A stretch of DNA of 64,000 bases from Deltaproteobacteria bacterium. Its GTDB lineage: Bacteria > Myxococcota_A > UBA9160 > UBA4427. Location: NCBI GenBank assembly GCA_002691205.1, contig NZHD01000061.1, forward strand, positions 31,696 to 95,695, in the 5' to 3' direction. This document shows positions 1 to 64,000 of the stretch, one piece after another. The number at the start of each line of letters is the position of its first letter. Within the stretch, counting starts at the first letter, position 1. The notes below the pieces were generated by a model. The model saw nothing but the letters and a program-made list of their open reading frames with translations, ran no database searches and had not been told where the DNA came from. A program made the translations under genes and the position numbers.

Positions 1-2
1 CC

Positions 3-1193
3 GAGTCTTCCGGCGGAGAGAACCCGCGACGGAAGCACCGTCCTAAAGGTTCGGACAAACGAGCTCTCGTTGTAGAAGCGTCGGGACTGGCCCGTCCCTA
101 TATGCGCGGAATTATGGTCCATTCACTGATGGCAAGAGGAATCGCCTTCGATGAGGCCTATTCCGCTGCCCAAACTGTGGCGGATCGCTTGAGAAATCGG
201 CCAAGTGTGGATCGACTTGAGCTTGGGGACATGGCGCGAGAAATTCTGGGCTCGAGCTTTGATCAGGGCAAGTCGATTCCGATTCCGATCAACGTGGTCG
301 ATGAGAGAGGGCAGGCGCCCTTTTCAAAGGGGGCTCTTTCTCAAAGTCTGCTTGCGTCGGCGATTGAGCCCGATGATGCCTTTGAAGTGGCTAGGGCGAT
401 TGAAACGGAGCTGATCCGAAGAGGGCTCAGAGAAGTTCAGCAATCGGATTTGCGCCGAATGGCTCATGACGAACTCCTGGCACGCTTTGGGCCTCGAGAG
501 GCGCAGCGCTATCTCGTGTGGCGCCAGTATCAGGAGCCGTCGCAACCGGTCATCATTCTGATCGGAGGGACTGCAGGGGTTGGCAAGACCTCAGTGGCGC
601 TTTCTGTGGCTCAGCGTTTGGATGTACGGAGGGTCCTCTCGACAGATTCCATACGTCACGTGATGCGTATCATGCTTTCAGATGAACTGATGCCGGCCTT
701 GCATCTTTCTTCTTTTGAAGCACACAAAGCGATTTCGATGAGAACAGATTTGGGTGATCCTGTGATTGATGGATTTATGTCTCAGGCGTCCACCGTCACG
801 GTGGGGGCCCGTGCGATCATCGAGCGTGCAATTGAAGAGAATACGAATCTTGTCCTTGATGGCGTTTCTCTTGTGCCTGGGGGGATCGACCTAGATCAAT
901 ATTCGGGTCGTGCGCATATCTTTTTTCTTCTCATGTCTCGGTTGGATGAAGAATCATTCCGTTTGCATTTCGTCCGGCGATCCAAGCTTCAGAAAAGTCG
1001 AGGAGCCGAGAGGTATGTTGCTCAACTCGATGACATTTTGCTGATTCAGGAGCATTTACTGGACTTGGCGGATCATTTCGATGTCCCAATCGTGGACAAC
1101 GAAACCCTTGAAGAGTCGGTCAGGATCGTTATCCGGCATGTCGTTGAGTCCCTTCGGAAGAGCGGAGAAGTCGACACGGCTGCTCTCCTGTGA
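3..1193 (+). CDS. ATP-cone + P-loop kinase, 2-phosphoglycerate-kinase-like (COG2074-type); probably 5' truncated by the window edge
   Basis: The ORF track gives 102..1193, but the frame is open back to nt 3 with no in-frame ATG/GTG/TTG before 102. The residues encoded upstream (VVEASGLARPYMRGIMVHSL) already look like an ATP-cone. There is a second ATP-cone-like repeat (APFSKGALSQSLL) and a Walker A GGTAGVGKTS. Confidence 0.6.
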   Translation, partial: ESSGGENPRRKHRPKGSDKRALVVEASGLARPYMRGIMVHSLMARGIAFDEAYSAAQTVADRLRNRPSVDRLELGDMAREILGSSFDQGKSIPIPINVVDERGQAPFSKGALSQSLLASAIEPDDAFEVARAIETELIRRGLREVQQSDLRRMAHDELLARFGPREAQRYLVWRQYQEPSQPVIILIGGTAGVGKTSVALSVAQRLDVRRVLSTDSIRHVMRIMLSDELMPALHLSSFEAHKAISMRTDLGDPVIDGFMSQASTVTVGARAIIERAIEENTNLVLDGVSLVPGGIDLDQYSGRAHIFFLLMSRLDEESFRLHFVRRSKLQKSRGAERYVAQLDDILLIQEHLLDLADHFDVPIVDNETLEESVRIVIRHVVESLRKSGEVDTAALL

Positions 1194-1281
1194 ATGACTT
1201 CTACTGAACTCGCAGCGTTAAACTCGTATTTGCGCCATGCTGAGTAAAGGGCCAATCTAGGCGGCTATCTATGGAGGCAGT

Positions 1282-2694
1282 ATGTCGAGTTCCCCCCCTG
1301 ATCTTAGAACTCTCGGTGCGTTGCGTGCGGCAGGGTATGTAAGTCGTAGTGTTCGCCAAGAGATTCGTAAAAATCTTCTGACCCATCTGAAGTCAGAGAA
1401 GCCTCTTTTTCCAGGTCTGTTGGGATACGACGAGTCTGTTGTTCCTGCTGTCGAGAATGCGCTTCTTTGTGGGCACGATCTCATTTTTCTGGGCGAGCGA
1501 GGGCAAGGAAAGTCGAGAATGATTCGTTCATTAGTTGATTTACTGGACGAGTGGATGCCGGTGGTGGTGGGCAGTGATATTCCAGACGATCCGATGAATC
1601 CGGTTTCGGCCCATGGTCGTTCAGTAGCGGCTGAGATGGGTGAAGAGATGGAGATTTCTTGGTTGCACCGAGATCTTCGGTACGGCGAAAAGTTAGCGAC
1701 CCCAGACGTTTCGATTGCAGACTTGATTGGAGATGTAGACCCAATCAAAGTAGCTGAGGGTCGATATCTTGGAGACGAACACACGATTCATTTCGGAATG
1801 TTGCCTCGGAGTCATCGCGGAATTTTCTGTATCAACGAGCTCCCGGATCTCACCGAGAAAGTTCAGGTTGGAATGTTTAATATTATGGAAGAGCGCGATG
1901 TGCAGATTAAGGGCTACAACATCCGTCTTCCAATTGACGTGCTTGTGGTGGCGAGCGCGAATCCCGAGGATTACACCAGCCGAGGTCGAATTATTACGCC
2001 TCTAAAAGATCGATATGCAGCACAGATCCGGACTCATTATCCGAAGACTCGCGAACTTGAAATGAATGTCGTTGAACAGGAAGCGGACATTCCCGAGTTG
2101 GACGGAATTCAGCTTTTCATGCCCGAGTATATGAAGGAAATCGTGGGTGAGATTACGTTTGAAGCACGGAGCAGTCCCGATGTGAGTCAGGCTTCCGGAG
2201 TCTCAGTGAGGATGTCCATTTCGAACTATGAGACGTTGGCCGCCAATGCGTTGCGGCGAGCAATAAGACAAGGGGAGCTAGAGGCCGTCCCGCGGATCTC
2301 TGACCTTTCATCTCTTCTGGCTTCAACCTCGGGCAAAATCGAGCTTGAGTATGCGGGCGCTGAGACGGGAGAAAAGGAATTGGTAGACGGCTTGGTGCGG
2401 CGCGCATGTCGTCGCGTCTTTGACGCCCGTTGCGCGATTGAGGACTTTGAAGGTGTTGTGGAGGCGTTCGACAAAGGCTGGCAGGTGGAGGTCTCCAGTG
2501 ATCTGGCTGCGACGGATTATCTTGATGGGCTCAATGAGATCCCAGGTCTTCGGGAGACGGCGCTTTCTCTTGCGGGCGAGGATACGGCGCCTCGGTTGGC
2601 CTCGGCCATTGAATTTATTCTTGAGGGGTTACACCTTTTGAATAAATTGAACAAACATGCCGGGTCATCCAATGCTCGCTATCAGAAGGCGTAA
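1282..2694 (+). CDS. AAA+ ATPase, ChlI/BchI-MoxR-like (vWA-partner type)
   Basis: 470 aa. Walker A GERGQGKS (1492-1515), Walker-B-like GIFCINELPDL, and ASANPEDYTSRGRIITPLKDRY. GGAGG lies 4 nt upstream of ATG 1282. Confidence 0.75.
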   Translation: MSSSPPDLRTLGALRAAGYVSRSVRQEIRKNLLTHLKSEKPLFPGLLGYDESVVPAVENALLCGHDLIFLGERGQGKSRMIRSLVDLLDEWMPVVVGSDIPDDPMNPVSAHGRSVAAEMGEEMEISWLHRDLRYGEKLATPDVSIADLIGDVDPIKVAEGRYLGDEHTIHFGMLPRSHRGIFCINELPDLTEKVQVGMFNIMEERDVQIKGYNIRLPIDVLVVASANPEDYTSRGRIITPLKDRYAAQIRTHYPKTRELEMNVVEQEADIPELDGIQLFMPEYMKEIVGEITFEARSSPDVSQASGVSVRMSISNYETLAANALRRAIRQGELEAVPRISDLSSLLASTSGKIELEYAGAETGEKELVDGLVRRACRRVFDARCAIEDFEGVVEAFDKGWQVEVSSDLAATDYLDGLNEIPGLRETALSLAGEDTAPRLASAIEFILEGLHLLNKLNKHAGSSNARYQKA

Positions 2695-2697
2695 GAG

Positions 2698-4311
2698 GTG
2701 AAAGCCTTTAGATACAGCCGCTGGGATGGATCTCAGGCTGATTTTGAGCTCGATGCCAAGGAAGCTCTCGACGCGCTCTCTGATCTTATGATGGAGGGAC
2801 TCAGTGCACAGGAAGCACTTGAGTGGATGCAGCGCTACGGCTTTCCATTGGCGGGTATGGATATGGCGGTGATGGGGACTGAGGAGATGGTTTCTCAGTT
2901 GCGAGATCAGCTTGAAGAATTGCGACAACGTTACGATTTAGGCGATTCCATGGACGATATCCGGAAACGCTTGGAAAAGATTCTCGACAAGGAGCAGTCA
3001 GCGCTTCAATCCCGTCACGGTCATGAGTCCTTGCGCTTGAATGACTTTTTACAGCGTCGCCATGAAGGGGCCGATTCTGTTTTTGATCGAATTGACCGGT
3101 TTGAAGATCACGTATGGGAAGATCCTGAGGCCGAGGAAGAATTTAGGGAGCTTCAGGCAAAGCAGTCCGAGATTCAGGGCTTGGAGCAGTTTCTTGAGCA
3201 ACAGGGGCATCGTTTTCGAGGGCCTTTGCAGGCGGGTTATGAAACTGCCCAAGAGGTTCGCGAGGAAGTCGAAGCCATTCAGCAGATGATGGAGGACCTT
3301 CAGAGCGGAAATTTCGAATCGATTTCGATTGATCAGTTGCGAGAGCTTTTAGGAGAGCCTGGAGCTCAGTCGTTGATGCTGCTCCAGAAGCTTGAATCCG
3401 AGCTTGAGGGTGCTGGTTTAATGAGGGATGGAGAACTCACTCCACGGGCGATCCGAAAAATTGGTGCCTCCGCTCTATCGGATGTTTACAGCAGCTTGCG
3501 CAAGAGTCTCGCCGGAGAGCATGAAACGCCGGGCTATGGGGTAGGGATTCCTCGGCCGGATGAGACACGGTTGTGGCAATTCGGCGATACGCTGGATCTC
3601 GATATCGTGAAGACTGTGATGAACGCTGTGACTCGGAGTTCAGGAGGCGGGCAATCAAAGTCGGGCGGGGTGTCCCTCGAAGTGGATGACTTTGAAATTC
3701 GTGAGAAGGATTACAGTACGGAGACCACCACGATTTTACTCTTAGATATGAGTTGGTCTATGTCGTGGGAGGATCGTTTCCCTGCTGCTAAGCGGGTGGC
3801 TCTGGCGATGGACCAGCTGATCCGGACGCAGTTTCCACGAGATCACTTTTCGATCGTTGGTTTTTCAACTCAGGCGAGGGAGTTGACCATCAAGGAATTG
3901 CCCGAGGTGTCTTGGGACATGAACGACCCGTTTACAAACTTACAGGAAGGCTTGATGGTGGCCGAGCGCTTAATTGGTCAGCATAGAAGTGCGAATCCGC
4001 AGATCATCGTCATTACCGATGGTCAGCCCACCGCTTACTATCAAGGGGGAAATCTTCGTGTGGAGTGGCCGAACGGAATGGGTGGAATCTCTCCTCACGC
4101 GGTGAATGAAACCCTGAAGCAGGTCAAGCGAGTGACGCGTATGGGAGTGACTATTAATACATTTATGCTGGATGATGCGCCGGAATTGGTGGGATTTGTG
4201 GAGCACATGACGAAAATTAATAAGGGACGTGCGTTTTATACAAGTCCTCATCAGTTGGGTTCCTTTTTAATGGTCGACTATCTGTCTCAACGTCGATTGA
4301 GGCGTCGCTAA
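2698..4311 (+). CDS. von Willebrand factor A (vWA) domain protein with long acidic helical N-terminal region
   Basis: GTG start 3 nt after the AAA+ stop. N-terminus MKAFRYSRWDGSQ. MIDAS motif LLLDMSWSMS (Asp codon 3745-3747), followed later by IIVITDGQPT. Confidence 0.8.
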   Translation: MKAFRYSRWDGSQADFELDAKEALDALSDLMMEGLSAQEALEWMQRYGFPLAGMDMAVMGTEEMVSQLRDQLEELRQRYDLGDSMDDIRKRLEKILDKEQSALQSRHGHESLRLNDFLQRRHEGADSVFDRIDRFEDHVWEDPEAEEEFRELQAKQSEIQGLEQFLEQQGHRFRGPLQAGYETAQEVREEVEAIQQMMEDLQSGNFESISIDQLRELLGEPGAQSLMLLQKLESELEGAGLMRDGELTPRAIRKIGASALSDVYSSLRKSLAGEHETPGYGVGIPRPDETRLWQFGDTLDLDIVKTVMNAVTRSSGGGQSKSGGVSLEVDDFEIREKDYSTETTTILLLDMSWSMSWEDRFPAAKRVALAMDQLIRTQFPRDHFSIVGFSTQARELTIKELPEVSWDMNDPFTNLQEGLMVAERLIGQHRSANPQIIVITDGQPTAYYQGGNLRVEWPNGMGGISPHAVNETLKQVKRVTRMGVTINTFMLDDAPELVGFVEHMTKINKGRAFYTSPHQLGSFLMVDYLSQRRLRRR

Positions 4312-4314
4312 AAC

Positions 4315-5952
4315 ATGTCGGTCCTAAGGCGCGCAGGCCAGAACGTTCGTCGATGGGCGAGAAGAGTCTCTGTGGCGGCGACTTTCAAGGTTCCTATGGG
4401 CAGCTGGGTTGAAGTGGAACTCTCAGGAGCTTGGACTGAGCAGACCCAAGCTTCGGGCAGTTCGTTTGCCTTGGGTCTCACGGACCTCCTTCGTTGTATG
4501 GATGGGATGGGAAAGGATGACCGAGTCCGGGGTCTTCTGATTCGTGTGCGGGGGTCGGGCGGAAGCTTTGCCTCCGCTCAGTCACTGGGGCGAGCGATTC
4601 AAGAACTTCGAGATCGGGGACGTCAGGTCGTTGTGTGGGCTGAAAGCTTGAATGATGCTCAGTATCTCGCGCTTTGTGGCGCTGACCGGATTTGGCTGCC
4701 CGAAAGTGGAACACTTTTTTTGATGGGAGTCAGAACGGAGCGCTTTTTTGTACGCGATCTCCTTGATCGGGTGGGGGCTCGTCCAGAAGTCGTACATGTC
4801 GGAAAGTATAAGAGTGCAGGAGATACTTTTACTCGCGGCTCAATGTCTGAGGAGGAAAGGGAGCAAGTCGAGAGTTGGCAAAACGACGTATTTGAGGATT
4901 TGGTTCATTCTATATCCGAGGGGCGTGATCTTGATGAAACCTCCGTGAAGGCTCGGATTGATCAGGGCCCTTACCCTGCGAAGGCGGCCCTTGCGGCGGG
5001 TTTGATTGATGAACTGGCCTACCTCGATGAGATCCCGGAGCGGCTTGTGGCCGGAATGGTGAGAGATGACCAGCAGTCCGAAGGTGCTCGTCATTTTCAA
5101 TCTGTTCCAGGCCTTGATTATTTTAAGAACCGAGTCTCTGACATGGCTCCAGTTTCGCTGTGGCGTGATTCGCCCCGCATCGCATGTCTGATTGCCGAGG
5201 GCAGCGTACAGCGAGGTTCAGGGCAACGTGGGATCACGAGTGAGGGAACGATTCAGTGGCTAGAGGCGCTTCGAACGGACCCCAGCGTGCGAGGGGTACT
5301 TTTACGAATCGATAGTCCCGGCGGAGACGCTCTGGCTTCAGATCTCATTCACCGTGAGGTTCAGCGTTTGGGCAAAGAGAAGCCCGTTGTCGTGAGTATG
5401 GGTGATGTAGCGGCATCAGGTGGATACTACATGGCGGCCCCTGCTGATTCTATTTTCGCCGAAGTCGGAACCATTACAGGTTCGATTGGTGTTCTTGGAG
5501 TGAAGTTGAATCTTTCCGGTCTGTATGAACGTCTGGGCATTGCGAAGGAAGGGATTCAAAAAGGGGCACGGGCGGGGCTTTTCTCTGATGCCCATGGTTT
5601 ATCCAGCGATGAGCGCGCTGCCCTTCGTCAAGAGATGGATGCTTTTTACGCAACCTTTCTTGAGCGCGTTTCGGATGGACGGAACCTCACTACGGCCGAG
5701 GTTGATTCCATCGCGCAAGGACGTATCTGGAGTGGCCGCCGAGCTCAAGCCGTAGGCTTGGTTGACCGAGTCGGTGGGCCGCTTGAGGCGCTCCGAGACT
5801 TGGCGAAGCGAGCTGGTTTTGAGCAAGACGAGCCCTACGCGGTGGTGATGCTGCCGCCTACCTCCCGTTGGACCGAATGGCTGCGCGGAGCGATGTCTGG
5901 CCAGAATCCCTTTGCGAGGAGCCAGCAGGGAAGGGGGCCCCGAATTCGCTAG
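4315..5952 (+). CDS. sppA: signal peptide peptidase SppA, 67K (two-domain) type
   Basis: ATG 3 nt after the vWA stop. Two SppA/ClpP-fold halves. Lys-region VHVGKYKSAGD and Ser-region SMGDVAASGGYYMA. Confidence 0.85.
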   Translation: MSVLRRAGQNVRRWARRVSVAATFKVPMGSWVEVELSGAWTEQTQASGSSFALGLTDLLRCMDGMGKDDRVRGLLIRVRGSGGSFASAQSLGRAIQELRDRGRQVVVWAESLNDAQYLALCGADRIWLPESGTLFLMGVRTERFFVRDLLDRVGARPEVVHVGKYKSAGDTFTRGSMSEEEREQVESWQNDVFEDLVHSISEGRDLDETSVKARIDQGPYPAKAALAAGLIDELAYLDEIPERLVAGMVRDDQQSEGARHFQSVPGLDYFKNRVSDMAPVSLWRDSPRIACLIAEGSVQRGSGQRGITSEGTIQWLEALRTDPSVRGVLLRIDSPGGDALASDLIHREVQRLGKEKPVVVSMGDVAASGGYYMAAPADSIFAEVGTITGSIGVLGVKLNLSGLYERLGIAKEGIQKGARAGLFSDAHGLSSDERAALRQEMDAFYATFLERVSDGRNLTTAEVDSIAQGRIWSGRRAQAVGLVDRVGGPLEALRDLAKRAGFEQDEPYAVVMLPPTSRWTEWLRGAMSGQNPFARSQQGRGPRIR

Positions 5953-5980
5953 TCTCCGCTGAGCGATTTTGGGAAAGATC

Positions 5981-6646
5981 ATGAGTCGGGCATTAAAATA
6001 CGATATTCCAGGGACCGACTGGAGACGCACTTCGTTAGATCTCGCCGAAAGCGGAGTCGAAGGGCTTTTTCTCGATTCGAAGACGATTTCGAAAAGAATT
6101 GTTCTTGAGGTGGGTTTCGGCCGTGGCGAATTTCTTCTTGAACTCGCCCGCAGTGCCCCCGAGACGGCTTTTGTAGGGGTTGAGGTATCCTACAAGCGAG
6201 TCCTCAAAATGGCCCGTAAGCTCGCATTCGCGGGCATAGAGAATGTACGTCTTCTGGAAGGACGCGGCGAAGTGATCGTGGGCGAATTGATGGGAGATGC
6301 ATGCCTGGCTGAGGTGTGGGTTAATTTTTCTGACCCTTGGCCCAAGGACCGCCATGCCTCTCGAAGATTAATTCGCCCGTCGTTTGTCGCGGAGGTCGTG
6401 CGCTGCTTGACGGAGGGGGGTGTGCTTCATGTCGCTACGGATGATGAAGTGTATGCGGAGCAGATCGACCAGGTCTTGTCAGCCGAACAAAAATTAGTCA
6501 ATGATTTTGAGCCCGATCGTTGGCGTTCAGAGGTACCCGGCCGTATTCAAACGGGTTACCAAGAGGATTGGCTGCGTGACGGTCGATCGATGCATTTTTT
6601 TGATTACCAAAAGCAGATGAAAGCGGATACCGGGGTTGTTTCATGA
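5981..6646 (+). CDS. trmB: tRNA (guanine-N7)-methyltransferase
   Basis: SAM-binding LEVGFGRGEF and the NFSDPWPKDRH motif. ATG 5981 is preferred over the TTG at 5969 used in the ORF track. Confidence 0.85.
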   Translation: MSRALKYDIPGTDWRRTSLDLAESGVEGLFLDSKTISKRIVLEVGFGRGEFLLELARSAPETAFVGVEVSYKRVLKMARKLAFAGIENVRLLEGRGEVIVGELMGDACLAEVWVNFSDPWPKDRHASRRLIRPSFVAEVVRCLTEGGVLHVATDDEVYAEQIDQVLSAEQKLVNDFEPDRWRSEVPGRIQTGYQEDWLRDGRSMHFFDYQKQMKADTGVVS

Positions 6647-7740
6647 AGTCGCTTCGCCCTCATATAAAGGACTATACGCGTGACGCATTGCGGGCTGAGT
6701 TCAAGCGTCGCGGTTTTTCTTCGTATCGTGCAGACCAAGTTCTTTCCTGGGTGTATCGCCATGGGGTTGAAGACTTTTGTGAGATGAAGAATCTGCCGAT
6801 CCCTTTACGAACGCATCTTGAGGAAGAATGGGATATCCGGAGTCTCGTTGAGCGTAAATTGGAGACGTCTATTGATGGAACCCGTAAATTAGTCCTTGAG
6901 ACGCATGATAAAGAAGTCATTGAGGCGGTGCTGATTCCAGAAGAGAGGAGAAATACACTCTGTGTTTCGACCCAGGTTGGGTGCCCGCTGGCCTGTTCGT
7001 TTTGTGCCACGGGTGCACTGGGTTTGACGCGCAATTTGCGGACCGGCGAGATCGTGGATCAAGTGCTTCGTGCCCGTGCCGTTCTTCCCGAAGAGGAAGT
7101 AATTACGAATGTTGTTTTTATGGGGATGGGTGAGCCTCTGCTCAACCTCTCAGCAGTCACTCAATCGGTGAGCCTTTTAACGGATCCGAAAGCCTTGGCC
7201 ATGGCCCCTCGCCGAATAACGGTGTCTACATCTGGATTGGTTCCTCAAATCCGACCGCTTCTTGAGGTGGGTCCCATCAACTTAGCCGTATCCCTACACG
7301 CCACCACCGACGAAGTGCGCGACGAGCTAGTCCCGCTTAACCGACGCTTTCCGATAGACGTTTTGCTGGGCGCGCTTCGCTCAGAGCCCTTGCTGTCCCG
7401 CAAACGTCCTGTTTTTTTTGAGTATACGTTGATGAGAGATGTGAATGACTCGCTTGAAGATGCCGCCCGACTTCCTCGATTATTGAATGGAATTCCTAGC
7501 AAGTTGAATGTTATCCCGATGAACCCTCATCCTGATGCCGTGTACCAACCTCCAGATCGCAAGACGTGTGATGCGTTTGCGCAGGTGATTCATCGAGCCG
7601 GAATGAGGGTAACGCTCAGGCGCAATCGAGGGTCGGACATCGATGCAGCTTGTGGACAATTGGCGGCACGAGAGGTCAGGGGGAAGGCGACGGCCCCTCG
7701 TGCATCGCGGAGCGAAAATTTACCCCCGTCCTCTGTATAG
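6643..7740 (+). CDS. rlmN: 23S rRNA/tRNA (adenine-C2)-methyltransferase, radical SAM
   Basis: CPLACSFCATG radical-SAM cluster, GMGEPLLN, and C-terminal DIDAACGQL. ATGA overlap with the trmB stop. Confidence 0.9.
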   Translation: MKSLRPHIKDYTRDALRAEFKRRGFSSYRADQVLSWVYRHGVEDFCEMKNLPIPLRTHLEEEWDIRSLVERKLETSIDGTRKLVLETHDKEVIEAVLIPEERRNTLCVSTQVGCPLACSFCATGALGLTRNLRTGEIVDQVLRARAVLPEEEVITNVVFMGMGEPLLNLSAVTQSVSLLTDPKALAMAPRRITVSTSGLVPQIRPLLEVGPINLAVSLHATTDEVRDELVPLNRRFPIDVLLGALRSEPLLSRKRPVFFEYTLMRDVNDSLEDAARLPRLLNGIPSKLNVIPMNPHPDAVYQPPDRKTCDAFAQVIHRAGMRVTLRRNRGSDIDAACGQLAAREVRGKATAPRASRSENLPPSSV

Positions 7741-7775
7741 ACCGTTTCCCTGGGACCCAAACCCTTTTGTTCGTC

Positions 7776-9947
7776 TTAAGCATTTCGGTCGAGATTTTTT
7801 CTTCGTACTACGGGTACGCTTACGCTCGAACCCGCTGATGGGGAGGAGAGGTCAAGGTCAGGATTGTATTGCTGAATCAACCAGAGCGGCACTCTGAACT
7901 TTCGGTGCGATAGGACCCACAGCGAATCACCTTTGCGTAAGCGGTGTGTCTCCGTGCCTGTGATTTCCCACTCAGCGAAAAAGGCCTCCTGGATGTCTTC
8001 GTGAAATTCGAGGCGTTTTCGCTCAAAGTCTGCGCGACTGACCGAGCTGAAATCCATCCGGAGGTGTCGATGCACTGTGAGCGGAGCACCGTACGACATC
8101 CCATTCAAGGCTCGCAGCCGGCTGGCGCGAAGATCGAGCCAATCTGCGTAATGTCCCAGCGTTTCGCCCGTTTGAACTTCGATGGTCCCATCTTTTGAGA
8201 CTGAGTAGTCGCTCGGGTCGGCTAACAACGTTCGGTCTGAGTTTACGTCCTTTGATTCATCGAGGGCCATTACGCCGACTTGCACAGAGGGGGGCGGTAT
8301 GTCCTGAGCGGCTGGATTTTCTTTGGGAGTTTCTGTATTGCTTTTTTGAGAAGACTTTGGCTTCTTTTTAGAGCTCGAGGCCACGCTTTGGGTTTCTGGG
8401 CGACTGGGGATACGTAAAACCTGTCCAGCCTGAATGCGGTGACGATTAGAGATGGAGTTGGCGGCCATAATCTGATTTTCGCTGGCTCCGAAACGTCGCG
8501 CAATTTTCTCAAGCGTGTCACCGCTTTGAATTGTGTAGCGACCGTCGGCCGCCAAGGTAATCAGTTCACTTCGGTCCGCATCTGTCGGCAGTCTTAATTT
8601 TTGTCCAGCCCTCACGTGATGACGACTCCGCAAATTATTGATGGATTGGAGTTCTCTGATTTGCACGCCATAACGAGCAGCAATATGAGAGAGTGTTTCG
8701 CCTCGCTGTACGCGATGATAGGTGTCGGGAGTTTGGTAGGCGAAGCGTGACTTTGATGGGAGAGAAGTGACAAAGCCCTTCAAGGGTTGAGAGAGCTCTG
8801 ATTTGGGGAGTTTGAACTTGAAACCGCGGGGGATTCGCTTTTGACCGGCCCAAACAGGTTCGAGGAGAGCCGGGTTATGCGTTCGAATCGTCGCGATTTC
8901 GACCTGTAGGCCTTCGGCGAGCGCCTTTGGCGTGGTGTAGAAGGGAAGCTCATAATAATCGAGTTCGATGCTCTGTTCTTTTTCCAGGGGGCCGAAATAC
9001 GCCTCTGGATCCTTTGCGATCCGTAGGGCCGCAAGGAATTCGGAATAAAAATTCCGAGAAGCAAAGCCAAATGTCCTGCTTTTGTATTGGTGCGTAATGA
9101 CAGCGATGTCCTGAGTGCCGAGTTTGCGTGCGGCTCGTCGCATTCCCGATGCTCCATGGTTGTAAGCGGTGATGGCGAGGGGCCAAGAACCCGTCACCCT
9201 GTAGTTTTGCTCGAGGAGCCGAGCCGCAGCCGTCGTTGATATGTAGGGATCTAGCCTTTCGTCTACGACATGATCCACTCTCATGAAGCGTCGCCCGGTA
9301 GATCGGGTGAATTGCCAGAGACCGGCCGCCCCGATCCGAGAATAAGCATGAGGGGTGTAGGATGATTCTACGTGGGGAATGACAGCGAGTTCAGGCGGAA
9401 GCTGCATCTGTTCTAGCGTTTCACGGACATGACTCGCGTAGGCCCCGGATCGGATTAGTCCGGCTCTGAATCTGTCAGATTGGCCGGTTTGGAATCGTAG
9501 ATTTTGTGCAGCCCGATGCAGGTCGGCACTGCTCACATCAGAAGGGAAGAGAGCAAGGATGCGTTTTTCCTCTGAACTTGCACCTTTGGCTTTGTTTCTT
9601 GCGAGCTTGATGAGCAGCTTTTTGTAGTGACTTTTTCGGCTTTCGCTGAGCCGCTCGCGTTCGCGCGCCGTGGCTCGCTCAGGAAAGATGACCTCTTCAT
9701 AAACGCGTCCAAGGTCTTTTAGATCATGAACTAATCCTGCGTCGCTATCCACCGCCGAGTAGATCCGAGTCCAAAAGTCGATGTTATCTTGAAGGCCTTG
9801 GGGCTCGATGAAGAGGTCGGTTGAAAGACTGGTTTCACCCTGCACTGAGGATGTGTAGGCAAGAACGAACCCGGAAATCAAAAGAATCGCGCTTCGTTTG
9901 AGGAATCGTTCTGACCGTCTATTTGCTTGGGAAGGCTGGGTCTTCAC
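7776..9947 (-). CDS. membrane-bound lytic murein transglycosylase with LysM repeats (MltD-like)
   Basis: N-terminal signal peptide. SLT catalytic region IPHVESSYTPHAYSRIGAAGLWQF. At least three LysM-like repeats (YHRVQRGETLSHIAARYG, YTIQSGDTLEKIARRFG, IEVQTGETLGHYADWL). Confidence 0.85.
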   Translation of the reverse strand: MKTQPSQANRRSERFLKRSAILLISGFVLAYTSSVQGETSLSTDLFIEPQGLQDNIDFWTRIYSAVDSDAGLVHDLKDLGRVYEEVIFPERATARERERLSESRKSHYKKLLIKLARNKAKGASSEEKRILALFPSDVSSADLHRAAQNLRFQTGQSDRFRAGLIRSGAYASHVRETLEQMQLPPELAVIPHVESSYTPHAYSRIGAAGLWQFTRSTGRRFMRVDHVVDERLDPYISTTAAARLLEQNYRVTGSWPLAITAYNHGASGMRRAARKLGTQDIAVITHQYKSRTFGFASRNFYSEFLAALRIAKDPEAYFGPLEKEQSIELDYYELPFYTTPKALAEGLQVEIATIRTHNPALLEPVWAGQKRIPRGFKFKLPKSELSQPLKGFVTSLPSKSRFAYQTPDTYHRVQRGETLSHIAARYGVQIRELQSINNLRSRHHVRAGQKLRLPTDADRSELITLAADGRYTIQSGDTLEKIARRFGASENQIMAANSISNRHRIQAGQVLRIPSRPETQSVASSSKKKPKSSQKSNTETPKENPAAQDIPPPSVQVGVMALDESKDVNSDRTLLADPSDYSVSKDGTIEVQTGETLGHYADWLDLRASRLRALNGMSYGAPLTVHRHLRMDFSSVSRADFERKRLEFHEDIQEAFFAEWEITGTETHRLRKGDSLWVLSHRKFRVPLWLIQQYNPDLDLSSPSAGSSVSVPVVRRKNLDRNA

Positions 9948-10046
9948 TGCCAGATTGATCTCCTGGAGGCCCGTTTTTGGGCAGAGGTAGGCTCGCGCTT
10001 TTCTGACAGGCCGGCTCCACAGTCAAGGGGGTGCGTGTGGTCCTAT

Positions 10047-11582
10047 CTATTTCTTTTTCTTTTTTCCTCGACTTTTTTGACGGGACTTGCGGGCTTGTTG
10101 GCGTTTGTTTTTGCGTTGCTTTTGGTTTTTTTCGCTCCGCATACGCCCGCTCCCGCCCATGGGCAGTTCCCCCATGCCCGCTCCCGCCAGCAGTGCGGCA
10201 GGGTCCATGGGCATTTCTCCCGGGGCCCCGCCCATCATTCCTCCCATCCCGGGAATTCGAGAAAGTAGACCGCCGGGTTTGCCAAGAGAGCCCATCATTT
10301 TTTTCATTTGTCCGAAACGTTCGATGAGCTCAGTGACCTCTTTTGGTTTGCGTCCGCTGCCTCGGGCGATTCTTTCGGCGCGGCTCTTGTTAATGACTTC
10401 GGGACGCGTTCGTTCTTCGCGAGTCATGGAATGAATGAGAGCCTGAACCTTTCCGAGTTCTCCGTCGTCGGCCTTGTCGGCCATTGACCCAAACATGGGG
10501 AGTTTGGCCATAACGTCCTTGAGTGGCCCCATCTTTTGAATCGTTCGCAGCTGAGTCATTAAATCGTCAAGAGTGAATTGGCCCTTTAGGATGCGTTCGG
10601 CATCTTCTTCAGCTTGTTTTTCGTCGACGACTTCTTCGAAGTCTTTGACCAAGCCGACCACGTCACCCATGCCTAGGATTCGAGAGGCTAGACCCTCTGG
10701 TCTAAATTCTTCGAGCCGGTCAACGGTTTCGCCTGTCCCCAGGAATTTGATTGGGACGCCTGTGACGGCTTTGACCGCGAGTGCAGCGCCGCCGCGGGCA
10801 TCGCCATCGAGCTTGGTCAGGACGACGCCGTCCAATGGAATCCTCTCCGCGAACGCTTGGGCCACATTGACCGCATCTCGTCCCATGAGAGCATCACAGA
10901 CGAGTAGGGTATTGGCGGGGTCCACCTCTTCTCTAATCTGCTCAAGTTCGTTCATGAGGTCGTCGTCGAGAGCCAGGCGTCCTGCAGTGTCGTAGATGAT
11001 GGCATCGAGGCCCTCTTGGCGGGCATATTGTCGAGCCTGCCCGCATATTTCGGGAGGGAGTTGTCCTTCCGAACCGGAATGCACAGGCACCTCGATGGAT
11101 TGTCCGAGGGTTTTGAGCTGGTCGACGGCCGCTGGACGGTAGATGTCTGCAGCGACGAGCAGTGGACGCTTTCCTTGCTTTTGGAGATGGCGGGCCAGCT
11201 TAGAGGCCACCGTTGTCTTGCCTACGCCTTGAAGACCAGCAAGCATAATCGATGTCACCCCGCTCGACGCGGCGAGGCTGGTGTCAATAGGGCCCATCAA
11301 TTCGGTGAGTTCTTGCTCGCAAACCCGAATAAAATGTTGTCCCGGCGTGACTTTGATCATTTGACCCGAGGCATCGCGCACTCGAGTTTCGACCTTATCG
11401 CCCAGGGATCGGTCTTTTACTCGGGCAAGAAAGTCTTTTACGACACCAAAGTCAACATCAGCTTCAAGCAGGGACATGCGCACGTCACGGAGCGCTTCGT
11501 CCACATTGGACGCATGCAGTTCGCGTACGCCGCGGAGCCGATCGGTGGCTGATTTGAAGCCCTGACTGATGGTTTCGAGCAT
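10047..11582 (-). CDS. ffh: signal recognition particle protein Ffh
   Basis: NG-domain motifs GLQGVGKTT, DTAGR and TKLDGDARGG. Gly/Met-rich M domain. Unusually long K/R/Q-rich C-terminal tail. Confidence 0.95.
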   Translation of the reverse strand: MLETISQGFKSATDRLRGVRELHASNVDEALRDVRMSLLEADVDFGVVKDFLARVKDRSLGDKVETRVRDASGQMIKVTPGQHFIRVCEQELTELMGPIDTSLAASSGVTSIMLAGLQGVGKTTVASKLARHLQKQGKRPLLVAADIYRPAAVDQLKTLGQSIEVPVHSGSEGQLPPEICGQARQYARQEGLDAIIYDTAGRLALDDDLMNELEQIREEVDPANTLLVCDALMGRDAVNVAQAFAERIPLDGVVLTKLDGDARGGAALAVKAVTGVPIKFLGTGETVDRLEEFRPEGLASRILGMGDVVGLVKDFEEVVDEKQAEEDAERILKGQFTLDDLMTQLRTIQKMGPLKDVMAKLPMFGSMADKADDGELGKVQALIHSMTREERTRPEVINKSRAERIARGSGRKPKEVTELIERFGQMKKMMGSLGKPGGLLSRIPGMGGMMGGAPGEMPMDPAALLAGAGMGELPMGGSGRMRSEKNQKQRKNKRQQARKSRQKSRGKKKKK

Positions 11583-11759
11583 GTTGATCTCCGTCGCAGA
11601 GGTAGCTTAGCAGTGGATGGGTCAATGAGAGGAGCGAATTGTCGTTTGGCTTCGTTTTTGGGGCCAAATACGAGCCACTTGCTGTCAGGCTCGGTGGCAT
11701 GCATGATGTCCTAAAGACCTAAGGGTGTCGAGGCATACGTTAAGGAGAAAGGAAGCGAT

Positions 11760-11975
11760 TTGACTGAAGTAGCCGCCGAAATTTCGGGGAGCGTATGGAA
11801 GATCGAGTGCAAGGTGGGAGATTCCGTGGAAGTCGAGCAGGTTCTCCTTATTCTCGAGTCGATGAAGATGGAAATTCCGGTTGAAGCTCCTTGTGCGGGA
11901 ACTGTTCAGGAGATTCGGGTGTCTGAAGGGGAGCACGTTGACGAGGATGCCGTGTTGGTCGTGCTTAAAAAATGA
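11760..11975 (+). CDS. stand-alone biotinyl/lipoyl carrier domain protein (71 aa)
   Basis: ESMKME attachment-lysine motif in a typical hammerhead-domain context (GTVQEIRVSEGEHV). TTG start. Stop overlaps the next ATG (ATGA 11972-11975). Confidence 0.65.
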   Translation: MTEVAAEISGSVWKIECKVGDSVEVEQVLLILESMKMEIPVEAPCAGTVQEIRVSEGEHVDEDAVLVVLKK

Positions 11976-12838
11976 GCGCACTCGACGGTTTACATGAAGA
12001 GCAGGTCGAGTTTGTGACTCGTCGCCAGTGCAACGATGTTCTTGATTATCTGTGCCGAACTCCAGTGGAAAATCTTTTTCTGATTGATCTGGTTCGAGAG
12101 CTATCTGAAAGTTGGCGTGACCTAGGGACTCAAATATTAGCGGTTTGGGTTAAGGGCGAGGTGGTGGGAGTGGTGTCGCTGAGGCCGAGTGTCTTCTTTG
12201 ATGCGGGCATCAAACCCAATACTTTGCTGGCTTGCTTTCCTTTTATCACGTCGGTGCCGTCAGGACTGATCAAGGGGAATCCTGATCAAGCCGATCCTGT
12301 TTGGGCGGCGCTGCGGGCGCGTGGTCGAAATGCTCAGATCGATCGATCTGAGACCGCCTATCTACATCGCCTAAAGGAATCCGACGAGGCGTTGAATAAG
12401 CTTCCGCCCCGGCATGTGATCGCTCGGTCGGCTGAATTGCATGACCTGCCATTTCTCATCGACGCCGCACGCGCCAGCTTGAGAGAGGAGTCTCGCCCCG
12501 ACCCCTTCGATGGAGACCCCTCGGGTTTTAAGCGTTGGGTGGCAAGCCGAGTGGAGAGGGCGAGATTGATCGAAGTGAATCGAGAACCTGTTTTCGTGGG
12601 ATATGCAGATGTACGGCAGCCCGAAGGGTGGTTGATTCAAGGCGTCTACACCCCTCCGCACGCGAGGCGGCTTGGATATGCTCGAGCGGGAATGAGTGCT
12701 TTGCTTCGTGAGGCTCGGGGGGCGGGGGCCAACCATGTTCAGTTGGCTGTCGTCGCGGGGAACCGTGCGGGCGTTCAATTGTATTCCGGATTGGGATTTC
12801 AGCCCTTTGCGGAGCTCAGAACGATCGTGTTCTCTTAA
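11972..12838 (+). CDS. GNAT-family N-acetyltransferase (two-domain)
   Basis: C-terminal GNAT core (RRLGYARAGMSALLREARGAGANHVQLAVVAGNRAGVQLYSGLGF). Translationally coupled to the biotinyl-domain ORF. Confidence 0.6.
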   Translation: MSALDGLHEEQVEFVTRRQCNDVLDYLCRTPVENLFLIDLVRELSESWRDLGTQILAVWVKGEVVGVVSLRPSVFFDAGIKPNTLLACFPFITSVPSGLIKGNPDQADPVWAALRARGRNAQIDRSETAYLHRLKESDEALNKLPPRHVIARSAELHDLPFLIDAARASLREESRPDPFDGDPSGFKRWVASRVERARLIEVNREPVFVGYADVRQPEGWLIQGVYTPPHARRLGYARAGMSALLREARGAGANHVQLAVVAGNRAGVQLYSGLGFQPFAELRTIVFS

Positions 12839-12976
12839 TCTTCAGGGCTGATCTGGAAAGCAAGGAATTAGCCTTCATCTTCCTGCAGGAGTGCGTTTGG
12901 CGGGGCATGAGCACCACTTATGGGTTCTTAAGTGGGAGTGATTGGCCATCCCGTGGGCACGTGATACACATCCCTC

Positions 12977-15694
12977 ATGGATCCCGAGGACCAGCCCCCT
13001 TTAAACGCTCTTCATTCCCCAGATGAGGGAGCGGAGAAGCATTCAGACTCTCCGGAGAGAAACGAGCTTGGCTCCAGAGTGAAGCACGCCGACTCGGCCA
13101 TGGTTACGCGTTTCAACCTTTTCTTTCGTGCCTTTGCGCGAAAGTTTTTCAGTCATTTTGATCTGGAAAAGGCAGACGTCAGCCGCCTTTTGGAGTTGGA
13201 GGCGCGCGGCACGGTGATTTACGTGATGCGGTATTCGAGCCGTCTCGATTACTTGCTGTTGAATACTCTTTTTCTTCGAGAGGGCTTGAGGCTTTCTAGT
13301 TTTGCCAATGGGATTCGATTCACGATGTATCGACCCGTTTTTTCGATCCTGCGCAATTTTTTTTCAAGGAAGCGAGGGCAATCTCGGGCGATCGAGCATG
13401 GCGAAGATCAGCGCTGGGTTCGTCGGTGCACCCGCGAGGGGACGTCGTTTTTCTTGTTTCTACGGACACAGCGTTTGCGAACATTTTGGCGCGGCCTTTG
13501 GCGTATGCGGCATCGACAGGATGAGTTAGACCTAATGCAGGAAGTGATCCGTGAGTCGTGGGGACAGACTGAGGAGGTTTTCATTGTCCCGCTGTCTTTG
13601 TTCTGGCGTAAAGGCCCGCGGACATCGAGTCGGTTCTTGAATCTTAATTATGGATCTCTTTCTCGACCCTCAGACGTCGCAAAGGTAACCGCTTTTCTGC
13701 TCACATACCGAAGCCTGTCGGTCAAGATCGGAGAGCCCATCGACTTGGCGAAGTATATTCGTGAGCATCGAGACGACGGCCAAAAGCGGGTGACGAAGAC
13801 CGTTAGGCGCTCCCTATTGATTCATTTTTATCGAGAGGAAAAAGTGGTTGAAGGGCCGACTCTTCGGTCCTCCCAGAGGGTCCTCCGCGAGATTATGTCT
13901 GACAAGGGGGTACAGCGAGCGATACAGGCCCGGGGAGGGCAAAAGCGAAGCTCGCAAAGCAAAGCCGAGAAGGAGGCCGAAAAAGCTTTCAGAGAGATTG
14001 CGGCCAGAATGAACTCGACGCTTTTTGCAGCTCTAGCCATCGTGGTGGGTTGGATTGTGAAAAAGCTTTTTTCAGACGTGGAGACTCGAGGTTTATCTGA
14101 GGTGGCTGAGTACGCAAAGCTTCATCCCATCGTGCTGGTCCCCGCCCATCGATCTTATTTTGACTTTCTTCTTTTGTCTCTTTTGTTTTACAACAGTTAT
14201 CTGGTTCCGCCTCATATTGCGGCTCGAGATAACATGGGCTTTGGACCCTTCGGCTTGATTTTTCGCATGGCCGGTGCGTTTTATTTAAGGCGTTCTTTTG
14301 ATGACCCGCTCTACAAGCAAGTTTTCCGAGCGTATGTGGCCTATCTCGTCCGTGAAGGGTTTACTCAGGAGTTCTTCATCGAGGGAGGCCGGTCGAGGAC
14401 TGGCAAGACCCTGGTCCCGCGTCTCGGAATGCTGAGCTGGAATGTGGATGCCTTTCTTGAGTCCTCCCGCCACGACCTTTTCTTCGTTCCCATCGCCATT
14501 ACCTATGAGCGGCTGGTGGAAGAGAGTGGAATGATTGATGAGCTTGCGGGCGGGAAAAAAAAGCGTGAAAGCACATGGGGTTTATTCAGAGCTCGAAAAT
14601 ATTTGGGCCGACGCTTTGGTTCCGTGCACATTGATTTTGGCGAACCGATTTCTCTCGCGGCGAGTTTGGATCACCGTCGTGAGAGTTTTCAGAAAGCCGT
14701 ACGCGACGAGATTAGCGGGATTAGTGAAGAGGATCATGAAGGTCGACTCCAAGCCATCGAGGAGGAAAAACGGCGTTTCGTCAAAGACCTTGGGAATCGA
14801 GTGGTTGAGGCCATAAACTGGAACGCGACTGCCAACGCGACCTCGATTGTCTCGGCGGCTCTGATGGGCGCTCCCCATTCTGGACTCATGCGACCCATTC
14901 TTGTGGAGCGTGTCCAGCAGTTGGTGGACCTTCTGAGCTGGGAGGACGCGCGGGTCACGGCGGCTCTCTGGGCGGATCGCGGCGAATTCGAGGAATCCAT
15001 CGCCTTCATGATTCGAAATGAACTCGTCTGTCTCGTTGACAATTTTGGCCAAGAAATGATCTATTACGAGGAATCTCGAAGGCATGCGCTTGATCTTTAC
15101 CGCAATAGCATCGTTCACTACCTGGCGATTCCGAGTTTCTTGTCACGGTGCCTGTTGCGGGGGGGGACTCTTTTTGAGATTCAGGCCTCAGTCTCGCGGT
15201 GGCTCGATCTCTACTATTCCGAGTTCTTTGTTCCTGGGGAACGCTCCTCGGCTGATGCTTTAGGTGTCTTGATTGGGCATTTCGAGTCCGCGGGGTGGGC
15301 CAAGAATGTGGATGGAGTTTGGTCAGTCTCGGTTCAGGGAATGGAAATTCTCCATTGCCTCGCGGCCCAGACTCAGAATTTCATTGAAATCTATGAGTGC
15401 GTTTTTCACGTAATTTTGGTCAACGAGGGTGAAATCGATCGCGGTCGGGTGCTGAGCGAGTCTCAGGAGGCTCTCATCCATGCGCGCCATTTAGGCAAGG
15501 CGGGCCGGCCTGAAGCGGCGGGAGACACAAGTCAGGGAAATTCCATAGATTGGCTGGTGGCGCAGGGTATTTTGGCGGTGGATTCGGGCTCTAAGGGGGG
15601 GGCTGGGCCAGAAACCTTGTATTCCCAGGGCGATTCTTGGGATCGGCTGGCTGAATTGCATATGCATCTGGCTAAAGAGGCCTCTGCCCTGTAG
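12977..15694 (+). CDS. plsB: glycerol-3-phosphate acyltransferase, PlsB type
   Basis: 905 aa. HRSYFDF (HX4D acyltransferase motif) and [12 protein letters not shown] motif. Confidence 0.9.
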
Positions 15695-15744
15695 GTTTGC
15701 CCGTTCTCGCGCCTCCTTTTTTGGTGCTAGGAGATAAATATTTT

Positions 15745-16131
15745 ATGGACCCAATCGATCTGCTCGATTTTGACAAATCCGGGGGTCTCGTGACGGCGAT
15801 TGCTCAGGACGCGAAGACCGGCGAAATCTTAATGGTGGCGAACATGAATCCAGAGGCGTTTCTACGAAGTATGGAAACGGGAGAAGTGGTCTACTGGAGT
15901 CGAAGTCGGAAGAAGCTCTGGCACAAAGGTGAGGAGAGTGGCAACGTTCAGCGCATTAAAGAAGTTTTCATCGACTGCGATGGGGACGTTGTTATGTTGA
16001 AGGTCGAGCAGGTAGGTGATGCGGCATGTCACACTGGTCGGCGAAGTTGTTTCTACCGTCGGCTTGATGGAGCTGAAGTCGAAGATGTGGGCGTGATGGT
16101 TTTTGATCCGAAAGAGGTGTACGGAAAATGA
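15745..16131 (+). CDS. hisI: phosphoribosyl-AMP cyclohydrolase (monofunctional, no HisE domain)
   Basis: Motifs [17 protein letters not shown] and DCDGD..ACHTG. ATG 15745 with AGGAG upstream is preferred over the TTG at 15697. ATGA overlap with hisG. Confidence 0.9.
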
Positions 16132-17006
16132 GTGAAGGGCCAAAGCTGCGGCTTGCTCTGCCTAAGGGCAGTCTCCAGGACACGACCATCGAGGTCTTCC
16201 GGCGAGCGGGCTATTCAATTCGTGTGACAAGTCGATCGTATTACCCCTCGATTGATGACCCTGATATCGAGTGTATTTTGATTCGTCCGCAAGAAATGGC
16301 GAGGTATATTGAACAGGGCGTGATGGATTGCGGAATCACGGGACTTGACTGGGTTCTTGAAAGCGGAGCCGATGTTCAAGAACTCGCTGATTTGAAAGCG
16401 CCCCTACCGAATTATGGTTCCGTGCGCTGGATCCTAGCGGTGAAAGATCACTCGCCGTTTCAGTCTCCAAAGGACCTAGAGGGAAAGCGGATTGCGACTG
16501 AAGTCATGGGGCTGACCAAGCGGTATCTGGCCGATCAAGGTTTTACCGCTCAGCTGGAATTTTCTTGGGGAGCGACTGAGGTCAAGCCTCCCATCTTGGC
16601 GGATGCCATCGTCGATGTCACGGAGACGGGTTCAAGCTTGCGGGCCAATCAACTTCGCGTGATCGATACGCTGCTTGAGAGTACCCCGCGTTTTGTTGCG
16701 AATCATGCGGCTTGTGAAGACCCTTGGAAGCGAGCCAAGATGGATCGGATGCTGATGCTCATGCGAGGAGCCATCGCGGCGACGACTCGTGTGGGACTGT
16801 CTATGAATGTGCCTCGTGAGCGCTTAGACGCTGTGCTTAAGCTTCTGCCGCCAGGTGCGCCAACCCTGTCTCCGTTGGCGGATGAGGCTTGGGTGGATGT
16901 TTTCGTGATTATCGACGAAGTGCGTGTTCGCGAGATTGTTCCCTCTCTTCATGAAGCCGGCGCACGAGTTCTGATCGAAACAGCGCTCAGTAAGATCATC
17001 GACTGA
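16128..17006 (+). CDS. hisG: ATP phosphoribosyltransferase, long form with C-terminal regulatory domain
   Basis: 292 aa. [11 protein letters not shown]-terminus, DLTETGSSL-like [13 protein letters not shown], and a HisG_C-like tail. Confidence 0.9.
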
Positions 17007-17009
17007 CGG

Positions 17010-17597
17010 GTGAGTCGGCTTAGAAACCTGGCAGCGCTTCCCTACGACTATTTGAGCACTTTTTACTGGGGGCTCTTTTCTCCTCGCTTGACAGAGGACA
17101 GCCCCCTTGTTGTCCATCAGGCGGTGGTTTTGAATGAGGGGGCCGAAGGGCTTGAGATTTTACTCTCTGTGCGCAGTGATGTACGAGGCTGGGAATTGCC
17201 CGGGGGCCGAGTTGAAGATGGAGAGGACCCCCTAGACGGTCTGGTTCGAGAAGTCGAGGAAGAGACAGGCTTCTGGGTCGAAGCGGACCGACATGTGGGC
17301 GATTACGTCCGAACTGGCTTTCGGCCCCACACCGCTCGAGTGTATCTCTGCCATGTGATCGGGGGGCAGAGGCGGCTCAGTTCCGAGACCTTAGATGTGG
17401 GGTGGTTCGATACGACTCGATTGCCGAGGATGCTCTTGCCTTGGTACCGGCAGCCGATTGCGGATGGGCTGTCCCAGGGCGAACAAGTCCATCGGCGTTT
17501 GGAGCATCAGGGTCTGCAATCGATTTATTCGGCGGTGGCGATTGATTTTCGGATGCGGTGGTCTGGCCAGGGGGTGACGCCGGGGAGACGGTCTTGA
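17010..17597 (+). CDS. NUDIX hydrolase
   Basis: Complete Nudix box GGRVEDGEDPLDGLVREVEEETGF. GTG start 3 nt after the hisG stop. Confidence 0.8.
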   Translation: MSRLRNLAALPYDYLSTFYWGLFSPRLTEDSPLVVHQAVVLNEGAEGLEILLSVRSDVRGWELPGGRVEDGEDPLDGLVREVEEETGFWVEADRHVGDYVRTGFRPHTARVYLCHVIGGQRRLSSETLDVGWFDTTRLPRMLLPWYRQPIADGLSQGEQVHRRLEHQGLQSIYSAVAIDFRMRWSGQGVTPGRRS

Positions 17598-19066
17598 AGG
17601 TCGCACTGAGTTTTATTTTATTGGCTGTGTTGACGGGGCTCGGAATCCTGGTCTTCGGGGCGCTGAGTCTGCGGTCTTTGCCCGAGACAGAGAGGTCTCC
17701 CGTGCCCCCTCGATTCGACTCGGTTGAAATGTTAGAAAGGTTTCGAGATGGATTGCGAATTCCGACTATTTCTCAGCAACCCGGCCAGGCGACGAACGGG
17801 GCGGCCTTCTTGGCTTTCCGTGCTCTTCTGGAGCGCTCCTTTCCAAGAGTTCATGCTGAGTTAGAAAAAGAACTGATTTCGAACCATACCTTGGTCTTTA
17901 AATGGTTAGGTCAGGTGCCATCGGGTCCAGCCACGGTTTTGCTGGCGCATCAGGATGTCGTTCCCGTAGACGGCGAAAATGAGGATCAGTGGACTCACCC
18001 TCCATTCGCCGCTCAGATCGATGACGGATATGTGTGGGCTCGGGGCGCATTGGACGATAAGTTGGGATTATTTGCCATCCTCGAGGCCGTTGAAATTCTC
18101 ATTCAGGAGGGTTTTGTGCCCCAGCGAACCCTTTATCTCGTATTTGGTCATGATGAAGAACTGGGCGGGGCTCATGGAGCTTCGGAGGTTGCGCGACTCT
18201 TCGTTGAGCGAGACATCTCTCTAGGCCTTGTCCTAGACGAGGGAGGGGCTTTGACTGAGGGCCAGGTGCCCGGAGTGGACCAGCCAGTAGCCCTCGTGGG
18301 TGCGGCTGAGAAGGGTTACTTGACTGCTTTGCTGGAAGTGAAAAGTTTGGGGGGGCATTCATCGGCGCCGCCGGCGGAGACCGCAATCGGCATTTTGGCA
18401 AAGGCGATTAGCCGTCTTGAAGAGACGCCTTTTGAAGCTCATCTCGACGAGGTGGGGCGCGCTTTCTTTGAAAGAGGCATTGGTCCTTCAAGTACCTTTG
18501 GTATGCAGCTGGTGTACGGCAACCTATGGTTTTTTGAACCCATTTTGTTGAAGGTCCTCGAGTCCAACCCGACGACAGCCGCCATGGTCCGGACGACGGT
18601 TGCGCCGACCATGATGAAAGCGGGAACGAAAGAGAACGTTTTGCCGACACAGGCGATGGCGTTGGTTAATTTTCGAATTTTTCCGGGTGAAACCGAAGAA
18701 AGCGTGCTTGAAGAGGCCCGTCGTATCGTGGCCGATCCACGGGTTGCTCTGAGAGCTCTTGCGGCGGGGCGAGCACCGTCACCTGCGTCTTCGCTTGACT
18801 CCCAGGCGTGGCGGACTCTTGAGCGCACCATCTACGAGTTATTCCCCGAAGCCATCGTGGCCCCTTATTTGGTTCTCGGTGGGACCGACTCTCGTTATTT
18901 CCGTTCGCGATGTGATTGTGTGTATCGGTTCTTACCGGTACGACTCGGCGCTGACAGCATGAGTTTGATCCACGGGACGAATGAGCGAGTCGCCGCAACA
19001 AGTCTGGTTGAGGCGGCGCATTTCTACCATCAGCTCATCCAAAATGCTGACTCGGCCGCCTTCTAG
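17558..19066 (+). CDS. M20-family metallopeptidase (carboxypeptidase/dipeptidase-like), N-terminal membrane anchor
   Basis: M20 motifs LLAHQDVVP, GALDDK, and HDEELGG. The start is uncertain. A TTG at 17594 overlaps the NUDIX stop (TTGA) and would give an N-terminal TM helix KVALSFILLAVLTGLGILVFG. Confidence 0.8.
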   Translation: MVWPGGDAGETVLKVALSFILLAVLTGLGILVFGALSLRSLPETERSPVPPRFDSVEMLERFRDGLRIPTISQQPGQATNGAAFLAFRALLERSFPRVHAELEKELISNHTLVFKWLGQVPSGPATVLLAHQDVVPVDGENEDQWTHPPFAAQIDDGYVWARGALDDKLGLFAILEAVEILIQEGFVPQRTLYLVFGHDEELGGAHGASEVARLFVERDISLGLVLDEGGALTEGQVPGVDQPVALVGAAEKGYLTALLEVKSLGGHSSAPPAETAIGILAKAISRLEETPFEAHLDEVGRAFFERGIGPSSTFGMQLVYGNLWFFEPILLKVLESNPTTAAMVRTTVAPTMMKAGTKENVLPTQAMALVNFRIFPGETEESVLEEARRIVADPRVALRALAAGRAPSPASSLDSQAWRTLERTIYELFPEAIVAPYLVLGGTDSRYFRSRCDCVYRFLPVRLGADSMSLIHGTNERVAATSLVEAAHFYHQLIQNADSAAF

Positions 19067-19148
19067 GTCAGCGCGTCACGATCTCGACGCCTGAAACACC
19101 TATGGGACTGGATCGTCTCCGTCAGAGAGGTTTACTCGGCCTGACTTC

Positions 19149-19667
19149 TTAGCCGATCTGCTCTCGCAGTCCGCTGGCTTCCCATTCTTTCGAGAGCTGC
19201 TGAAGTTTGAGTGCGAACTCATCGAAGGGGTCGTCGAACGAGAGAATGATTTCCGTTGTTCGAGGGATGTCATCGCCGTTGAGAAGACCTCGGTAGCGGT
19301 TGAGATTGGCGAGAATGGCCTCGGCGACTTTGAGGGCTCGTTTTTCTGTTTTGATGAGAGGGGACTGAAGAGTGTAGACATTGTTCCGTCCCCAAAGGCT
19401 TTCGTCCCGGACGATGCCGATCTCGCGGTATACCCCATTGATCGGGTCGAAGTTGTATTCCACACGGACTTCTTTGAAGATGTCTGTGTTCCCGGTATAA
19501 AAACCACGTTCTTTCTCCACCTTGCCGAGTTCACGGCATCGGGGGCAATAGAATGTGTCTCCATGATTGAGGAGAAACACGCCTTTGGCATAGTCCTCGC
19601 AATCCGTGTTCTCGCAGTATCCGACGCCCCGCTTCATACTGGCCATCTTATGTCGCACTGCCTCCAT
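19149..19667 (-). CDS. hypothetical protein with N-terminal zinc-ribbon (CxxxC..CxxC)
   Basis: 172-aa ORF flanked by non-coding DNA. Contains CENTDCEDY...YCPRCRE. I recognise no family. The start codon is ambiguous (M1/M8/M11). Confidence 0.5.
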   Translation of the reverse strand: MEAVRHKMASMKRGVGYCENTDCEDYAKGVFLLNHGDTFYCPRCRELGKVEKERGFYTGNTDIFKEVRVEYNFDPINGVYREIGIVRDESLWGRNNVYTLQSPLIKTEKRALKVAEAILANLNRYRGLLNGDDIPRTTEIILSFDDPFDEFALKLQQLSKEWEASGLREQIG

Positions 19668-19972
19668 ATCGAGTCCCGAACTCGACTTCTGAAGAGAAGG
19701 CTCCTGGGGGAGTTTTCTCGAATATTTTTTGATGCCCCGTTCTCATTTGGGGCGAAGTAGTTCCCGATATGACTCTATCTGAAAATTAATTCTTATCCGC
19801 TTACGCAGTCTTATTCGTATTGAGGGTCTTCAGTGAGCAAGGTTCGTGCCGGAAAAGCGACACGATTTTTGAATGGTCTCCTCGACATCGGTTTACCACG
19901 TCTCTTGCCGACTCCCTGCACGGTTCTTAGGGCGGACAGTCCTTCAGAGCACAGAAGCGCAAGGAGATTTGA

Positions 19973-20158
19973 GTGAAGCCGGCTACCGCCTTGAATCCGA
20001 CGCCGCAATTTTCTTCATACTCAGTAATGGATTACCAAGAGGCAATTGAAGACTCTTTTGCGGAGTCGCTTTGTGGGAAAACCCTCATCGCTGGATTACT
20101 GGGGGAGCTGGCCAAAAAACCTTGCACTCTCAAAGGTCTACAGCCTTGCACTCCTTGA
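19973..20158 (+). CDS. candidate small protein (61 aa), unknown function
   Basis: AAGGAG (19961-19966) lies 6 nt upstream of GTG 19973. I recognise no homology, so support comes from the SD spacing only. Confidence 0.3.
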   Translation: MKPATALNPTPQFSSYSVMDYQEAIEDSFAESLCGKTLIAGLLGELAKKPCTLKGLQPCTP

Positions 20159-20180
20159 TACCGCGTGTCGGCCCCGCCTG

Positions 20181-20387
20181 TCAACCAGTATTAGAAGACC
20201 TGTGTGCCTTCTGGACCACTGTTGATCGATGACGTGCGTTCTCGCGCGCCAAGGCGGCTCCATAGGCCACTAGGGCCGCGGCTGTCACAAAGTAGGCTGC
20301 GATGGCATATCCCATGATGGGCTCCTTGTCCTGCGGGGGGCGAACGTTTTGCTCGCCGTTCCTGATCTGGCTTTTGAGTGGAATCAC
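20181..20387 (-). CDS. ccmD: heme exporter protein CcmD (small membrane protein)
   Basis: Sits immediately after ccmC. Core MGYAIAAYFVTAAALVAYGAAL resembles the CcmD helix. Two possible starts: GTG 20387 overlapping the ccmC stop (GTGA), or ATG 20315 with GGAG 8 nt upstream. Confidence 0.55.
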   Translation of the reverse strand: MIPLKSQIRNGEQNVRPPQDKEPIMGYAIAAYFVTAAALVAYGAALARENARHRSTVVQKAHRSSNTG

Positions 20388-21145
20388 GTGTCGGGTTCTT
20401 CCAACGCCTCTTGGCGTTGCTGGAAGACCCTTCTGGCCTCGACTTCCCAGCGAAGGAGAACCAAGTAGATGAAAGCGAATCCCAGGCAGAGGTTACCCAG
20501 TAAGAACGGCCAACCCATGCCGTCCCCTAGGCTGCCGCGTTCGAGATTGTCGGGGTGCATACTGCGGTTGTCGAAGATCTCGATCACATAGTAGTTCAGT
20601 GGAATGAGGACGAGTCCAATCACTCCATAGATCGCCGCGAAGCGTGCTGTTCGAGGACCCGGCCCGCTAAAGCTACGCAGCAAGAGGTAGGCGAGGTAGA
20701 CGAACCACAAGAGAAGGGTCACGGTGAGCCGTGGATCCCATGACCACCAGCGCCCCCACGTACCCCGGGCCCAGATCGGACCTGTGACTAACATCAGTGT
20801 GCAGAAGAGAACGCCGACCTCTGCCCCTGAGATGGCAAGCCGGTCGCAATCTTCCCGGCCGCGCCAAAGATAGAGAAGACCACCAATGGCGGTAATGACG
20901 AAGCCAAGATAGGCCCCATAGGCCAAGGGTGGATGTACGTAGAGGATTTTCTGGATTACGCCTTGAGTATGATCGAGGGGGGCCTGAAAAACAGCCCAGG
21001 CGTATACGAGAGTGATGACGACGAGAAGCCAGCCGAAGGGCTGGCGCCAACGTGTCGCCTGTTGCTCCAAGGGAGACAGTCCTCCGTTGGTGGTGTGAGC
21101 GGAGTCATCTTTTGTCTGCGAAAAAGGTTTGGTCATAGGTGTCAT
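20384..21145 (-). CDS. ccmC: heme exporter protein CcmC
   Basis: WWD motif WGRWWSWDPRLT. Polytopic membrane protein. ATGA overlap with the ccmB stop. Confidence 0.9.
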   Translation of the reverse strand: MTPMTKPFSQTKDDSAHTTNGGLSPLEQQATRWRQPFGWLLVVITLVYAWAVFQAPLDHTQGVIQKILYVHPPLAYGAYLGFVITAIGGLLYLWRGREDCDRLAISGAEVGVLFCTLMLVTGPIWARGTWGRWWSWDPRLTVTLLLWFVYLAYLLLRSFSGPGPRTARFAAIYGVIGLVLIPLNYYVIEIFDNRSMHPDNLERGSLGDGMGWPFLLGNLCLGFAFIYLVLLRWEVEARRVFQQRQEALEEPDT

Positions 21146-21807
21146 TCGTCCAAGATGTATTCGAAGCCCAAGAAGGATATCACGAGGTAGATCCCATCAA
21201 TGACGATCAGTAACTGAACAGAGCTGAAGGGGATCCCTTCGCCCGCCATGACCGAAAGAGTACCGTGTACGGCGCCCGATAGGACAGGAACCAGGGCGGG
21301 GAGAAGGAGGATGGGAAGAAGAACCTCTCTTAACCGGGTGCGGACCGCCATCGCGGCCAGGAGGGTCCCAACGGAGCAAATTCCCAGGGTGGCGAGCATG
21401 ATGACAGCCGCGAGGTTGAGGGCGGAGGAGCTGAAGTCCACACCGTAAAAGAGAGCAAAGGCGAGAGCCGTGAGAGCTTGAACTAGGGAGAGCAAGATGA
21501 AGTTAGCGGCGGCTTTTCCAAGGAAAATCCAGCCTCGGCCCCCTGGAGCCAACGCCAAGCCCGAGAGCGCTTCATTTTCGAGCTCAAGGGCGAACGATCG
21601 ATTGAGGCCCAGAATCGCTGCAAAAAGATAGGCGGTCCAGAGTAGGCCTGGAGTGAGCGTTCGAAGCGTCTCGGGTCGCTGGTCGGGCAACGCAAAGTAG
21701 AAGATGACGGCCGTGAGAATCGAGAAGAGAAGCATGGCGATGACGCGTTCACGGGCTCTCCACTCTGTGACGAGATCTTTCCATAGAATGGCCAGGGCGA
21801 TATTCAT
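21142..21807 (-). CDS. ccmB: heme exporter permease CcmB
   Basis: 221-aa six-TM protein located between ccmA and ccmC. ATGA overlap with the ccmA stop. Confidence 0.85.
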   Translation of the reverse strand: MNIALAILWKDLVTEWRARERVIAMLLFSILTAVIFYFALPDQRPETLRTLTPGLLWTAYLFAAILGLNRSFALELENEALSGLALAPGGRGWIFLGKAAANFILLSLVQALTALAFALFYGVDFSSSALNLAAVIMLATLGICSVGTLLAAMAVRTRLREVLLPILLLPALVPVLSGAVHGTLSVMAGEGIPFSSVQLLIVIDGIYLVISFLGFEYILDE

Positions 21808-22502
21808 GATTGGAGGTCCAGGGCTTTCGCATAAATTTCGCTGAGGTTTTGCGGCGTGAGTTCGCCACCGGTGAGGCGCTCCGCAACTTGACCTCTCAGC
21901 ACAATCAGTGCCGTATCCGCCAGCATGGCGGCCCGTTCTACTTCATGAGTGACGAGCAACCAGCTCTGCCCGGCGTTGCGGAGTTCAATGAGCCTTTGGC
22001 TGAGCCGACTAATCGCGGGAACGTCGAGTCCGGTGAAGGGTTCGTCGAGCAGCAGCAGGGAAGGTTTGTGAACACGTGCTCGCGCAATGGCGAGCCGCTG
22101 CGCCATTCCGCGGGAGAAACCACCGGCGCGTCGTTGAGCCACTGGGCTGAGATCTTCTTCTTCAAGAAGTTGGTCCGCACGTCGAGCCGGCTTGGGCACT
22201 CCGTGAAGCCGAGCCGCGAAGATAAGGTTTTCTCGCGCGGTGAGCTCAGGGTAAAGAAGGGTGGCGTGACCCAGGTAGCCTATGGCCCGTCGATCATGAG
22301 CTGTCCCCTGAATCTCAAGAGTGCCCCGCGTCGGAGCCGCCAGTCCGGCCACGATTCGTAAGAGGGTGCTTTTGCCGGCTCCATTGGGTCCCAGCAGCGA
22401 GATGGTCTCGCCGTGATCCAAGTCGAGACTGATATTTCGCAAGGCTGTGATAGGCCCATAGGCCTTTTCGATGTCCTTAAGCCGCAGCAAAGGAGAAGTC
22501 AT
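21804..22502 (-). CDS. ccmA: heme export ABC ATPase CcmA
   Basis: Walker A GPNGAGKST, signature-like FSRGMAQRLAIA, and Walker B LLLLDEP. ATG 22502 (MTSPLLRLKDIEKAYG) overlaps the upstream stop (ATGA 22499-22502). The longer ORF-track start is rejected. Confidence 0.9.
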   Translation of the reverse strand: MTSPLLRLKDIEKAYGPITALRNISLDLDHGETISLLGPNGAGKSTLLRIVAGLAAPTRGTLEIQGTAHDRRAIGYLGHATLLYPELTARENLIFAARLHGVPKPARRADQLLEEEDLSPVAQRRAGGFSRGMAQRLAIARARVHKPSLLLLDEPFTGLDVPAISRLSQRLIELRNAGQSWLLVTHEVERAAMLADTALIVLRGQVAERLTGGELTPQNLSEIYAKALDLQS

Positions 22503-24385
22503 TCGGTCTCGCTCGAGGAGACTCCGCTTCCGCATCCGGCGCAGAATTTCCATTGCGGCTGTAAGCTTTGGCCGCACTCTACACAAAACTTTTGGGTGCC
22601 CGACTCGAGATTCTGCGTTGGGGTCGTGTCAGTTTTTTGGTTTTTAAGGGCTTCTTCTTCTTGGAGTAGTTTGACGGCACTGGCATACAATTCTTGACGG
22701 AGGCTTTGATATTCAGATTCGTCGACTTTTCCCGTTTGAAAATCATCCTCTAGGTCATTGATGGACTCATAGATGTCAGCCCGTTCACGAGCCAGCGACC
22801 CAATGGCTTCGTCCTCGAGTGGCTCTTTTCGTTGGGTACGAAGTGGTGTTGCTAGGAAAAATGCGGCCAGAACCCCGGCCAGAAGGGCTGCAATACGGGC
22901 GCCGTTGGTGGAGACTCCACGGCTCCCGATAGGGGTAAGAGTGAGGCTGATCGTCTCTCCAGGATTTACTTGGTAGGCTTGCCGATGGAGATAGAAACGT
23001 GTGCCCTGCTTGAAGGGGCGTTGGCGATGTAGACGGTCGCTGTCAATCACGACGCCATTGTCGGCGACAAGAACATTCAAAAGGTCGACTTCTTTTGACA
23101 GACTGAGATCTAGGCGGGCTTCTCCGCGGACCGGCAATCGGAAGCGATAACCGAGCGTGGACGTTCCTGGGGGCAGGGGACCGCGGACATCAAGTCCCCC
23201 TTCTTCTCCAGGCACGACGCCAAAGGCGCCGGTGGAGCCAGCGAGGCCTTGGAATTCGGCGCCCGGGGGAAGGGCGATGTGGAGCAGCGATTCTCCAGGA
23301 GCGGCCAGCAGTCGAACATCCGTGTCGACTTCCACCGTGATTTCCGCGTTGACTCGGACTTCGGTGTCATCGTGGTCCACCCAAAAGTCGCTTCGGCTGA
23401 CTTGGAGTTGTGAGTCATCCGCTGAACTCGGAGGGGCTGTGAGTGAAAACTTCTGTATTCCGCCCGGTTGGACGGCCGGGATTTTGAAACGACGATAATT
23501 CTGATCGCCAATTTCTAGGATTTCACCCGTGTCGATCCATTCTTCATTTCCAGGAGTCGGCAGACGGGTCGGGATGAGAACCGAAGCGACGGGGGCACCA
23601 GAGGGAACAAGCTGCTCGACGTCGACTTGGTCACTCCCGGGGCTTTTCTTGGCAAGGAAGCCATATCGAAGTTCCTGATCGCCCGGATAGAAAGGTCCCC
23701 ATGCGTCGATGAAGGTCGACTCTTCGCCCTCTCTTCGAAGGAGGCCTTCGCTCGCTCCGAGAAACTCGGCGATTTCGTCAGGCAAACGAGCTTCGAAAAA
23801 AGGGGACTGCCCGTCTCTGTCGGTCTCCTGAATAAAGATGACCGCGTCTGAACGGTTGGTGATCTTCTGTGAGACCTGCACAAGAAGCTGGTCGCCGATC
23901 CAGTCGAGGAGCCAGCGCGTCTCGGAGATCTCAAGTGCGGATCTTTTTGCGTGGACGGTTTGAAGCTGTATTGCAGCGTCTATTTCAGTCTCTCCGGGCT
24001 GAAATACTACGCGTTTTCCAAACGGGACTTCGGCGATGCGCGTGCCTAGGAGATAAATGACATCCGGTGAATTGTTGAGGTTGGTAAAAACATACTCACC
24101 GGAGAGATTGGTTTCAGCATTAGCCAAGCCTGGACTGCCGTCGGGTTGCAGCGCGTACAGGACGAGTGGAAGGTTATCAATGGTTTGGCCGGGTTCGGCG
24201 GCGATCACACGGGCACGGATCACTCCGGGGCCGGGGGCCGGGGGGCCGACTTGGCCAGTGCTGGGCGAAGTCACTTGCTGGGGGATCTGAGACTGCGCCG
24301 GGCTAACAACGGCCCAGCCCAGGGCCAGAATGAGGAGACCGTATCGAAACTTCCTAACCCCCTGGAAGACCGTCAGTAAATTCAC
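22499..24385 (-). CDS. uncharacterised ccm-operon protein: signal peptide, CarboxypepD_reg-like beta domain, large periplasmic region, one TM, cytoplasmic CcmI-like helical segment, C-terminal zinc ribbon
   Basis: GTG 24385 overlaps the ccmF stop (GTGA) and its own stop overlaps the ccmA ATG. N-terminus NLLTVFQGVRKFRYGLLILALGWAVVSPAQS. TM helix ARIAALLAGVLAAFFLATPL. Zinc ribbon CVECG-x10-CAGCG (22532-22585). Confidence 0.7.
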   Translation of the reverse strand: MNLLTVFQGVRKFRYGLLILALGWAVVSPAQSQIPQQVTSPSTGQVGPPAPGPGVIRARVIAAEPGQTIDNLPLVLYALQPDGSPGLANAETNLSGEYVFTNLNNSPDVIYLLGTRIAEVPFGKRVVFQPGETEIDAAIQLQTVHAKRSALEISETRWLLDWIGDQLLVQVSQKITNRSDAVIFIQETDRDGQSPFFEARLPDEIAEFLGASEGLLRREGEESTFIDAWGPFYPGDQELRYGFLAKKSPGSDQVDVEQLVPSGAPVASVLIPTRLPTPGNEEWIDTGEILEIGDQNYRRFKIPAVQPGGIQKFSLTAPPSSADDSQLQVSRSDFWVDHDDTEVRVNAEITVEVDTDVRLLAAPGESLLHIALPPGAEFQGLAGSTGAFGVVPGEEGGLDVRGPLPPGTSTLGYRFRLPVRGEARLDLSLSKEVDLLNVLVADNGVVIDSDRLHRQRPFKQGTRFYLHRQAYQVNPGETISLTLTPIGSRGVSTNGARIAALLAGVLAAFFLATPLRTQRKEPLEDEAIGSLARERADIYESINDLEDDFQTGKVDESEYQSLRQELYASAVKLLQEEEALKNQKTDTTPTQNLESGTQKFCVECGQSLQPQWKFCAGCGSGVSSSETE

Positions 24386-26352
24386 GTAGCGGGTCCCGCG
24401 CTCCCGCGAGGGGGATGTGGCCAAAGAATGGCTACACCGCCTAGAGCGAAGAGAATCGAACCGGCCCAAATCCAGTTCACCAGAGGGTTTCGGTAGATTT
24501 TGATTGTGGCGGAGCCGTCTTCTTCAATGGCATTGATAATGACGTAGATATCTTCCATCCAAGTCGAGTAGATGGAAGGAATGGTCGAAGGTTGGTCTTC
24601 AAGCCAGTAGATTCGCCTCTGAGGTTCCATGATGGCCAGTGGATTTTCATCACGAAAAAGAGCGAGCCTCGCGGTGGCTCCGCCATAGTGCTGCTCGGTG
24701 ATGGGCTTCGCCGTGAGGTACTCGATGCGGTATTCGCTCATTTCAACCGATTGGCCGGGCTTTACGTTTTCAAGCTGTTCGATGTTGAAAACGCTCCCCG
24801 AAATCCCGAGGAGCATGACGACGACACCGAGATGGATAATGTAGCCGCCATAGCGTCTTTGGTTTTTGGAAAGCAGGGTGGCGAAAGCCGCGACTACGGA
24901 TTCATCATGGGCGCGACGGCGAGCCCGAACGGCCTGAATGTATTCTTGGCCGATGGTAGCGGTGGTGAAGGCGCAGAGCCCCCAGCACGTCAACGACCAG
25001 TAACCGACTTGGTTGCGAAAGATGAGGGCCAAAATGACCGTGACCACAGCACCTGTAACGAGGGGCCATTTGAACTGCCGGCGAAGGCTAGCCACGCTGG
25101 CCTTGCGCCACGCGATGAGGGGGCCCACCCCGGTCAGAAAAAGGAGAATTAACGCGAGAGGTCCGGTGACTTGATTAAAGAAGTGTGGCCCGAGGGTTAA
25201 TCGGTCTCCGCTGAAGTACTCGGAGAAAACCGGCAGCAGCGTAAAACCGAAAACCACAGCGAGAAGAACCATGAAGACCCAGTTGTTGAGGATGAAACTT
25301 GATTCCCGAGAGAGAACGGATTCAAGTTTACGAGGGCTTGCGAGTTCTTTTCGACGGGCAAAGACAGCAATGCCAAAGACGACGACTGAGACCACGACGT
25401 AGCCCAGGAAAAGAGGTTTGTACCAACCCGCATCCGTGAAAGCGTGCACTGACTGGACGATTCCACTTCGAGTGAGAAAGGTTCCAAATAGGCAGAGCGA
25501 ATAGGTCAGTCCAATGAGGATGACATTCCAGGTTTTGAGCATGTCGCGTTTTTCCTGGATCATCACGGAGTGAAGGTAGGCTGTGGCGGCGAGCCACGGC
25601 ATCAGGGAGGCATTTTCGACAGGATCCCAAGCCCAGTAGCCCCCCCAACCCAAGACTTCGTAGGCCCAACGCCCGCCGAGTACAATGCCAGCGCCCAGTG
25701 CAAGCCAAGCAAAGAGGCTCCAGCGTCGCGTAGTCTTGAACCATTCCGTACCCAGACGTCCCGTGACCAGTGCAGCGAAGGCAAAGGCGAAAGGCGTGGC
25801 GAAGCCTGTAAAGCCCAAGTAGAGCATCACTGGATGGATCAGCATGACGGGGTGTTGAAGGAGAGGGTTGAGGCCTTGGCCATCGGAAAGAACTTCCCCG
25901 GGTGGCACGCGTTCAAACGGGCTTGTTAGGAATTCGAGGAGAAAAAGGAAGAAGCCAGCATTGGCGAGCAAAACCACTGCGACCCATGGAATCAAAGCCG
26001 ACTGGCTTCGGCGGTTGGCAAACACGCCAGCGGATCCAAAAGCCATTAGGAGGAAAGCCCATAGAAGAAGGGAACCCGCCTGCCCCCCCCACAGAGCCCC
26101 AAGTCGGTAGGGGAGCGTCATGCTTCGCGCAGAGTGGCGAGCGACGTATTCCATGGAGAAGTCATTCATGCCCAGTGACCAGAATAGACTGATCATGGCG
26201 ATTCCCAGGAAGACGAGCACGGTGTAGACAGAGCGCTCCGCGACTTGTCCCCAGTCGGCGCGTCGAGTGACGCCTGAGCCGATGCCTGCAAGAATCCCAA
26301 AGATAGCCGCAAGGAGTGCGAATCGGATAGCGTAAAGACCTATTTCGGACAT
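24382..26352 (-). CDS. ccmF: cytochrome c heme lyase subunit CcmF
   Basis: 656-aa polytopic membrane protein with WWD motif WGGYWAWDPVENASLMPW. Confidence 0.9.
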   Translation of the reverse strand: MSEIGLYAIRFALLAAIFGILAGIGSGVTRRADWGQVAERSVYTVLVFLGIAMISLFWSLGMNDFSMEYVARHSARSMTLPYRLGALWGGQAGSLLLWAFLLMAFGSAGVFANRRSQSALIPWVAVVLLANAGFFLFLLEFLTSPFERVPPGEVLSDGQGLNPLLQHPVMLIHPVMLYLGFTGFATPFAFAFAALVTGRLGTEWFKTTRRWSLFAWLALGAGIVLGGRWAYEVLGWGGYWAWDPVENASLMPWLAATAYLHSVMIQEKRDMLKTWNVILIGLTYSLCLFGTFLTRSGIVQSVHAFTDAGWYKPLFLGYVVVSVVVFGIAVFARRKELASPRKLESVLSRESSFILNNWVFMVLLAVVFGFTLLPVFSEYFSGDRLTLGPHFFNQVTGPLALILLFLTGVGPLIAWRKASVASLRRQFKWPLVTGAVVTVILALIFRNQVGYWSLTCWGLCAFTTATIGQEYIQAVRARRRAHDESVVAAFATLLSKNQRRYGGYIIHLGVVVMLLGISGSVFNIEQLENVKPGQSVEMSEYRIEYLTAKPITEQHYGGATARLALFRDENPLAIMEPQRRIYWLEDQPSTIPSIYSTWMEDIYVIINAIEEDGSATIKIYRNPLVNWIWAGSILFALGGVAILWPHPPRGSAGPAT

Positions 26353-26433
26353 GGTCGAGGTTCCTGTTCTTCCGTGGGCGCAGTTGAGCCGCTTTTGAGA
26401 AACGGCCCGAGGGTCGGGTGAGACGGTGTTGTG

Positions 26434-26907
26434 TTACAGCACGACTTCGGGTTCACCCGATGACGTGCCTTCGGCGGCGGCGGCCGCTTCAAATTTGGAA
26501 GGGCACTTCGCCATGAGGTTGTCGGCGAGAAAGAGTGTGCGTCCCTGCTGGTGTTCGATTCGCCCCTCGACCACGACTTCGGCTCCGTCGCGAAAGAGGT
26601 CGGGCGTTTCAAGGCCCAAGTAGAGGACTTCAAGCGTTCGGTTTGAGGCTAACCCGGAATGGGGTGGAGTGCCTTGGACCGAAAAGACGACTTTCTTCGC
26701 GTCGAGGTCGCGATCGATCGAATCATTGGCCACATATCCGTGAACTCGGACCGGGCGTCCTTCAAGACCATCCACATTGGCCATGAATTCGTCGAGATCT
26801 TGGTAATACTGAAAGGCCGCTTGACCCTGAATATTTGTGTAGGCGTACCAGCCCAATAGACCCACCACGATGGCCGCCCCGAGTGCGATCTGTAGACCTT
26901 TGGACAT
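26434..26907 (-). CDS. ccmE: heme chaperone CcmE, variant with Cys in place of the heme-binding His
   Basis: N-terminal anchor followed by an OB-fold (RVHGYV, DLFRDGAEVVVEG). C-terminal LMAKCPSKFE aligns with the canonical LAKHDENY. Confidence 0.85.
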   Translation of the reverse strand: MSKGLQIALGAAIVVGLLGWYAYTNIQGQAAFQYYQDLDEFMANVDGLEGRPVRVHGYVANDSIDRDLDAKKVVFSVQGTPPHSGLASNRTLEVLYLGLETPDLFRDGAEVVVEGRIEHQQGRTLFLADNLMAKCPSKFEAAAAAEGTSSGEPEVVL

Positions 26908-27105
26908 TTTTATCCCATCTTTTGAGCTGTCGCGGAGAGGCGTTTGGAGGTCGAATCTCGCGCGTCCCGACTCTTTCCGTTCACCTAATGAGGCTAGCCA
27001 CAGGCATCGATCTAGTCAAACGGGACCATCTCCGAAACCCTTGTGTTTTCAGATAGTTGCATTCGTGGCCTCGACACTGAGCCAAGGGGTCGCTAATTCC
27101 GGTCT

Positions 27106-28299
27106 ATGACTGACTTTACGCCCACCCGAACCGCTTCGAGACTCGCCGGTTTGACGCCTTTTCTGGTCATGGAGATCATGGAGAGAGCTCTAGACTTGGA
27201 GGCCCGTGGACGATCTGTGGTTCATCTCGAGATTGGCGAACCCGATGCTTCGCCTCCAAGAGCGGGCCTCGACGCAGCCGCAGAGGCTCTGCAGTTGGGC
27301 CAGACCCGATATACCGATAGCTGTGGCCTTTTGGAACTGCGACAGGCCATTGCAGACGACTACCAAGCCCGGTGTGGATTACGGCCCGACCCGGCTACGA
27401 TTTTGGTCACTCCCGGAACGTCCCCCGCCATGCTTTTAGCCTTCTCTCTTCTCCTAGATTCGGGAGGTGAAGTGATCATGCCCGAACCCTACTACGCCTG
27501 TTACCCAAATTTCGTCCGGTATTGCGGTGGTACGGTGGTTCCCTGCGTGACTCGTGCAGACGAAAGCTTTGCCGTTGATCCCGAACGCATTCGGAAATTA
27601 GTGACGCCTCAAACTCGCGCGATTGTTCTCGCTTCGCCTTCGAACCCGACGGGTGCAGTACAGAGTTTGGAAGTCATGCGTGCCCTCGCAGAGCTTGGTC
27701 CGCCTTTAGTTTCTGATGAGATTTACCACGGCCTCGTTTATGGGGAAGGTGAAGCTCATTCGGCGCTGGGATTGAGCGACGAAGTTTTTGTTCTGGACGG
27801 GATCTCGAAACGCTATTCGATGACGGGCTTCAGGTTGGGTTGGTTGGTGGCTCCTCCATGGGCCATGCCTTCGCTACGTATCATGCAACAAAATTTCTTC
27901 ATTTCGGCAGCTGAGCCTTCGCAACGAGCGGGATTGGCTGCTCTTCGTTCTGGGGAAGGCACCCCCTCGGCTATGCGGAGGGAGTACTCTGCGCGTCGTG
28001 ATCAACTCGTGGAGGGGCTCCGTGAATTGGGCTTCGGGATTCCTCACTCGCCCCAGGGAAGCTTTTATGTTCTCGCGGACGCTCAGCGTTACGGTCGCGA
28101 TTCTCTGGCGCTGGCGTATGGTCTGCTTGAAGAAGCCGGAGTCGCCGTGGCGCCTGGCATCGATTTTGGGCCTTCTTCTGAGGGCATGCTGAGGTTTAGC
28201 TATGCGGTGAGTGAAGCCTCGATTCGTGAAGCTTTGAAGAGGATGGGTCGTGTTTTGCCGGAGTGGGAGAAAAAGAATGAGAAGGAGGCTCAGAGATGA
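27106..28299 (+). CDS. class I/II PLP-dependent aminotransferase (aspartate/aromatic-like)
   Basis: PLP-lysine motif SKRYSMTGFRLGW. SPSNPTG motif. Confidence 0.85.
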   Translation: MTDFTPTRTASRLAGLTPFLVMEIMERALDLEARGRSVVHLEIGEPDASPPRAGLDAAAEALQLGQTRYTDSCGLLELRQAIADDYQARCGLRPDPATILVTPGTSPAMLLAFSLLLDSGGEVIMPEPYYACYPNFVRYCGGTVVPCVTRADESFAVDPERIRKLVTPQTRAIVLASPSNPTGAVQSLEVMRALAELGPPLVSDEIYHGLVYGEGEAHSALGLSDEVFVLDGISKRYSMTGFRLGWLVAPPWAMPSLRIMQQNFFISAAEPSQRAGLAALRSGEGTPSAMRREYSARRDQLVEGLRELGFGIPHSPQGSFYVLADAQRYGRDSLALAYGLLEEAGVAVAPGIDFGPSSEGMLRFSYAVSEASIREALKRMGRVLPEWEKKNEKEAQR

Positions 28300-28895
28300 A
28301 GATTCGTCGAGCTGAACTGCTCGTTTCTTGTCCGAAGGCTTCGGTCTTTCCAGAAGGTGAACGTCCCGAGGTCGCGTTCTTGGGCCGTTCAAATGTCGGC
28401 AAGTCAAGTTTGTTGAATGCACTCGTGCAGCGGAAACAGCTTGCCCACACGAGTTCAACTCCAGGCAAGACCCGAATGATCCATTTTTTTGAAGTGGATA
28501 CTGAGAAGGATGCCTTTACGCTCGTAGACCTTCCTGGTTACGGGTGGGCGCGGGTTTCTAAAAAAGAGCGAGGGAGTTGGCAGCACTTGGTGGAAAGCTA
28601 TCTGGAGAATCGCCCCCAACTCTGCGCCGCAATTTTGTTGCAGGATGTGCGAAGAGATTTTTCAGAAGATGAAACGCTGCTTCTTGATTGGTTGGCTCAG
28701 CGTGATGTGGATGCTCTAGTGGTTTTTACGAAAGCCGACAAACTAAAGACCATGCAGCGAAAGAAAAGGATTGCATTGCTGCGGAAGCAACTCGGAGACC
28801 GTACGACACCGACTCTGGTCACCTCTTCTCAAAAGCGTCTAGGACTTGAAGAAGTCTGGAGGGCTATTCGAGAGCGAGGTCGATCAGAGGATTAG
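28296..28895 (+). CDS. engB: ribosome-biogenesis GTPase YihA/EngB
   Basis: G1 GRSNVGKSSLLNAL, G3 DLPGYG, and G4 TKADK. ATGA overlap with the upstream stop. Confidence 0.9.
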   Translation: MKIRRAELLVSCPKASVFPEGERPEVAFLGRSNVGKSSLLNALVQRKQLAHTSSTPGKTRMIHFFEVDTEKDAFTLVDLPGYGWARVSKKERGSWQHLVESYLENRPQLCAAILLQDVRRDFSEDETLLLDWLAQRDVDALVVFTKADKLKTMQRKKRIALLRKQLGDRTTPTLVTSSQKRLGLEEVWRAIRERGRSED

Positions 28896-28911
28896 CCGGT
28901 TCGGGATACGA

Positions 28912-29298
28912 CTAAAGAGAGAATGGAAGACGAAAGACAAAGCCAATGCCGGTTTTGGGATCATCGGGAAGGCGAGGCGTTCGGCCGATTCGAACTGGCC
29001 GGATCGGAATTTGAAGAAGTTCTTGGCGCCAGCGTTCGAGCACCGTGGGCGCAGTGGTTGTCTCCGGAACCACCAAGAGAGGGCGTGTGAGCCTGGAACT
29101 CATCACAACTGGAATGACTCTCTGCGATCGCGTAGCCCAGTTCCAGAACGCTCTTCCTGGGGAAGCAGAAAACGTACGTTCGCTTGGAGGAGTCTTCTCG
29201 GTCCATTTCGGGACATCCAGGGCGTAGACTGGGGTCGCGAGTCCGGAGAAGGAAAAGGCGAGAGCCAGGCTTAAAATGATAGAGCGCTGTTTTGTCAT
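28912..29298 (-). CDS. hypothetical secreted protein
   Basis: Internal ATG 29298 with GAGGA upstream gives the signal peptide MTKQRSIILSLALAFSFSGLATPVYA. I recognise no family. The alternative-frame ORFs here look like shadows. Confidence 0.4.
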   Translation of the reverse strand: MTKQRSIILSLALAFSFSGLATPVYALDVPKWTEKTPPSERTFSASPGRAFWNWATRSQRVIPVVMSSRLTRPLLVVPETTTAPTVLERWRQELLQIPIRPVRIGRTPRLPDDPKTGIGFVFRLPFSL

Positions 29299-29508
29299 GG
29301 GGGTCCTCGATTGCATTTTTGGAGGAATGCAGGGGTTGCCCATACATCGGCAGCGGGGCCCACGACAAAAGGGGTCTTTTTGTGAACCCATTTCTGTGGC
29401 CCCGCCCGAGGGGAAAAATCACTTATTCTCCAAGACTTGCGGGTCGGCCACCGATTTTATTCACATCCACGAAAGAGGCGAAGGGGTTGTCTTCCTAGGC
29501 AGAGGGCT

Positions 29509-30279
29509 CTAGCGAAAGAGGTCTTCGCTGGGATTTCTGATGACTTGGGTTAAGTCGCCGTCGCCGGTAATGGGAATGCCTGTAATGAAAACCGCAGGGA
29601 TCCCCGAACTCTTCGTCATGAGGAGGCCTGCGGCCGCGGCGAGTTGGTCCACGGTGGCCATGGTCGTGACCTGAAGTTCTCTCCCTTCGAGATCAACGCC
29701 GCCTCTCGCGTCATCGATGGGCGCGATTCCAGCTGATCCAATCGCGACGTCGACGAGGCCGTTCCGCCATGGCCGACCAAAGGTATCGCTCACCACGATG
29801 GCTACATTGTTGTGGCCGAGCGCTTCAAGGCCCGATCTGAGACGCGTCGCTGACGCATCGCTGTCGAGAGGCAGCAGGACCGCCATATCTTCGCCCGGAG
29901 CATTGGACAAGTCGACGCCCGCATTTGCGCAAACCAGTCCGTGCCGCGTTTCGCAAATTAGGACTCCGTGTCCGCGACGGACGATTCGTACGGTTTCGCC
30001 AAGAACGACTTCGACTTGACGAGGGTCTTTGCCGTGTTCTTCGGCAATGGCAATGGCTTCTGATCCTGGGGTGACCTTCGCGAGTTCGACGATTCGGCCC
30101 TCGGTTTTTGAAATGATTTTCTGGCACACAACGAGAGCTCCGTGATTCAGATCAACTTCGTTGATCTCGGCCGCCGAGTGGATGAGCGCGGCGAGGTCGT
30201 CTCCCGGATGGATGTTGGGAATGCCCGTGAGCGGAGTAATCTCAATGTTTTTCTGAGGCGTTTTAGAGGATGACATCAT
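29509..30279 (-). CDS. cofE: coenzyme F420-0:L-glutamate ligase, stand-alone CofE type
   Basis: 257 aa from ATGATG (30274-30279) with AAGGA upstream. Motifs VVCQKIISKTEGR, CANAGVDLSN, and VVSDTFGRPWRNG. The 138-aa N-terminal extension in the ORF track overlaps cofC and is rejected. Confidence 0.85.
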   Translation of the reverse strand: MMSSSKTPQKNIEITPLTGIPNIHPGDDLAALIHSAAEINEVDLNHGALVVCQKIISKTEGRIVELAKVTPGSEAIAIAEEHGKDPRQVEVVLGETVRIVRRGHGVLICETRHGLVCANAGVDLSNAPGEDMAVLLPLDSDASATRLRSGLEALGHNNVAIVVSDTFGRPWRNGLVDVAIGSAGIAPIDDARGGVDLEGRELQVTTMATVDQLAAAAGLLMTKSSGIPAVFITGIPITGDGDLTQVIRNPSEDLFR

Positions 30280-30295
30280 TCGAAGGTTCCTTGAT

Positions 30296-30940
30296 TCACT
30301 TGGGCCAACCGATCTTGGCGAGGGTTGCGCGCGTGGCGGTTCCGCTTCCTTTGCTGTTCCAGAATTGATCAATGTCGGCGACTGAGTCGAGATCGAGATG
30401 AAGGGACGGGACGTTGACCTTTTTAAAGGGGACGGAGCCTTTTTGCGCGGCTTCTTCGTGAAGTGCGGCGCTATTCGGCCCGAAGCAGGAGGGGATCGCA
30501 GAGTGTGGGTTGCGGAGGAGGGCCGAGGTGCCCCCGTCGCTTGACGGCGCGAGAGCGACTGCGGGGCTTTGGGTTTCTTTGAGTGCGTCGAAAAGGCTTT
30601 GCAACTCAGAGGGCTGGGCATCCGGCAGGTCGCCCAGAACAATGAGTAGGGCATCGTTTTCTGCGAGTCCGAGTTTCTCAGGCGAATGGTCAATGGCTGA
30701 TTTTAGGCTTGAGTCGGGGCCATGGAGGGCTTCGGCGCCAAGCCTTTCGGCCAAGGCGGCGGCTCGATCGTCGGGCGTCGCCACAGCGACGCGGTCCAGT
30801 GCCGGTGTGGCCAACAGGGCAGTCAGCAGGTCTTGGAGCATCGAAAGCGAGAGGGCCTCAAGTTCAGTCTGAGCGAACGTTTTAGACAGACGAGACTTGC
30901 TCTTCGTGAGCGATTTGACGGGAATGACCGCACTGTTCAT
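30296..30940 (-). CDS. cofC: 2-phospho-L-lactate (or PEP/3PG) guanylyltransferase CofC/FbiD
   Basis: N-terminus AVIPVKSLTKSKSRLS with a MobA-like fold. ATGA overlap with the cofD stop (30937-30940). Confidence 0.8.
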   Translation of the reverse strand: MNSAVIPVKSLTKSKSRLSKTFAQTELEALSLSMLQDLLTALLATPALDRVAVATPDDRAAALAERLGAEALHGPDSSLKSAIDHSPEKLGLAENDALLIVLGDLPDAQPSELQSLFDALKETQSPAVALAPSSDGGTSALLRNPHSAIPSCFGPNSAALHEEAAQKGSVPFKKVNVPSLHLDLDSVADIDQFWNSKGSGTATRATLAKIGWPK

Positions 30941-31917
30941 GGGGAGGTCTCGGCAAGTTCAAGAGCCGCACGGGCCAGTCGCCCCGCGGCCTGAGCGTCG
31001 ACCATAATCGAGTCCGTGACCCGCGTGCGGAGCCCAAGGTCCTGGATGGCCTCTTCAAGGTCTGCATCTTTCGTGTCGAGCACGTAGCCGTCGATTAAAT
31101 CAGCATAGTGTCGGGCCACGCCGAGTGCGGAAACCTCAACCCCGATGCCCCGAAGGAGCGGCGTAGCGGGTCCCTTGATGGGAGCGCCGCCGACAATGGG
31201 CGAGATCGCGACGCACGGGGCTGGACTGGCCAGAATGGCATCTCGAATACCCGGGACAGCGAGAAGGGGGCCGATAGAAACCACCGGATTGCTGGGGCAG
31301 AAAAGAAGGACCTGCGCCTGAGCGATCGCCTGAAGCACACCGGGTCCCGGTGTTGCACTCTGCGCCGCGCTGAGGTTGACGGATCGGACCCGGTCGGGGG
31401 CCCCTTCCCGAATCATGTAATCCTCAAAATGGAGAGTCACGCCATCGGTGAGTTCGACCAAGGTGGGGCAGGGAGATTCGGACATCGGCAGGATGTGTGT
31501 TTCGACGCCGAGCTTTTCGCGGAGCTCGGCGATGGTCTGTGAGAGTCCGTGGCCTTGACGCAATTGGAGTGTTCGGTGCAAGCAGTGGGCAAAGTCGCGA
31601 TCTCCCAAACGGAACCACGTTTCGTGGCCGAGTTGAGACAATGTGTCCACGAGTTGGTACGTGTCTCCCATTAAGCCATATCCTTGGGCGTCATCAATGA
31701 GGCCGGCCAGGGTGTATGTCACAATGTCGAGGTCGGGCGCGACGTGCACGCCGTAAAACTCGCGGTCATCCCCAGTGTTCACAATGGCTGTCACTGACTC
31801 AGCGGGGACCTCACGGACGAGCCCGCGGAGAAAGCGAGCGGCTCCGACCCCCCCACAAAAAGCCACTACGTTGGGATGAGACATCATGGATGAATTCCCC
31901 GGCGTCTTTGGGTTCAT
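30937..31917 (-). CDS. cofD: LPPG:FO 2-phospho-L-lactate transferase CofD
   Basis: Motifs VVAFCGGVGAARFLRGL, NTGDD, and PDLD. ATG 31917 has GAGGG upstream; the alternative is ATGATG at 31882-31887. The longer ORF-track start overlaps the upstream small ORF. Confidence 0.85.
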   Translation of the reverse strand: MNPKTPGNSSMMSHPNVVAFCGGVGAARFLRGLVREVPAESVTAIVNTGDDREFYGVHVAPDLDIVTYTLAGLIDDAQGYGLMGDTYQLVDTLSQLGHETWFRLGDRDFAHCLHRTLQLRQGHGLSQTIAELREKLGVETHILPMSESPCPTLVELTDGVTLHFEDYMIREGAPDRVRSVNLSAAQSATPGPGVLQAIAQAQVLLFCPSNPVVSIGPLLAVPGIRDAILASPAPCVAISPIVGGAPIKGPATPLLRGIGVEVSALGVARHYADLIDGYVLDTKDADLEEAIQDLGLRTRVTDSIMVDAQAAGRLARAALELAETSP

Positions 31918-31927
31918 TTCCGCACCC

Positions 31928-32251
31928 TCATTGGGTTTGGCCGGGCGGATCGTCTTGAGCGGTTGGCTTTTCTTCTTGTGCCAGGATCGCTTTGAGTTGG
32001 GCTTGGGCCCGCGGCATCCGCTCCGCAATCGCTTGAATTTCTGGGTTTTGATGCATGGAATTCACTTGTTCGCTTTGGTCGGGCAAGGCCAGCCATCCAA
32101 TCAGGTAGGCTTGATCTCCCGCTAATTGGTCTTTTAGAATTTCGACTTCACGGGGCTCTTCCGCATCGACCCACAAGGGGCTTCCGAGGCACAGCATACC
32201 GCTGAGCCCGACCCCCAATAGACCGGTTTGAATCTTTTTATAGTTCAGCAT
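31928..32251 (-). CDS. hypothetical small secreted protein (107 aa)
   Basis: Signal-peptide-like N-terminus MLNYKKIQTGLLGVGLSGMLCLGSPLWVDA. It ends 10 nt before the preferred cofD start. No clear SD. Confidence 0.45.
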   Translation of the reverse strand: MLNYKKIQTGLLGVGLSGMLCLGSPLWVDAEEPREVEILKDQLAGDQAYLIGWLALPDQSEQVNSMHQNPEIQAIAERMPRAQAQLKAILAQEEKPTAQDDPPGQTQ

Positions 32252-32263
32252 TACTGGGGAGTT

Positions 32264-32288
32264 TTGACGAGTCGGCCCGACTCGTCAA
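32264..32288 (-). other. strong GC-rich hairpin immediately upstream of the small-ORF/cofD operon
   Basis: TTGACGAGTCGG / CCGACTCGTCAA, 10-12 bp stem, ending 12 nt from ATG 32251. No U tract follows on either strand. Confidence 0.4.
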
Positions 32289-32484
32289 GCGAGAGGGCAA
32301 AAGCAGTGCGAAGTTCCTCGCCGCCTAACTACTCAGGGGGGGAGCCGGCAGGAATTGCCGGTGAGAATACGGAGTGAAGAGACATTATTCAGAGCCGTGC
32401 CACCCTGTTCCTAAAAGGAAAATGCTTGGTCGGCGTCTTGAGGAAGCCGCGGATTGAGTCAGGGTGGCTGTGCGGCTAAATGAG

Positions 32485-33447
32485 TCAGAAGGACTCATTC
32501 CTCGCCGTATTTTTAGATACTTTTTTCTCAAGGTCTCGTCGACGGATCTGAAGTGTTCGGCTTACGTAACGGCGCGTGCGTAATCCAAGGGCCCCGGCTT
32601 TGTACCAGTCTGCGGCTCCGCGGTAGCCATGGGTCTTTGTTAATCCCACAAGGTCTTTTAGCAGTCGAGGGGCTAGCTGAAGAGTCAGCCTCGCTGAGGC
32701 ATTTCGCGCGATCACGCTCACTCGGTTGCGCCTGCAGAGGTGTCGAATGTGCTCGCGGCCGGGGTCGCCCGGGCTGCTCGCGTGCCTTTCGTGGAGAGAG
32801 GTAGCTTCTTTTAACTCAAGGGTTTCGAAGCCGGCCAAACGCGCTCGCCAGCCCAGGTCGACATCCTCAAAATACGCGAATAGTGCCGGTTCAAACACGC
32901 CGCTTGGAAGAGAGATCGAGTCGAGCATGCTGCGTCGATAAGCCGCGGCGCAGGCGGAAGCACAAAAGAGAGGGCTTTGCGGAGTACTTTTGGCTTGGCT
33001 CCCTCGTCCGCGATCCTCGAAAGGGCCCTCCGCACTCCACTGGATGCCCGCTGTATCGATGAGCTGAGGGTGGCTGACCTGGAGCACTCGCGTCTGGAGA
33101 CTGCCGACTTGCTTTGAACAATCTGTAGCCGCCTGCCGGATTTTTGAAATCCAGTTGGGTTGGACGTAGGCATCGCTGTTCAGGAGTGTGATCCACTGGT
33201 CGGGGCACGTCGAGGTGGATTCGATACCAAGGTTGCAGCCCTCTGCGAAGCCCCTGTTCTCTCCTAATTCGATCACAGTGGCGCCCGGGGCTATCCGTCG
33301 AGCCATCTCCACCGAATCGTCCGAGGATCCATTATCAACGACAATAACTTCGTCGGCTGGATCCTCTTGAGCCACGAGCGAAGCGAGGCAACGCTCTAGG
33401 CTTTGGCGAGTGTTCCAGCTGATGACGATGACGGCGATGTGTACCAT
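32485..33447 (-). CDS. family 2 glycosyltransferase
   Basis: MVHIAVIVISWNT...VIVVDNGSSDDS is a GT-A N-terminus. The internal ATG 33447 is preferred. Confidence 0.8.
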   Translation of the reverse strand: MVHIAVIVISWNTRQSLERCLASLVAQEDPADEVIVVDNGSSDDSVEMARRIAPGATVIELGENRGFAEGCNLGIESTSTCPDQWITLLNSDAYVQPNWISKIRQAATDCSKQVGSLQTRVLQVSHPQLIDTAGIQWSAEGPFEDRGRGSQAKSTPQSPLFCASACAAAYRRSMLDSISLPSGVFEPALFAYFEDVDLGWRARLAGFETLELKEATSLHERHASSPGDPGREHIRHLCRRNRVSVIARNASARLTLQLAPRLLKDLVGLTKTHGYRGAADWYKAGALGLRTRRYVSRTLQIRRRDLEKKVSKNTARNESF

Positions 33448-33841
33448 CGAGGTGAAGTATTCCCCGCAGAGGCTTATTTGAAAGTTTCGAAGGAATCGAA
33501 CTCCCGCTTGGCTGCCGAGCATATCGGTTGCAAACAGGATTTTCAAAGGGGCTTGTCTTGATGGGCCGATTTCGGCGGAGTCGTAGGCATCTCATTCGGG
33601 TAAATCCTTTTGTCCGCAGATGATTGAGTGTAAGTGTCGAGGGAGAGAGTCAGGAACCCGAGCTCGTAAATGGTCCGGTTGGAGGCGAGGGCATTATTTT
33701 CAGTGCACGGATCTTCCCCCTGACTGTGTGAACGTGAGTTTGTTTTTCTGAGTTTTTGAGAATCAGCTTGTTTCTCGTGCCGCTTGAGTCGGTGTCACTT
33801 GCGGATCGCGTTGGGCATGCCTTTTGCTTTAGTGACATGAA

Positions 33842-35635
33842 ATGAAGAATCACTCATGGGTTGATCGACATGGTTTTCATAGGTGTCTCCCTCGTTTTAA
33901 TTCCGAGAATCTAGGTCACCCTCTTAGACCAGATCGGCCGTTGAGGGTTAAAAGCCTCTTGCTGATGGTGTCGTCGATTTGTTTTACCGGTGCATTTATG
34001 AATCCCCATTTAGGTGTTTTGAAGGCTCAAGAGTTGGGCCGTTTAAATGGGTGGGATTGGCGAGAAGTTTCCATGGAAGGGCTTGATGGCTCGGTTTTTT
34101 CGGTGGCCCAGGATGAACTTCGAGGAAAGCGAGCGGTAGGCACAGAGCATGGGTTGTCTCTGCTATCGAGCGCTGACTCGGGTCCCGTGATGGGCACATC
34201 CCCGTCTCGATTTATCAATGTAGGGCGAGTCTTTGACCTTGCGTTCGACGAGAGAGGAGGGCTTTGGGCGGGTACAGGTCGAGGGCTTTGGTTCGTCGGG
34301 CTTGACGGTCAATCCAGAGAGCGGGCGTTGGGGGTTGGGGATTCGATTCGTCCCATCTATCGAGTCCAGACGCGCGGGCTTTGGTACGTCGCGGTGGGTG
34401 AAGGCGGAGTCTTCATTTCTTTCGGTGGAGATCGTTGGATGAGGGCGGGCCATCCTCTTCCGCAAGGTCCGTTTTACAGTGCGGCTCTTCGAGGCGGCAT
34501 GGACCAAAATAAAAAACTGGAAATTTGGGCGACGGGCCGGTCGGACGTCTGGAAAATTCAAGTCGAGCAGGCAGCAGGGGCTCTGAAAATCATGTCTGCG
34601 CAGCGAGTTCGGCCCCCTGGGCGTCCCCTGGATGAGAGGCCGGTGGACCTTGCTATTGATGTTCACGGGTCTGAAGTGGTGGTCCTGTATCCGACGGGGC
34701 TAGCCCGCATGCTTCCCGCGCAAGTGGAAGGGAGCCTGCGTTGGGAAAGCGTTTTTCCGGTCTGGCTGCCTGGGAGTCGCGCTCGACGTTTGATGAAAGT
34801 CGGCGCGGGCCTCTGGCTGATCACGGATCAAGGGCTCCTTGAGGCAGAGTCATGGCCTCTTCGGTGGACACGCACGCAAGGTCCACCCGGGCGATCGCCC
34901 ATGTGGGATATGGCGAAGGACGGGCAGCAAGTCCTCGTGGCGGGTGAATCGGGGCTTTATGAAGGCCACCGGAGAGCAGATCCATCTTCATCCCTCTCGA
35001 TTTTGCCTGAATCTGAACCGAGACGTCAACGGTTCCTTCGTACGATTCAGCTTCAGGCGCTTAAGTATGTTGGTTTACGTCCGGACTACTTCCGCGATTT
35101 AAAAAAAGGACTTTCTCGTCGCGCCTGGTGGCCGGTGCTTAAGATTGACGCGGGGGCCGCCTATGACCGAGTCTCGCGTCAAGATCAAGATCAGTCTTTT
35201 ACGTACGGTGAACTCCATAACTTGAGAGACCGGGGCCTTGCCCGATCTCGGGACTTTGAAGCCTCTGTGAGTCTCTCTTGGGATCTTTCTGACTTGGCTT
35301 ATCCACCCGAGGCTCCTGAGTTGTCACGAGAGGCGCGCCAGCGCATGAGTTTACGCGACAATATTTTAGATGAAGTGAACCAACTCTATTTCGATCGGCG
35401 GCGAACGCTGGTGGCCCTCGACGCCTATGGGGACAAGAGCGATCCCGAGGCCGTCCTGCTTCAGCTTCGCGCCGAGGAGTTGGCGGCGGGGCTGGACGCC
35501 TGGACGGGGGGCTGGTTCAGCGCGTGGCGACCCCCGGTTTCTTCTCTTTCATCATCATCTTCTTCTGCTGCTTCACACAGCGAGGGGGAGAGGGCAGGGG
35601 ACTGGTTTCTTCAGGCCCCCTCGTCTCGTCCGTGA
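33842..35635 (+). CDS. hypothetical secreted protein, propeller-like repeats + conserved-looking C-terminal region + Ser-rich tail
   Basis: Recurrent GLW..G/GV.. strands (GLWAGTGRGLWFVG, GLWYVAVGEGGVFISFG, LWLITDQGLL, VLVAGESGLYEG). A hydrophobic segment lies near residue 40, and the start is uncertain. Confidence 0.6.
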   Translation: MKNHSWVDRHGFHRCLPRFNSENLGHPLRPDRPLRVKSLLLMVSSICFTGAFMNPHLGVLKAQELGRLNGWDWREVSMEGLDGSVFSVAQDELRGKRAVGTEHGLSLLSSADSGPVMGTSPSRFINVGRVFDLAFDERGGLWAGTGRGLWFVGLDGQSRERALGVGDSIRPIYRVQTRGLWYVAVGEGGVFISFGGDRWMRAGHPLPQGPFYSAALRGGMDQNKKLEIWATGRSDVWKIQVEQAAGALKIMSAQRVRPPGRPLDERPVDLAIDVHGSEVVVLYPTGLARMLPAQVEGSLRWESVFPVWLPGSRARRLMKVGAGLWLITDQGLLEAESWPLRWTRTQGPPGRSPMWDMAKDGQQVLVAGESGLYEGHRRADPSSSLSILPESEPRRQRFLRTIQLQALKYVGLRPDYFRDLKKGLSRRAWWPVLKIDAGAAYDRVSRQDQDQSFTYGELHNLRDRGLARSRDFEASVSLSWDLSDLAYPPEAPELSREARQRMSLRDNILDEVNQLYFDRRRTLVALDAYGDKSDPEAVLLQLRAEELAAGLDAWTGGWFSAWRPPVSSLSSSSSSAASHSEGERAGDWFLQAPSSRP

Positions 35636-36391
35636 GTGCGTCCTTATTTTTTTCGGTCCCGCCGAGGAATGGGTTTCATGTTCTTGTCTCTTGATCGCGT
35701 GGGGGTGCGGCACGGCTGCACTCTTGTTCTTCTTTCTTTTATCGGTTTTCTTTTTTCAGGAAGCGCCGCCCAGGCGGTTCCGCTCTTGATCTCGGAAGTC
35801 TTCTACGACGCCGAGAGCAGTGACGACGGCCAGGTCTTTGTGGAGTTGGCGGGGGCGCCGGGGATGTCCCTCGACGGGTTTCGGCTTGAGGGCATCAACG
35901 GCTTTGATGGTGGGGTGACGACGGAGCTTGTGCTTTCGGGGGTGATGCCCGAGAACGGGGTCTTCGTGGTGGCCGACGTGACGGGCGGCGGCGTGAGCTT
36001 CGTGGACAACGCCGATCTATTTCTGGAGTTTGATTTCCAGAACGGGCCGGACTCGATGGTGCTCTGGTCCGCCGAGGACACGGTGCTCGATGCTGTGGGG
36101 TACGGCGCGTTTTCAGGGATTCAGTTCTTCGCGGGTGAAGGCAGCTCGGCTCCCGATGCAAGAGCGGGCTCGAGTGTGGCGCGCTTCTTCGCGGACCTGG
36201 ACACCGACGACAACGCACAGGACTTCGGGGTCCTCTATGCCCCGACCCCGGGCACGGCGGAGTTCCTCCCCATTCCCGAACCGGGGACGGGTCTCCTGGT
36301 GGGTTCGGCGCTGGGCATGCTTGCGCTCTTGCGAAGGAAAACGAAAGGAATCAGTCCTCAGCACGTTTCGGAGACTGTCGATTCGATCTAG
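35636..36391 (+). CDS. lamin-tail-domain (LTD) protein with C-terminal PEP-CTERM sorting signal
   Basis: LTD-like LLISEVFYDAESSDDGQVFVELAG. C-terminus PIPEPGTGLLVGSALGMLALLRRK (PEP motif, TM helix, basic patch). Alternative start at ATG 35669. Confidence 0.75.
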   Translation: MRPYFFRSRRGMGFMFLSLDRVGVRHGCTLVLLSFIGFLFSGSAAQAVPLLISEVFYDAESSDDGQVFVELAGAPGMSLDGFRLEGINGFDGGVTTELVLSGVMPENGVFVVADVTGGGVSFVDNADLFLEFDFQNGPDSMVLWSAEDTVLDAVGYGAFSGIQFFAGEGSSAPDARAGSSVARFFADLDTDDNAQDFGVLYAPTPGTAEFLPIPEPGTGLLVGSALGMLALLRRKTKGISPQHVSETVDSI

Positions 36392-36528
36392 GTGTGTAAC
36401 GCGGTGGCTGGGGACCCTCGCCCGCTCAGGGGAGCCCCTTTGCCCCCTGTTTACCCTGTCCCGGGCATGTCCAACGGCGTAGAATGGTCCTTTGAAAATC
36501 CCATCCGCGATTCAGGGAGGCTTCGACT

Positions 36529-37581
36529 ATGCTAACGGCCCTGTCCCTGGCCGCGCGCGGAGTGTCGATGACTAACCGATCATCCCAGAATGAGACTTCA
36601 AAGAGCCGCACTACGGTCTCGGTGGCGCTCGCGAGCTTTGAGGGTGCGCGCTTTATCGACGAACAGCTCGAGAGCCTGGCGAGCCAGAGCCTCTCTCCCG
36701 ACCAGCTCATTGTCAGCGACGACGGTTCGACCGACGATACCTGTACACGGGTCGAGCGTTTCGCTGAACGCGTTCCCTTTGAGGTCGTGCTGCTGCGTAA
36801 TGAAAAGCGTGGGCAGACGACCCTCAATTTCGAGCGCGCGATTGCAGCATGCACGCAGGATCTCATCTTCTTCGCAGATCAGGACGATGTCTGGCGCCCG
36901 AAGAAGATCGAACGCATCGTCGATCACTTCGAGGCCCACCCTGAAACCGGAGGCGCTTTCTGTAATGGCGCCGTCGTCGACGGATCACGCCAACCGCTTG
37001 GCTATGACCTGTGGCAAGCTCAGGGGTTCAATCCCGCTGAGCAGCGCATGGTTGATCGTGGCGATGCAGCGCTCGTCTTCATGCGTCACGTAGTGGCCGC
37101 GGGCAACACCTTCGCCTTTCGCGGTCGATTTCTGCCTCTGCTTCTGCCGTTTCCTCGACTGCGGAGCGTACACGACGCGTGGGTCGCATTCATGGTCGCA
37201 GCTGTCTCGGACTTCGACATCATCGAGGAAGATCTCGTCGAATACCGGCTACACGACGAGAATCAGTTCGGCCTGGGTCTGCTCGACCTGCGAACCCAAT
37301 TCGAAAAGGCTCGCCTGCAGGTTTCCGAGCATGCCTTCGAGCACGCACACCGGTTCTTCGGAGAAGCCGCAAAACGCCTCGATGGACACCCCGAATACAG
37401 GGTCGATCCAAAACTGCGCGCCCACCTCGACCGAAAAATCGAGCACTCGCGGGTACGCGATGCGATGTCGAAGCACTTCGCTGCACGAATCGGTCCGATC
37501 CTGCGCGAGGCCATGCGCGGGCACTATACTCACTATGGTTACGGCGTGAAGAGCCTGGCCCAGGATCTCTTTCTCCGATGA
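36529..37581 (+). CDS. family 2 glycosyltransferase
   Basis: VSVALASFEGARFIDEQLESLASQS...LIVSDDGSTDDT is a GT-A N-terminus, followed by FADQDDVW. Confidence 0.8.
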   Translation: MLTALSLAARGVSMTNRSSQNETSKSRTTVSVALASFEGARFIDEQLESLASQSLSPDQLIVSDDGSTDDTCTRVERFAERVPFEVVLLRNEKRGQTTLNFERAIAACTQDLIFFADQDDVWRPKKIERIVDHFEAHPETGGAFCNGAVVDGSRQPLGYDLWQAQGFNPAEQRMVDRGDAALVFMRHVVAAGNTFAFRGRFLPLLLPFPRLRSVHDAWVAFMVAAVSDFDIIEEDLVEYRLHDENQFGLGLLDLRTQFEKARLQVSEHAFEHAHRFFGEAAKRLDGHPEYRVDPKLRAHLDRKIEHSRVRDAMSKHFAARIGPILREAMRGHYTHYGYGVKSLAQDLFLR

Positions 37582-37633
37582 GGGGGCTGGGCTCAAACCG
37601 GCCGGTCCGGCCAAAGCCTATTCGGGAGTCGAC

Positions 37634-38452
37634 ATGAGCTGGTCGAGAGCACAGCTGAGCGAGCACGTGGCCATCCGGCTCGAAGCAGAGCAGGACGCAC
37701 TCCAGGACGCTTGGAGAAGCGCTGACCCCATCGGTCACTTCATTGTGGACGATCTCCTCCCGAACGAGCAGGCGCATGCCATCGCGAGCGCATTCCCCGA
37801 TCCGGGCACGCTGATGCAGCGCAACTCATGGCGCGAGAGAAAACGCGTCGGTGTTCAAGTCGATGAATATGCACCGATTATCAGCGAGATCCTTTACGCC
37901 TTTCAAGAGGCTCGGGTACTACGCGTCATCGAAGCCATCACCGCCATCGCTGATCTTGATGCCGATCCTTCACTGTACGCCTCGGGGTTGTCCGTGATGA
38001 CCCAGGGCGACTTCCTTCACCCTCATCTCGATAACTCCCATGACGGCGACAATCGTCTTTACCGAGTCCTCAATCTTCTCTACTACGCTTCACCCGACTG
38101 GGCCGAAGGCCGTGGCGGCGATCTTGAACTCTGGGATCCTGAGGTCCGGACGCCGACTCCGCTGCCCGCGCGTTTTAACCGGCTGGTCGTGATGGCGACC
38201 CATCGCACGAGCTGGCACTCGGTGAATCGCATCGAAGCCGAAGCGGCACGGCGCTGCGTATCGAACTACTACTTCAGCCCACATGCGCCAGGCGGCATCG
38301 CCCACGCGCATGTGACCTCCTTTGCGGGCCGACCCGAGCAGCCCTGGCTGCGCGCCTTCATGGGCGTCGACCGGGTCGTTCTCAATCTGGCCGGACGAGT
38401 GATGCCCTGGCTCACGACGCGCAATAAACATCGTGTCCAGGACGAGTCCTGA
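37634..38452 (+). CDS. 2OG-Fe(II) oxygenase, prolyl-4-hydroxylase-like
   Basis: FLHPHLDNSHD (H-x-D), GGDLELWD, and distal TSWHSV His. Confidence 0.75.
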   Translation: MSWSRAQLSEHVAIRLEAEQDALQDAWRSADPIGHFIVDDLLPNEQAHAIASAFPDPGTLMQRNSWRERKRVGVQVDEYAPIISEILYAFQEARVLRVIEAITAIADLDADPSLYASGLSVMTQGDFLHPHLDNSHDGDNRLYRVLNLLYYASPDWAEGRGGDLELWDPEVRTPTPLPARFNRLVVMATHRTSWHSVNRIEAEAARRCVSNYYFSPHAPGGIAHAHVTSFAGRPEQPWLRAFMGVDRVVLNLAGRVMPWLTTRNKHRVQDES

Positions 38453-38799
38453 TCGATACCCCGTGGATCGAATCGGAGCTCGTGGGGCTTCATCACGCTT
38501 CTCGGCCAAGCCGGTGCAGAGACTACGGCCAAGCTCATGAAGACATGGTGCTCGATGCCGTAGGGTGTACTTGCGTTCCTGTGAAGGAAAACGAATTGAT
38601 GTCGTCCCCGGGCTCTGCTCGCCATAGAGGCATTTGGGGCCGAGACTGATTCCACAGCTTGCTCAATCCCACTTGAATCGCTTACTTTTCTAATCTTCAA
38701 GTCGACTGGATGGAGTCGTGGGGGCAGTGGTTGGAGAAAAGGCCTTCGTGTTGCCGGCCAGACTTTTGGCGGGTCATCATTGAGGTTCGGGAGATTCCT

Positions 38800-39306
38800 A
38801 TGGGTCAAAAAGAAGTGCGCCTGGGCTGGGGCCATATCAATGTCAACGTGAGCGATCTCGATGCGGCGATCATTTTTTATGAGAAGTTAGGGTTTTCCGT
38901 CCTTCTGCCCGGTATTCCGTATCTGGCCCTCAGCCAGGAAGCCCCGAAACAGCCCCTATCGGAATCAAGCGCAGCGGCGCTGGGTCTTGAAACTCCGGTC
39001 GCGGGCCGTGCCTGCATTATGCAGTTGGGGAAGGGGTTTCCGATGCTTGATCTGACAGAACTTTTGGGACCCGCTGGCTCGGTGCCATTGACCACCCGCG
39101 ACCGAGGGATCGTGCGGATCTGTCTTGCCTCTCAAAATCTTGATCAAGACTACGCGCGGCTGACCAACGACGGAGTCGAGTTTCTTTCCTCGCCGCAGCT
39201 CGGGGAGGGGGGATCCGCAAAGATTGCGGTTTGCCGGGACCCCGATGGCACACTGATCGAGCTGATCGAAATTGATCTCGATCGCTGGTCGGAACTTGTC
39301 GGCTAG
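38800..39306 (+). CDS. VOC/glyoxalase-family protein
   Basis: WGHINVNVSDLDAAIIFYEKLGF and C-terminal DPDGTLIELIE. ATG 38800 has GGGAG upstream. Confidence 0.75.
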   Translation: MGQKEVRLGWGHINVNVSDLDAAIIFYEKLGFSVLLPGIPYLALSQEAPKQPLSESSAAALGLETPVAGRACIMQLGKGFPMLDLTELLGPAGSVPLTTRDRGIVRICLASQNLDQDYARLTNDGVEFLSSPQLGEGGSAKIAVCRDPDGTLIELIEIDLDRWSELVG

Positions 39307-39509
39307 ACGACGCGTTGCTCAGGGAGCGCTGTGTCGGTCCATTCCGATACGTCTAAAAAGCCCCGATGCGGGAGCTTCTATGGCCTATTTCCCTTCAGGT
39401 CCTTCGTGATCTTCTTTTTGGGTTAAATACGCCGTTTTTTAGACCGTAAAAAAGTGGAACGAACAGTTTTAAAGGACATGATTTCCTCTGACTCAATACT
39501 CCAAATGAA

Positions 39510-39549
39510 AACGCCCTCAGCGAAAAGCGCCGAGGGCGTTACTTTTTTA
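39510..39549. terminator. bidirectional-looking intrinsic terminator between convergent genes
   Basis: 9-bp GC-rich stem AACGCCCTC (39510-39518) / GAGGGCGTT (39532-39540). Followed by ACTTTTTT on the + strand and a T-rich run on the - strand. Confidence 0.6.
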
Positions 39550-39651
39550 ACGATCCTTTGAATCAGGCATGGCCAATTGGAAGCCATGAGTATGCAAACA
39601 CTTTTTGGTGTTCATCGTGCGGTGGAGATCGACGCAGCTACAGCGCCTGCA

Positions 39652-41100
39652 TTAGGAACCGAATGCTCGGGAGGTGCCTTCGACTGCGATACTAAGTACA
39701 TCGTCAAAGATAAGGTCATCCTCGTAGCAGACCCGTCCCGTTGCCTCTAGGATCGACTCCCCGCGAATCCAATCGCCGCTCCCGACTGGCCCCTGAATCG
39801 ACGCATTTTCGCCACCAAAAGCAATCGAGGCTTTTGCGGAGGTCGCACTATCGGTGGGACCGTTGTGGCAGCACGTCTTATTTGGGAAGACCTTGGCGTG
39901 CCCGCTGTAGTCAAAGGCCACTTCAATGACCTCTGTTCCGCCCCACGGGTCTGAACCCGGCGGGCAGTTGCTCGGGTCAGTCGTGAGCGATTGGATGTTG
40001 CCGCCCGTAGCATCCACTGCCAGGGAGCTGTCGGGGGTACACAGCGCTTGGACCGTCACGTTGGCCAGTTGAATCGAAGCAGTGGCGCCCATCACCGACA
40101 TCGAAGCGCCGGCGATACTTGCATTACCGGGGCGTGGGACCACGCAGCCGCATTTTTTGCCCACTTCTTTTTGCACCGCATCCTGAAGGGCCGCTGACGA
40201 AAGTGATCGTCCTTGAGCGCGAACCTCGCGCCCCACCCGGATCGCACATGCCTCGGGGTCTCCACCGCCAGGCACGACATCGGGCCGGTTGTTCGGGGCC
40301 AATCCTACATCGAGCGGTGCGACCTCGACCCTTTTGGAGAGGGCACTCCGCATTTCTTGTTCCTGTACGAGTGACGAGTAGTATTCTCCCCGCTCAAGCT
40401 CGGTGAGCCTCTGCAGGCCGAGCGATTCCCACTCCGTTCGCATGGGTTCTTCGGTTTCTGACTGGAACCAGACTTTGAGCATTGCGGTGGCTGCCACCAG
40501 TCGATCCACTGAAATTCCTGTTCCGCGTTGTCTTTCAATTTTCGTCAGGGTGCGAAGAGCCAGTCGGTGAAGCGGAGCCTTACTAAATGGCCCGCCCAGA
40601 TCGCCCGCTCGCTCGTCCGCAACGTATTGATCCGCTAGCTCCAGAAGGTCCCCCTTGGGTTGCTTCCACATCGCCGAATGCACCGTTTCGCCCTCGTCAT
40701 AACGGTAAGAAAATTCGGAGTGCCCGAGAGCGATCCGGTGCACGAATCCTTCCGTATCCGAAAGGACGACCTGGATGGCACCTTCGTCGTCCTGTTCCGC
40801 AAAGAGTTCGTAACGGGCGGGCAAGTCCGTTTCGACTTGAGCCGAGAGTACTTTTCGGTTTTCCTCCTGATAGGTCTCGATCCGCGACACGATCACGTCG
40901 ATGGAATCCCCGCCTTCATAGGCGAGACTAAAATCGGCTTGCTCCACGGGTGCTCCCCCCCTCGCCGGGGCAGAACGCACGCCACCATCGAGTTGTTTTG
41001 CCGCTGCGGGCACATCCGCGCCCCCGGCTATGGCCATTCCCAAAGCCACCATGCAGGCCGGGAAAAAACGAAGTCTTAGGTTAAATCGTCGCATGCTCAT
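39652..41100 (-). CDS. hypothetical secreted protein with Cys-rich C-terminal half
   Basis: Signal peptide MSMRRFNLRLRFFPACMVALGMAIAGGADVPAAA. I recognise no family. Confidence 0.6.
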   Translation of the reverse strand: MSMRRFNLRLRFFPACMVALGMAIAGGADVPAAAKQLDGGVRSAPARGGAPVEQADFSLAYEGGDSIDVIVSRIETYQEENRKVLSAQVETDLPARYELFAEQDDEGAIQVVLSDTEGFVHRIALGHSEFSYRYDEGETVHSAMWKQPKGDLLELADQYVADERAGDLGGPFSKAPLHRLALRTLTKIERQRGTGISVDRLVAATAMLKVWFQSETEEPMRTEWESLGLQRLTELERGEYYSSLVQEQEMRSALSKRVEVAPLDVGLAPNNRPDVVPGGGDPEACAIRVGREVRAQGRSLSSAALQDAVQKEVGKKCGCVVPRPGNASIAGASMSVMGATASIQLANVTVQALCTPDSSLAVDATGGNIQSLTTDPSNCPPGSDPWGGTEVIEVAFDYSGHAKVFPNKTCCHNGPTDSATSAKASIAFGGENASIQGPVGSGDWIRGESILEATGRVCYEDDLIFDDVLSIAVEGTSRAFGS

Positions 41101-41569
41101 TCTCCTCTTCTCGCTGCAGGGTCATCCTGAGTCGAGTGGTTGTGGGATTTGTCCCCACGTATTCTCCGCAAAGCACTGTTCAATTTCTCAAGAGCTTTTA
41201 CATTCCAACCGGAGAGTCGAGATGAAGTTGCGCAATTTTTTATTTTTTGTGCATCCGGAAAATAATAGTTTGCGACGAACTTGACTGAGTGTTTCACCTG
41301 ACCTGTGCGCGTAGAGCGGTGAGGGGATCAAGAGAACGGGTCTAAGTTGAGAAGCCATGCTCAATTAGAAGTTCCCGCCCATGCAAGCAGCCCGCTCGGG
41401 GGAGGCCCTGTCCTAATTTTTGAAATTGAATTTTGCGCTCAGTGTTGGGGGCCGTTTGAGCTGCACAGTCGACTTGTCCGTCTCCTATTGGTAGCCTGAA
41501 TCTGTGATTCCTATTGTCGGTGGGCTGTTAGGCATTCAGTCATCCACGTCCACAACCTCAGGAGTAGAA

Positions 41570-42604
41570 ATGAGCGTACGCGTCGTCTACCGAGATCCGG
41601 CGGGAGGAGGGTTTGGATATCATCCGGTTTTTCACATGGTTCGCCTTGCGGCCGAGTGCCTGGGAGGCGAATTGGTTCGATTGCCTCGACGCAATGTGGG
41701 ATATCTGGAAAAACTTTTTGCAATTCTCAGCCGGCGTCAGAGGACGGGACCGGACGTGTGCCTGATTGTTTGTGCATCACCGGCCGACTTGGATTCATTG
41801 CTGAGCCTCGACTTGTGGAAGTTCAAATACGCAAGGATCGTTCCGTGGATTTTTGATTCATTTTGGGTTGATGAAGCTCCAATCTTTACCCGTTTTAGTC
41901 GGCATTTTGACCATGTTTTCGTGACTGAACCCGAGGATGTGGTCCAATGGCGGAGACAGCTGAGCGCCTCGGTGACATGCTTGCCTTGGGGGAGCGATGT
42001 GCTTCGGCTGGGCTCGAACAACGCTAACCGCGACATCGACTTATTGCGCGTGGGGCGACAACCCTCGGATTGGGAAGACGATGCCAGAACAAAGGTGGCG
42101 TGCGGACGACGGGGCATTGCATTTCAGGGCCGGCCAGAGAGGAAAGAAGATGCGACGGAGAACCAAAGATTTCTCACGCACACAATGGGGCGAGCGAAGT
42201 TCAGTCTGAGTTTTTCAAATGCGGTCAGCCCCAGCATTCAAACTCATCCGACGCGCGAGTACATTACTGGACGCTGGTTGGACGCTGTAGCGTCGGGAAC
42301 GATTGTCGCGGGCGTGGCGCCTAAAACCGAGTTAGTCGATTCAGTTCTGTGGCCTGAGGCTCTCCTTGAGCTCACCACGACGGACCTTTCTAAAGGTCTT
42401 GATGTTATCGAAGAGGCCTTGGCCAGCTGGAGTCCCGATCGAGCAGCGCTTAACCACCTGCGTTCGTTGGAGCGACTGGACTGGAGGTGGCGCTTCGAAA
42501 CCATCGCGAATGTATTGGGGATCCGCTGCAACGTTTTGGACTCCGAGCTCAGTGCGCTTCGAACAAAAATCGACGATGAAGTCCAGATCATTCATAATAC
42601 GTAG
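41570..42604 (+). CDS. possible GT-B/CgeB-like glycosyltransferase-family protein
   Basis: ATG 41570 with AGGAG upstream. HVFVTEPEDVVQW..LPWGSDV..DIDLLRVGRQ and ITGRWLDAVASGTIVAG resemble CgeB/DUF3880-type proteins. This is a weak call made from memory. Confidence 0.45.
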   Translation: MSVRVVYRDPAGGGFGYHPVFHMVRLAAECLGGELVRLPRRNVGYLEKLFAILSRRQRTGPDVCLIVCASPADLDSLLSLDLWKFKYARIVPWIFDSFWVDEAPIFTRFSRHFDHVFVTEPEDVVQWRRQLSASVTCLPWGSDVLRLGSNNANRDIDLLRVGRQPSDWEDDARTKVACGRRGIAFQGRPERKEDATENQRFLTHTMGRAKFSLSFSNAVSPSIQTHPTREYITGRWLDAVASGTIVAGVAPKTELVDSVLWPEALLELTTTDLSKGLDVIEEALASWSPDRAALNHLRSLERLDWRWRFETIANVLGIRCNVLDSELSALRTKIDDEVQIIHNT

Positions 42605-42806
42605 AGCGATGACGGCGGGGAGTGCGTGGCGACTCAGAGGACCCGGCGGCGCATCGAAAGACCGAAGAGACCGAGGCCGATGCGCTGACCGAGAGGGGAT
42701 CGGACGAAAACGTCACTTAAAAGTGCGCTCATGTCTTAGGCGAGAACGGCGTGTGCGTTGAATGAGCAGGACGTCTTCTCACACCTTGAGGTTTTGCCCG
42801 ATCCCG

Positions 42807-43103
42807 CTAAGAGGCGTCGATCCAGATCGGCGATGACCAGACCCGTTCACGCAGTGTTGCAGGGACGCGTGGGTCGGGCTCGCGCGAAAGGCGCAAGGCG
42901 TCATAGGTTGACCATCGACACGTGGGGTTCTGGAGAACACGAACGTAATAGAACGCGGACTGTGCGGGGTCGAAGTGTGGGTCCTTCCAAGTCGTCATGA
43001 GCTGCATTGCGCCAATGTCTCCCGTGGGTTTGTTTCGCCCTACAGCGTTGACTTGTCTTTCGTGTTCTGTCGTGCAATTTCTTGGATCATACCACTGCGT
43101 CAA
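42807..43103 (-). pseudogene. C-terminal remnant (about 95 codons) of a DUF3604-family gene
   Basis: AFYYVRVLQNPTCRWSTYDALRL...LRERVWSSPIWIDAS matches the conserved C-terminus of the roughly 600-700-aa DUF3604 proteins. The frame has only a TTG pseudo-start and begins right at the TetR stop. Confidence 0.55.
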
Positions 43104-43723
43104 AGAGAACTGTCCTTGTTTTGAGATGCAGACAGCACCGTGGAAATGATGAACCGTGCGAAGAGATTGTCGGGAATGGCCTTGGCATCATTAAGCCAGT
43201 GGACCAAGAGTCCGTCGCTCAGTGCCGAGAGCACCACTGCAAAGTCGGCGGGTGGAAGGGGCAGGGTGAGGTCGTGTTCCGCCGCAACCTTTTCAATCAT
43301 CTCGGTCAGAAATTCTCGAGATCGGCGTTGTCGAGTGCGCAGTTTTCGACGGAGCTTGGGCTGTCGTGCGGCAGCGATGCTTAACTCTAACTCAAGGGTG
43401 GCCCAAAGGCGCCCGCTGCCGGGCTCGCCTCGATGCCATGTGTCAAGTTGGACGAGCCGCTCCATCATGGGCGTGTCTCCAGAAAGCACTTCAAGGAGCT
43501 GTGTGTGGCCGATTTCAAAGCGTCGATCGAGCAACTCGATGAGCAGGTCTTCTTTTGAATCAAATTGGGAATAGACCGCTCCTTTAGTTAAGCCAGCAGC
43601 GGCCGCGATTTCTTGAAGAGAGGCGCCAACGAGACCTGACTTTCCGATGACTTTGGCGGCGGCATCGAGAAGTTTTTCACGGTTACGGGCAGTCGCTTCC
43701 TTCCGAGAAACAGGTTTTGGCAT
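43100..43723 (-). CDS. TetR/AcrR-family transcriptional regulator
   Basis: N-terminal HTH: REKLLDAAAKVIGKSGLVGASLQEIAAAAGLTKGAVYSQF. Confidence 0.85.
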   Translation of the reverse strand: MPKPVSRKEATARNREKLLDAAAKVIGKSGLVGASLQEIAAAAGLTKGAVYSQFDSKEDLLIELLDRRFEIGHTQLLEVLSGDTPMMERLVQLDTWHRGEPGSGRLWATLELELSIAAARQPKLRRKLRTRQRRSREFLTEMIEKVAAEHDLTLPLPPADFAVVLSALSDGLLVHWLNDAKAIPDNLFARFIISTVLSASQNKDSSL

Positions 43724-43918
43724 GCGGTGACCCTAGCAAATTGCTGCTGGACTTAGAATTCAAGCGGTGGGCGACACATCCCCTCTTTCAGGCCAGGCCC
43801 AGGGGGCAGGGCGGTCAGACAACACCGTTGGGTGAGATAGAGAGCCTTTGGCTCGATTGATTCAAGTCCGCTGGCATCTGCGCGGTGCAGTCCGAATCAG
43901 TGTGGATGAGTCCGGATC

Positions 43919-43940
43919 GGGAGAATTCGAAAATTCTCCC
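43919..43940. promoter_or_regulatory. perfect 9-bp inverted repeat, candidate operator
   Basis: GGGAGAATT-CGAA-AATTCTCCC lies in the 600-bp TetR/sulfotransferase divergent region, about 200 bp upstream of the TetR start. Confidence 0.3.
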
Positions 43941-44322
43941 ATAGGAAGTGGCCCACGGTCGGTCTCTGGTGAGGAGTGAGTCAAGGGTCTGGGATCGGCC
44001 GGACTCAGACTTCTTGAGGGGGCTGGGTCTGGTCGACTGCGTCCCTATTTTCTTCGAAGACGTATATGTCGACAGTGGATGGAGAGTTACGGCTATTGTC
44101 GAATCCTCAGCTTGTGCTGGAGATCGCTCAAGGTGTAGACTAGGAATTCCTGATTCTCATCGGCCGCAGTTGTCAGGAAAGGGTGGTGTTTCGCGGCTGA
44201 ATCGGAAAGTGTGAGCGCTTCGATGTCAACTCAGTTAGAGAGACTGTGTTGGCTCTTGCCAGAACATCGATTAAAGATTTAGACTTGTTCAGGAGTCAAG
44301 TGACTTTCTTAGAGATGCAAAA

Positions 44323-45264
44323 ATGAAAACAAAAAGCGAAATGGCTTCGCCACTCGTTCACATTGGATTTCCGAAGGCTGGCTCTACTTTTTTACAAAAA
44401 AGAGTCTTTATTGAGAGCAACGGTTTTCATGCCCCTTGGTCAATTTCTTCGGCTGACGCTGTAGAAGCCTTCATCATATCCGATGGCTACACCTTTGCAC
44501 CTGAGCAGGCCTTGTCTCTCTTTAAAAGTGGGATGGAGGAGGCGGAGCAGAAAGGGCTTAGGGCGGTGATCTCCCATGAATATCTTACGGGCAACGCATT
44601 CAATCGAGACAGGGAGTACTACGGGTATGAAGTAAGCGATCGTATCTTGCGGACCTTTCCAGACGCTAAAATTTTGCTGCTCGTGAGAGAGCAGGTGTCC
44701 ATGATCCTTTCAACATACCAGCAGTACGTAGTGCAGGGGGGGTGGTATGATCTGAGTAAGTACTTGGGAGAAGGCCCTCGTCGTCCCGGATTTGCGTCAC
44801 AGTTTAATAGAGACTTCCTCAGATACGATCACGTGATTGATCGATATCAAAGTCTTTTTGGGAAGAATTCTGTTTTGGTACTGCCGCTTGAGTTGCTGAG
44901 TAAGAACTCTGCCGAATTTTTAAAAAGATTGAGCGAATTCTCCGGAGTGGTTCCGATTGCCTCAAATGTTAATCAGGTAGAGAACGCCGCATCCAGTGCG
45001 TTCACCGTAGAGCTACGACGAATCTACAATCGATTCGTAGACACTTATCAGGATCCCTTTGTAAATTCGTACAGAATTAGGAACCGGGTTGCTGGAAAAA
45101 TAAGAAAGGGATCGGAGCGGTTCGTGCCCAGAGAATGGCAAGAACGAAAAGCCAAAGCCAATCACGAAGAAGTTGTTCGGGTCATTGGCGACTACTACTC
45201 TCGCGGAAACAGTCTGGCTTCAGAAAAAATAGGCATAGATTTAAAATCTTTTGGATACCAATGA
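44323..45264 (+). CDS. sulfotransferase-family protein
   Basis: 5'-PSB-like HIGFPKAGSTFL and 3'-PB-like LLLVREQVSMILSTYQQ. Visibly AT-richer than its neighbours. Confidence 0.65.
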   Translation: MKTKSEMASPLVHIGFPKAGSTFLQKRVFIESNGFHAPWSISSADAVEAFIISDGYTFAPEQALSLFKSGMEEAEQKGLRAVISHEYLTGNAFNRDREYYGYEVSDRILRTFPDAKILLLVREQVSMILSTYQQYVVQGGWYDLSKYLGEGPRRPGFASQFNRDFLRYDHVIDRYQSLFGKNSVLVLPLELLSKNSAEFLKRLSEFSGVVPIASNVNQVENAASSAFTVELRRIYNRFVDTYQDPFVNSYRIRNRVAGKIRKGSERFVPREWQERKAKANHEEVVRVIGDYYSRGNSLASEKIGIDLKSFGYQ

Positions 45265-45521
45265 AAACGGGGCGTGCACTCATTTCCTGTGGCGATCTGA
45301 ATTTTTAGAGGAATTGACGGCGTCGCAGTCCCGCACGGAGCAGGCCGTTTTGTAGACGTAGTCCTGAAGCTCCGTAGCGCAGCGGTCTGTTGATTCGCAG
45401 ATGAACCACAAGTGATAAAGCCAAATTCCCTTCACAACCGCTAGTGCCTTGTGGCTTGTCCCGGTCGTGAGGAGACTTATCTTCCATCGACGGAGGTTGT
45501 TAGGTCATCATCTCGAGGTGG

Positions 45522-46133
45522 CTAAGGACGCTTTAGTTTGCCCTGAAAGAAATGCGCTTGCCGCATGCGCTTGAGTTCTGGCTCAAGGTTGCGATCAAAG
45601 GCCCCTTCGCGCTGTTCGATAAGGTGTCGCCAAGGCATGGCGAGTGTATCCGCTTCCCAGAAGCGGACGACATCTTCAACTTTGGCGACGACCTTGGCGG
45701 GGTTTCCAGCCACCACGCTGCCCGCCGGAACGCTTGAACGGACCAAGGAGCCAGCCCCGACCACAGAGCCCTCTCCGATGGTGGTGCTGCCTAAGATGAT
45801 CGCGTCCTCTCCCACGAAAACATCGTCCTCAATGATAATCGGACCGATGCGATCGATGGATACGTTGTGGCGGCGGTTGATCGTTTGGGCCGCGCCATCA
45901 TGGCAAATCAAGGTACAGCTTCCAAGGCAGACTCGGTCGCCTATCCATGTGTATTCCGGTTCGATAATCTTGGTCGAGGGTAAGATCGAGCAGTCCTTGC
46001 CCAAGTGATAGAGGTCGGTCGTCGCGCGGAGATGCTCGGCCCACTCGAAGCCGTTCGCTCCGCCGAAGCGCTTGTAGAGCGCTCTCCCAAGCCTACCGCG
46101 GTGCGAGAAGCGACGGGATAGGCGACGGATCAA
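45522..46133 (-). CDS. hexapeptide-repeat (LbH) acyl/acetyltransferase
   Basis: Hexapeptide repeats IIIEDDVFVGEDAIILGSTTIGEGSVVGAGSLVRSSVPAGSVVAGNPAKVV. Confidence 0.8.
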   Translation of the reverse strand: MIRRLSRRFSHRGRLGRALYKRFGGANGFEWAEHLRATTDLYHLGKDCSILPSTKIIEPEYTWIGDRVCLGSCTLICHDGAAQTINRRHNVSIDRIGPIIIEDDVFVGEDAIILGSTTIGEGSVVGAGSLVRSSVPAGSVVAGNPAKVVAKVEDVVRFWEADTLAMPWRHLIEQREGAFDRNLEPELKRMRQAHFFQGKLKRP

Positions 46134-46384
46134 TGGGTGGCCTCCACTCTTGCAGAAAGCAGGTCTAATAGTATCCCCACATTTCCATCGCCTTGGCGCA
46201 TTTCACTCAATTCGGCTGCGGGAAACTTTACCGAAAAATGTTTTTCGACGGCCACGATGAGATTGATTTGCGCCATGGAGTCCCAACCTTCGACGTCGGT
46301 TGCGGTGGTTGCACGATCGATGCACAAGTCGTCCGCGTCAAATACCTCACGAAACACGCTCTGCAGTTCAACTTCAATGTCCAA
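46130..46384 (-). CDS. acyl carrier protein
   Basis: 84 aa. Phosphopantetheine site VEGWDSMAQINLIVAVE. Overlaps both neighbouring genes. Confidence 0.8.
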   Translation of the reverse strand: MDIEVELQSVFREVFDADDLCIDRATTATDVEGWDSMAQINLIVAVEKHFSVKFPAAELSEMRQGDGNVGILLDLLSARVEATH

Positions 46385-48323
46385 CGATTCGGACCTCCTG
46401 GATCTGATTTGGCTTTGGAGTCAAAGGGGCCGTCAGAGACAGTTCCCAGCGGGTCACCCCAGGCTCATTCTCGCCGCGAGCTTCGAAACCAAGGTTTTCG
46501 TAATGCTGCGACACCATACCATTTTTTTCAGTAGGGCGATATTCTCCAAGCAAACGGGTCAGACCGCGTTCCGTGGCCACTCGAACCAGATCATTTAGGA
46601 CGAAGTCTTCGACGCCGCGCTTCATGACCCTGCAACTCATCAACCAGGTATCGATGAGCATAGAGTCATCCTCGATCCGGGCTAATACCACGCTGATCAG
46701 GCCACTGTCTCCGAAGCGATCGCTGAGTGATACGGTGCGCGTGAACCAGTGTGGATCCTTAGACAGCGCACTTAGCTCGGCGGCCGAGTAGCGGCGGGTT
46801 GTGAGGTTGAATTGGTTTGAGCGGTTGATAAGCTGAGCGCAGCGCTCGAGGTTCATTGGCTGAACGTGGTCGAGAGTCGCGACGAGCTCCAGTGATTTTA
46901 GAAATCCGTTGAGGTCGCTGGCGCTGGTTTCGAGGGCGCGCCGAGCGTCCGAGGCTTGATAAAACTCGGTACGCTTGAGGTCTTCCGGGCTGAGCGATAC
47001 AGCTTGGAAATAACGATGCCTATCTACATCGCGGATATAGTTCGCCGGATCTTTATCCATTTCAGGCACGGCCACTTCGGGGCACAGTTGGCGTACGATG
47101 GCTCGCTCCACAGGGTTATCGTCCACGAAAACAAGGGAGTTCAAACCAATGTTCAGCTGCGCCGCGATACGGCTCATGTTTGTCGCCTTATCATCCCAGT
47201 TGGCCATGAAGCACGAAATGTCGTCCAGGCGCAGCACCATCTCGGTGTGCTTCTCGAAGACCTCCTTCGCAATCGACTCAGTGTTTTTGCTGCACACCGC
47301 GAGGAGCACACCGCGCTCACGCAATGCCCTCGCGTAACGTTGGAACGCAATGAAGGCTTCACCTTCTGGCTCACCTTGGCCCAACTGAATGCCGCCCAGG
47401 CCATCGTCGCCGATGACGCCGCCCCACAGAGTGTTATCCAGATCGAGCACTAGGCACTTGCGCGAATGGCCGAGTTGCGCGAGCACGAGCGATGCCAAGC
47501 TGTGCGCATACTCGGTGAGACACTCCGGTGCACAGGGTAGTTTGGCTTGATTGTAAAATCGTTCGTCGTGCCATTCCCAGCGGCCGACGTTCGCCGCGAG
47601 TGAATCCACGTCGTGCACGGTGACGTTGGGTCCAGCCGCATCCTGCAGTCCGTCGTTGACGCGGGCGAGATAACGCCCAAAGCCAGCGGCATGGCGTGCA
47701 TCGTGGTTTCCCAGTGGTCTGGCTGGAGGCAGAGCGAAGTTGCATTGAATGATCTGGCAACCGAGACGCTCATTTGCGATGCGCCAAAGTTCCTGCCAAT
47801 CCCCAACCTCCGCCTGGACCTTCTCTGCGACCAGCTCCGGTGAATCCAAAAGGCTAGGTACGTGTCCTGCATCGCGCCAGGTTCCTGTGATGATCAAAAA
47901 GTCTGGAGCGAATCGATACAGCTCCGAATCGGGGTCGAGGACCTCCTGCCGCCATGTGCCGTAGTCTGACTGATAGACGATGGGAGCGACTTGACCGGCG
48001 CTTAAGTACAACTCGACGAGGCCGGCGAGGGGAGCCGTGGTGTACCCCCCAAGGATGGCGAGCTTAGGGGCTTGCCCCGTGTGCTTAATTTTGGCACGCA
48101 GTCGCTTGAGCGTGCGCTGCAGAGAAACCGCCGTGGTGTAGTCCAGCCCGGGGATCACGAGACGCGGAAAAGCCGCCTGCAGTGCTCCTGCGTCATCCGT
48201 CTGAAGCTCAGCTTTCATCCAGGCTTGGAGTTCTTTCCAGACGTCTGGATCGCCGCCCCTGCGGTTCGCGAATTGATCGATGAGTTCGGATGCGTCTTTC
48301 ACGGAGAGTCTCCGCCGGGGCAA
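46374..48323 (-). CDS. FkbH-like HAD-IIIC phosphatase/acyl-loading protein with C-terminal GNAT-like domain
   Basis: HAD motif I LVLDLDNTLWGGVIGDDG, VCSKN, and FVDDNP. 649 aa. Confidence 0.8.
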   Translation of the reverse strand: MPRRRLSVKDASELIDQFANRRGGDPDVWKELQAWMKAELQTDDAGALQAAFPRLVIPGLDYTTAVSLQRTLKRLRAKIKHTGQAPKLAILGGYTTAPLAGLVELYLSAGQVAPIVYQSDYGTWRQEVLDPDSELYRFAPDFLIITGTWRDAGHVPSLLDSPELVAEKVQAEVGDWQELWRIANERLGCQIIQCNFALPPARPLGNHDARHAAGFGRYLARVNDGLQDAAGPNVTVHDVDSLAANVGRWEWHDERFYNQAKLPCAPECLTEYAHSLASLVLAQLGHSRKCLVLDLDNTLWGGVIGDDGLGGIQLGQGEPEGEAFIAFQRYARALRERGVLLAVCSKNTESIAKEVFEKHTEMVLRLDDISCFMANWDDKATNMSRIAAQLNIGLNSLVFVDDNPVERAIVRQLCPEVAVPEMDKDPANYIRDVDRHRYFQAVSLSPEDLKRTEFYQASDARRALETSASDLNGFLKSLELVATLDHVQPMNLERCAQLINRSNQFNLTTRRYSAAELSALSKDPHWFTRTVSLSDRFGDSGLISVVLARIEDDSMLIDTWLMSCRVMKRGVEDFVLNDLVRVATERGLTRLLGEYRPTEKNGMVSQHYENLGFEARGENEPGVTRWELSLTAPLTPKPNQIQEVRIVGH

Positions 48324-48576
48324 ACCCGGCTCAGCTTCCGCTGTTTAGCTCGCCCCGCATGTGGACACAACTCTCCGTGCAGCAAGGCGCTGATCTGGGG
48401 GAAATGCTCAAAGTATTGTCAGCGGGCAGATGACACAAATTCGTTGCCCCCCCGGCATTGACGGTGCGAGAAGGCCTTACCTCCCTGGGCCGAAGTTCCA
48501 ACCGGATAGAGACGCACTTCTGCAAGGCCTTCCCGACGGTTTTCGAGGGGGTGGGCGGGTTGGACCCAAGCCTGGT

Positions 48577-48960
48577 CTATTCGGGCGGTGCGGAGGCTGT
48601 CTCTGCGGCCCATTTGACCCGGGTGGTGGCTTCGCAGGAGCCACCTCGGACGCCGGAGGGCAGTCTCATGATGGAAACTTTGATGTCATTTTTCTGGATG
48701 GGTTCGATTTTTCTAGGATATGTGGCCGCATATTGCTCGGCGAAGCTGATTAATTCGATTTCGCAATGCTCGATGACCCGATGGATAGCTTCGTTCTTCT
48801 CAATGTATTCTACACGCATTCGGAACCCTGAATCTGTGTTCTGAACACCCACACGAGAGCCAGGCGCGACCTGTCGCATGGGGATGTCGGAAACAAATCG
48901 CGTGTCCGCACAAGCAAAAGCGAAGAGAAAGCACAACACAAGGATTAAGCTGCTCTTCAT
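48577..48960 (-). CDS. hypothetical lipoprotein
   Basis: Internal ATG 48960 gives MKSSLILVLCFLFAFACAD (lipobox-like FAFAC). I recognise no family. Confidence 0.5.
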   Translation of the reverse strand: MKSSLILVLCFLFAFACADTRFVSDIPMRQVAPGSRVGVQNTDSGFRMRVEYIEKNEAIHRVIEHCEIELISFAEQYAATYPRKIEPIQKNDIKVSIMRLPSGVRGGSCEATTRVKWAAETASAPPE

Positions 48961-49241
48961 AAAACGTAGGCCCCTGTTTTTTTGTAACGCTGACTTTAAG
49001 ATTTTTGTGACGATCCCTGCGCCCTTCTGACTATAGGTGGGCAAGGTGGAGTTGCCAGAAAGCTTCAGGTTCCATGCACGGTGTGTGGGGTTTCTCTTTA
49101 CGGTCAGCAGATCTGTATGAGAGCCTCGTCGAAAGGTCGAAGAGATCGAGTTAAAGCTCTATCTTAGATGTCGGAGCCGTGTGACTCAAAGCCTTTCGGC
49201 AGGGTGCGAGATTTGGTTTCTCAAGGAGTGTTTCAACGGAC

Positions 49242-50576
49242 ATGCCTGAAGTGATTCAAGATCTTGTAGACATTTTGGAGAAGAGACAGATTCGGTTTCT
49301 CCGTCTCGGCTGGGTTGACAATGCAGGCGTCTACCGGGTCCATGCCATTCGAGCGCCTCGCATTGCGAAGATGGCTCAGGAGGGGCTGGGCCTGGCGACA
49401 GGGGCTCAAGCCGTACCCGTTCATGAGGATGTGGTGGCCGCAGGGCTGCCTATTGGTCCGGTTGGTCAAGTTTGGCTGCTCCCTGATGCTGAAAGTTTTC
49501 GTGTGCTTCCCTGGGAGCCGGAGCATGGAGCCGTTATGGGTTCTTTTGTTTCACAAGATGGATCGCCATGGGCATATTGCCCGCGGGCTGCGCTGCAGAG
49601 GCAAATTGATCGTCTGTCCGAACGCGGCCTTACGATGCAGGCCGCGTTTGAGCACGAGTTTATGCTCCTGCGAGAAAAAGATGGGATTCTTTCGCACTTT
49701 GAAAGCTCTCATTACGCATCCAGTCATGGGCTGGATGCGGCTGGTCCTGTCCTCGACGAGATGACTCGGAGCCTTGAACAACAGGGCATCGCGGTGGAGT
49801 CGATGTTGAAGGAGGCGGGGCTGAGCCAATTTGAGATCGTGACCGAGCACGGCTCGCCTCTCTTGGCGGCCGATCAGTTTGTGACCGTAAGAGAGACGAT
49901 TTCCGCTGTGGCCATGCGTCACGGACTGATCGGAACCTGTCTTCCGCTTGTCTTCGAAGAGGAGGCGGGAAACGGCTGGCATCTACACTTCAGTCTTTTT
50001 CAAGAGGCGGAGAACCTCACGGCAGAAGGCCCTGTTCTCGGTGAACTCAGCGCCTCTTTCTTGGCGGGGATTCTCGAACACCTCCCGGGGCTGTGCGCGT
50101 TGACAACGCCCAGCCCAAACTCATTCCGAAGGATCCGACCGGGGGCCTGGGCAGGGGCCTACCAAATCTGGGGATACGATAATAAAGAGGCGGCGCTCCG
50201 GGTTCCGTCCGCGCGAAGAGGGGGCCCCACCAACATCGAACTCAAAGTAGTGGATGCGTCGGCCAACCCGTACCTCGCTTTGGCCGCAGTCATGGGTGCC
50301 GGGTTAGACGGGGTTGAGCGGGGTTTGACCTTGCCTGAGCCGGTGATGGAAGACGCTGGCTCACTGGCCAAGGAAGAGAGGCAGGAGCGAGGAATCGAGA
50401 GTCTGCCGTCCCTCCTATCGGAAGCCCTCGCGTGCTTGCGCTCTGATGATGTGCTTCTTGAAGTGTTGGGACCCGAACTTGCCGAGGCCTACTTGAAGGT
50501 CAAAGAGAGTGAGGTCGCGCATTTTGAGGGCGGTGCATTGGAAGCCGAGGTCCGGGAACTGGCGACGGCCTATTGA
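49242..50576 (+). CDS. glutamine synthetase-family enzyme (GlnA/gamma-glutamyl-amine ligase-like)
   Basis: GS beta-grasp N-terminus (RFLRLGWVDNAGVYR) and catalytic region EEEAGNGWHLHFSLF, NSFRRI, and LRVPS. Confidence 0.8.
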   Translation: MPEVIQDLVDILEKRQIRFLRLGWVDNAGVYRVHAIRAPRIAKMAQEGLGLATGAQAVPVHEDVVAAGLPIGPVGQVWLLPDAESFRVLPWEPEHGAVMGSFVSQDGSPWAYCPRAALQRQIDRLSERGLTMQAAFEHEFMLLREKDGILSHFESSHYASSHGLDAAGPVLDEMTRSLEQQGIAVESMLKEAGLSQFEIVTEHGSPLLAADQFVTVRETISAVAMRHGLIGTCLPLVFEEEAGNGWHLHFSLFQEAENLTAEGPVLGELSASFLAGILEHLPGLCALTTPSPNSFRRIRPGAWAGAYQIWGYDNKEAALRVPSARRGGPTNIELKVVDASANPYLALAAVMGAGLDGVERGLTLPEPVMEDAGSLAKEERQERGIESLPSLLSEALACLRSDDVLLEVLGPELAEAYLKVKESEVAHFEGGALEAEVRELATAY

Positions 50577-50648
50577 GGCATCTCTTATTTTGTTCAGTTT
50601 CTCTCTCAAGAATAGAGAATGGCGATGTTGGCCATGGGGAGAGACAGA

Positions 50649-51215
50649 TTAGGAGCCCGCTTCTTTTTGACATGCGTCTAACAATTTCAATATGTGCTCT
50701 CGGCCTAGCTTGCGCATCAACGTCACATTTCGAATGGGGATCTGGAGAGTATCTCTGGCGTTGTCTACGGCACGGCTCACATCATTCTCGCGGAGCAAAT
50801 GAATGAGCGGGTAGGGGGCTCGGTTGGTGTAGTTGGCGGGATCATCGGGTGCGTGTTCGGCAAACCGGTATTCCGGGTGAAAAGATGCAATTTGAATGGT
50901 TCCAGATAATTCCATGTCTTCGATGACGGCGTCGAGAATTCCGAGAAAGTCATTGAAGTCGCCAAAGTCAGCCAAGGCTTCGGTGAGCACGATAATCCGT
51001 GTGTGATCGGGGCCAGCGACCGCAAGGCTTGATAGGGCGAGCTTCACGTCCTCCACTAGGTCGTTTAGCTGCTCTCCTTCCCAGATTTGTAAGTGGAGGC
51101 CTCCTTTTTGGACGACCGGGCCTGCGAAGGGGCAGAGATTGAGCCCGATGACCACGGTTTCGATCCATTGGTTCACGGTGATCAACGCCTTTGTATGTGG
51201 CTTTGAGTCTGTCAT
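50649..51215 (-). CDS. DUF1415-family protein
   Basis: VVIGLNLCPFAGPVVQKGGL and ASFHPEYRF resemble DUF1415. The internal ATG 51215 is preferred. Confidence 0.6.
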   Translation of the reverse strand: MTDSKPHTKALITVNQWIETVVIGLNLCPFAGPVVQKGGLHLQIWEGEQLNDLVEDVKLALSSLAVAGPDHTRIIVLTEALADFGDFNDFLGILDAVIEDMELSGTIQIASFHPEYRFAEHAPDDPANYTNRAPYPLIHLLRENDVSRAVDNARDTLQIPIRNVTLMRKLGREHILKLLDACQKEAGS

Positions 51216-51355
51216 CGAGATATGGATGGGCCTCTCTGACTCGTTCGTGAATCGTTTATGGCTGGAGGTCAGTTGCGGTCTTAACGAACCACATTGTCCC
51301 TTTCTTATGGGAGCTTCCTTTTCCGCGGCCACCCCTTAGAGATCCGCTATTTCGG

Positions 51356-52006
51356 CTAGCCGCCAAACATTGCCGCTTCAGCTTTTAGCAGCGGAATCAT
51401 GACACTGTGTGCTTTGACTCTTTCCACTAGAGCAGAAAGCTTTGGCCACAGTGACGCGTCAATGGAGTACTGGGCATACCCAGCATTGACGAAGGGAGAG
51501 GCCAAGGCGATGTCGGCCACGGTGAGATCACCGAAGATGAAACCTTCTGCCGGTATCTGACCCTCAAGATAATCCAGGATGGGAGGTAAATTTTCATTAA
51601 TAATTTTGTTTACGGCTTCCTCGTCCACTGGCCTCTTGAAGACGTTGGGGACCATAAAGCGTTGGAAGAAGATACCGGCCGCCGATTCGGCCAACACGGT
51701 GCCCCCGTATTCTTCAAGCCAGTCGGCTCGCGCCCGTTGTTGAGGACCGGCGGGATAAACCGGGATTTCGGGGTAGGCGCTCTCGAGGTAGCGGCAGATG
51801 ACCTTAGAGTCAGCGATGTTGAGGTCACCGTCGACCAGTGCCGGTACTTTGCTGAGCGGGCTGACCTTAGCCAGTTCCTGATCGCCTGAGAAAGGCATGG
51901 AGGGAATATGCTCGTACGGCAACTGCTTGATCGCCAAGACAGCCATGGCCTTGCGGACGAACGGAGACGCATTGGCTCCATATAACTTCATCATAGGAAT
52001 GCTCAC
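51356..52006 (-). CDS. glutathione S-transferase
   Basis: GST N-domain MKLYGANASPFVRKA...KVPALVDGDLNIADSKVICRYL followed by a helical C-domain. Confidence 0.8.
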   Translation of the reverse strand: MSIPMMKLYGANASPFVRKAMAVLAIKQLPYEHIPSMPFSGDQELAKVSPLSKVPALVDGDLNIADSKVICRYLESAYPEIPVYPAGPQQRARADWLEEYGGTVLAESAAGIFFQRFMVPNVFKRPVDEEAVNKIINENLPPILDYLEGQIPAEGFIFGDLTVADIALASPFVNAGYAQYSIDASLWPKLSALVERVKAHSVMIPLLKAEAAMFGG

Positions 52007-52367
52007 TTATCTAAGAATTTTAAGTTTTCCAAGGTTTTTAAAAGGGGGTAAAGCTCGAAGTCGATCTCTACCCTGTCGCGCGCTCTGCGCGCAATGCAAA
52101 GGCCCGTCCGCTCGCAGAGACCAGCCCCGTGATCCATGCGGAGTGACTGCATGTCAATTACGCTGTTATTGGTTCACTTTTGGGTTCGTCCACGGTCAAT
52201 TTTTGATTGGCAATTCTTGCCGGGTGGGCCTTTTTGAGTGTGAGGGGGCTGTTGGGTTAGGCGCAGCATTTTTTGTGTTTTCGACCGCTGCCGCAATGAC
52301 AAGGATCGTTTCGACTAATTTTCGGAGCCACGCGAACGACAGGGGTTTTCGGTGGGCAACAACTCGT

Positions 52368-52394
52368 ATCGGTGCAAACCGATTTATTTTTATT
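52368..52394 (+). terminator. orphan terminator-like hairpin with T tract in a gene-free region
   Basis: ATCGGT-GCAA-ACCGAT (52368-52383) followed by TTATTTTTATT. No + strand CDS lies upstream of it. The stem is short (6 bp). Confidence 0.35.
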
Positions 52395-52690
52395 GGCCAG
52401 ATTGCTATCTGTTAATTGAATTTTAACAGTCATCGGATTTTATTCCTGCTTATGAGTGCGGCTCTAAGGTTTATGGTTTTCGCAACAATAGCGTAGCCCA
52501 CTCCCAGAGAGAACGAAGGAGATCTCAGTCGGGCTGTACCTCTTCTTGAGTCCCGAGTTGACTCTGATCCCTCCGAGGCGTTCACCTTGTCTTCTTTGGG
52601 TGTCTCAAATAGAAAACGTTGAAAGGGCGATACAATGAAGCTCGAGCTGATTGACTTGGTCTCCACAAAAAAGCACTGACATTTTAAAGA

Positions 52691-53950
52691 ATGAGCATTT
52701 TTCATACCATGGAGCAGACAATGACGACACCCTCGCGCGAAACTCCTGAAACCGCTTCCTTCACAGGTTGGCGTTCACCCGAGAATATTCGCTGGTCTCT
52801 GCGGAATTTTTCGATTTTACCCAGCGTGATGATCCCACGTGGAGAGAAAGTTTTTGAACTGACGAGTGGCTCCTCGCGCGATATCGAGAATTTCGTGTAT
52901 GAGGATCAAGGACGGTCGATCCGGTTGGGCGATGCGATGAATCAGGAATCTGTGGATGGTTATTTGGTGATCAAGGACGGAGAGGTTCTATACGAAAGTT
53001 ACTTTGATCACTTTCGGGCTCACGATCATCACCTTTGGGCATCTATGACAAAGTCACTGATTTCCACCGCTTATGGAATTGCTGCAGCCGAGCATGGAAT
53101 CGACGAGACCGCGAAGCCAGCGCAGTACTTGCCGGAATTGGAGGGAAGCGTCTTTGAAGAGGTCAGTATTCGTGACGCCTTAAATATGGCAACCGCTCTT
53201 AACTATGAAGAAGATTATGAAGATATGACTCCAGGCAGCGTTCATTTGGAATATTTTAGGCGCTTGGGGTTTCTGGCTGATTTTGAGCTTTTGGCTATCG
53301 ACCCGGCTAAAAGCGATATGCCACGCGGCGTACGTGACATGCTCCCGCAATTCAGACAGGCTTCGGGCGCTGTTTCGGGCGCGGAGTTTCAGTATCAATC
53401 CCCCAATGTAGATGTGATCGGCTGGCTCGTGGAGCGAGTGACGGGGCAACCTCTCAAAGATTATATTCGCGAGAAAATATGGGCGCCGCTGGGAAGTGAG
53501 CATGATGCTGTCTTTACAACCGATGTCGCCTTTACTCCGATTTCTACGGGCGGGTTTAACACAACCCTACGCGATGCGGCGCGTTTTGGAATGATGGCAC
53601 TTGGGGACGGAAGGTTAGGAGACACACGGATTGCCCCCCAAGACTGGATGGCGGATACATATCAATTGACCGATGGAGATTTATCCGCGGCAGCGGCGGG
53701 GATCAATACCGACCCCACTCATGAGAAATACATTCCAGGCTTCACCGGCTACCGCAGTTTCTGGTGGAATTTCGATCAGGCAATGGGCGAACGTCAGGCG
53801 ATGGGTGTGCATGGGCAAGTGATTTACGTCAACCGGGCCCAAAATCTCGTCATTTGTACTTTTGCCAGCCCGGATCAGACAGCCAACATGCTTCGCCCCA
53901 GTTTTAAACAAATGTTAGCCGGCACAAGGGCCTTGGCAGCCAGTCTTTAA
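52691..53950 (+). CDS. serine hydrolase / beta-lactamase-family protein
   Basis: SxxK motif WASMTKSL. About 410 aa. Start ambiguous (ATG at 52691, 52709 or 52721). Confidence 0.75.
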   Translation: MSIFHTMEQTMTTPSRETPETASFTGWRSPENIRWSLRNFSILPSVMIPRGEKVFELTSGSSRDIENFVYEDQGRSIRLGDAMNQESVDGYLVIKDGEVLYESYFDHFRAHDHHLWASMTKSLISTAYGIAAAEHGIDETAKPAQYLPELEGSVFEEVSIRDALNMATALNYEEDYEDMTPGSVHLEYFRRLGFLADFELLAIDPAKSDMPRGVRDMLPQFRQASGAVSGAEFQYQSPNVDVIGWLVERVTGQPLKDYIREKIWAPLGSEHDAVFTTDVAFTPISTGGFNTTLRDAARFGMMALGDGRLGDTRIAPQDWMADTYQLTDGDLSAAAAGINTDPTHEKYIPGFTGYRSFWWNFDQAMGERQAMGVHGQVIYVNRAQNLVICTFASPDQTANMLRPSFKQMLAGTRALAASL

Positions 53951-53956
53951 GGTCCG

Positions 53957-53973
53957 TCGCCCTCAGAGGGCGA
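53957..53973. terminator. palindromic hairpin between convergent genes
   Basis: TCGCCCTC-A-GAGGGCGA, 8-bp arms, located 7 nt after the serine-hydrolase stop. The T tract is weak. Confidence 0.35.
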
Positions 53974-54009
53974 GTCTAGAGGGCCACATGAGGCTCATCT
54001 GAGTTTTTC

Positions 54010-56865
54010 TTAGGGCTTGAAGTCAGGGATGAATAATCGCGCCCGTTGGACGATCCGGTCAAGCGATACACCTGTGGCTCCGCTGATCGTTATTTCTTCT
54101 TTGTAAGCGTCGGGCAGCGCGGGGCTCATGGATTGGAGGCGCTGAGAGAAGGCTAGAGCTTTGTCGTCGTCACCCATTTTTCGACAGGTGTATATGTATT
54201 CAAGTCCAATTTGGTAGTAGCTGGGCAAAAGCACGTCGCTTAATAATTTTTCATAGATAGAGCGAGCCCGTTGCAGAGAGTTACTGCGAAGCGCCCTTCG
54301 GGCGGCTTGCCACTGTCGGGCGAAAGTGAACTGTTTACGCTCGAGAGTGAGTCTCTTTTGAAACCAGGCCTCGAAGGGAAGGTCCATCGGTACTGCGCTT
54401 TGGATATCCCTGTAAATCAACGGATGCACGATCGATGCTTGAAGGGGTGGAAATTTTACTAAATGCTCAGCTACAGATTCTACGGGTAAGCCTGGAAAGG
54501 TTTTAAGAATTTCATTCATTCGATTACCCGCGAGGCTCTTCATGGTGACGTCGAGGACTTCGGGCCCAAGAGGGCTTTCGACCTCTTTGGCCATTTGATA
54601 CTCAAGCCAGACGTTATTATCGTTATTTTGGTTCTTTGCCGAAGACGAATAACGGGTCACCTGATCGGGACCAGTCATGAATAGATTCAAAAGCTCGACG
54701 GGTTGGTTGATGCTGTTGCTGGCTAATTCCTCAGAAATTGAAGGAACCTCAAAAAAATCGACAAGCTTTTCCCAGGGTAGGGTGAGAGGTTGCTGGCTTG
54801 CCAGGATCACAGAGTCAGTCCCGTGAACAAAGATGGCTACATTCTTGAAAGACGCATCGACAGTCGCAATCACGCCTTGATAGGTCTCGGGCGACATGTC
54901 TCCCATCTGCAGCCATTGGCAGAAAATGCCGTTGGGCTTGAGGCGTTCGACGATTCGCATGTAGAAATCAGATGAATAAAGGCTTGAGGCACCCGCAATC
55001 CAAGGGCTGATGGGATCCGATGTGATGACATCATATTTGCGGTCCGTGTACGTGAGGAAGGTTCGGCCATCCTCCGGGTATACCCGAGTTCTTTTGTCGT
55101 CCAGGGGCCGTCCGGTTTTGAGTGAGAAGTAGTGATCCGCTTCAAGTACGCGATTTTCAAGTTCAAGGACATCGACACGGCCGAGGTCAGGATACTTAAG
55201 GACGGAGCCAGTCGTGCTGCCGGTCCCATAACCAATGACCGCGACGTCCTCTCGTGTCTTTGCAAACATCATCGGGAGATGTCCCAGCATCAGAAGGTGA
55301 CGCCGGCTGTCCTCATTGGTCACGGCCACAGGCTTTCCTGATACTCTGAGGCTTAATCCGCCCTCTTTATACTCGTTCGCGATGACAGCGACCGTTCCAT
55401 TGACGCCTTCTTCCTGATATAAGATCCGGCGACCCTCGTGATTGGAAATGGCTTCGTAGCCCTGTTCTGTTCCAAGGAGCATGAAAATCCCTCGGCTCAG
55501 CCCTAATGTATCGATGTGCGGTGCTGCGATACTGGCCCCGATAAAAGCGATGACGACCGTAACTTGTGCGAGTATTCGCTTTGACCAAAGTGATGGCATC
55601 ATAAAAATAAGCACCAAAGCGAGAAGCATATTTGCAGTCACTAAGAGACGTAGGGATTGATCCAATCCGAGACTTGGCAAGATAAAGAAACCAGTTAGAA
55701 GACTTCCCGCGATACCGCCTATCGTGTTGCAGACGTAGACGCGGCTTACGGCCTTTTCTTTGTCAGGACTCCAAGCGAGAAACACGGGAAACATGGCGCC
55801 GAAAATCAGTGTCGGTGGGAGTACGACGGCAAGGGCTGCTGCAAATTGAACAATGATGAGATTTGCAAATCGGGCGTTTCCGCCCAGCCACCAATAGGCT
55901 TGGATGTAGAGATCCGGGACAAGATTGTAGATAAAAACTCCGAAGAGTGTGACGAAGCAGATTCCGAGCTGCATGACGATGAGTAAGGTGAGCCGGTTCG
56001 TATTTCGTCGCAGTAAGCCAACTCCGAAGATGCTCCCAAGGGCAACACTTACAAGGTAAGCCCCCATCATATTTGTTAGTGCATACGTCGTGGCTCCAAA
56101 AATATTTACGAGATAACGAAACCAAACGACTTCCAGCGAGATAGCGGTCATGCCCGAGATAAGAATAACGGCATCCATAGGCGTGATTCGAAAACGCCTC
56201 GACCTCGAAGGTTTAGGTATATTCGTTTGGAACTTTGACGCGCTCTGCCTTGACTGATTTTGATTCAGATACAAGAGGACTAGGGCTATACCGATGTCTG
56301 TGAGAGCTGCTAATTGAGTTGTGCCGCGAAGGCCAAATGCTGGAATTAGCAAGTAGCCAGCCGTCATGGTTCCGGCAAAGGCCCCCAACGTGTTGATCCC
56401 GTAGAGCAGCCCTCCGAATCGAGCTGTCCCGGTTCGGCCCGTATCGATGGCTTCGACCACGACGGGGAGGGTCATTCCCATTAGGGTGACTGGAGCCATG
56501 AGGAGTACGAAGACGGCACAAAATCTGATAAAAAGAAAGAGAGAATGTGTTTGTGAAAATTCTTGATAGATCCAAGCGAAGACTGGCTCAAATATGTCGA
56601 GCAGGGGGATCGATAAAAATCCGCCAATGGCGATTAGAATTTGTAAATGTGCATAGAGCCGAATCGGCGAGGATCTGCGGAATCGATGGAGACGAGAGAG
56701 GTAGGCGCCCAGTGCCAATCCTGCCATGAAGGACGCCACAACAGTGGAACTGCCATAGAGACTATTCCCAAGGATATAGGAAAGTTTCTTGGCCCAGACG
56801 ATCTCTAGGACCAAACTGGTTGCACCGGAGAATAAGAAGCAAAGGGCGAGCAGGACCTGCCACAT
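54010..56865 (-). CDS. fused MFS-like membrane domain / spermidine-synthase-like domain / C-terminal TPR-like region
   Basis: 951 aa. At least 12 TM helices. PABS-like VAVIGYGTGSTTGSVL and YDVITSDPISPW. Confidence 0.8.
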   Translation of the reverse strand: MWQVLLALCFLFSGATSLVLEIVWAKKLSYILGNSLYGSSTVVASFMAGLALGAYLSRLHRFRRSSPIRLYAHLQILIAIGGFLSIPLLDIFEPVFAWIYQEFSQTHSLFLFIRFCAVFVLLMAPVTLMGMTLPVVVEAIDTGRTGTARFGGLLYGINTLGAFAGTMTAGYLLIPAFGLRGTTQLAALTDIGIALVLLYLNQNQSRQSASKFQTNIPKPSRSRRFRITPMDAVILISGMTAISLEVVWFRYLVNIFGATTYALTNMMGAYLVSVALGSIFGVGLLRRNTNRLTLLIVMQLGICFVTLFGVFIYNLVPDLYIQAYWWLGGNARFANLIIVQFAAALAVVLPPTLIFGAMFPVFLAWSPDKEKAVSRVYVCNTIGGIAGSLLTGFFILPSLGLDQSLRLLVTANMLLALVLIFMMPSLWSKRILAQVTVVIAFIGASIAAPHIDTLGLSRGIFMLLGTEQGYEAISNHEGRRILYQEEGVNGTVAVIANEYKEGGLSLRVSGKPVAVTNEDSRRHLLMLGHLPMMFAKTREDVAVIGYGTGSTTGSVLKYPDLGRVDVLELENRVLEADHYFSLKTGRPLDDKRTRVYPEDGRTFLTYTDRKYDVITSDPISPWIAGASSLYSSDFYMRIVERLKPNGIFCQWLQMGDMSPETYQGVIATVDASFKNVAIFVHGTDSVILASQQPLTLPWEKLVDFFEVPSISEELASNSINQPVELLNLFMTGPDQVTRYSSSAKNQNNDNNVWLEYQMAKEVESPLGPEVLDVTMKSLAGNRMNEILKTFPGLPVESVAEHLVKFPPLQASIVHPLIYRDIQSAVPMDLPFEAWFQKRLTLERKQFTFARQWQAARRALRSNSLQRARSIYEKLLSDVLLPSYYQIGLEYIYTCRKMGDDDKALAFSQRLQSMSPALPDAYKEEITISGATGVSLDRIVQRARLFIPDFKP

Positions 56866-57621
56866 AGAATTCTAATTACGCTTGCCTAGAAAGCCTGAGT
56901 CCTGCGCGCTGCGAAGTACTTTGGTTCTTGGAAAAGCAGCCTTTATGAATAAACGTTTTAGGAAAACCTGTTTTCTAATTTAAAAACATTATTGAGTCAA
57001 CACGAAAATGTTTAAAATAGAGATGTTGTATCCGTGAGCTCTATTTTGAGACTAAAAAATTGGGACAGGATAAAGCTCTGGGTGCCAATGCTTTGTGTAT
57101 GCAATTGATCGGGTGGAGCGATTTGGGCTCCACGGGCCCAGAGGCCACTGTCCCCGCGGGTAGCGATGCCATGGTTGGAAACATGTCTCGAAAGCGTTGA
57201 GTCCAAATTGGTTTAATGGGTGGCTCGATTTAAAGTTTTCTCCACATCTATACGTTGTGAACTCTGAGGCAAAAGTTTGGTTGCAAGGCGGGAGGAGCGA
57301 GAGGCCGGGCCGACTTTCTCATCTAAAATTCAATAGTTGTCGAAAATTTCAACGGTATGGAAAAGGCCAAAAACAGCAGATTGGAGTCTCGGGAGAAGGC
57401 GTGGATCCGAAGTGTTTGTTGTTCTGCCGGGGGTCATCTGGGATCCATGCATGATCTATGAGTGTCGTGTTTAGAAAGTGGCTCATTGAGATAAAATGTA
57501 TCTTCGTAGTGGCAAATTGATTGAGTGGGTTTAATCGAGCGCCAACTTCGATTCAGTTACGAGAATGTCCGTTGTGAAAGTGGAGTTGATTCGCATCTGA
57601 TCCGAGAAGGTTTTGAGAGAT

Positions 57622-58962
57622 ATGGGGATATACGTCGAATTAGACGCAGCGTCGAAGTGGCCCGAGGAGGTCGCGGCGAGCGTTTTGAGTCAGGGTCAGT
57701 CGAAAACGACTTTGCTGTTGCTGGAAGTCCGAGGCAGAAGTGATGTCGATGCGTTTCTCAAAGCACACAAAGCTGAAGTAGATCAAGCGCTCTCGGTCTA
57801 CGGGGGAGTTTTGTTTAGAGGCTTCGACACCCAAGGCGCTCAAGATCTGATGCGCGTCGCGGACTCAGTCCTCGATGAACCCATGGTTTACCGAGATCGA
57901 GCGAGTCCGCGGTCACAAGTGGAAGGATTTGTATTTACTTCGACGGATGCGGCTTCCCACCTGAATATTCGGATGCATTGCGAAAGCTCTTTTACCCATC
58001 GATGGCCTGGTCGGATTCTATTTCAATGCGTCAAGCCATCGAGGTCGGGTGGGGCGACTCCCATTGCTGACGTTCGAGAAGTCTACAAAAGAATTTCCGA
58101 ACCTCTTCGTCGTCGTCTTGAAGAATCAGGCATCAGTTATGTACGTCATTTTGGCAGTGGACCTGGAATGGATTTTAGAGACGTATTCCAGGTGAAAGAT
58201 GAGGACGAACTGCGTCGTTACTGCAAGGAAGCTGGTATCCATATTGGGGAAATGCCGGATGGAAAGCTTCGTCTTTGGCAGACGCGGCCTGCACTAGCGG
58301 TTCATCCGAAGACGAACGAAAAAGTTTGGTTCAATCATGCATGCACCCTCCATGTCAGCCTTCTTGAGAGCGGGCTCCGCGATGCCTTGCGGGCTCAGTA
58401 TGGCGAAAGCAGCCTGCCGCATAATACGTATGCGGGCGACGGCAGTCTCTTGAGCGATGGAGAAGTTGAAGAACTTTACGCGGCTTATGAAGCGGAAATA
58501 CTTCGATTTGACTGGCAGGCGGGGGACGTGCTTTTGCTCGATAATATGCTGATGGCTCACGGACGTGACCCCTATGAAGGGAATCGCGAGGTTGTCGTGG
58601 CGATGGGTGACCCTCTTACATGGGATGATGTCACTCATAGCGGTATGCAGGGATTCAGCCCTGATTGTCTCGAATCCATAGACTCAAAAAAAGATGTGGA
58701 GAAAGCTGGTGAAAAGGCGGTCTTCAACTTGAGTGAAGAGGCCTTGCTTCAGATATTACTGGAGATCGTACGGGAGGCCTTAGAACAACCGGAATTAACG
58801 GCGAGTGACGATTTTTTTGAATTCGGAGGTGATTCGGTGATCGCCGCCAAGGTGGTGCAGGAAGTGGAGGAAAAAGTGGGGCTGACGATTCCGCTTGATT
58901 TGTTTTTCGATACTGAATGCATTCGCGATTGGGCTCGAGAACTTACGATGGCTGAGGTTTGA
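57622..58962 (+). CDS. TauD/TfdA-family (SyrP-like) Fe(II)/2OG dioxygenase fused to a C-terminal peptidyl carrier domain
   Basis: GGVLFRGF, MHCESSF (His 57976-57978, Glu 57982-57984), DNMLMAHGRDPY, then FFEFGGDSVIAAK (Ser codon 58834-58836). ATG 57622 is preferred over TTG 57613. Confidence 0.8.
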   Translation: MGIYVELDAASKWPEEVAASVLSQGQSKTTLLLLEVRGRSDVDAFLKAHKAEVDQALSVYGGVLFRGFDTQGAQDLMRVADSVLDEPMVYRDRASPRSQVEGFVFTSTDAASHLNIRMHCESSFTHRWPGRILFQCVKPSRSGGATPIADVREVYKRISEPLRRRLEESGISYVRHFGSGPGMDFRDVFQVKDEDELRRYCKEAGIHIGEMPDGKLRLWQTRPALAVHPKTNEKVWFNHACTLHVSLLESGLRDALRAQYGESSLPHNTYAGDGSLLSDGEVEELYAAYEAEILRFDWQAGDVLLLDNMLMAHGRDPYEGNREVVVAMGDPLTWDDVTHSGMQGFSPDCLESIDSKKDVEKAGEKAVFNLSEEALLQILLEIVREALEQPELTASDDFFEFGGDSVIAAKVVQEVEEKVGLTIPLDLFFDTECIRDWARELTMAEV

Positions 58963-61900
58963 TGCGGGTTCGAGCCTCCTCTGCGCAGCGGCGTTTGTGG
59001 TTTTTAGATCAGTTGCGGCCCGAATCTGCCGCTTATAACAACGCCAATATTCTTCGTATTCGGGGCCCGCTCAATGTTAAACGACTTGAGAGCGCGCTTC
59101 GGGATGTCGCGCAGCGACACGAGCCTTTGCATAGCCGATTTACGGAGCGAGCTGGAGAGCCGGAGATCGAAACGGATCCTGATCTTTTAATCAGCTTATC
59201 TTTTGAAGAGATCGTGGCCGATTTTCCCAGTGGTGAGTCTCTGGCTCATGAACGGGCGAGTGCGTTGGCGTCTGTTCCCTTTGTGCTGGGGGAGGCCCCG
59301 CTGGCTCGTTGGCATTTGCTGCGTTTGGAAGATGAAGAGCATTGGCTCGTCTATGTCGTTCACCATGCTGTTTCCGATCGATGGTCTTTGGGAGTTTGGT
59401 TGCAGGACCTTTCTGCGTTTCTGCAGGGAGATGAACCCGAACCCTTGACGATGACCTACGGTGAGTACGCGGATGCGCAGGAAGAGTCATTTGGTGCGGC
59501 TGAGACAGCGGCTTCGCTTAGGTTCTATCAGGATATGCTCGGGAACGGTCCCTATCAGTTTGATTTTCCCACTGACACTCCTCGCAGGGCACAACGTCGC
59601 GAGCGCGGCCAGACGATTTGTTTTGATCTGACGCCCCATCAGGCGGCGCTCCGTGTCGCCGCAAAGCGTTTGCGTGCCTCGCCTTACATGGTGGCGTTCA
59701 CCGCCTTTCAGGTCTGGGCCGCTCACACGACAGGCGATTGGTCGCCCTTGTTTGCGACATTCGTGGCGGGTCGTGACAATAAGGCGCTTGCGCCTCTCGT
59801 GGGTCTTTTTGTGAACACACTCGCGCTCCGCTTCGAACTTAATGATGACCCGACCTTTGCTGAAGCGGTCAAGCGTACCCGCAAGACTTGGTTGGCCGCG
59901 CAGCCTCACGCAGGTTTGCCTTTTGAAAAACTCGTCGATGGTCTCTCCGCTGGTCGGGACCTTAGTCGAACCCCGATCGCTCAGGTTGCATTCAATTTCC
60001 ATAATGTCCCAGTCCCCCCGCTGACAGCGGGCGAGCTTTGTTTTGAGTTGCTTGAAGTTAAAAGAGAGAGTGCTCGGTATGACCTCACGCTGACTCTCCG
60101 CCCCACGAAGGACGCGCTTATAGGGGAACTTGAATACGATTCAGATCTATTCCACCCTTCAAGTGCAGATCGGTTCGCCGCACATTTTGACTTTCTTCTC
60201 GGAGCGGCTTTGAGTCAGCCCGAGCAGCATGTGCGGTCTTTGCCGATGATTCCTAAGGCTGATTTGTGCCGACCAATTGAGCCCCATCCTGAAAAAGTGG
60301 AGTTGCCTGAAGTCAGTCTGTTGAAGCGCCTCATGGATCTGGCGGATCACCAACCACTCGCGACCGCTGTCCGTTTTGCAGATCGTACACTGACGTATCA
60401 AGAACTCGCCGTGGAGGTGTCCCGGACAGCCGCTTACTATCGTAAAAACGGCGTCTCTGAGGGACAAAGAGTAGGCATTTGCGTTCCTCGATCTGAGAGG
60501 ATGTTGATTACCGTTCTTGCCCTATTTGGATGTGGAGCAGCCTATGTTCCCCTGGATCGCGTACAGCCCCTCGAACGACTTCGCTTAATTGCCGAGGATG
60601 CGGGGCTTGATGCGGTAATTGGGGAAAGTGAAAATGAGAGCTTTGCAAGCGATGTTCCATGGCTTCCAGAGTCACCTCCTGAAGATTTTGAGGGTCCATG
60701 TAGCCTCTATGCTCAGCCTGATCGTGACGCGCTGGCGTATGTCATTTATACCTCTGGATCGACCGGCATTCCAAAGGGTGTGTGTGTGAGCCACGGAAAT
60801 ATGGGCGCGCTTTGGGTTGCTTTGGATGCGCGCTTAGACCCGCCGAGTACTTTTCGTTTGCTCGCGGTCACTACCCTGTCTTTTGATATCTCGGTGCTTG
60901 AGTTGTTTTGGCCTCTTTGGTGCGGGTCTCAGGTTGTCATCGCGGATGAGCAGACGGCTCGCGATGGCCGACTTCTTGCCATGGCGGCCGAACAGGTTGA
61001 CTTTCTACAAGCTACGCCGGCTTCGATGCGAATGTTAATGGAGACAGGATTTGTACCTACGCAGCATCAAACTTTACTGTGCGGTGGTGAAGCCCTTTCC
61101 AGTGAACTCGCCGCTGCGCTAATTGCCGATGGAGCCACCTTGCACAACGTATATGGGCCAACCGAGACGACGGTTTGGTCGAGCAGTTGGCGGGTGCCTC
61201 CGGAAAGCGATTCGGTTTTTCTCGGGACTGCTTTGCCCAACGAGTGGCTGCACGTCATGGACGCTGCTGGGCGGCCAGTGGCACCCGGTGCAAGTGGTGA
61301 ACTTTGGATCGGGGGTGCGGGAGTGGCCTTAGGCTATCACGACCGCCCAGAATTGACAGCGGATCGTTTCGTACCCGATCCGTTTGATCCTTTGCAGCGT
61401 TGCTACCGAACGGGTGATTTGGTCCGTCAGGATTCGAAGGATCAACTTTGTTTCATTGGGCGTACAGACGGGCAGATTAAGTTGCATGGTCATCGTATGG
61501 AATTGGGCGAAATCGAAACTTGTCTAGGAAAAGCGGAGGGAGTCGAGGCTGCGGTGGTACGTGTGCACGGCGACGGGCCGCGGGCTTTTCTTGTGGCGTA
61601 TTATACGGCTCACAAAGGCTCAAGTCTTTGCCCTGATTCTAATGATCTCAGAGTTCATGTAGAACAATCGCTCCCTGCAGCGATGCGACCCACGCAATTT
61701 GTACGTCTCGATTCTTTCCCTCTTACGCCCAGCGGGAAGATTCAGCGTCAAGCATTGGAGCCTCCGGCTCGGGAGTTGAGTCGCTCTGAAGCCTCTCCGC
61801 CGAAAGATGACGTGGAGTCTCGGCTCGCGGCAATATGGAGCGAAGTGTTGTCCATCGGAATGCCTGGCATGGAGGATGATTTTTTTGCTTTGGGCGGAAA

Positions 61901-62804
61901 TTCGCTCTTGGCCGTCCGGATGTTGCATGAGGTCGAGACAATTCTAGGAGTGGAAGTCGACCTAGCGAGTTTCTTTTTAGCCTCTGACCTAAAAGAGTTT
62001 TCAGAAAACGTCAGAAAGGGCGGAGTATCGAATCAGACTGGAGTGATACATTTATCCAAGGGCTCGAACTCCGTTCTTTGGATGTTGCGTGGGCTAAATA
62101 TCTACCGCGAATTCGCTGAAGCTTTGCCCGAGAGTCTGGGATGTGGGGCTATCTATTTGCAAGAAGAGGTTTCAGGACTTCTCGATTCAGAAGTCGAAGC
62201 TGATTCAATAGAGCAAATGGCTGAACGATACGCCGACTTGATACAAGAATCTCAGCCAGAGGGGCCTTATCGACTAGGCGGTCTATCATTCGGTGGCATT
62301 GTCGCATTTGAAACCGCTCGCTGCCTCCAGAAACGTAAAGCTGAGGTGGACTTGGTCGTGCTTTTGGATTCCCTTTTGCCCGGCGCGCGTAAGCGAGCGT
62401 TAGGGGATTGGTTTATGCACCACCTTACTCGGGTGCACAGGCAGGGTTTCCGAAAGACGCTTACAGAAATACGCCTCTTGATTGGTTCACGGTTGGCTTC
62501 TACAGGTGGGACAGATGAAGTCGACATTGAGCAAGATCTGATGGGGGAACGTAGGAGAATGTATGACATTTCGATGTCGACTTATCAGCCGGCGATTTAC
62601 GAAGGAAGGGTTTTGCTTCTCCTGAGTAAAGCGCCGGAAATCAATCCGGGATGGAGGTTTCGGGAGGATTTGGGCTGGGGTGACGTGAAGGCGGATCTTA
62701 CGATCGCAAAGATAGATGCGATGCATGTTGAACTCGTGGAGGCACCGTATGTGGACGAGGTGGTGCGTCATGTTTCGGCTGCGCTCAAGCTGGACCCTCG
62801 CTAG
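58962..62804 (+). CDS. non-ribosomal peptide synthetase, single module C-A-T-TE
   Basis: C domain: SAQRRLWFL and HHAVSD (59361-59378). A domain: YTSGSTGIPKG (from 60747), NVYGPTETT, YRTGD, and GRTDGQIKLHGHRMELGEIE. T domain: LGGNS (Ser 61902-61904). TE domain: GLSFG (Ser 62286-62288). Start ATG 58962 overlaps the upstream TGA. Confidence 0.9.
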   Translation: MRVRASSAQRRLWFLDQLRPESAAYNNANILRIRGPLNVKRLESALRDVAQRHEPLHSRFTERAGEPEIETDPDLLISLSFEEIVADFPSGESLAHERASALASVPFVLGEAPLARWHLLRLEDEEHWLVYVVHHAVSDRWSLGVWLQDLSAFLQGDEPEPLTMTYGEYADAQEESFGAAETAASLRFYQDMLGNGPYQFDFPTDTPRRAQRRERGQTICFDLTPHQAALRVAAKRLRASPYMVAFTAFQVWAAHTTGDWSPLFATFVAGRDNKALAPLVGLFVNTLALRFELNDDPTFAEAVKRTRKTWLAAQPHAGLPFEKLVDGLSAGRDLSRTPIAQVAFNFHNVPVPPLTAGELCFELLEVKRESARYDLTLTLRPTKDALIGELEYDSDLFHPSSADRFAAHFDFLLGAALSQPEQHVRSLPMIPKADLCRPIEPHPEKVELPEVSLLKRLMDLADHQPLATAVRFADRTLTYQELAVEVSRTAAYYRKNGVSEGQRVGICVPRSERMLITVLALFGCGAAYVPLDRVQPLERLRLIAEDAGLDAVIGESENESFASDVPWLPESPPEDFEGPCSLYAQPDRDALAYVIYTSGSTGIPKGVCVSHGNMGALWVALDARLDPPSTFRLLAVTTLSFDISVLELFWPLWCGSQVVIADEQTARDGRLLAMAAEQVDFLQATPASMRMLMETGFVPTQHQTLLCGGEALSSELAAALIADGATLHNVYGPTETTVWSSSWRVPPESDSVFLGTALPNEWLHVMDAAGRPVAPGASGELWIGGAGVALGYHDRPELTADRFVPDPFDPLQRCYRTGDLVRQDSKDQLCFIGRTDGQIKLHGHRMELGEIETCLGKAEGVEAAVVRVHGDGPRAFLVAYYTAHKGSSLCPDSNDLRVHVEQSLPAAMRPTQFVRLDSFPLTPSGKIQRQALEPPARELSRSEASPPKDDVESRLAAIWSEVLSIGMPGMEDDFFALGGNSLLAVRMLHEVETILGVEVDLASFFLASDLKEFSENVRKGGVSNQTGVIHLSKGSNSVLWMLRGLNIYREFAEALPESLGCGAIYLQEEVSGLLDSEVEADSIEQMAERYADLIQESQPEGPYRLGGLSFGGIVAFETARCLQKRKAEVDLVVLLDSLLPGARKRALGDWFMHHLTRVHRQGFRKTLTEIRLLIGSRLASTGGTDEVDIEQDLMGERRRMYDISMSTYQPAIYEGRVLLLLSKAPEINPGWRFREDLGWGDVKADLTIAKIDAMHVELVEAPYVDEVVRHVSAALKLDPR

Positions 62805-62872
62805 GTTTTTGCCGTGTTTATTTCAGTCATTGACTGGCGCATTGCAGAGAGACGAAAGAATGGAGAAAGCGC

Positions 62873-63811
62873 ATGGTGGCTGATCTTCCAGTAGGGTGCG
62901 ATCTCAAGTTTGGATTCGTGACAGGCTTTGAGGATGAGATCCCGATTCGGACAAAAGCTGACTTGGCGATGAAGTATAGATACGATTCGATTTGGACAGG
63001 TGACCACGTGGTGGTTCCCGTGCCCATGGTGGACTGTTTTCAGCAGCTTGCGCAGTTCGCCGCCTTAACCAGGGATATCCTGATTGGGACTTCGGTTTAC
63101 ATACTCCCCCTCCGCCATCCGATACCGGTCGCCAAACAAATTACGAGTCTCGATCAGCTGTCTGAAGGGCGTTTCATTTTCGGGGCGGGAGTGGGCGGTG
63201 AGTTTCCGGAGGAGTGGGCCGCCTGCGAGATTCCAGTAGAGGAACGCGGGGCTCGAATGTCAGCGGCTTTGCCCTTAGTTCGTTCCCTTGTTCGAGGTCA
63301 GCCGACTCGGGGGGACGGGCATTTCTTTCACTTTCCCGAAACGACTCTGTTGCCTGCATCTTATCGTCCTGAAGGCCCTCCGGTTTGGCTGGGGGGGAGT
63401 GCGGGCGTGGCACTCCGCCGGATTGCTCGGTGGGCCGATGGCTGGGTGGGGTATATGAAAACCCCGGATGAATACGGAGAAGGACTTGAGGTCATCGCCA
63501 CTGAGGCCAAATCGTGCGGGCGGCAATTCGAGTACTTTGATGCAGCGCACCTTCTCTGTCTTCGGATCGATGATTCAAACGAAGCCGCATTCAAAGCGGC
63601 GAAGGAAGACGTGGGCTTTGGGATGGCGATGGATTTGATCGGGGCAACTCGGCAGCATGCAGCGCTTGGTCGTCCGGCCGATGTGGCCGAGCAGATTGAT
63701 CGTTATCGGAGAGCGGGTTTGCGACATGTGATCCTTGAAACGCTGGGACACCAAGACCGAGAGGAGCAGCTGGTCCGTTTTGCTGAAGAAGTCAGACCTT
63801 TGCTCCGCTAA
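62873..63811 (+). CDS. luciferase-like monooxygenase (LLM) class oxidoreductase, probably F420-dependent subgroup
   Basis: LLM TIM-barrel pattern DSIWTGDHV...LDQLSEGRFIFGAGVGGEFPEEW...ERGARM resembles the TIGR03619-like F420 clade. The cofactor assignment is not provable by eye. Confidence 0.7.
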   Translation: MVADLPVGCDLKFGFVTGFEDEIPIRTKADLAMKYRYDSIWTGDHVVVPVPMVDCFQQLAQFAALTRDILIGTSVYILPLRHPIPVAKQITSLDQLSEGRFIFGAGVGGEFPEEWAACEIPVEERGARMSAALPLVRSLVRGQPTRGDGHFFHFPETTLLPASYRPEGPPVWLGGSAGVALRRIARWADGWVGYMKTPDEYGEGLEVIATEAKSCGRQFEYFDAAHLLCLRIDDSNEAAFKAAKEDVGFGMAMDLIGATRQHAALGRPADVAEQIDRYRRAGLRHVILETLGHQDREEQLVRFAEEVRPLLR

Positions 63812-64000
63812 GGCGGGTGAGCTGGTTTTCCATTGAGTCCAGTTGTCATTTGGCATGTCTTGCATTTGCGAGTCTTCGTTGCGGGATGACGCAATCCTCT
63901 CAGAAAAACAGTCAATGAGAAATCCCCTGGGGATAAGCTTGTGAGCCTGTTGGTGCTTCCTGCATGGTCATGTGATTAAAATCCGGTTTGGGGTTGTGTG

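Follow-up and report, generated by a model that had tools for sequence, protein, structure and literature searches.

A bitopic protein with a CcmI-like anchor encoded between ccmF and ccmA in cytochrome c maturation operons with a Cys-type CcmE

The locus described here bears on the question of how the heme lyase of System I* takes up apocytochrome and places it correctly when CcmH and a TPR-type CcmI are lacking. In the System I* described so far CcmI is a TPR protein, and it is this TPR part that is replaced in the protein under study. System I*, the variant Ccm pathway with a cysteine-containing CcmE, is known from Desulfovibrio and archaea (Allen 2006; Goddard 2010; both summarised in PMC3601427); its CcmI enhances cytochrome production but is not essential for it (PMC3601427), and archaeal versions have been reported without CcmI and CcmH (PMC9084895). 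A study of Methanosarcina asks whether missing subunits are replaced by unrecognised proteins (PMC9084895).

Gene X and its ccm operon

The 64-kb window, that is, the whole stretch of DNA analysed, contains a ccm operon in which a currently unannotated gene, here called X, lies between ccmF and ccmA. It is a real gene. Its neighbours were identified as CcmE, CcmF, CcmA, CcmB and CcmC by Pfam and NCBIfam models, and the operon reads as follows:

26434–26907, minus strand: ccmE, Cys-type (CPSKF), System I* variant; PF03100 at 1.1e-19
24382–26352, minus strand: ccmF, heme lyase, 656 aa; PF16327 at 3.4e-61, PF01578; stop overlaps the X start
22499–24385, minus strand: gene X, CcmI-like bitopic protein, 628 aa; GTG start, TGA stop; from ORF and translation
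21804–22502, minus strand: ccmA, ABC ATPase; TIGR01189, PF00005; ATG overlaps the X stop
21142–21807, minus strand: ccmB; PF03379 at 2.4e-29
20384–21145, minus strand: ccmC; TIGR01191 at 3.9e-32
20181–20315, minus strand: candidate ccmD, 44 aa, single TM, MGYAIAAYFVTAAALVAYGAALAREN...; small ORF directly 3' of ccmC

The candidate ccmD ORF matched no family model; it is also found 3' of ccmC in 10 related loci (tblastn). In CcmF the WWD motif is intact, as are the four conserved His. The operon resembles System I* in its Cys-type CcmE, of which CPSKF is the rarer F form, in the inclusion of a CcmI-type gene and, as far as the operon itself goes, in having no ccmH or ccmG. No ccmH, ccmI or ccmG was found in it, and no ORF with an LRCxxC, WCxPC or CxxCH motif within the 64-kb window.

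The longest ORF over gene X extends from 22499 to 24469 with a TTG start. The GTG at 24385 gives the 628-aa product, and the same start is used in an NCBI MAG protein (P0001) that is 100% identical and of equal length; the coordinates 22499–24385 of the first-pass annotation are right, and the strand, which it left unstated, is minus. This GTG (24385–24383) overlaps the ccmF TGA (24384–24382) in a GTGA, and the X stop TGA (22501–22499) overlaps the ccmA ATG (22502–22500) in an ATGA. The proposed translational coupling of X to both neighbours is borne out by these two overlaps, which are read directly in the sequence and recur across the loci of relatives.

A search of representatives with X returned 297 clusters at 50% identity (E<=1e-30), and the slot is occupied in many uncultured Myxococcota. 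The order ccmE-F-X-A-B-C is unchanged in about 60 related species-level genomes, at every locus reaching far enough, while the identity of X drops to about 30%; X lies directly 3' of ccmF in all loci examined, and the four-nucleotide overlaps are kept at 46 of 55 ccmF/X junctions and 58 of 61 X/ccmA junctions. Absence from related ccm operons, which the first-pass annotation had named as evidence against its reading, is therefore the reverse of what is observed. As to the co-occurrence with a CxxxY/CxxxF-type CcmE that it had suggested profiling, a CPSKF motif is present in the CcmE of every X-containing locus considered (48/48; LMAKCPSKF in the window).

Domain architecture and fold of X

The AlphaFold2 (AF2) model of X has a mean pLDDT of 83.9 and agrees with the architecture previously read from the sequence, namely a hydrophobic leader, a beta-rich region, one TM helix, cytoplasmic helices and a CxxC-x10-CxxC motif. 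The following segments were delimited:

24290–24385, minus strand: putative Sec signal peptide, about residues 1–32; positively charged n-region, hydrophobic core and A-Q-S↓Q, read off the sequence
23966–24226, minus strand: D1, residues 54–140, seven-stranded transthyretin / CarboxypepD_reg-like beta sandwich; AF2, Foldseek, PF13620 in relatives
23438–23935, minus strand: D2, residues 151–316, large beta sandwich of M1-aminopeptidase N-domain / Ost1 type; AF2, hhalign, Foldseek of a split homologue
22931–23407, minus strand: D3, residues 327–485, second beta sandwich, membrane-proximal; AF2, invariant columns in alignment A1
22850–22909, minus strand: single TM helix, residues 493–512; AF2, aligns with TM1 of CcmI
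22631–22810, minus strand: cytoplasmic helical hairpin, residues 526–585, with a YESI.DL..D.ETGK turn; homologue of the CcmI cytoplasmic loop
22526–22594, minus strand: cytoplasmic C4 zinc ribbon, residues 598–620; C601, C604, C615 and C618 in CxxC-x10-CxxC

The leader is modelled as a helix (residues 10–26) with low pLDDT, and the alignment of homologues shows a conserved A-x-A↓Q-type end. Residues 54–485 are all-beta in the model; beta sandwiches are common folds. The strands of D1 have pLDDT values above 90, the domain carries an invariant LYAL.PDG.PG, its Foldseek matches are transthyretin and CnaB, and it is homologous to the N-terminus of acidobacterial ccm-operon proteins, for which PF13620 (CarboxypepD_reg) is a precomputed match. 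The earlier assignment of a CarboxypepD_reg-like domain is supported by the fold and by the relatives (PF13620 in 10 of 21 family members, best E 5.8e-5, consistent with the AF2 fold of D1), but not by a Pfam match in the window protein itself, where there is none. D3 is the most conserved part of X and has no counterpart in the split acidobacterial proteins described below; most of the invariant polar residues sit in it (D323, D339, N437, D442, H453, R456, R463, Y465, H467 and E477).

An invariant P514-L515-R516 directly follows the TM helix, and the two helices of the hairpin span residues 526–551 and 556–585. The four zinc-ribbon cysteines are invariant in 21/21 homologues; all 21 members match Zn_Ribbon_1 (PF13240) with E values down to 5.2e-9, although the score of the window protein itself, 19.0 bits, stays under the cutoff of 25. 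The periplasmic part had been noted to lack CxxCH and LRCxxC, and it in fact contains no cysteine at all, nor is there a conserved cysteine column in this part across the family. The LRCxxC redox motif of CcmH (PF03918) was accordingly not found in it, and CcmH-like, CcmG-like and cytochrome-like identities of X were ruled out because of this lack of cysteine.

The top eight PDB matches of the X model in Foldseek are all Ost1/ribophorin I (RPN1), with E values of 9e-14 to 8e-11 and a probability of 1.0. The alignments run over the whole chain (450–570 columns) with low TM-scores (0.18–0.27), because domain orientations differ. A split homologue of the periplasmic part likewise matches M1 aminopeptidase domain I and ribophorin I. 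At the level of sequence, Pfam Ribophorin_I (PF04597) has no match at E<=1 in any of the 21 X members. Ost1, a non-catalytic subunit of the eukaryotic oligosaccharyltransferase (OST), is a bitopic accessory protein that has two similar lumenal beta domains and binds peptide beside a membrane enzyme, and the OST literature describes it as lacking a chaperone-like fold (PMC7226087). The two proteins share tandem beta sandwiches, lumenal in Ost1 and periplasmic in X, followed by one TM helix and cytosolic helices; moreover, Ost1 assists a polytopic membrane enzyme whose substrates are polypeptides arriving unfolded through Sec, the kind of role also proposed here for X. X differs in its enzyme partner, its extra transthyretin-like domain and its zinc ribbon, and the relationship may be convergent. 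When the PDB was searched by sequence with profiles A1 and A2, no meaningful match emerged: apart from a zinc ribbon there was only a weak, EF-hand-like similarity to caltractin (E 0.29), which was judged a chance one.

The membrane anchor of X and its free-standing and split relatives

The first-pass annotation had likened the helical segment to the cytoplasmic region of CcmI/CycH, and profile searches substantiate this likeness. TIGR03142, the sole NCBIfam match, aligns X residues 498–586 with profile positions 4–86 (E 1.8e-4, 21.8 bits) and matches 18 of 21 family members, always in the same region (best E 7.8e-7); the score of X and every member score reported fall below the curated cutoff of 29.3 bits. 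In hhalign, a profile of three PGAP-annotated CcmI N-termini (A4) matches A2 at 96.4% (E 1e-9, score 54.1, 72 columns), a score to be compared with 13.5 for the reversed control, 11.1±1.8 for all-column shuffles and 21.2±2.1 (maximum 29.2) for shuffles of the loop only. The match is clear only with the three-sequence profile, single CcmI sequences aligning weakly with A2 (34% for D. shibae, 5% for R. phaseoli). As comparators, E. coli CcmH and the fused CcmH-CcmI of Cupriavidus proved useless, having no long cytoplasmic loop; a Sphingomonas protein encoded 3' of ccmH also has no such loop, and the Paracoccus locus examined has no adjacent ccmI.

Judged by these alignments, the TM helix and cytoplasmic hairpin of X are homologous to the N-terminal module of CcmI. 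CcmI is part of the CcmFHI complex, and its periplasmic domain chaperones apocytochrome (PMC3884852). It shares with X the TM helix, the P-L-(R) motif, the cytoplasmic hairpin with a D...G-(I/L) turn and a topology with the N-terminus outside and the loop inside; both are encoded beside ccmF or ccmH, and X is presumed, like CcmI, to be an apocytochrome-handling accessory of CcmF. CcmI, however, continues into a second TM helix and a periplasmic TPR domain, both absent from X: there is no hydrophobic segment after residue 585, where the modelled hairpin is followed by the zinc ribbon, and TPR families have no match at E<=1 in any of the 21 family members. Conversely, the periplasmic module of X is all-beta, is placed N-terminal to the TM helix rather than C-terminal to a second one, and needs a cleavable signal peptide, and a C4 zinc ribbon is added at the C-terminus. 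Only the periplasmic part of X is thus foreign to CcmI, with beta sandwiches instead of TPR. The description of X as a 'non-orthologous' replacement applies to this part, but not to the TM helix and hairpin.

The anchor module also occurs free-standing, in unannotated proteins of 88–148 aa (hhalign 99.5%, E 5e-23) that lie directly 3' of ccmF or ccmH in all seven contexts looked up. The labelled examples are a Conexibacter sp. (Actinomycetota) and a Polarisedimenticolaceae MAG (Acidobacteriota); the other contigs are metagenome assemblies. Some of these mini modules follow ccmF with no adjacent ccmABC, in the order ccmE-ccmF-mini-secG, and, by their constant position 3' of ccmF or ccmH, the module tracks ccmF and not ccmABC. 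Conexibacter-type operons combine a CPSKF CcmE with only a mini protein of about 90 aa and have no D3.

Both halves of X are found as separate genes in three loci (L071, L074 and L076) of a lineage in which those members that carry a name are MAGs of Acidobacteria/Bryobacterales. The order there is ccmE-F-H, a mini-CcmI with or without a zinc ribbon, a protein with signal peptide, CarboxypepD_reg domain, beta sandwich and TM helix, then ccmA-B, followed by ccmC/ccmD in L071 and L076; CcmE is of Cys type (CASKY) in L071. The mini-CcmI half matches X at 96.7% in hhalign, and the second gene (320–420 aa) is homologous to D1 and D2 of X, over residues 56–290 (A3 against A1, 97.9%, E 5e-13), a 25-sequence profile being needed for a clear match, since one such protein alone (P0295) aligns weakly with A1 (52%). 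The split pair thus shares with the fused protein both homologous halves and the slot upstream of ccmA, but its halves stand in the opposite order, and the periplasmic one is anchored by a separate TM helix at its C-terminus and has no D3. Split-pair operons, unlike those with X, also encode CcmH. Given this co-occurrence with CcmH, X is not a CcmH substitute, and the argument for its function that had been drawn from the missing ccmH is weak.

A proposed role in heme attachment

A CcmI anchor joined to a different, beta-sheet outer domain, in a fixed slot between ccmF and ccmA, makes X look like an undescribed accessory subunit for heme attachment. Most probably X takes the place of CcmI as an accessory subunit in a holocytochrome c synthase of the Cys-CcmE type (System I*) whose operon has no ccmH. 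In the mechanism proposed, the Sec signal peptide would export X, and about 450 periplasmic residues, predicted to fold into a transthyretin-like domain plus two beta sandwiches of the Ost1 / M1-aminopeptidase-N type, would stay anchored by the single TM helix. This helix and the hairpin would dock the protein on CcmF, in analogy to the CcmFHI complex of R. capsulatus, and position the beta module over the periplasmic WWD/heme site. There the module could keep hold of apocytochrome delivered unfolded by Sec, or of apocytochrome paired with CcmE, while heme is ligated, and so do the job of the canonical CcmI TPR domain. The cytoplasmic zinc ribbon would be an optional appendage of the anchor. 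We infer from the same analogy that X may physically bind CcmF, and that it may bind apocytochrome as a chaperone; as X has neither the second TM helix nor the TPR domain of CcmI, only its position and this analogy point to the chaperone role.

Part of the evidence can also be read differently. D3 carries most of the invariant polar residues, two His among them, and in 48/48 loci X is accompanied by a CcmE of the rare CPSKF kind; R. capsulatus CcmI, moreover, is reported to bind apoCcmE besides apocytochrome (PMC3884852). X might then handle heme or holo-CcmE rather than apocytochrome, His453, His467, Arg456, Arg463 and Asp of D3 transiently ligating heme or helping to resolve the Cys-heme thioether of CPSKF-CcmE at CcmF. 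We regard this as unlikely, given that Conexibacter-type operons have a CPSKF CcmE with a mini protein only and no D3, and that nothing in X matched a known heme-binding motif or fold. It also counts against this reading that no heme ligand is missing from the window CcmF, which retains all four His and WWD. About equally improbable is a purely structural scaffold with no substrate contact, which would stabilise CcmF or bridge the CcmF lyase module and the CcmABCD heme-release module via TM helix, hairpin and zinc ribbon. In that case a spacer or envelope anchor would be all that the beta domains provide. Such a bridge would suit the position of X exactly between ccmF and ccmA with coupling to both, the large CcmFHI-CcmE-CcmABCD supercomplex that has been suggested (PMC3884852) and a zinc ribbon that could contact the CcmA ATPase. 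Mini modules nevertheless follow ccmF even where ccmABC is not adjacent, and the strongly conserved, surface-type polar residues of D3 argue for a specific ligand.

An adhesin-like or peptidase-regulatory envelope protein, lodged in the operon and unrelated to cytochrome c maturation, is strongly disfavoured and very improbable. CarboxypepD_reg domains and Ig-like sandwiches are indeed common in adhesins and peptidases, and one remote paralogue, P0352, is encoded at a site with no ccm context. Against this stand the position and coupling of X, which do not vary among about 60 species-level genomes even where identity is as low as 30%, the homology of its anchor to CcmI, and the ccm linkage of both halves in Conexibacter, Polarisedimenticolaceae and Acidobacteria-type contigs; nor did an unrelated family of adhesins or proteases, which the first-pass annotation would have taken as a refutation, turn up among the matches.

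More tentatively, the CcmI-equivalent subunit proposed here may extend beyond Myxococcota: X and its split relatives would form an unrecognised, multi-lineage set of Cys-CcmE (System I*) synthase accessories, in which the mini-CcmI (TM helix and cytoplasmic hairpin), whether or not it carries a zinc ribbon, is what truly persists as the partner of CcmF and a periplasmic beta-sandwich module of Ost1 / M1-N type takes over substrate presentation from TPR, via the additional, strongly conserved D3 in the apparently CcmH-less Myxococcota. If so, X and ribophorin I would be alike because both solve in the same way the task of presenting unfolded chains, delivered by Sec, to a modifying enzyme embedded in the membrane. 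The fused X of Myxococcota, the split pair of Acidobacteriota-type operons and the minimal CcmI of about 90 aa, as in Conexibacter, are testable candidates that would set the conserved part of CcmI that docks on CcmF apart from an interchangeable substrate-binding domain, improve the annotation of ccm operons in MAGs and give compact constructs for structural work on the CcmF-accessory complex. In present annotation each of these candidates is named either a hypothetical or a 'zinc ribbon domain-containing' protein.

Gene X and its operon

Gene X, which lies between ccmF and ccmA and encodes a bitopic protein, is confirmed as a gene and is encoded on the minus strand. Its longest ORF spans 22499..24469 from a TTG start, and the GTG at 24385 yields the 628-aa product proposed by the first-pass annotation, identical (100% identity, 100% coverage, equal length) to the NCBI MAG protein P0001, 'hypothetical protein CL917_08395 [Deltaproteobacteria bacterium]'. 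The two overlaps claimed there are both read in the sequence: the X GTG (24385-24383) overlaps the ccmF stop TGA (24384-24382), and the ccmA ATG (22502-22500) overlaps the X stop TGA (22501-22499). The surrounding genes are as follows.

26907-26434, minus: ccmE (Pfam/NCBIfam)
26352-24382, minus: ccmF (Pfam/NCBIfam)
22502-21804, minus: ccmA (Pfam/NCBIfam)
21807-21142, minus: ccmB (Pfam/NCBIfam)
21145-20384, minus: ccmC (Pfam/NCBIfam)
20315-20181, minus: candidate ccmD, an unannotated 44-aa single-TM ORF directly 3' of ccmC (position, tblastn)
19149-19667, minus: 172-aa cytoplasmic protein with an N-terminal C-x4-C-x17-C-x2-C motif

The 44-aa ORF is likely ccmD; being short and divergent, it is matched by tblastn in only 10 related loci.

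A word-indexed search retrieves 37 full-length X relatives from Myxococcota/'Deltaproteobacteria' MAGs, labelled hypothetical or 'zinc ribbon domain-containing', and an exhaustive profile search yields 297 clusters (50% identity) at E<=1e-30; among the best 150 of these, full-length sequences are mostly of 600-670 aa and the others are shorter and partial. A one-genome-per-species scan gives 63 X loci, all in MAGs labelled Myxococcota or carrying older or mistaken labels. The proposal was held to depend on conservation in related ccm operons, which is evident: all loci that extend far enough show the order ccmE-ccmF-X-ccmA-ccmB-ccmC on a single strand, and this order persists while X identity drops to about 30%. 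The ccmF stop and the in-frame X start share a 4-nt overlap in 46 of 55 loci (8 more lie within -1..+2), as do the X stop and the ccmA start in 58 of 61.

The window CcmE carries the motif CPSKF, the F form of the Cys-type motif of System I*, a rarer variant (PMC3601427) of which only four cases are reported in the literature (PMC3601427). The suggested profiling of X against CxxxY/CxxxF-type CcmE returned CPSKF in 48/48 CcmE genes recovered beside X (loci L001-L065), and the motif recurs in Conexibacter-type loci; this form appears lineage-typical rather than sporadic. The window CcmF has the WWD motif and the four His of a canonical lyase, and X is therefore not compensating for a defective one.

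Domain structure and the CcmI-like anchor

An AlphaFold2 model of X, built with a 21-sequence family alignment (mean pLDDT 83.9), contains every element of the architecture first proposed, namely a leader, a beta-rich periplasmic part, one TM helix, a helical segment and a zinc ribbon. The predicted features are:

N-terminus: leader, then a Pro-rich linker
Residues 54-140: D1, a seven-stranded transthyretin/CarboxypepD_reg-like sandwich
Residues 151-316: D2, a larger beta sandwich
Residues 327-485: D3, a larger beta sandwich
Residues 493-512: TM helix
Residues 526-551 and 556-585: cytoplasmic helical hairpin
Residues 598-620: C4 zinc ribbon

Pfam zinc-ribbon models match all 21 family members and CarboxypepD_reg matches 10, with no further Pfam families in the set. 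The CarboxypepD_reg-like domain proposed earlier is supported by the predicted D1 fold and by these 10 relatives, the window X itself giving no match to that family. The main invariant cluster lies in D3 (D323, D339, N437, D442, H453, R456, R463, Y465, H467 and E477); LYAL.PDG.PG in D1, P514-L515-R516 after the TM helix, D544, D548 and T551-G552-K553 at the hairpin turn, and the four zinc-ribbon Cys are also invariant. As had been noted, CxxCH and LRCxxC are missing from the periplasmic part, which has no Cys at all, thereby excluding a CcmH/CcmG-type thiol function; ORFs with CxxCH, LRCxxC or WCxPC are absent from the 64-kb window.

A resemblance of the helical segment to CcmI/CycH had been suspected, and profile comparisons substantiate it. 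TIGR03142 (CcmI N-terminal domain), the only NCBIfam match, aligns X residues 498-586 with profile positions 4-86 (E 1.8e-4; 21.8 bits, under the 29.3-bit cutoff); across the family, 18 of the 21 sequences match it over this stretch (best E 7.8e-7). With hhalign, the N-termini of three PGAP-annotated CcmI proteins (Rhizobium phaseoli, Dinoroseobacter shibae and Martelella mediterranea; plasmid-borne ccm loci) align with the X TM helix and hairpin at 96.4% probability (E 1e-9, score 54.1), collinearly across TM1, the P-L motif and the entire loop. The reversed CcmI alignment scores 13.5, 100 all-column shuffles 11.1+-1.8, and 100 shuffles confined to the loop columns, which leave the TM helix intact, 21.2+-2.1 (maximum 29.2); the match is therefore no artefact of composition or of the TM helix. 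In CcmI, the chain passes from the periplasm into the cytoplasm through TM1 and continues as a cytoplasmic loop (PMC3884852). X shares this topology, its periplasmic domains lying N-terminal and its hairpin C-terminal to the TM helix.

The suggested Foldseek search on the X model places Ost1/ribophorin I in the top eight positions in the PDB (E 9e-14 to 8e-11, probability 1.0, 450-570 aligned columns, TM-score 0.18-0.27), ahead of the ITIH1 VIT region, M1 aminopeptidase domain I and, for D1, transthyretin/CnaB. No Ribophorin_I sequence match is found in the X family, and the likeness of the predicted structure to Ost1 is one of fold and architecture only.

Free-standing and split relatives

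A search with the X TM helix and hairpin retrieves 65 small proteins (57-150 aa), termed here mini-CcmI, that consist of this module alone, some with a zinc ribbon (homology to X 99.5%, E 5e-23); TIGR03142 also matches four of them (P0097, 28.0 bits). Genomic context was looked up for seven of them, and each proved to be a ccm locus. Conexibacter sp. SYSU D00693 and three similar, unlabelled contigs read ccmE-ccmF-mini-secG; the contig of P0082 (its NCBI copy carries the label Candidatus Polarisedimenticolaceae, a group of the Acidobacteriota) reads ccmE-F-H-mini-ccmA-B-C-D; in one more the mini gene comes after a CcmF_C fragment; and the last is the L071 operon. CcmE is Cys-type wherever read (CPSKF, CPSKY or CASKY). 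These contexts adjoin ccmF or ccmH, so it is ccmF/ccmH, not ccmABC, that the module accompanies; its slot is that of ccmI after ccmH in canonical operons (D. shibae, M. mediterranea).

In the four ccmE-ccmF-mini-secG loci (L068:7001-7514, L069:7001-7544, L070:7001-7532 and L083:6001-6534) the mini-CcmI (~92 aa) lies directly 5' of secG, which puts a lyase accessory beside a Sec translocon subunit gene. Two mini-CcmI proteins, P0061 and P0070, show weak NCBIfam matches (E about 0.003) to the N-terminus of a 601-aa Myxococcus 'MXAN_5187 family protein', which may be another family on the same module or a chance match.

In L071, L074 and L076 the order is ccmE-F-H, mini-CcmI with or without zinc ribbon, a gene for a 320-420 aa protein, and ccmA-B, followed in L071 and L076 by ccmC and a 50-aa ccmD-like ORF. 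The 320-420 aa protein (at least 115 relatives, the named ones from Acidobacteria/Bryobacterales MAGs) combines a CarboxypepD_reg domain with one beta sandwich, and carries a signal peptide as well as a C-terminal TM anchor. Its 25-sequence profile matches X residues 56-290, that is D1 and D2 (97.9%, E 5e-13), and its model (pLDDT 87.1) resembles M1 aminopeptidase domain I (Foldseek E about 2e-5) and ribophorin I (E 3e-5 and 9e-5). One distant paralogue, 35% identical across 60% of the query, is not encoded in a ccm operon, which restricts the ccm link to the core family. Both halves of X are thus homologous to adjacent split genes, and X is a fusion of what another lineage keeps as two neighbouring, separate genes. 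X differs from the split pair in its extra D3, and its operon lacks ccmH whereas the split operons contain it.

Proposed role and genomic neighbourhood

The evidence, which is genomic, evolutionary and from structural prediction, best supports a reading of X as the CcmI-equivalent subunit of the window's System I* lyase; binding partners and activity are inferred from it. X would attach to CcmF through its TM helix and hairpin, by analogy with the role proposed for the N-terminal CcmI module within CcmFHI, and its beta module would stand in for the TPR domain, offering apocytochrome and/or CcmE a platform in the periplasm (PMC3884852, PMC3601427). The first-pass proposal of a non-orthologous apocytochrome chaperone or adaptor survives in part, as a proposed accessory of this kind; 'non-orthologous' does not fit an anchor homologous to CcmI.

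Two rival readings are less probable. Given its conservation, D3 could serve heme or holoCcmE instead of apocytochrome. X might also be a pure scaffold bridging CcmF and CcmABCD, between whose genes it lies; the anchor module itself follows ccmF or ccmH. That X is an unrelated envelope protein is very unlikely, its anchor being CcmI-like and its place in the operon invariant. Part of X is homologous to CcmI, and System I* was already known; the literature search found no paper describing the X family, mini-CcmI or the split pair, and databases name the proteins hypothetical. Apocytochrome handling in System I* has been posed as an open question (PMC9084895), for which the X family provides direct, testable candidates.

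The 172-aa protein matches no Pfam or NCBIfam family. Its gene follows ccmC/ccmD at a distance of 0.4-1.4 kb in 50 of 54 related loci, and the protein shows 90-96% amino-acid identity against 53-79% for CcmC and 30-56% for X in the same loci. Its nucleotide identity of about 82%, confined to the CDS, points to extreme purifying selection. In one metagenome contig (L002:10495-12152) ccmB is followed by a 172-aa-type gene with no ccmC detectable between them, unlike all other loci. The operon sits inside a block syntenic with L001 and L002 (window 27106-32028 and 12977-19066), with cofD, F420-0:gamma-glutamyl ligase, an EngB-type GTPase and an aminotransferase on one flank, and an M20 peptidase (by synteny with L001), NUDIX, hisG, hisI and a PlsB-type acyltransferase on the other.

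Follow-up and report, generated by a model that had tools for sequence, protein, structure and literature searches.

A TauD-type oxygenase fused to its own carrier domain and paired with a single glycine-type termination module: a candidate two-protein nonribosomal peptide synthetase

Introduction

Two overlapping genes in the stretch of DNA analysed here (64,000 nucleotides, hereafter the window) encode what is possibly a self-contained, two-protein nonribosomal peptide synthetase (NRPS), in which one glycine-type adenylation (A) domain would load two carrier (T) domains and the product would be of the X-Gly kind. We hold this reading tentatively, at somewhat less than an even chance. The first protein, referred to as TauD-T, would serve as an initiation carrier that includes an Fe(II)/2OG oxygenase and lacks a dedicated A domain, while the second would be a complete termination module, C-A(Gly)-T-TE. 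The pair is a conserved unit, which is a new finding of this analysis.

Organization of the locus

The features that the following sections refer to are listed below by position in the window, with the strand and the basis of each call.

56866-57621, no strand: upstream intergenic region of 756 bp, presumed promoter region (ORF list and sequence)
57622-58962, +: TauD-T gene, 446 aa from ATG 57622 (Pfam; gene calls on public contigs)
57742-58602, +: TauD/TfdA-family oxygenase domain (PF02668 at 1.2e-45, aa 44-330)
57976-57978, 57982-57984 and 58558-58560, +: facial triad H122, E124 and H316, respectively, numbered from TTG 57613
58753-58941, +: carrier domain T1, peptidyl-carrier type, FFEFGGDS (PF00550 at 5.5e-13, aa 381-443)
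58834-58836, +: phosphopantetheine Ser codon of T1, GGDS (motif scan)
58962-62804, +: C-A-T-TE synthetase gene, 1280 aa (Pfam; junction sequence; gene calls on public contigs)
58974-60260, +: condensation (C) domain, LCL-like (PF00668 at 8.5e-73; C1 motif SSAQRRLWFL)
59361-59378, +: C-domain active site HHAVSD (motif scan)
60342-61739, +: A domain with the code DILQLGVVWK, glycine type (PF00501 at 2.7e-71; PF13193, AMP-binding_C)
61821-62006, +: carrier domain T2, FFALGGNS (PF00550 at 1.8e-09)
61902-61904, +: Ser codon of T2, GGNS (motif scan)
62100-62777, +: thioesterase (TE) domain, GLSFG (PF00975 at 3e-22)
62286-62288, +: TE nucleophile Ser codon (motif scan)
62873-63811, +: luciferase-like (F420/FMN class) oxidoreductase gene, starting 68 bp 3' of the synthetase gene (PF00296 at 1.2e-41)

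The intergenic region separates the TauD-T gene from a divergent MFS/spermidine-synthase-like gene and, since a divergent region of 756 bp presumably holds the promoter, TauD-T would be the first gene of the operon; the one sigma-70-like match upstream of it, at 57470-57497, is not above chance expectation. An alternative in-frame TTG of the TauD-T gene lies at 57613. At the junction of the two genes, which reads ...GTT TGA TG CGG, the TGA and the ATG overlap by one base (TGATG), and the proteins called on identical public contigs are 446 aa (TauD-T) and 1280 aa (synthetase) long. An earlier note, made from the sequence alone, had described an oxygenase-carrier fusion whose stop overlaps the start of a 1280-aa C-A-T-TE gene, and both parts of this description hold, given PF02668 and PF00550 in the ORF 57622-58962, the TGATG junction, and the Pfam domain order. 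The whole system occupies 5.2 kb. Several independent marine samples contain identical copies of the pair, and the deposited protein identical to TauD-T is MAI78977.1, from a 'Deltaproteobacteria bacterium' MAG.

Regarding the neighbors, the luciferase-like oxidoreductase gene may be co-transcribed with the pair, and its membership of the system is doubtful. Its product scores 155 bits against TIGR03619, under the cut-off of 166.9, and matches the natural-product LLM family TIGR04020 weakly. The MOx domain of MtaG oxidises glycine, an analogy that lay behind the idea of this oxidoreductase as a conserved third component; the idea was rejected, as the gene product is 28% identical to one LLM of the Limisphaerales locus described below and the two are not orthologous. 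The MFS/spermidine-synthase-like gene, considered as a partner in a spergualin-like alpha-hydroxyglycine-polyamine scheme, was also set aside, being on the opposite strand and missing at the other pair loci.

The oxygenase-carrier protein

The oxygenase domain scores 157 bits against PF02668, for which the cut-off is 27, and H122-x-E124, H316, and R325 are invariant in an alignment of six TauD-T fusions as well as in one of 76 homologues. The HMM match, the facial triad, and the 2OG-binding Arg together assign it, at the level of sequence, to the TauD/TfdA Fe(II)/2OG dioxygenase family. In the AF2 model (pLDDT 93.5, pTM 0.91), the protein is predicted to form a single confident two-domain body. 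The solved proteins nearest to the oxygenase domain are At3g21360 and the sulfoquinovose dioxygenase SqoD, followed among the Foldseek matches by PlaO1, AtsK, TauD, ScoE, RdpA/AAD-1, and PvcB; the relationship with SqoD gives no help on the oxygenase substrate.

The C-A-T-TE synthetase

The second protein has the domain order C-A-T-TE and the HHxxxD, A3 (YTSGSTGxPKG), GGxS, and GxSxG motifs of an NRPS termination module. Its C domain scores 170-210 bits against the PDB C domains of Txo2, Txo1, DhbF C2, and TycC6. The scores fall to 61-66 bits with the SrfA starter domain and the DCL domain of SrfA-C, and to 46 bits with that of TycB. Judged by these scores and by the C1 motif, it resembles the LCL, peptide-bond-forming type, in agreement with the ordinary LCL domain proposed earlier. 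A starter-type C domain, with which T1 would be unnecessary, is unsupported at no more than 66 bits to the SrfA starter.

The A domain reaches 362.8 bits against NCBIfam TIGR01733, exceeding the cut-off. Multiple alignments with GrsA-PheA gave the specificity code D-I-L-Q-L-G-V-V-W-K, with D235 and K517 present; as an internal check, the GrsA reference sequence yielded DAWTIAAICK at the canonical positions. Position 278 is Q in the A-domain-only multiple alignments and in the register set by the LQATP / TLPP motif, and T in pairwise and whole-protein alignments, in which the gap sits elsewhere. The code is assigned to the type of DILQLGLIWK, which we take to be the reference glycine code. Moreover, the best solved relatives of the A domain are glycine activators, namely LgrA module 2 (418 bits, 3.5e-124), DhbF A1, and AB3403 (9e-93). 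Code and relatives thus point, as the earlier reading of the code had, to a glycine-like A domain, predicted to activate this amino acid.

Search for a second loading enzyme

With two carrier domains and one A domain in the pair, a second loader was sought over 74 kb in total, that is, the 64-kb window and 10 kb past its right edge. In the window (1-64000), tblastn with an NRPS A-domain probe and an ANL-ligase probe found no second adenylating gene, Pfam found no AMP-binding genes among 20 further ORFs, and a motif scan revealed neither an MbtH nor an Sfp-type PPTase motif and a single A3 motif, that of the pair. The ANL-ligase probe picks up NRPS A domains at 1e-7 to 1e-12, and its negative result therefore carries meaning. 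On identical public contigs, the sequence continues past the right edge with a carboxylesterase, a 745-aa protein of unknown function, a 2OG-FeII_Oxy gene, DHOR, and DUF1214; neither the two probes nor the Pfam lists for the genes in these 10 kb revealed an adenylating gene. Further NRPS modules past nt 64000, which would have overturned the earlier claim of a single A domain, were likewise rejected by tblastn of the same 10 kb, and the claim survives over the 74 kb covered.

Recurrence of the gene pair and its wider family

The pair was found in five further metagenomic contexts, with TauD-T identities of 41-58% and with the A domain included in three. In a Limisphaerales MAG (L007/L008/L013), the identity is 56% for TauD-T and 46% for the NRPS. 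At L173, a TauD-T protein 58% identical is followed by a C domain; at L174 (41%), the pair adjoins an rve integrase; at L176 (43%), on a 330-kb contig, the two genes are convergent; and at L179 the fusion precedes the start of a C domain. The three A codes available, DILQLGMVWK, DILQLGLLWK, and DILQIGLVWK, are all of glycine type. Neighboring genes vary between loci, these two genes alone being common to all, and no second adenylating gene occurs within the available flanks of 0.3-10 kb in the five contexts, two of which are contigs below 4 kb.

TauD-T fusions are rare, as the earlier note had expected. TauD and PP-binding domains are combined in six of the 120 best homologues, an exhaustive HMMER search returned about 15 clusters out of 1.84 billion representatives, and a scan of metagenomic contigs added hardly any. 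The oxygenase-carrier cassette takes the forms TauD-T, TauD | T, A-TauD-T, and TauD-T-TE, and ranges over the 'Deltaproteobacteria' MAG and genomes of Verrucomicrobiota, Cyanobacteria, Acidobacteriota, Rhodothermia, and Pseudomonadota; no described TauD-carrier didomain or oxygenase-carrier cassette family was found in the searchable literature. No adenylating gene lies within about 10 kb of the orphan TauD-T proteins L024, L010, and L177, or of an orphan TauD-T-TE protein (P0133/L181) whose neighbors are pil, efp, and accB genes. One cluster that starts without an A domain (L053) reads TauD | T | C-A-T-C-A-T-TE and is flanked by tpiA and folP, and more compact clusters begin with TauD-T or with TauD and a separate T (L012, L015). 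In an A-TauD-T relative (P0143/L025), the oxygenase is placed between the loader and its carrier. A Calothrix relative has an oxalate-CoA-ligase-like domain fused directly upstream of TauD-T, which is a weak circumstantial hint of C2 dicarbonyl chemistry on such carriers.

At most of the surveyed homologue loci, the oxygenase is C-terminal, behind a C-like domain and ahead of an Asp-specific module. Relatives in NRPS lines sit there ahead of Asp/Asn/Glu/Gln modules and never ahead of Gly, with adjacent A codes such as DLTKIGHVGK, DLTKIGEVGK, and similar. The TauD-T oxygenases and the classical Asp/Asn beta-hydroxylase domains form separate clusters, a split for which bootstrap support is modest (61/100).

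Comparison with known systems

In the kutzneride system, a separate A domain acts in trans to load the T domain that the hydroxylase targets. SyrP and KtzO/KtzP, compared here by description, belong to the same Pfam family as the TauD-T oxygenase and hydroxylate aminoacyl-S-T substrates; unlike it, they are free-standing, act on Asp or Glu, and have no fused carrier. HctB, from hectochlorin biosynthesis, is a halogenase-ACP fusion in which, as in TauD-T, an Fe/2OG enzyme is joined to its substrate-presenting carrier. It differs in being a SyrB2-like halogenase, which lacks the carboxylate of the triad, and in having an acyl-chain substrate and a PKS/NRPS hybrid context.

Integrated TauD domains (I-beta-H-Asp) occur in the siderophore NRPSs for cupriachelin, taiwachelin, serobactin, and potashchelin (PtcB), where they act on a carrier-tethered residue; like the oxygenase described here, they are TauD/TfdA oxygenases within an NRPS line, just upstream of a C-first protein (PMC8949500, PMC7100376). 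They are C-terminal, after a C-like domain and before an Asp module, whereas the present oxygenase is N-terminal, followed by its own T, and associated with a Gly module, and the two form the separate sequence groups mentioned above. An assignment as Asp beta-hydroxylase was accordingly rejected, as neither the C-terminal position after a C-like domain nor an Asp-specific A domain alongside is found here.

In the AMB synthetase of Pseudomonas aeruginosa, the Ala-specific AmbB loads its own T and, in trans, T2 of AmbE (PMC4357302). Like the scheme proposed for the pair, this is a small NRPS with trans loading by one A domain, and the TauD-type oxygenases AmbC/AmbD tailor a tethered intermediate (PMC4357302). 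It differs in having two A and three T domains, separate oxygenase proteins, and a tripeptide precursor as product, and the C domain of AmbB matches the present one weakly (2.6e-17). AB3403 of Acinetobacter baumannii and EntF are the same kind of C-A-T-TE protein, with a separate upstream carrier feeding the C domain (PMC10510592), and AB3403, the A site of which is occupied by glycine, matches the present A domain strongly. Both rely on a free-standing A domain (PMC10510592), whereas none lies within the 74 kb covered here.

Proposed mechanism and alternatives

In the tentatively preferred scheme, the glycine-specific A domain would load T2 in cis and T1 in trans, the group tethered to T1 would be oxidised by the fused oxygenase, the LCL-type C domain would move the T1 acyl group onto Gly-S-T2, and the TE would free a very small product of the X-Gly kind. 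That T1 is the donor is suggested by the order of the genes, their translational coupling, and the type of C domain; the fusion and the A-TauD-T relatives suggest that TauD acts on the T1-bound substrate. The charging of T1 as well as T2 by one A domain is plausible by parsimony and by the precedent of AmbB, and, as the pair recurs with no second A domain, trans loading requires the fewest assumptions. The support for it is circumstantial, consisting of the excess of T over A domains and the failure to find another adenylating gene in the window or at the recurring pair loci.

Glycine has no beta-carbon, and the 'hydroxylated dipeptide' is therefore chemically problematic: the SyrP-like product that the earlier note had put forward fits poorly if the T1 residue is Gly, and the NRPS-embedded relatives precede Asp/Asn/Glu/Gln. 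If T1 bears glycine, C-alpha is the position that must be oxidised, and the donor would be alpha-hydroxyglycyl or glyoxylyl, not a beta-hydroxy amino acid. Hydroxylation of X-CH2-CO groups is the chemistry of TfdA and TauD; C-alpha oxidation of carrier-bound glycine by a TauD-type enzyme was not found in the searchable literature, and we know of no such case. A more specific and unlikely version of the scheme is a self-sufficient C2+C2 machine, in which the one Gly A domain would charge both carriers and C-alpha oxidation would be followed by coupling to a second glycine, giving a product of the N-glyoxylyl-glycine or N-oxalyl-glycine type. The carbinolamine would lead to a glyoxylyl thioester, and a second turnover to an oxalyl thioester.

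Only slightly less probable than the preferred scheme is the charging of T1 by an A domain or acyl ligase encoded elsewhere, with a different substrate; this could be a beta-hydroxylatable amino acid, for example Asp, Asn, or Glu, or a small carboxylic acid, which TauD would hydroxylate on T1, the product being (oxidised X)-Gly. The orphan TauD-T and TauD-T-TE proteins without a nearby loader make unlinked charging possible in this carrier lineage, and the oxalate-CoA-ligase-like fusion of one relative implies that non-amino-acid loading occurs in it; those relatives of the oxygenase that are embedded in NRPS lines go with Asp/Asn/Glu/Gln modules (PMC8949500, PMC7100376), and a free-standing A domain is the EntF/AB3403 paradigm (PMC10510592). 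However, the five other pair contexts offer no second adenylating gene in their flanks (0.3-10 kb, with two contigs below 4 kb), and the pair has been kept together over this range of divergence (41-58%) and stands next to an integrase at L174, which suggests an autonomous unit. The grouping of TauD-T oxygenases away from Asp/Asn-associated ones also argues against an unlinked loader, with a bootstrap of only 61/100.

N-acyl-alpha-hydroxyglycines are far stabler than free alpha-hydroxyglycine, and this stability favors a scheme in which the target of the oxygenase is the downstream module (Gly-S-T2 or X-Gly-S-T2), to give an N-acyl-alpha-hydroxyglycine, with T1 merely a donor carrier. TauD also lies immediately upstream of the modified module in the known and surveyed lines, C-TauD | C-A(Asp)-T (PMC7100376). 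We regard this scheme as rather improbable: the fusion partner of the oxygenase is T1 here and not a C-like interface domain, the A-TauD-T and TauD-T-TE relatives have no downstream module to modify, and the two domains are modelled as one confident body (pTM 0.91). Least probable by far is that the pair makes no product and is decaying, left over from a larger NRPS the first A domain of which was lost; such a loss would be a plausible origin of the fusion, as A-TauD-T relatives exist, but both frames are intact with every catalytic motif present, the two-gene architecture and the glycine code are kept across lineages at 37-58% identity, and the copies from several independent marine samples are identical.

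Significance

The conserved pair, with two carriers and one A domain, breaks the expectation that each carrier of an NRPS has a cognate loader and, with its oxygenase tied to a glycine module, the expectation that an integrated TauD domain makes beta-hydroxy-Asp. As the system consists of two proteins and 5.2 kb, its complete reconstitution is feasible, making it a test bed for the trans recognition of carriers by A domains and for the action of TauD-type enzymes on a substrate without a beta-carbon. The C2+C2 reading, if true, would extend the NRPS-associated TauD domains to a new reaction and provide a new route to an alpha-keto-acyl starter. Finally, the survey defines a rare oxygenase-carrier cassette family, the members of which would now be labeled generic NRPS genes by genome-mining tools.

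Domain organization of the two genes

Two genes lie on the same strand at the right end of the window, downstream of a 756-bp intergenic region, and their Pfam domains are as follows:

57622 to 58962, + strand, starting at ATG, with an in-frame TTG at 57613: gene 1 (TauD-T), a TauD/TfdA-family Fe(II)/2OG oxygenase (PF02668, 1.2e-45) and then a carrier domain, here T1 (PF00550, 5.5e-13)
58962 to 62804, + strand: gene 2 (C-A-T-TE), Condensation, AMP-binding plus AMP-binding_C, PP-binding (the carrier T2) and Thioesterase

Gene 2 also exceeds the cut-off of the NCBIfam amino-acid adenylation model, and the junction of the two genes reads TGATG, with one base common to the stop and the start. In alignments, the oxygenase residues H122-x-E124 and H316 (numbered from the TTG at 57613), together with one Arg, are unvaried in 6 fusions and in 76 homologues, while a motif scan located GGDS in T1, GGNS in T2, HHAVSD in the C domain and GLSFG in the TE; the predicted catalytic residues of both proteins are all present. 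The fusion of an oxygenase to its own carrier, overlapped by a C-A-T-TE gene, had been described in an earlier note, and every particular of that description is confirmed by Pfam, the motifs and the junction sequence. Gene calls on several marine contigs of independent origin, from TARA and other sources, give identical proteins, and the deposition source of the proteins is a "Deltaproteobacteria bacterium" MAG.

Adenylation and condensation domains

Multiple alignments of A domains, with GrsA-PheA as the reference, returned the specificity code DILQLGVVWK, in which position 278 varies with the placement of one gap and is read as Q from the conserved LQATP / TLPP register. The DAWTIAAICK that the GrsA sequence gave at the canonical positions served as an internal check. 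Among solved structures, the A domain is closest to LgrA module 2 (418 bits, versus 241 for GrsA), DhbF A1 and AB3403, and the first two handle glycine. The A domain of AB3403 handles glycine as well (PMC10510592). Regarding the C domain, it matches those of Txo2, Txo1, DhbF C2 and TycC6 at 170–210 bits, as against 61–66 bits for the SrfA starter and SrfA-C DCL domains and 46 bits for TycB.

Further modules or loaders were sought in the window and past its right edge. The next 10 kb, read from identical public contigs, encode a carboxylesterase, a 745-aa protein whose annotation gives no function, a 2OG-FeII_Oxy gene, DHOR and DUF1214; neither the gene and Pfam content of this stretch nor tblastn revealed any NRPS gene in it. 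Within the window, an NRPS A-domain probe (E up to 1) found no second A domain by tblastn, and an ANL-ligase probe unrelated to it (E up to 10) found no second adenylating gene; the latter negative has power because the ligase probe picks up the A domains of NRPSs with E-values of 1e-7 to 1e-12. By Pfam, 20 other ORFs of the window have housekeeping and miscellaneous functions. The earlier reading of a Gly-like code, an LCL-type C domain and a single A domain thus stands on the computed code and its glycine-handling nearest solved relatives, on the ranking of bit scores against solved LCL, starter and DCL domains, and on the absence of further modules or A domains in the window or past its right edge.

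Rarity and recurrence of the pair

TauD-T fusions had been thought uncommon, and the counts agree: a carrier follows the TauD domain in 6 of the 120 best homologues, in 5 of 80 species-representative genome loci and in 2 of 80 metagenome loci. When 1.84 billion representatives were searched exhaustively with HMMER, 1097 matched at E<1e-30, and the best 150 of these matches included about 15 TauD-carrier clusters; Pfam confirmed 10 of these fusions. The exact pair, TauD-T plus C-A-T-TE, was seen again in five further contexts.

Further contexts of the TauD-T plus C-A-T-TE pair (L-numbers denote surveyed homologue loci)
Limisphaerales MAG: 56% identity for TauD-T, 46% for the synthetase
L173: 58% identity; C domain next
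L174: 41% identity; rve integrase adjoining
L176: 43% identity; two genes convergent, 330-kb contig
L179: start of a C domain after the fusion, then the contig end

Where an A domain is available in these pairs, its code (DILQLGMVWK, DILQLGLLWK or DILQIGLVWK) is of the glycine type throughout, and tblastn probes of the available flanks detected no second adenylating gene in any of the five loci. The neighbours of the pair vary, and the window and the Limisphaerales locus have just the two genes in common. Judged by these sequences, the pair is a conserved unit. At L174, the rve-family integrase gene (297–818) is immediately upstream of the TauD-T plus C-A(Gly)-T-TE copy, a hint that the two genes may be mobile together.

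Placement of the oxygenase domain

In a survey of about 160 homologue loci, the commonest layout has a C-like domain and then a TauD that ends the protein, the next protein beginning with C-A-T, and the downstream A codes are overwhelmingly of the Asp/Asn/Glu/Gln type (DLTKIGHVGK, DLTKIGEVGK, DAKDLGVVDK, DAWQFGL..). This layout is the integrated beta-hydroxylase architecture of siderophores (PMC8949500, PMC7100376). An assignment of the window oxygenase as an integrated Asp beta-hydroxylase was rejected, as both of these context features fail.

A bootstrapped NJ tree places all 14 carrier-followed TauDs, along with 7 stand-alone TauDs that have no NRPS neighbours, in one clade (61/100), in which the window, L173 and Limisphaerales TauDs cluster at 100/100. 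The carrier-followed TauDs fall outside the integrated beta-hydroxylase set, with only moderate support for this deeper split. The nearest solved proteins by sequence are At3g21360 and SqoD, and by fold, using the predicted AF2 structure, At3g21360 is followed by PlaO1, AtsK, TauD, ScoE, RdpA/AAD-1 and PvcB; no solved carrier-dependent SyrP-type enzyme is among these sequence and fold matches.

Other arrangements were also met in the survey. Some NRPS clusters contain two TauDs in tandem, which are either joined in one protein (~675 aa) or encoded by neighbouring genes (proteins P0127 and P0128; loci L021, L045, L058, L069, L085, L088, L117 and L132). In many cyanobacterial loci, including L019, L022, L026, L027, L032, L046, L052, L059, L062, L066 and L080, the A-domain code SSRDVAMGIK is found downstream of a C-TauD protein; this recurrent, non-canonical code without D235 may point to a substrate other than an alpha-amino acid, or may be an artefact of the alignment.

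Proposed assembly line and loading of T1

The best-supported reading of the pair is a two-protein assembly line. T1 would be the donor carrier, as suggested by the order of the genes, their translational coupling and a C domain of LCL type, and the fused oxygenase would modify the group tethered to it, a role to which the fusion itself and an A-TauD-T relative point. The C domain would then couple the T1-borne group to Gly-S-T2, and the TE would free a very small product.

How T1 is charged is the point on which the readings diverge. Charging in trans by the Gly A domain of the module itself is ranked first, as a tentative preference, because the two genes persist as a unit with no other loader beside them and because there is a biochemical precedent in AmbB, which belongs to a small NRPS that likewise employs TauD-type oxygenases (PMC4357302). 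A-less starts elsewhere favour a starter carrier being loaded by an A domain of the cluster: locus L053 of Unicellular cyanobacterium SU2 (NEED01000071.1, 9911–18525), flanked by tpiA and folP, encodes TauD, a separate 122-aa carrier and C-A-T-C-A-T-TE, that is three carriers and two A domains, both with the code DAFFLGVTFK, and the starts of L012 and L015 resemble it. At L012 (TARA scaffold_728, 6489–17898), the C-A module after TauD-T has an A domain apparently split by a methyltransferase and an FMO-like sequence, each called as an ORF of its own; TubC_N-C-A-T-TE is the next module, and a weak Lant_dehydr_N match is upstream.

A close second, itself quite possible, is an unlinked loader, for which the persistence of the bare pair is the awkward fact, and the free-standing A domain of the EntF/AB3403 paradigm (PMC10510592) a favourable one. 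It also draws on orphan proteins: no adenylating gene lies within about 10 kb of the orphan TauD-T of L024, L010 and L177, and P0133 is a stand-alone TauD-T-TE (L181, 10001–12001, ENA ERZ24794647) among pilMNOPQ, aroQ, efp, accB and a glycosyltransferase, with no adenylating or condensation gene in the 10 kb upstream and the ~2 kb available downstream. In P0143 of Calothrix rhizosoleniae SC01 (L025/L180, FYBH01000398.1), the N-terminus of which is cut by the contig end, an adenylating domain is fused before TauD-T and has oxalate-CoA ligase as its best match (268 bits to 5ie0, versus at most 134 for other ANL classes, with FadD13, at 130 bits, as the best match from any other enzyme class), so that loading of a TauD-T-type carrier with C2 or small dicarboxylic acids is suggested. 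The orphans and P0143 thus imply that such a carrier can be charged by an unlinked loader, and that the substrate need not be an amino acid.

If T1 does carry glycine, as trans loading would have it, beta-hydroxylation is impossible and C-alpha oxidation is needed. Hydroxylation next to a heteroatom is established chemistry of the TfdA/TauD family, and C-alpha oxidation of T1-glycine would formally be a hydroxylation of this type. Loss of ammonia from a free alpha-hydroxyglycyl thioester would then be expected, leaving a glyoxylyl thioester.

Neighbouring genes

Luciferase-like (F420/FMN class) oxidoreductase genes are near TauD-T in three unrelated loci, namely the window (62873–63811), L008 (8357–12485) and L024 (5901–6938). 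The window copy, which follows the pair, is non-orthologous to the copies of L008, a Limisphaerales locus (28% identity to one), and the association could be a coincidence. Divergent from the pair, a 951-aa fused MFS/spermidine-synthase-like protein (NF037959, PF01564) is encoded at 54010–56865 (-); in other lineages, no such gene was found beside the pair. Grouped at 44323–48323 are genes for a sulfotransferase-like protein (+), a hexapeptide-repeat transferase (-) and a protein of 648 aa with an FkbH_N domain (-), which may serve together in glycan or lipid modification, separate from the NRPS.

Standing of the finding

The pair is an NRPS that combines an integral TauD oxygenase with a starter carrier lacking an A domain, a variant on known kinds, for which we found no prior description in the searchable literature. 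It overturns nothing in itself; as a system of unusually small size it can be tested in full, and it poses a sharp chemical question.
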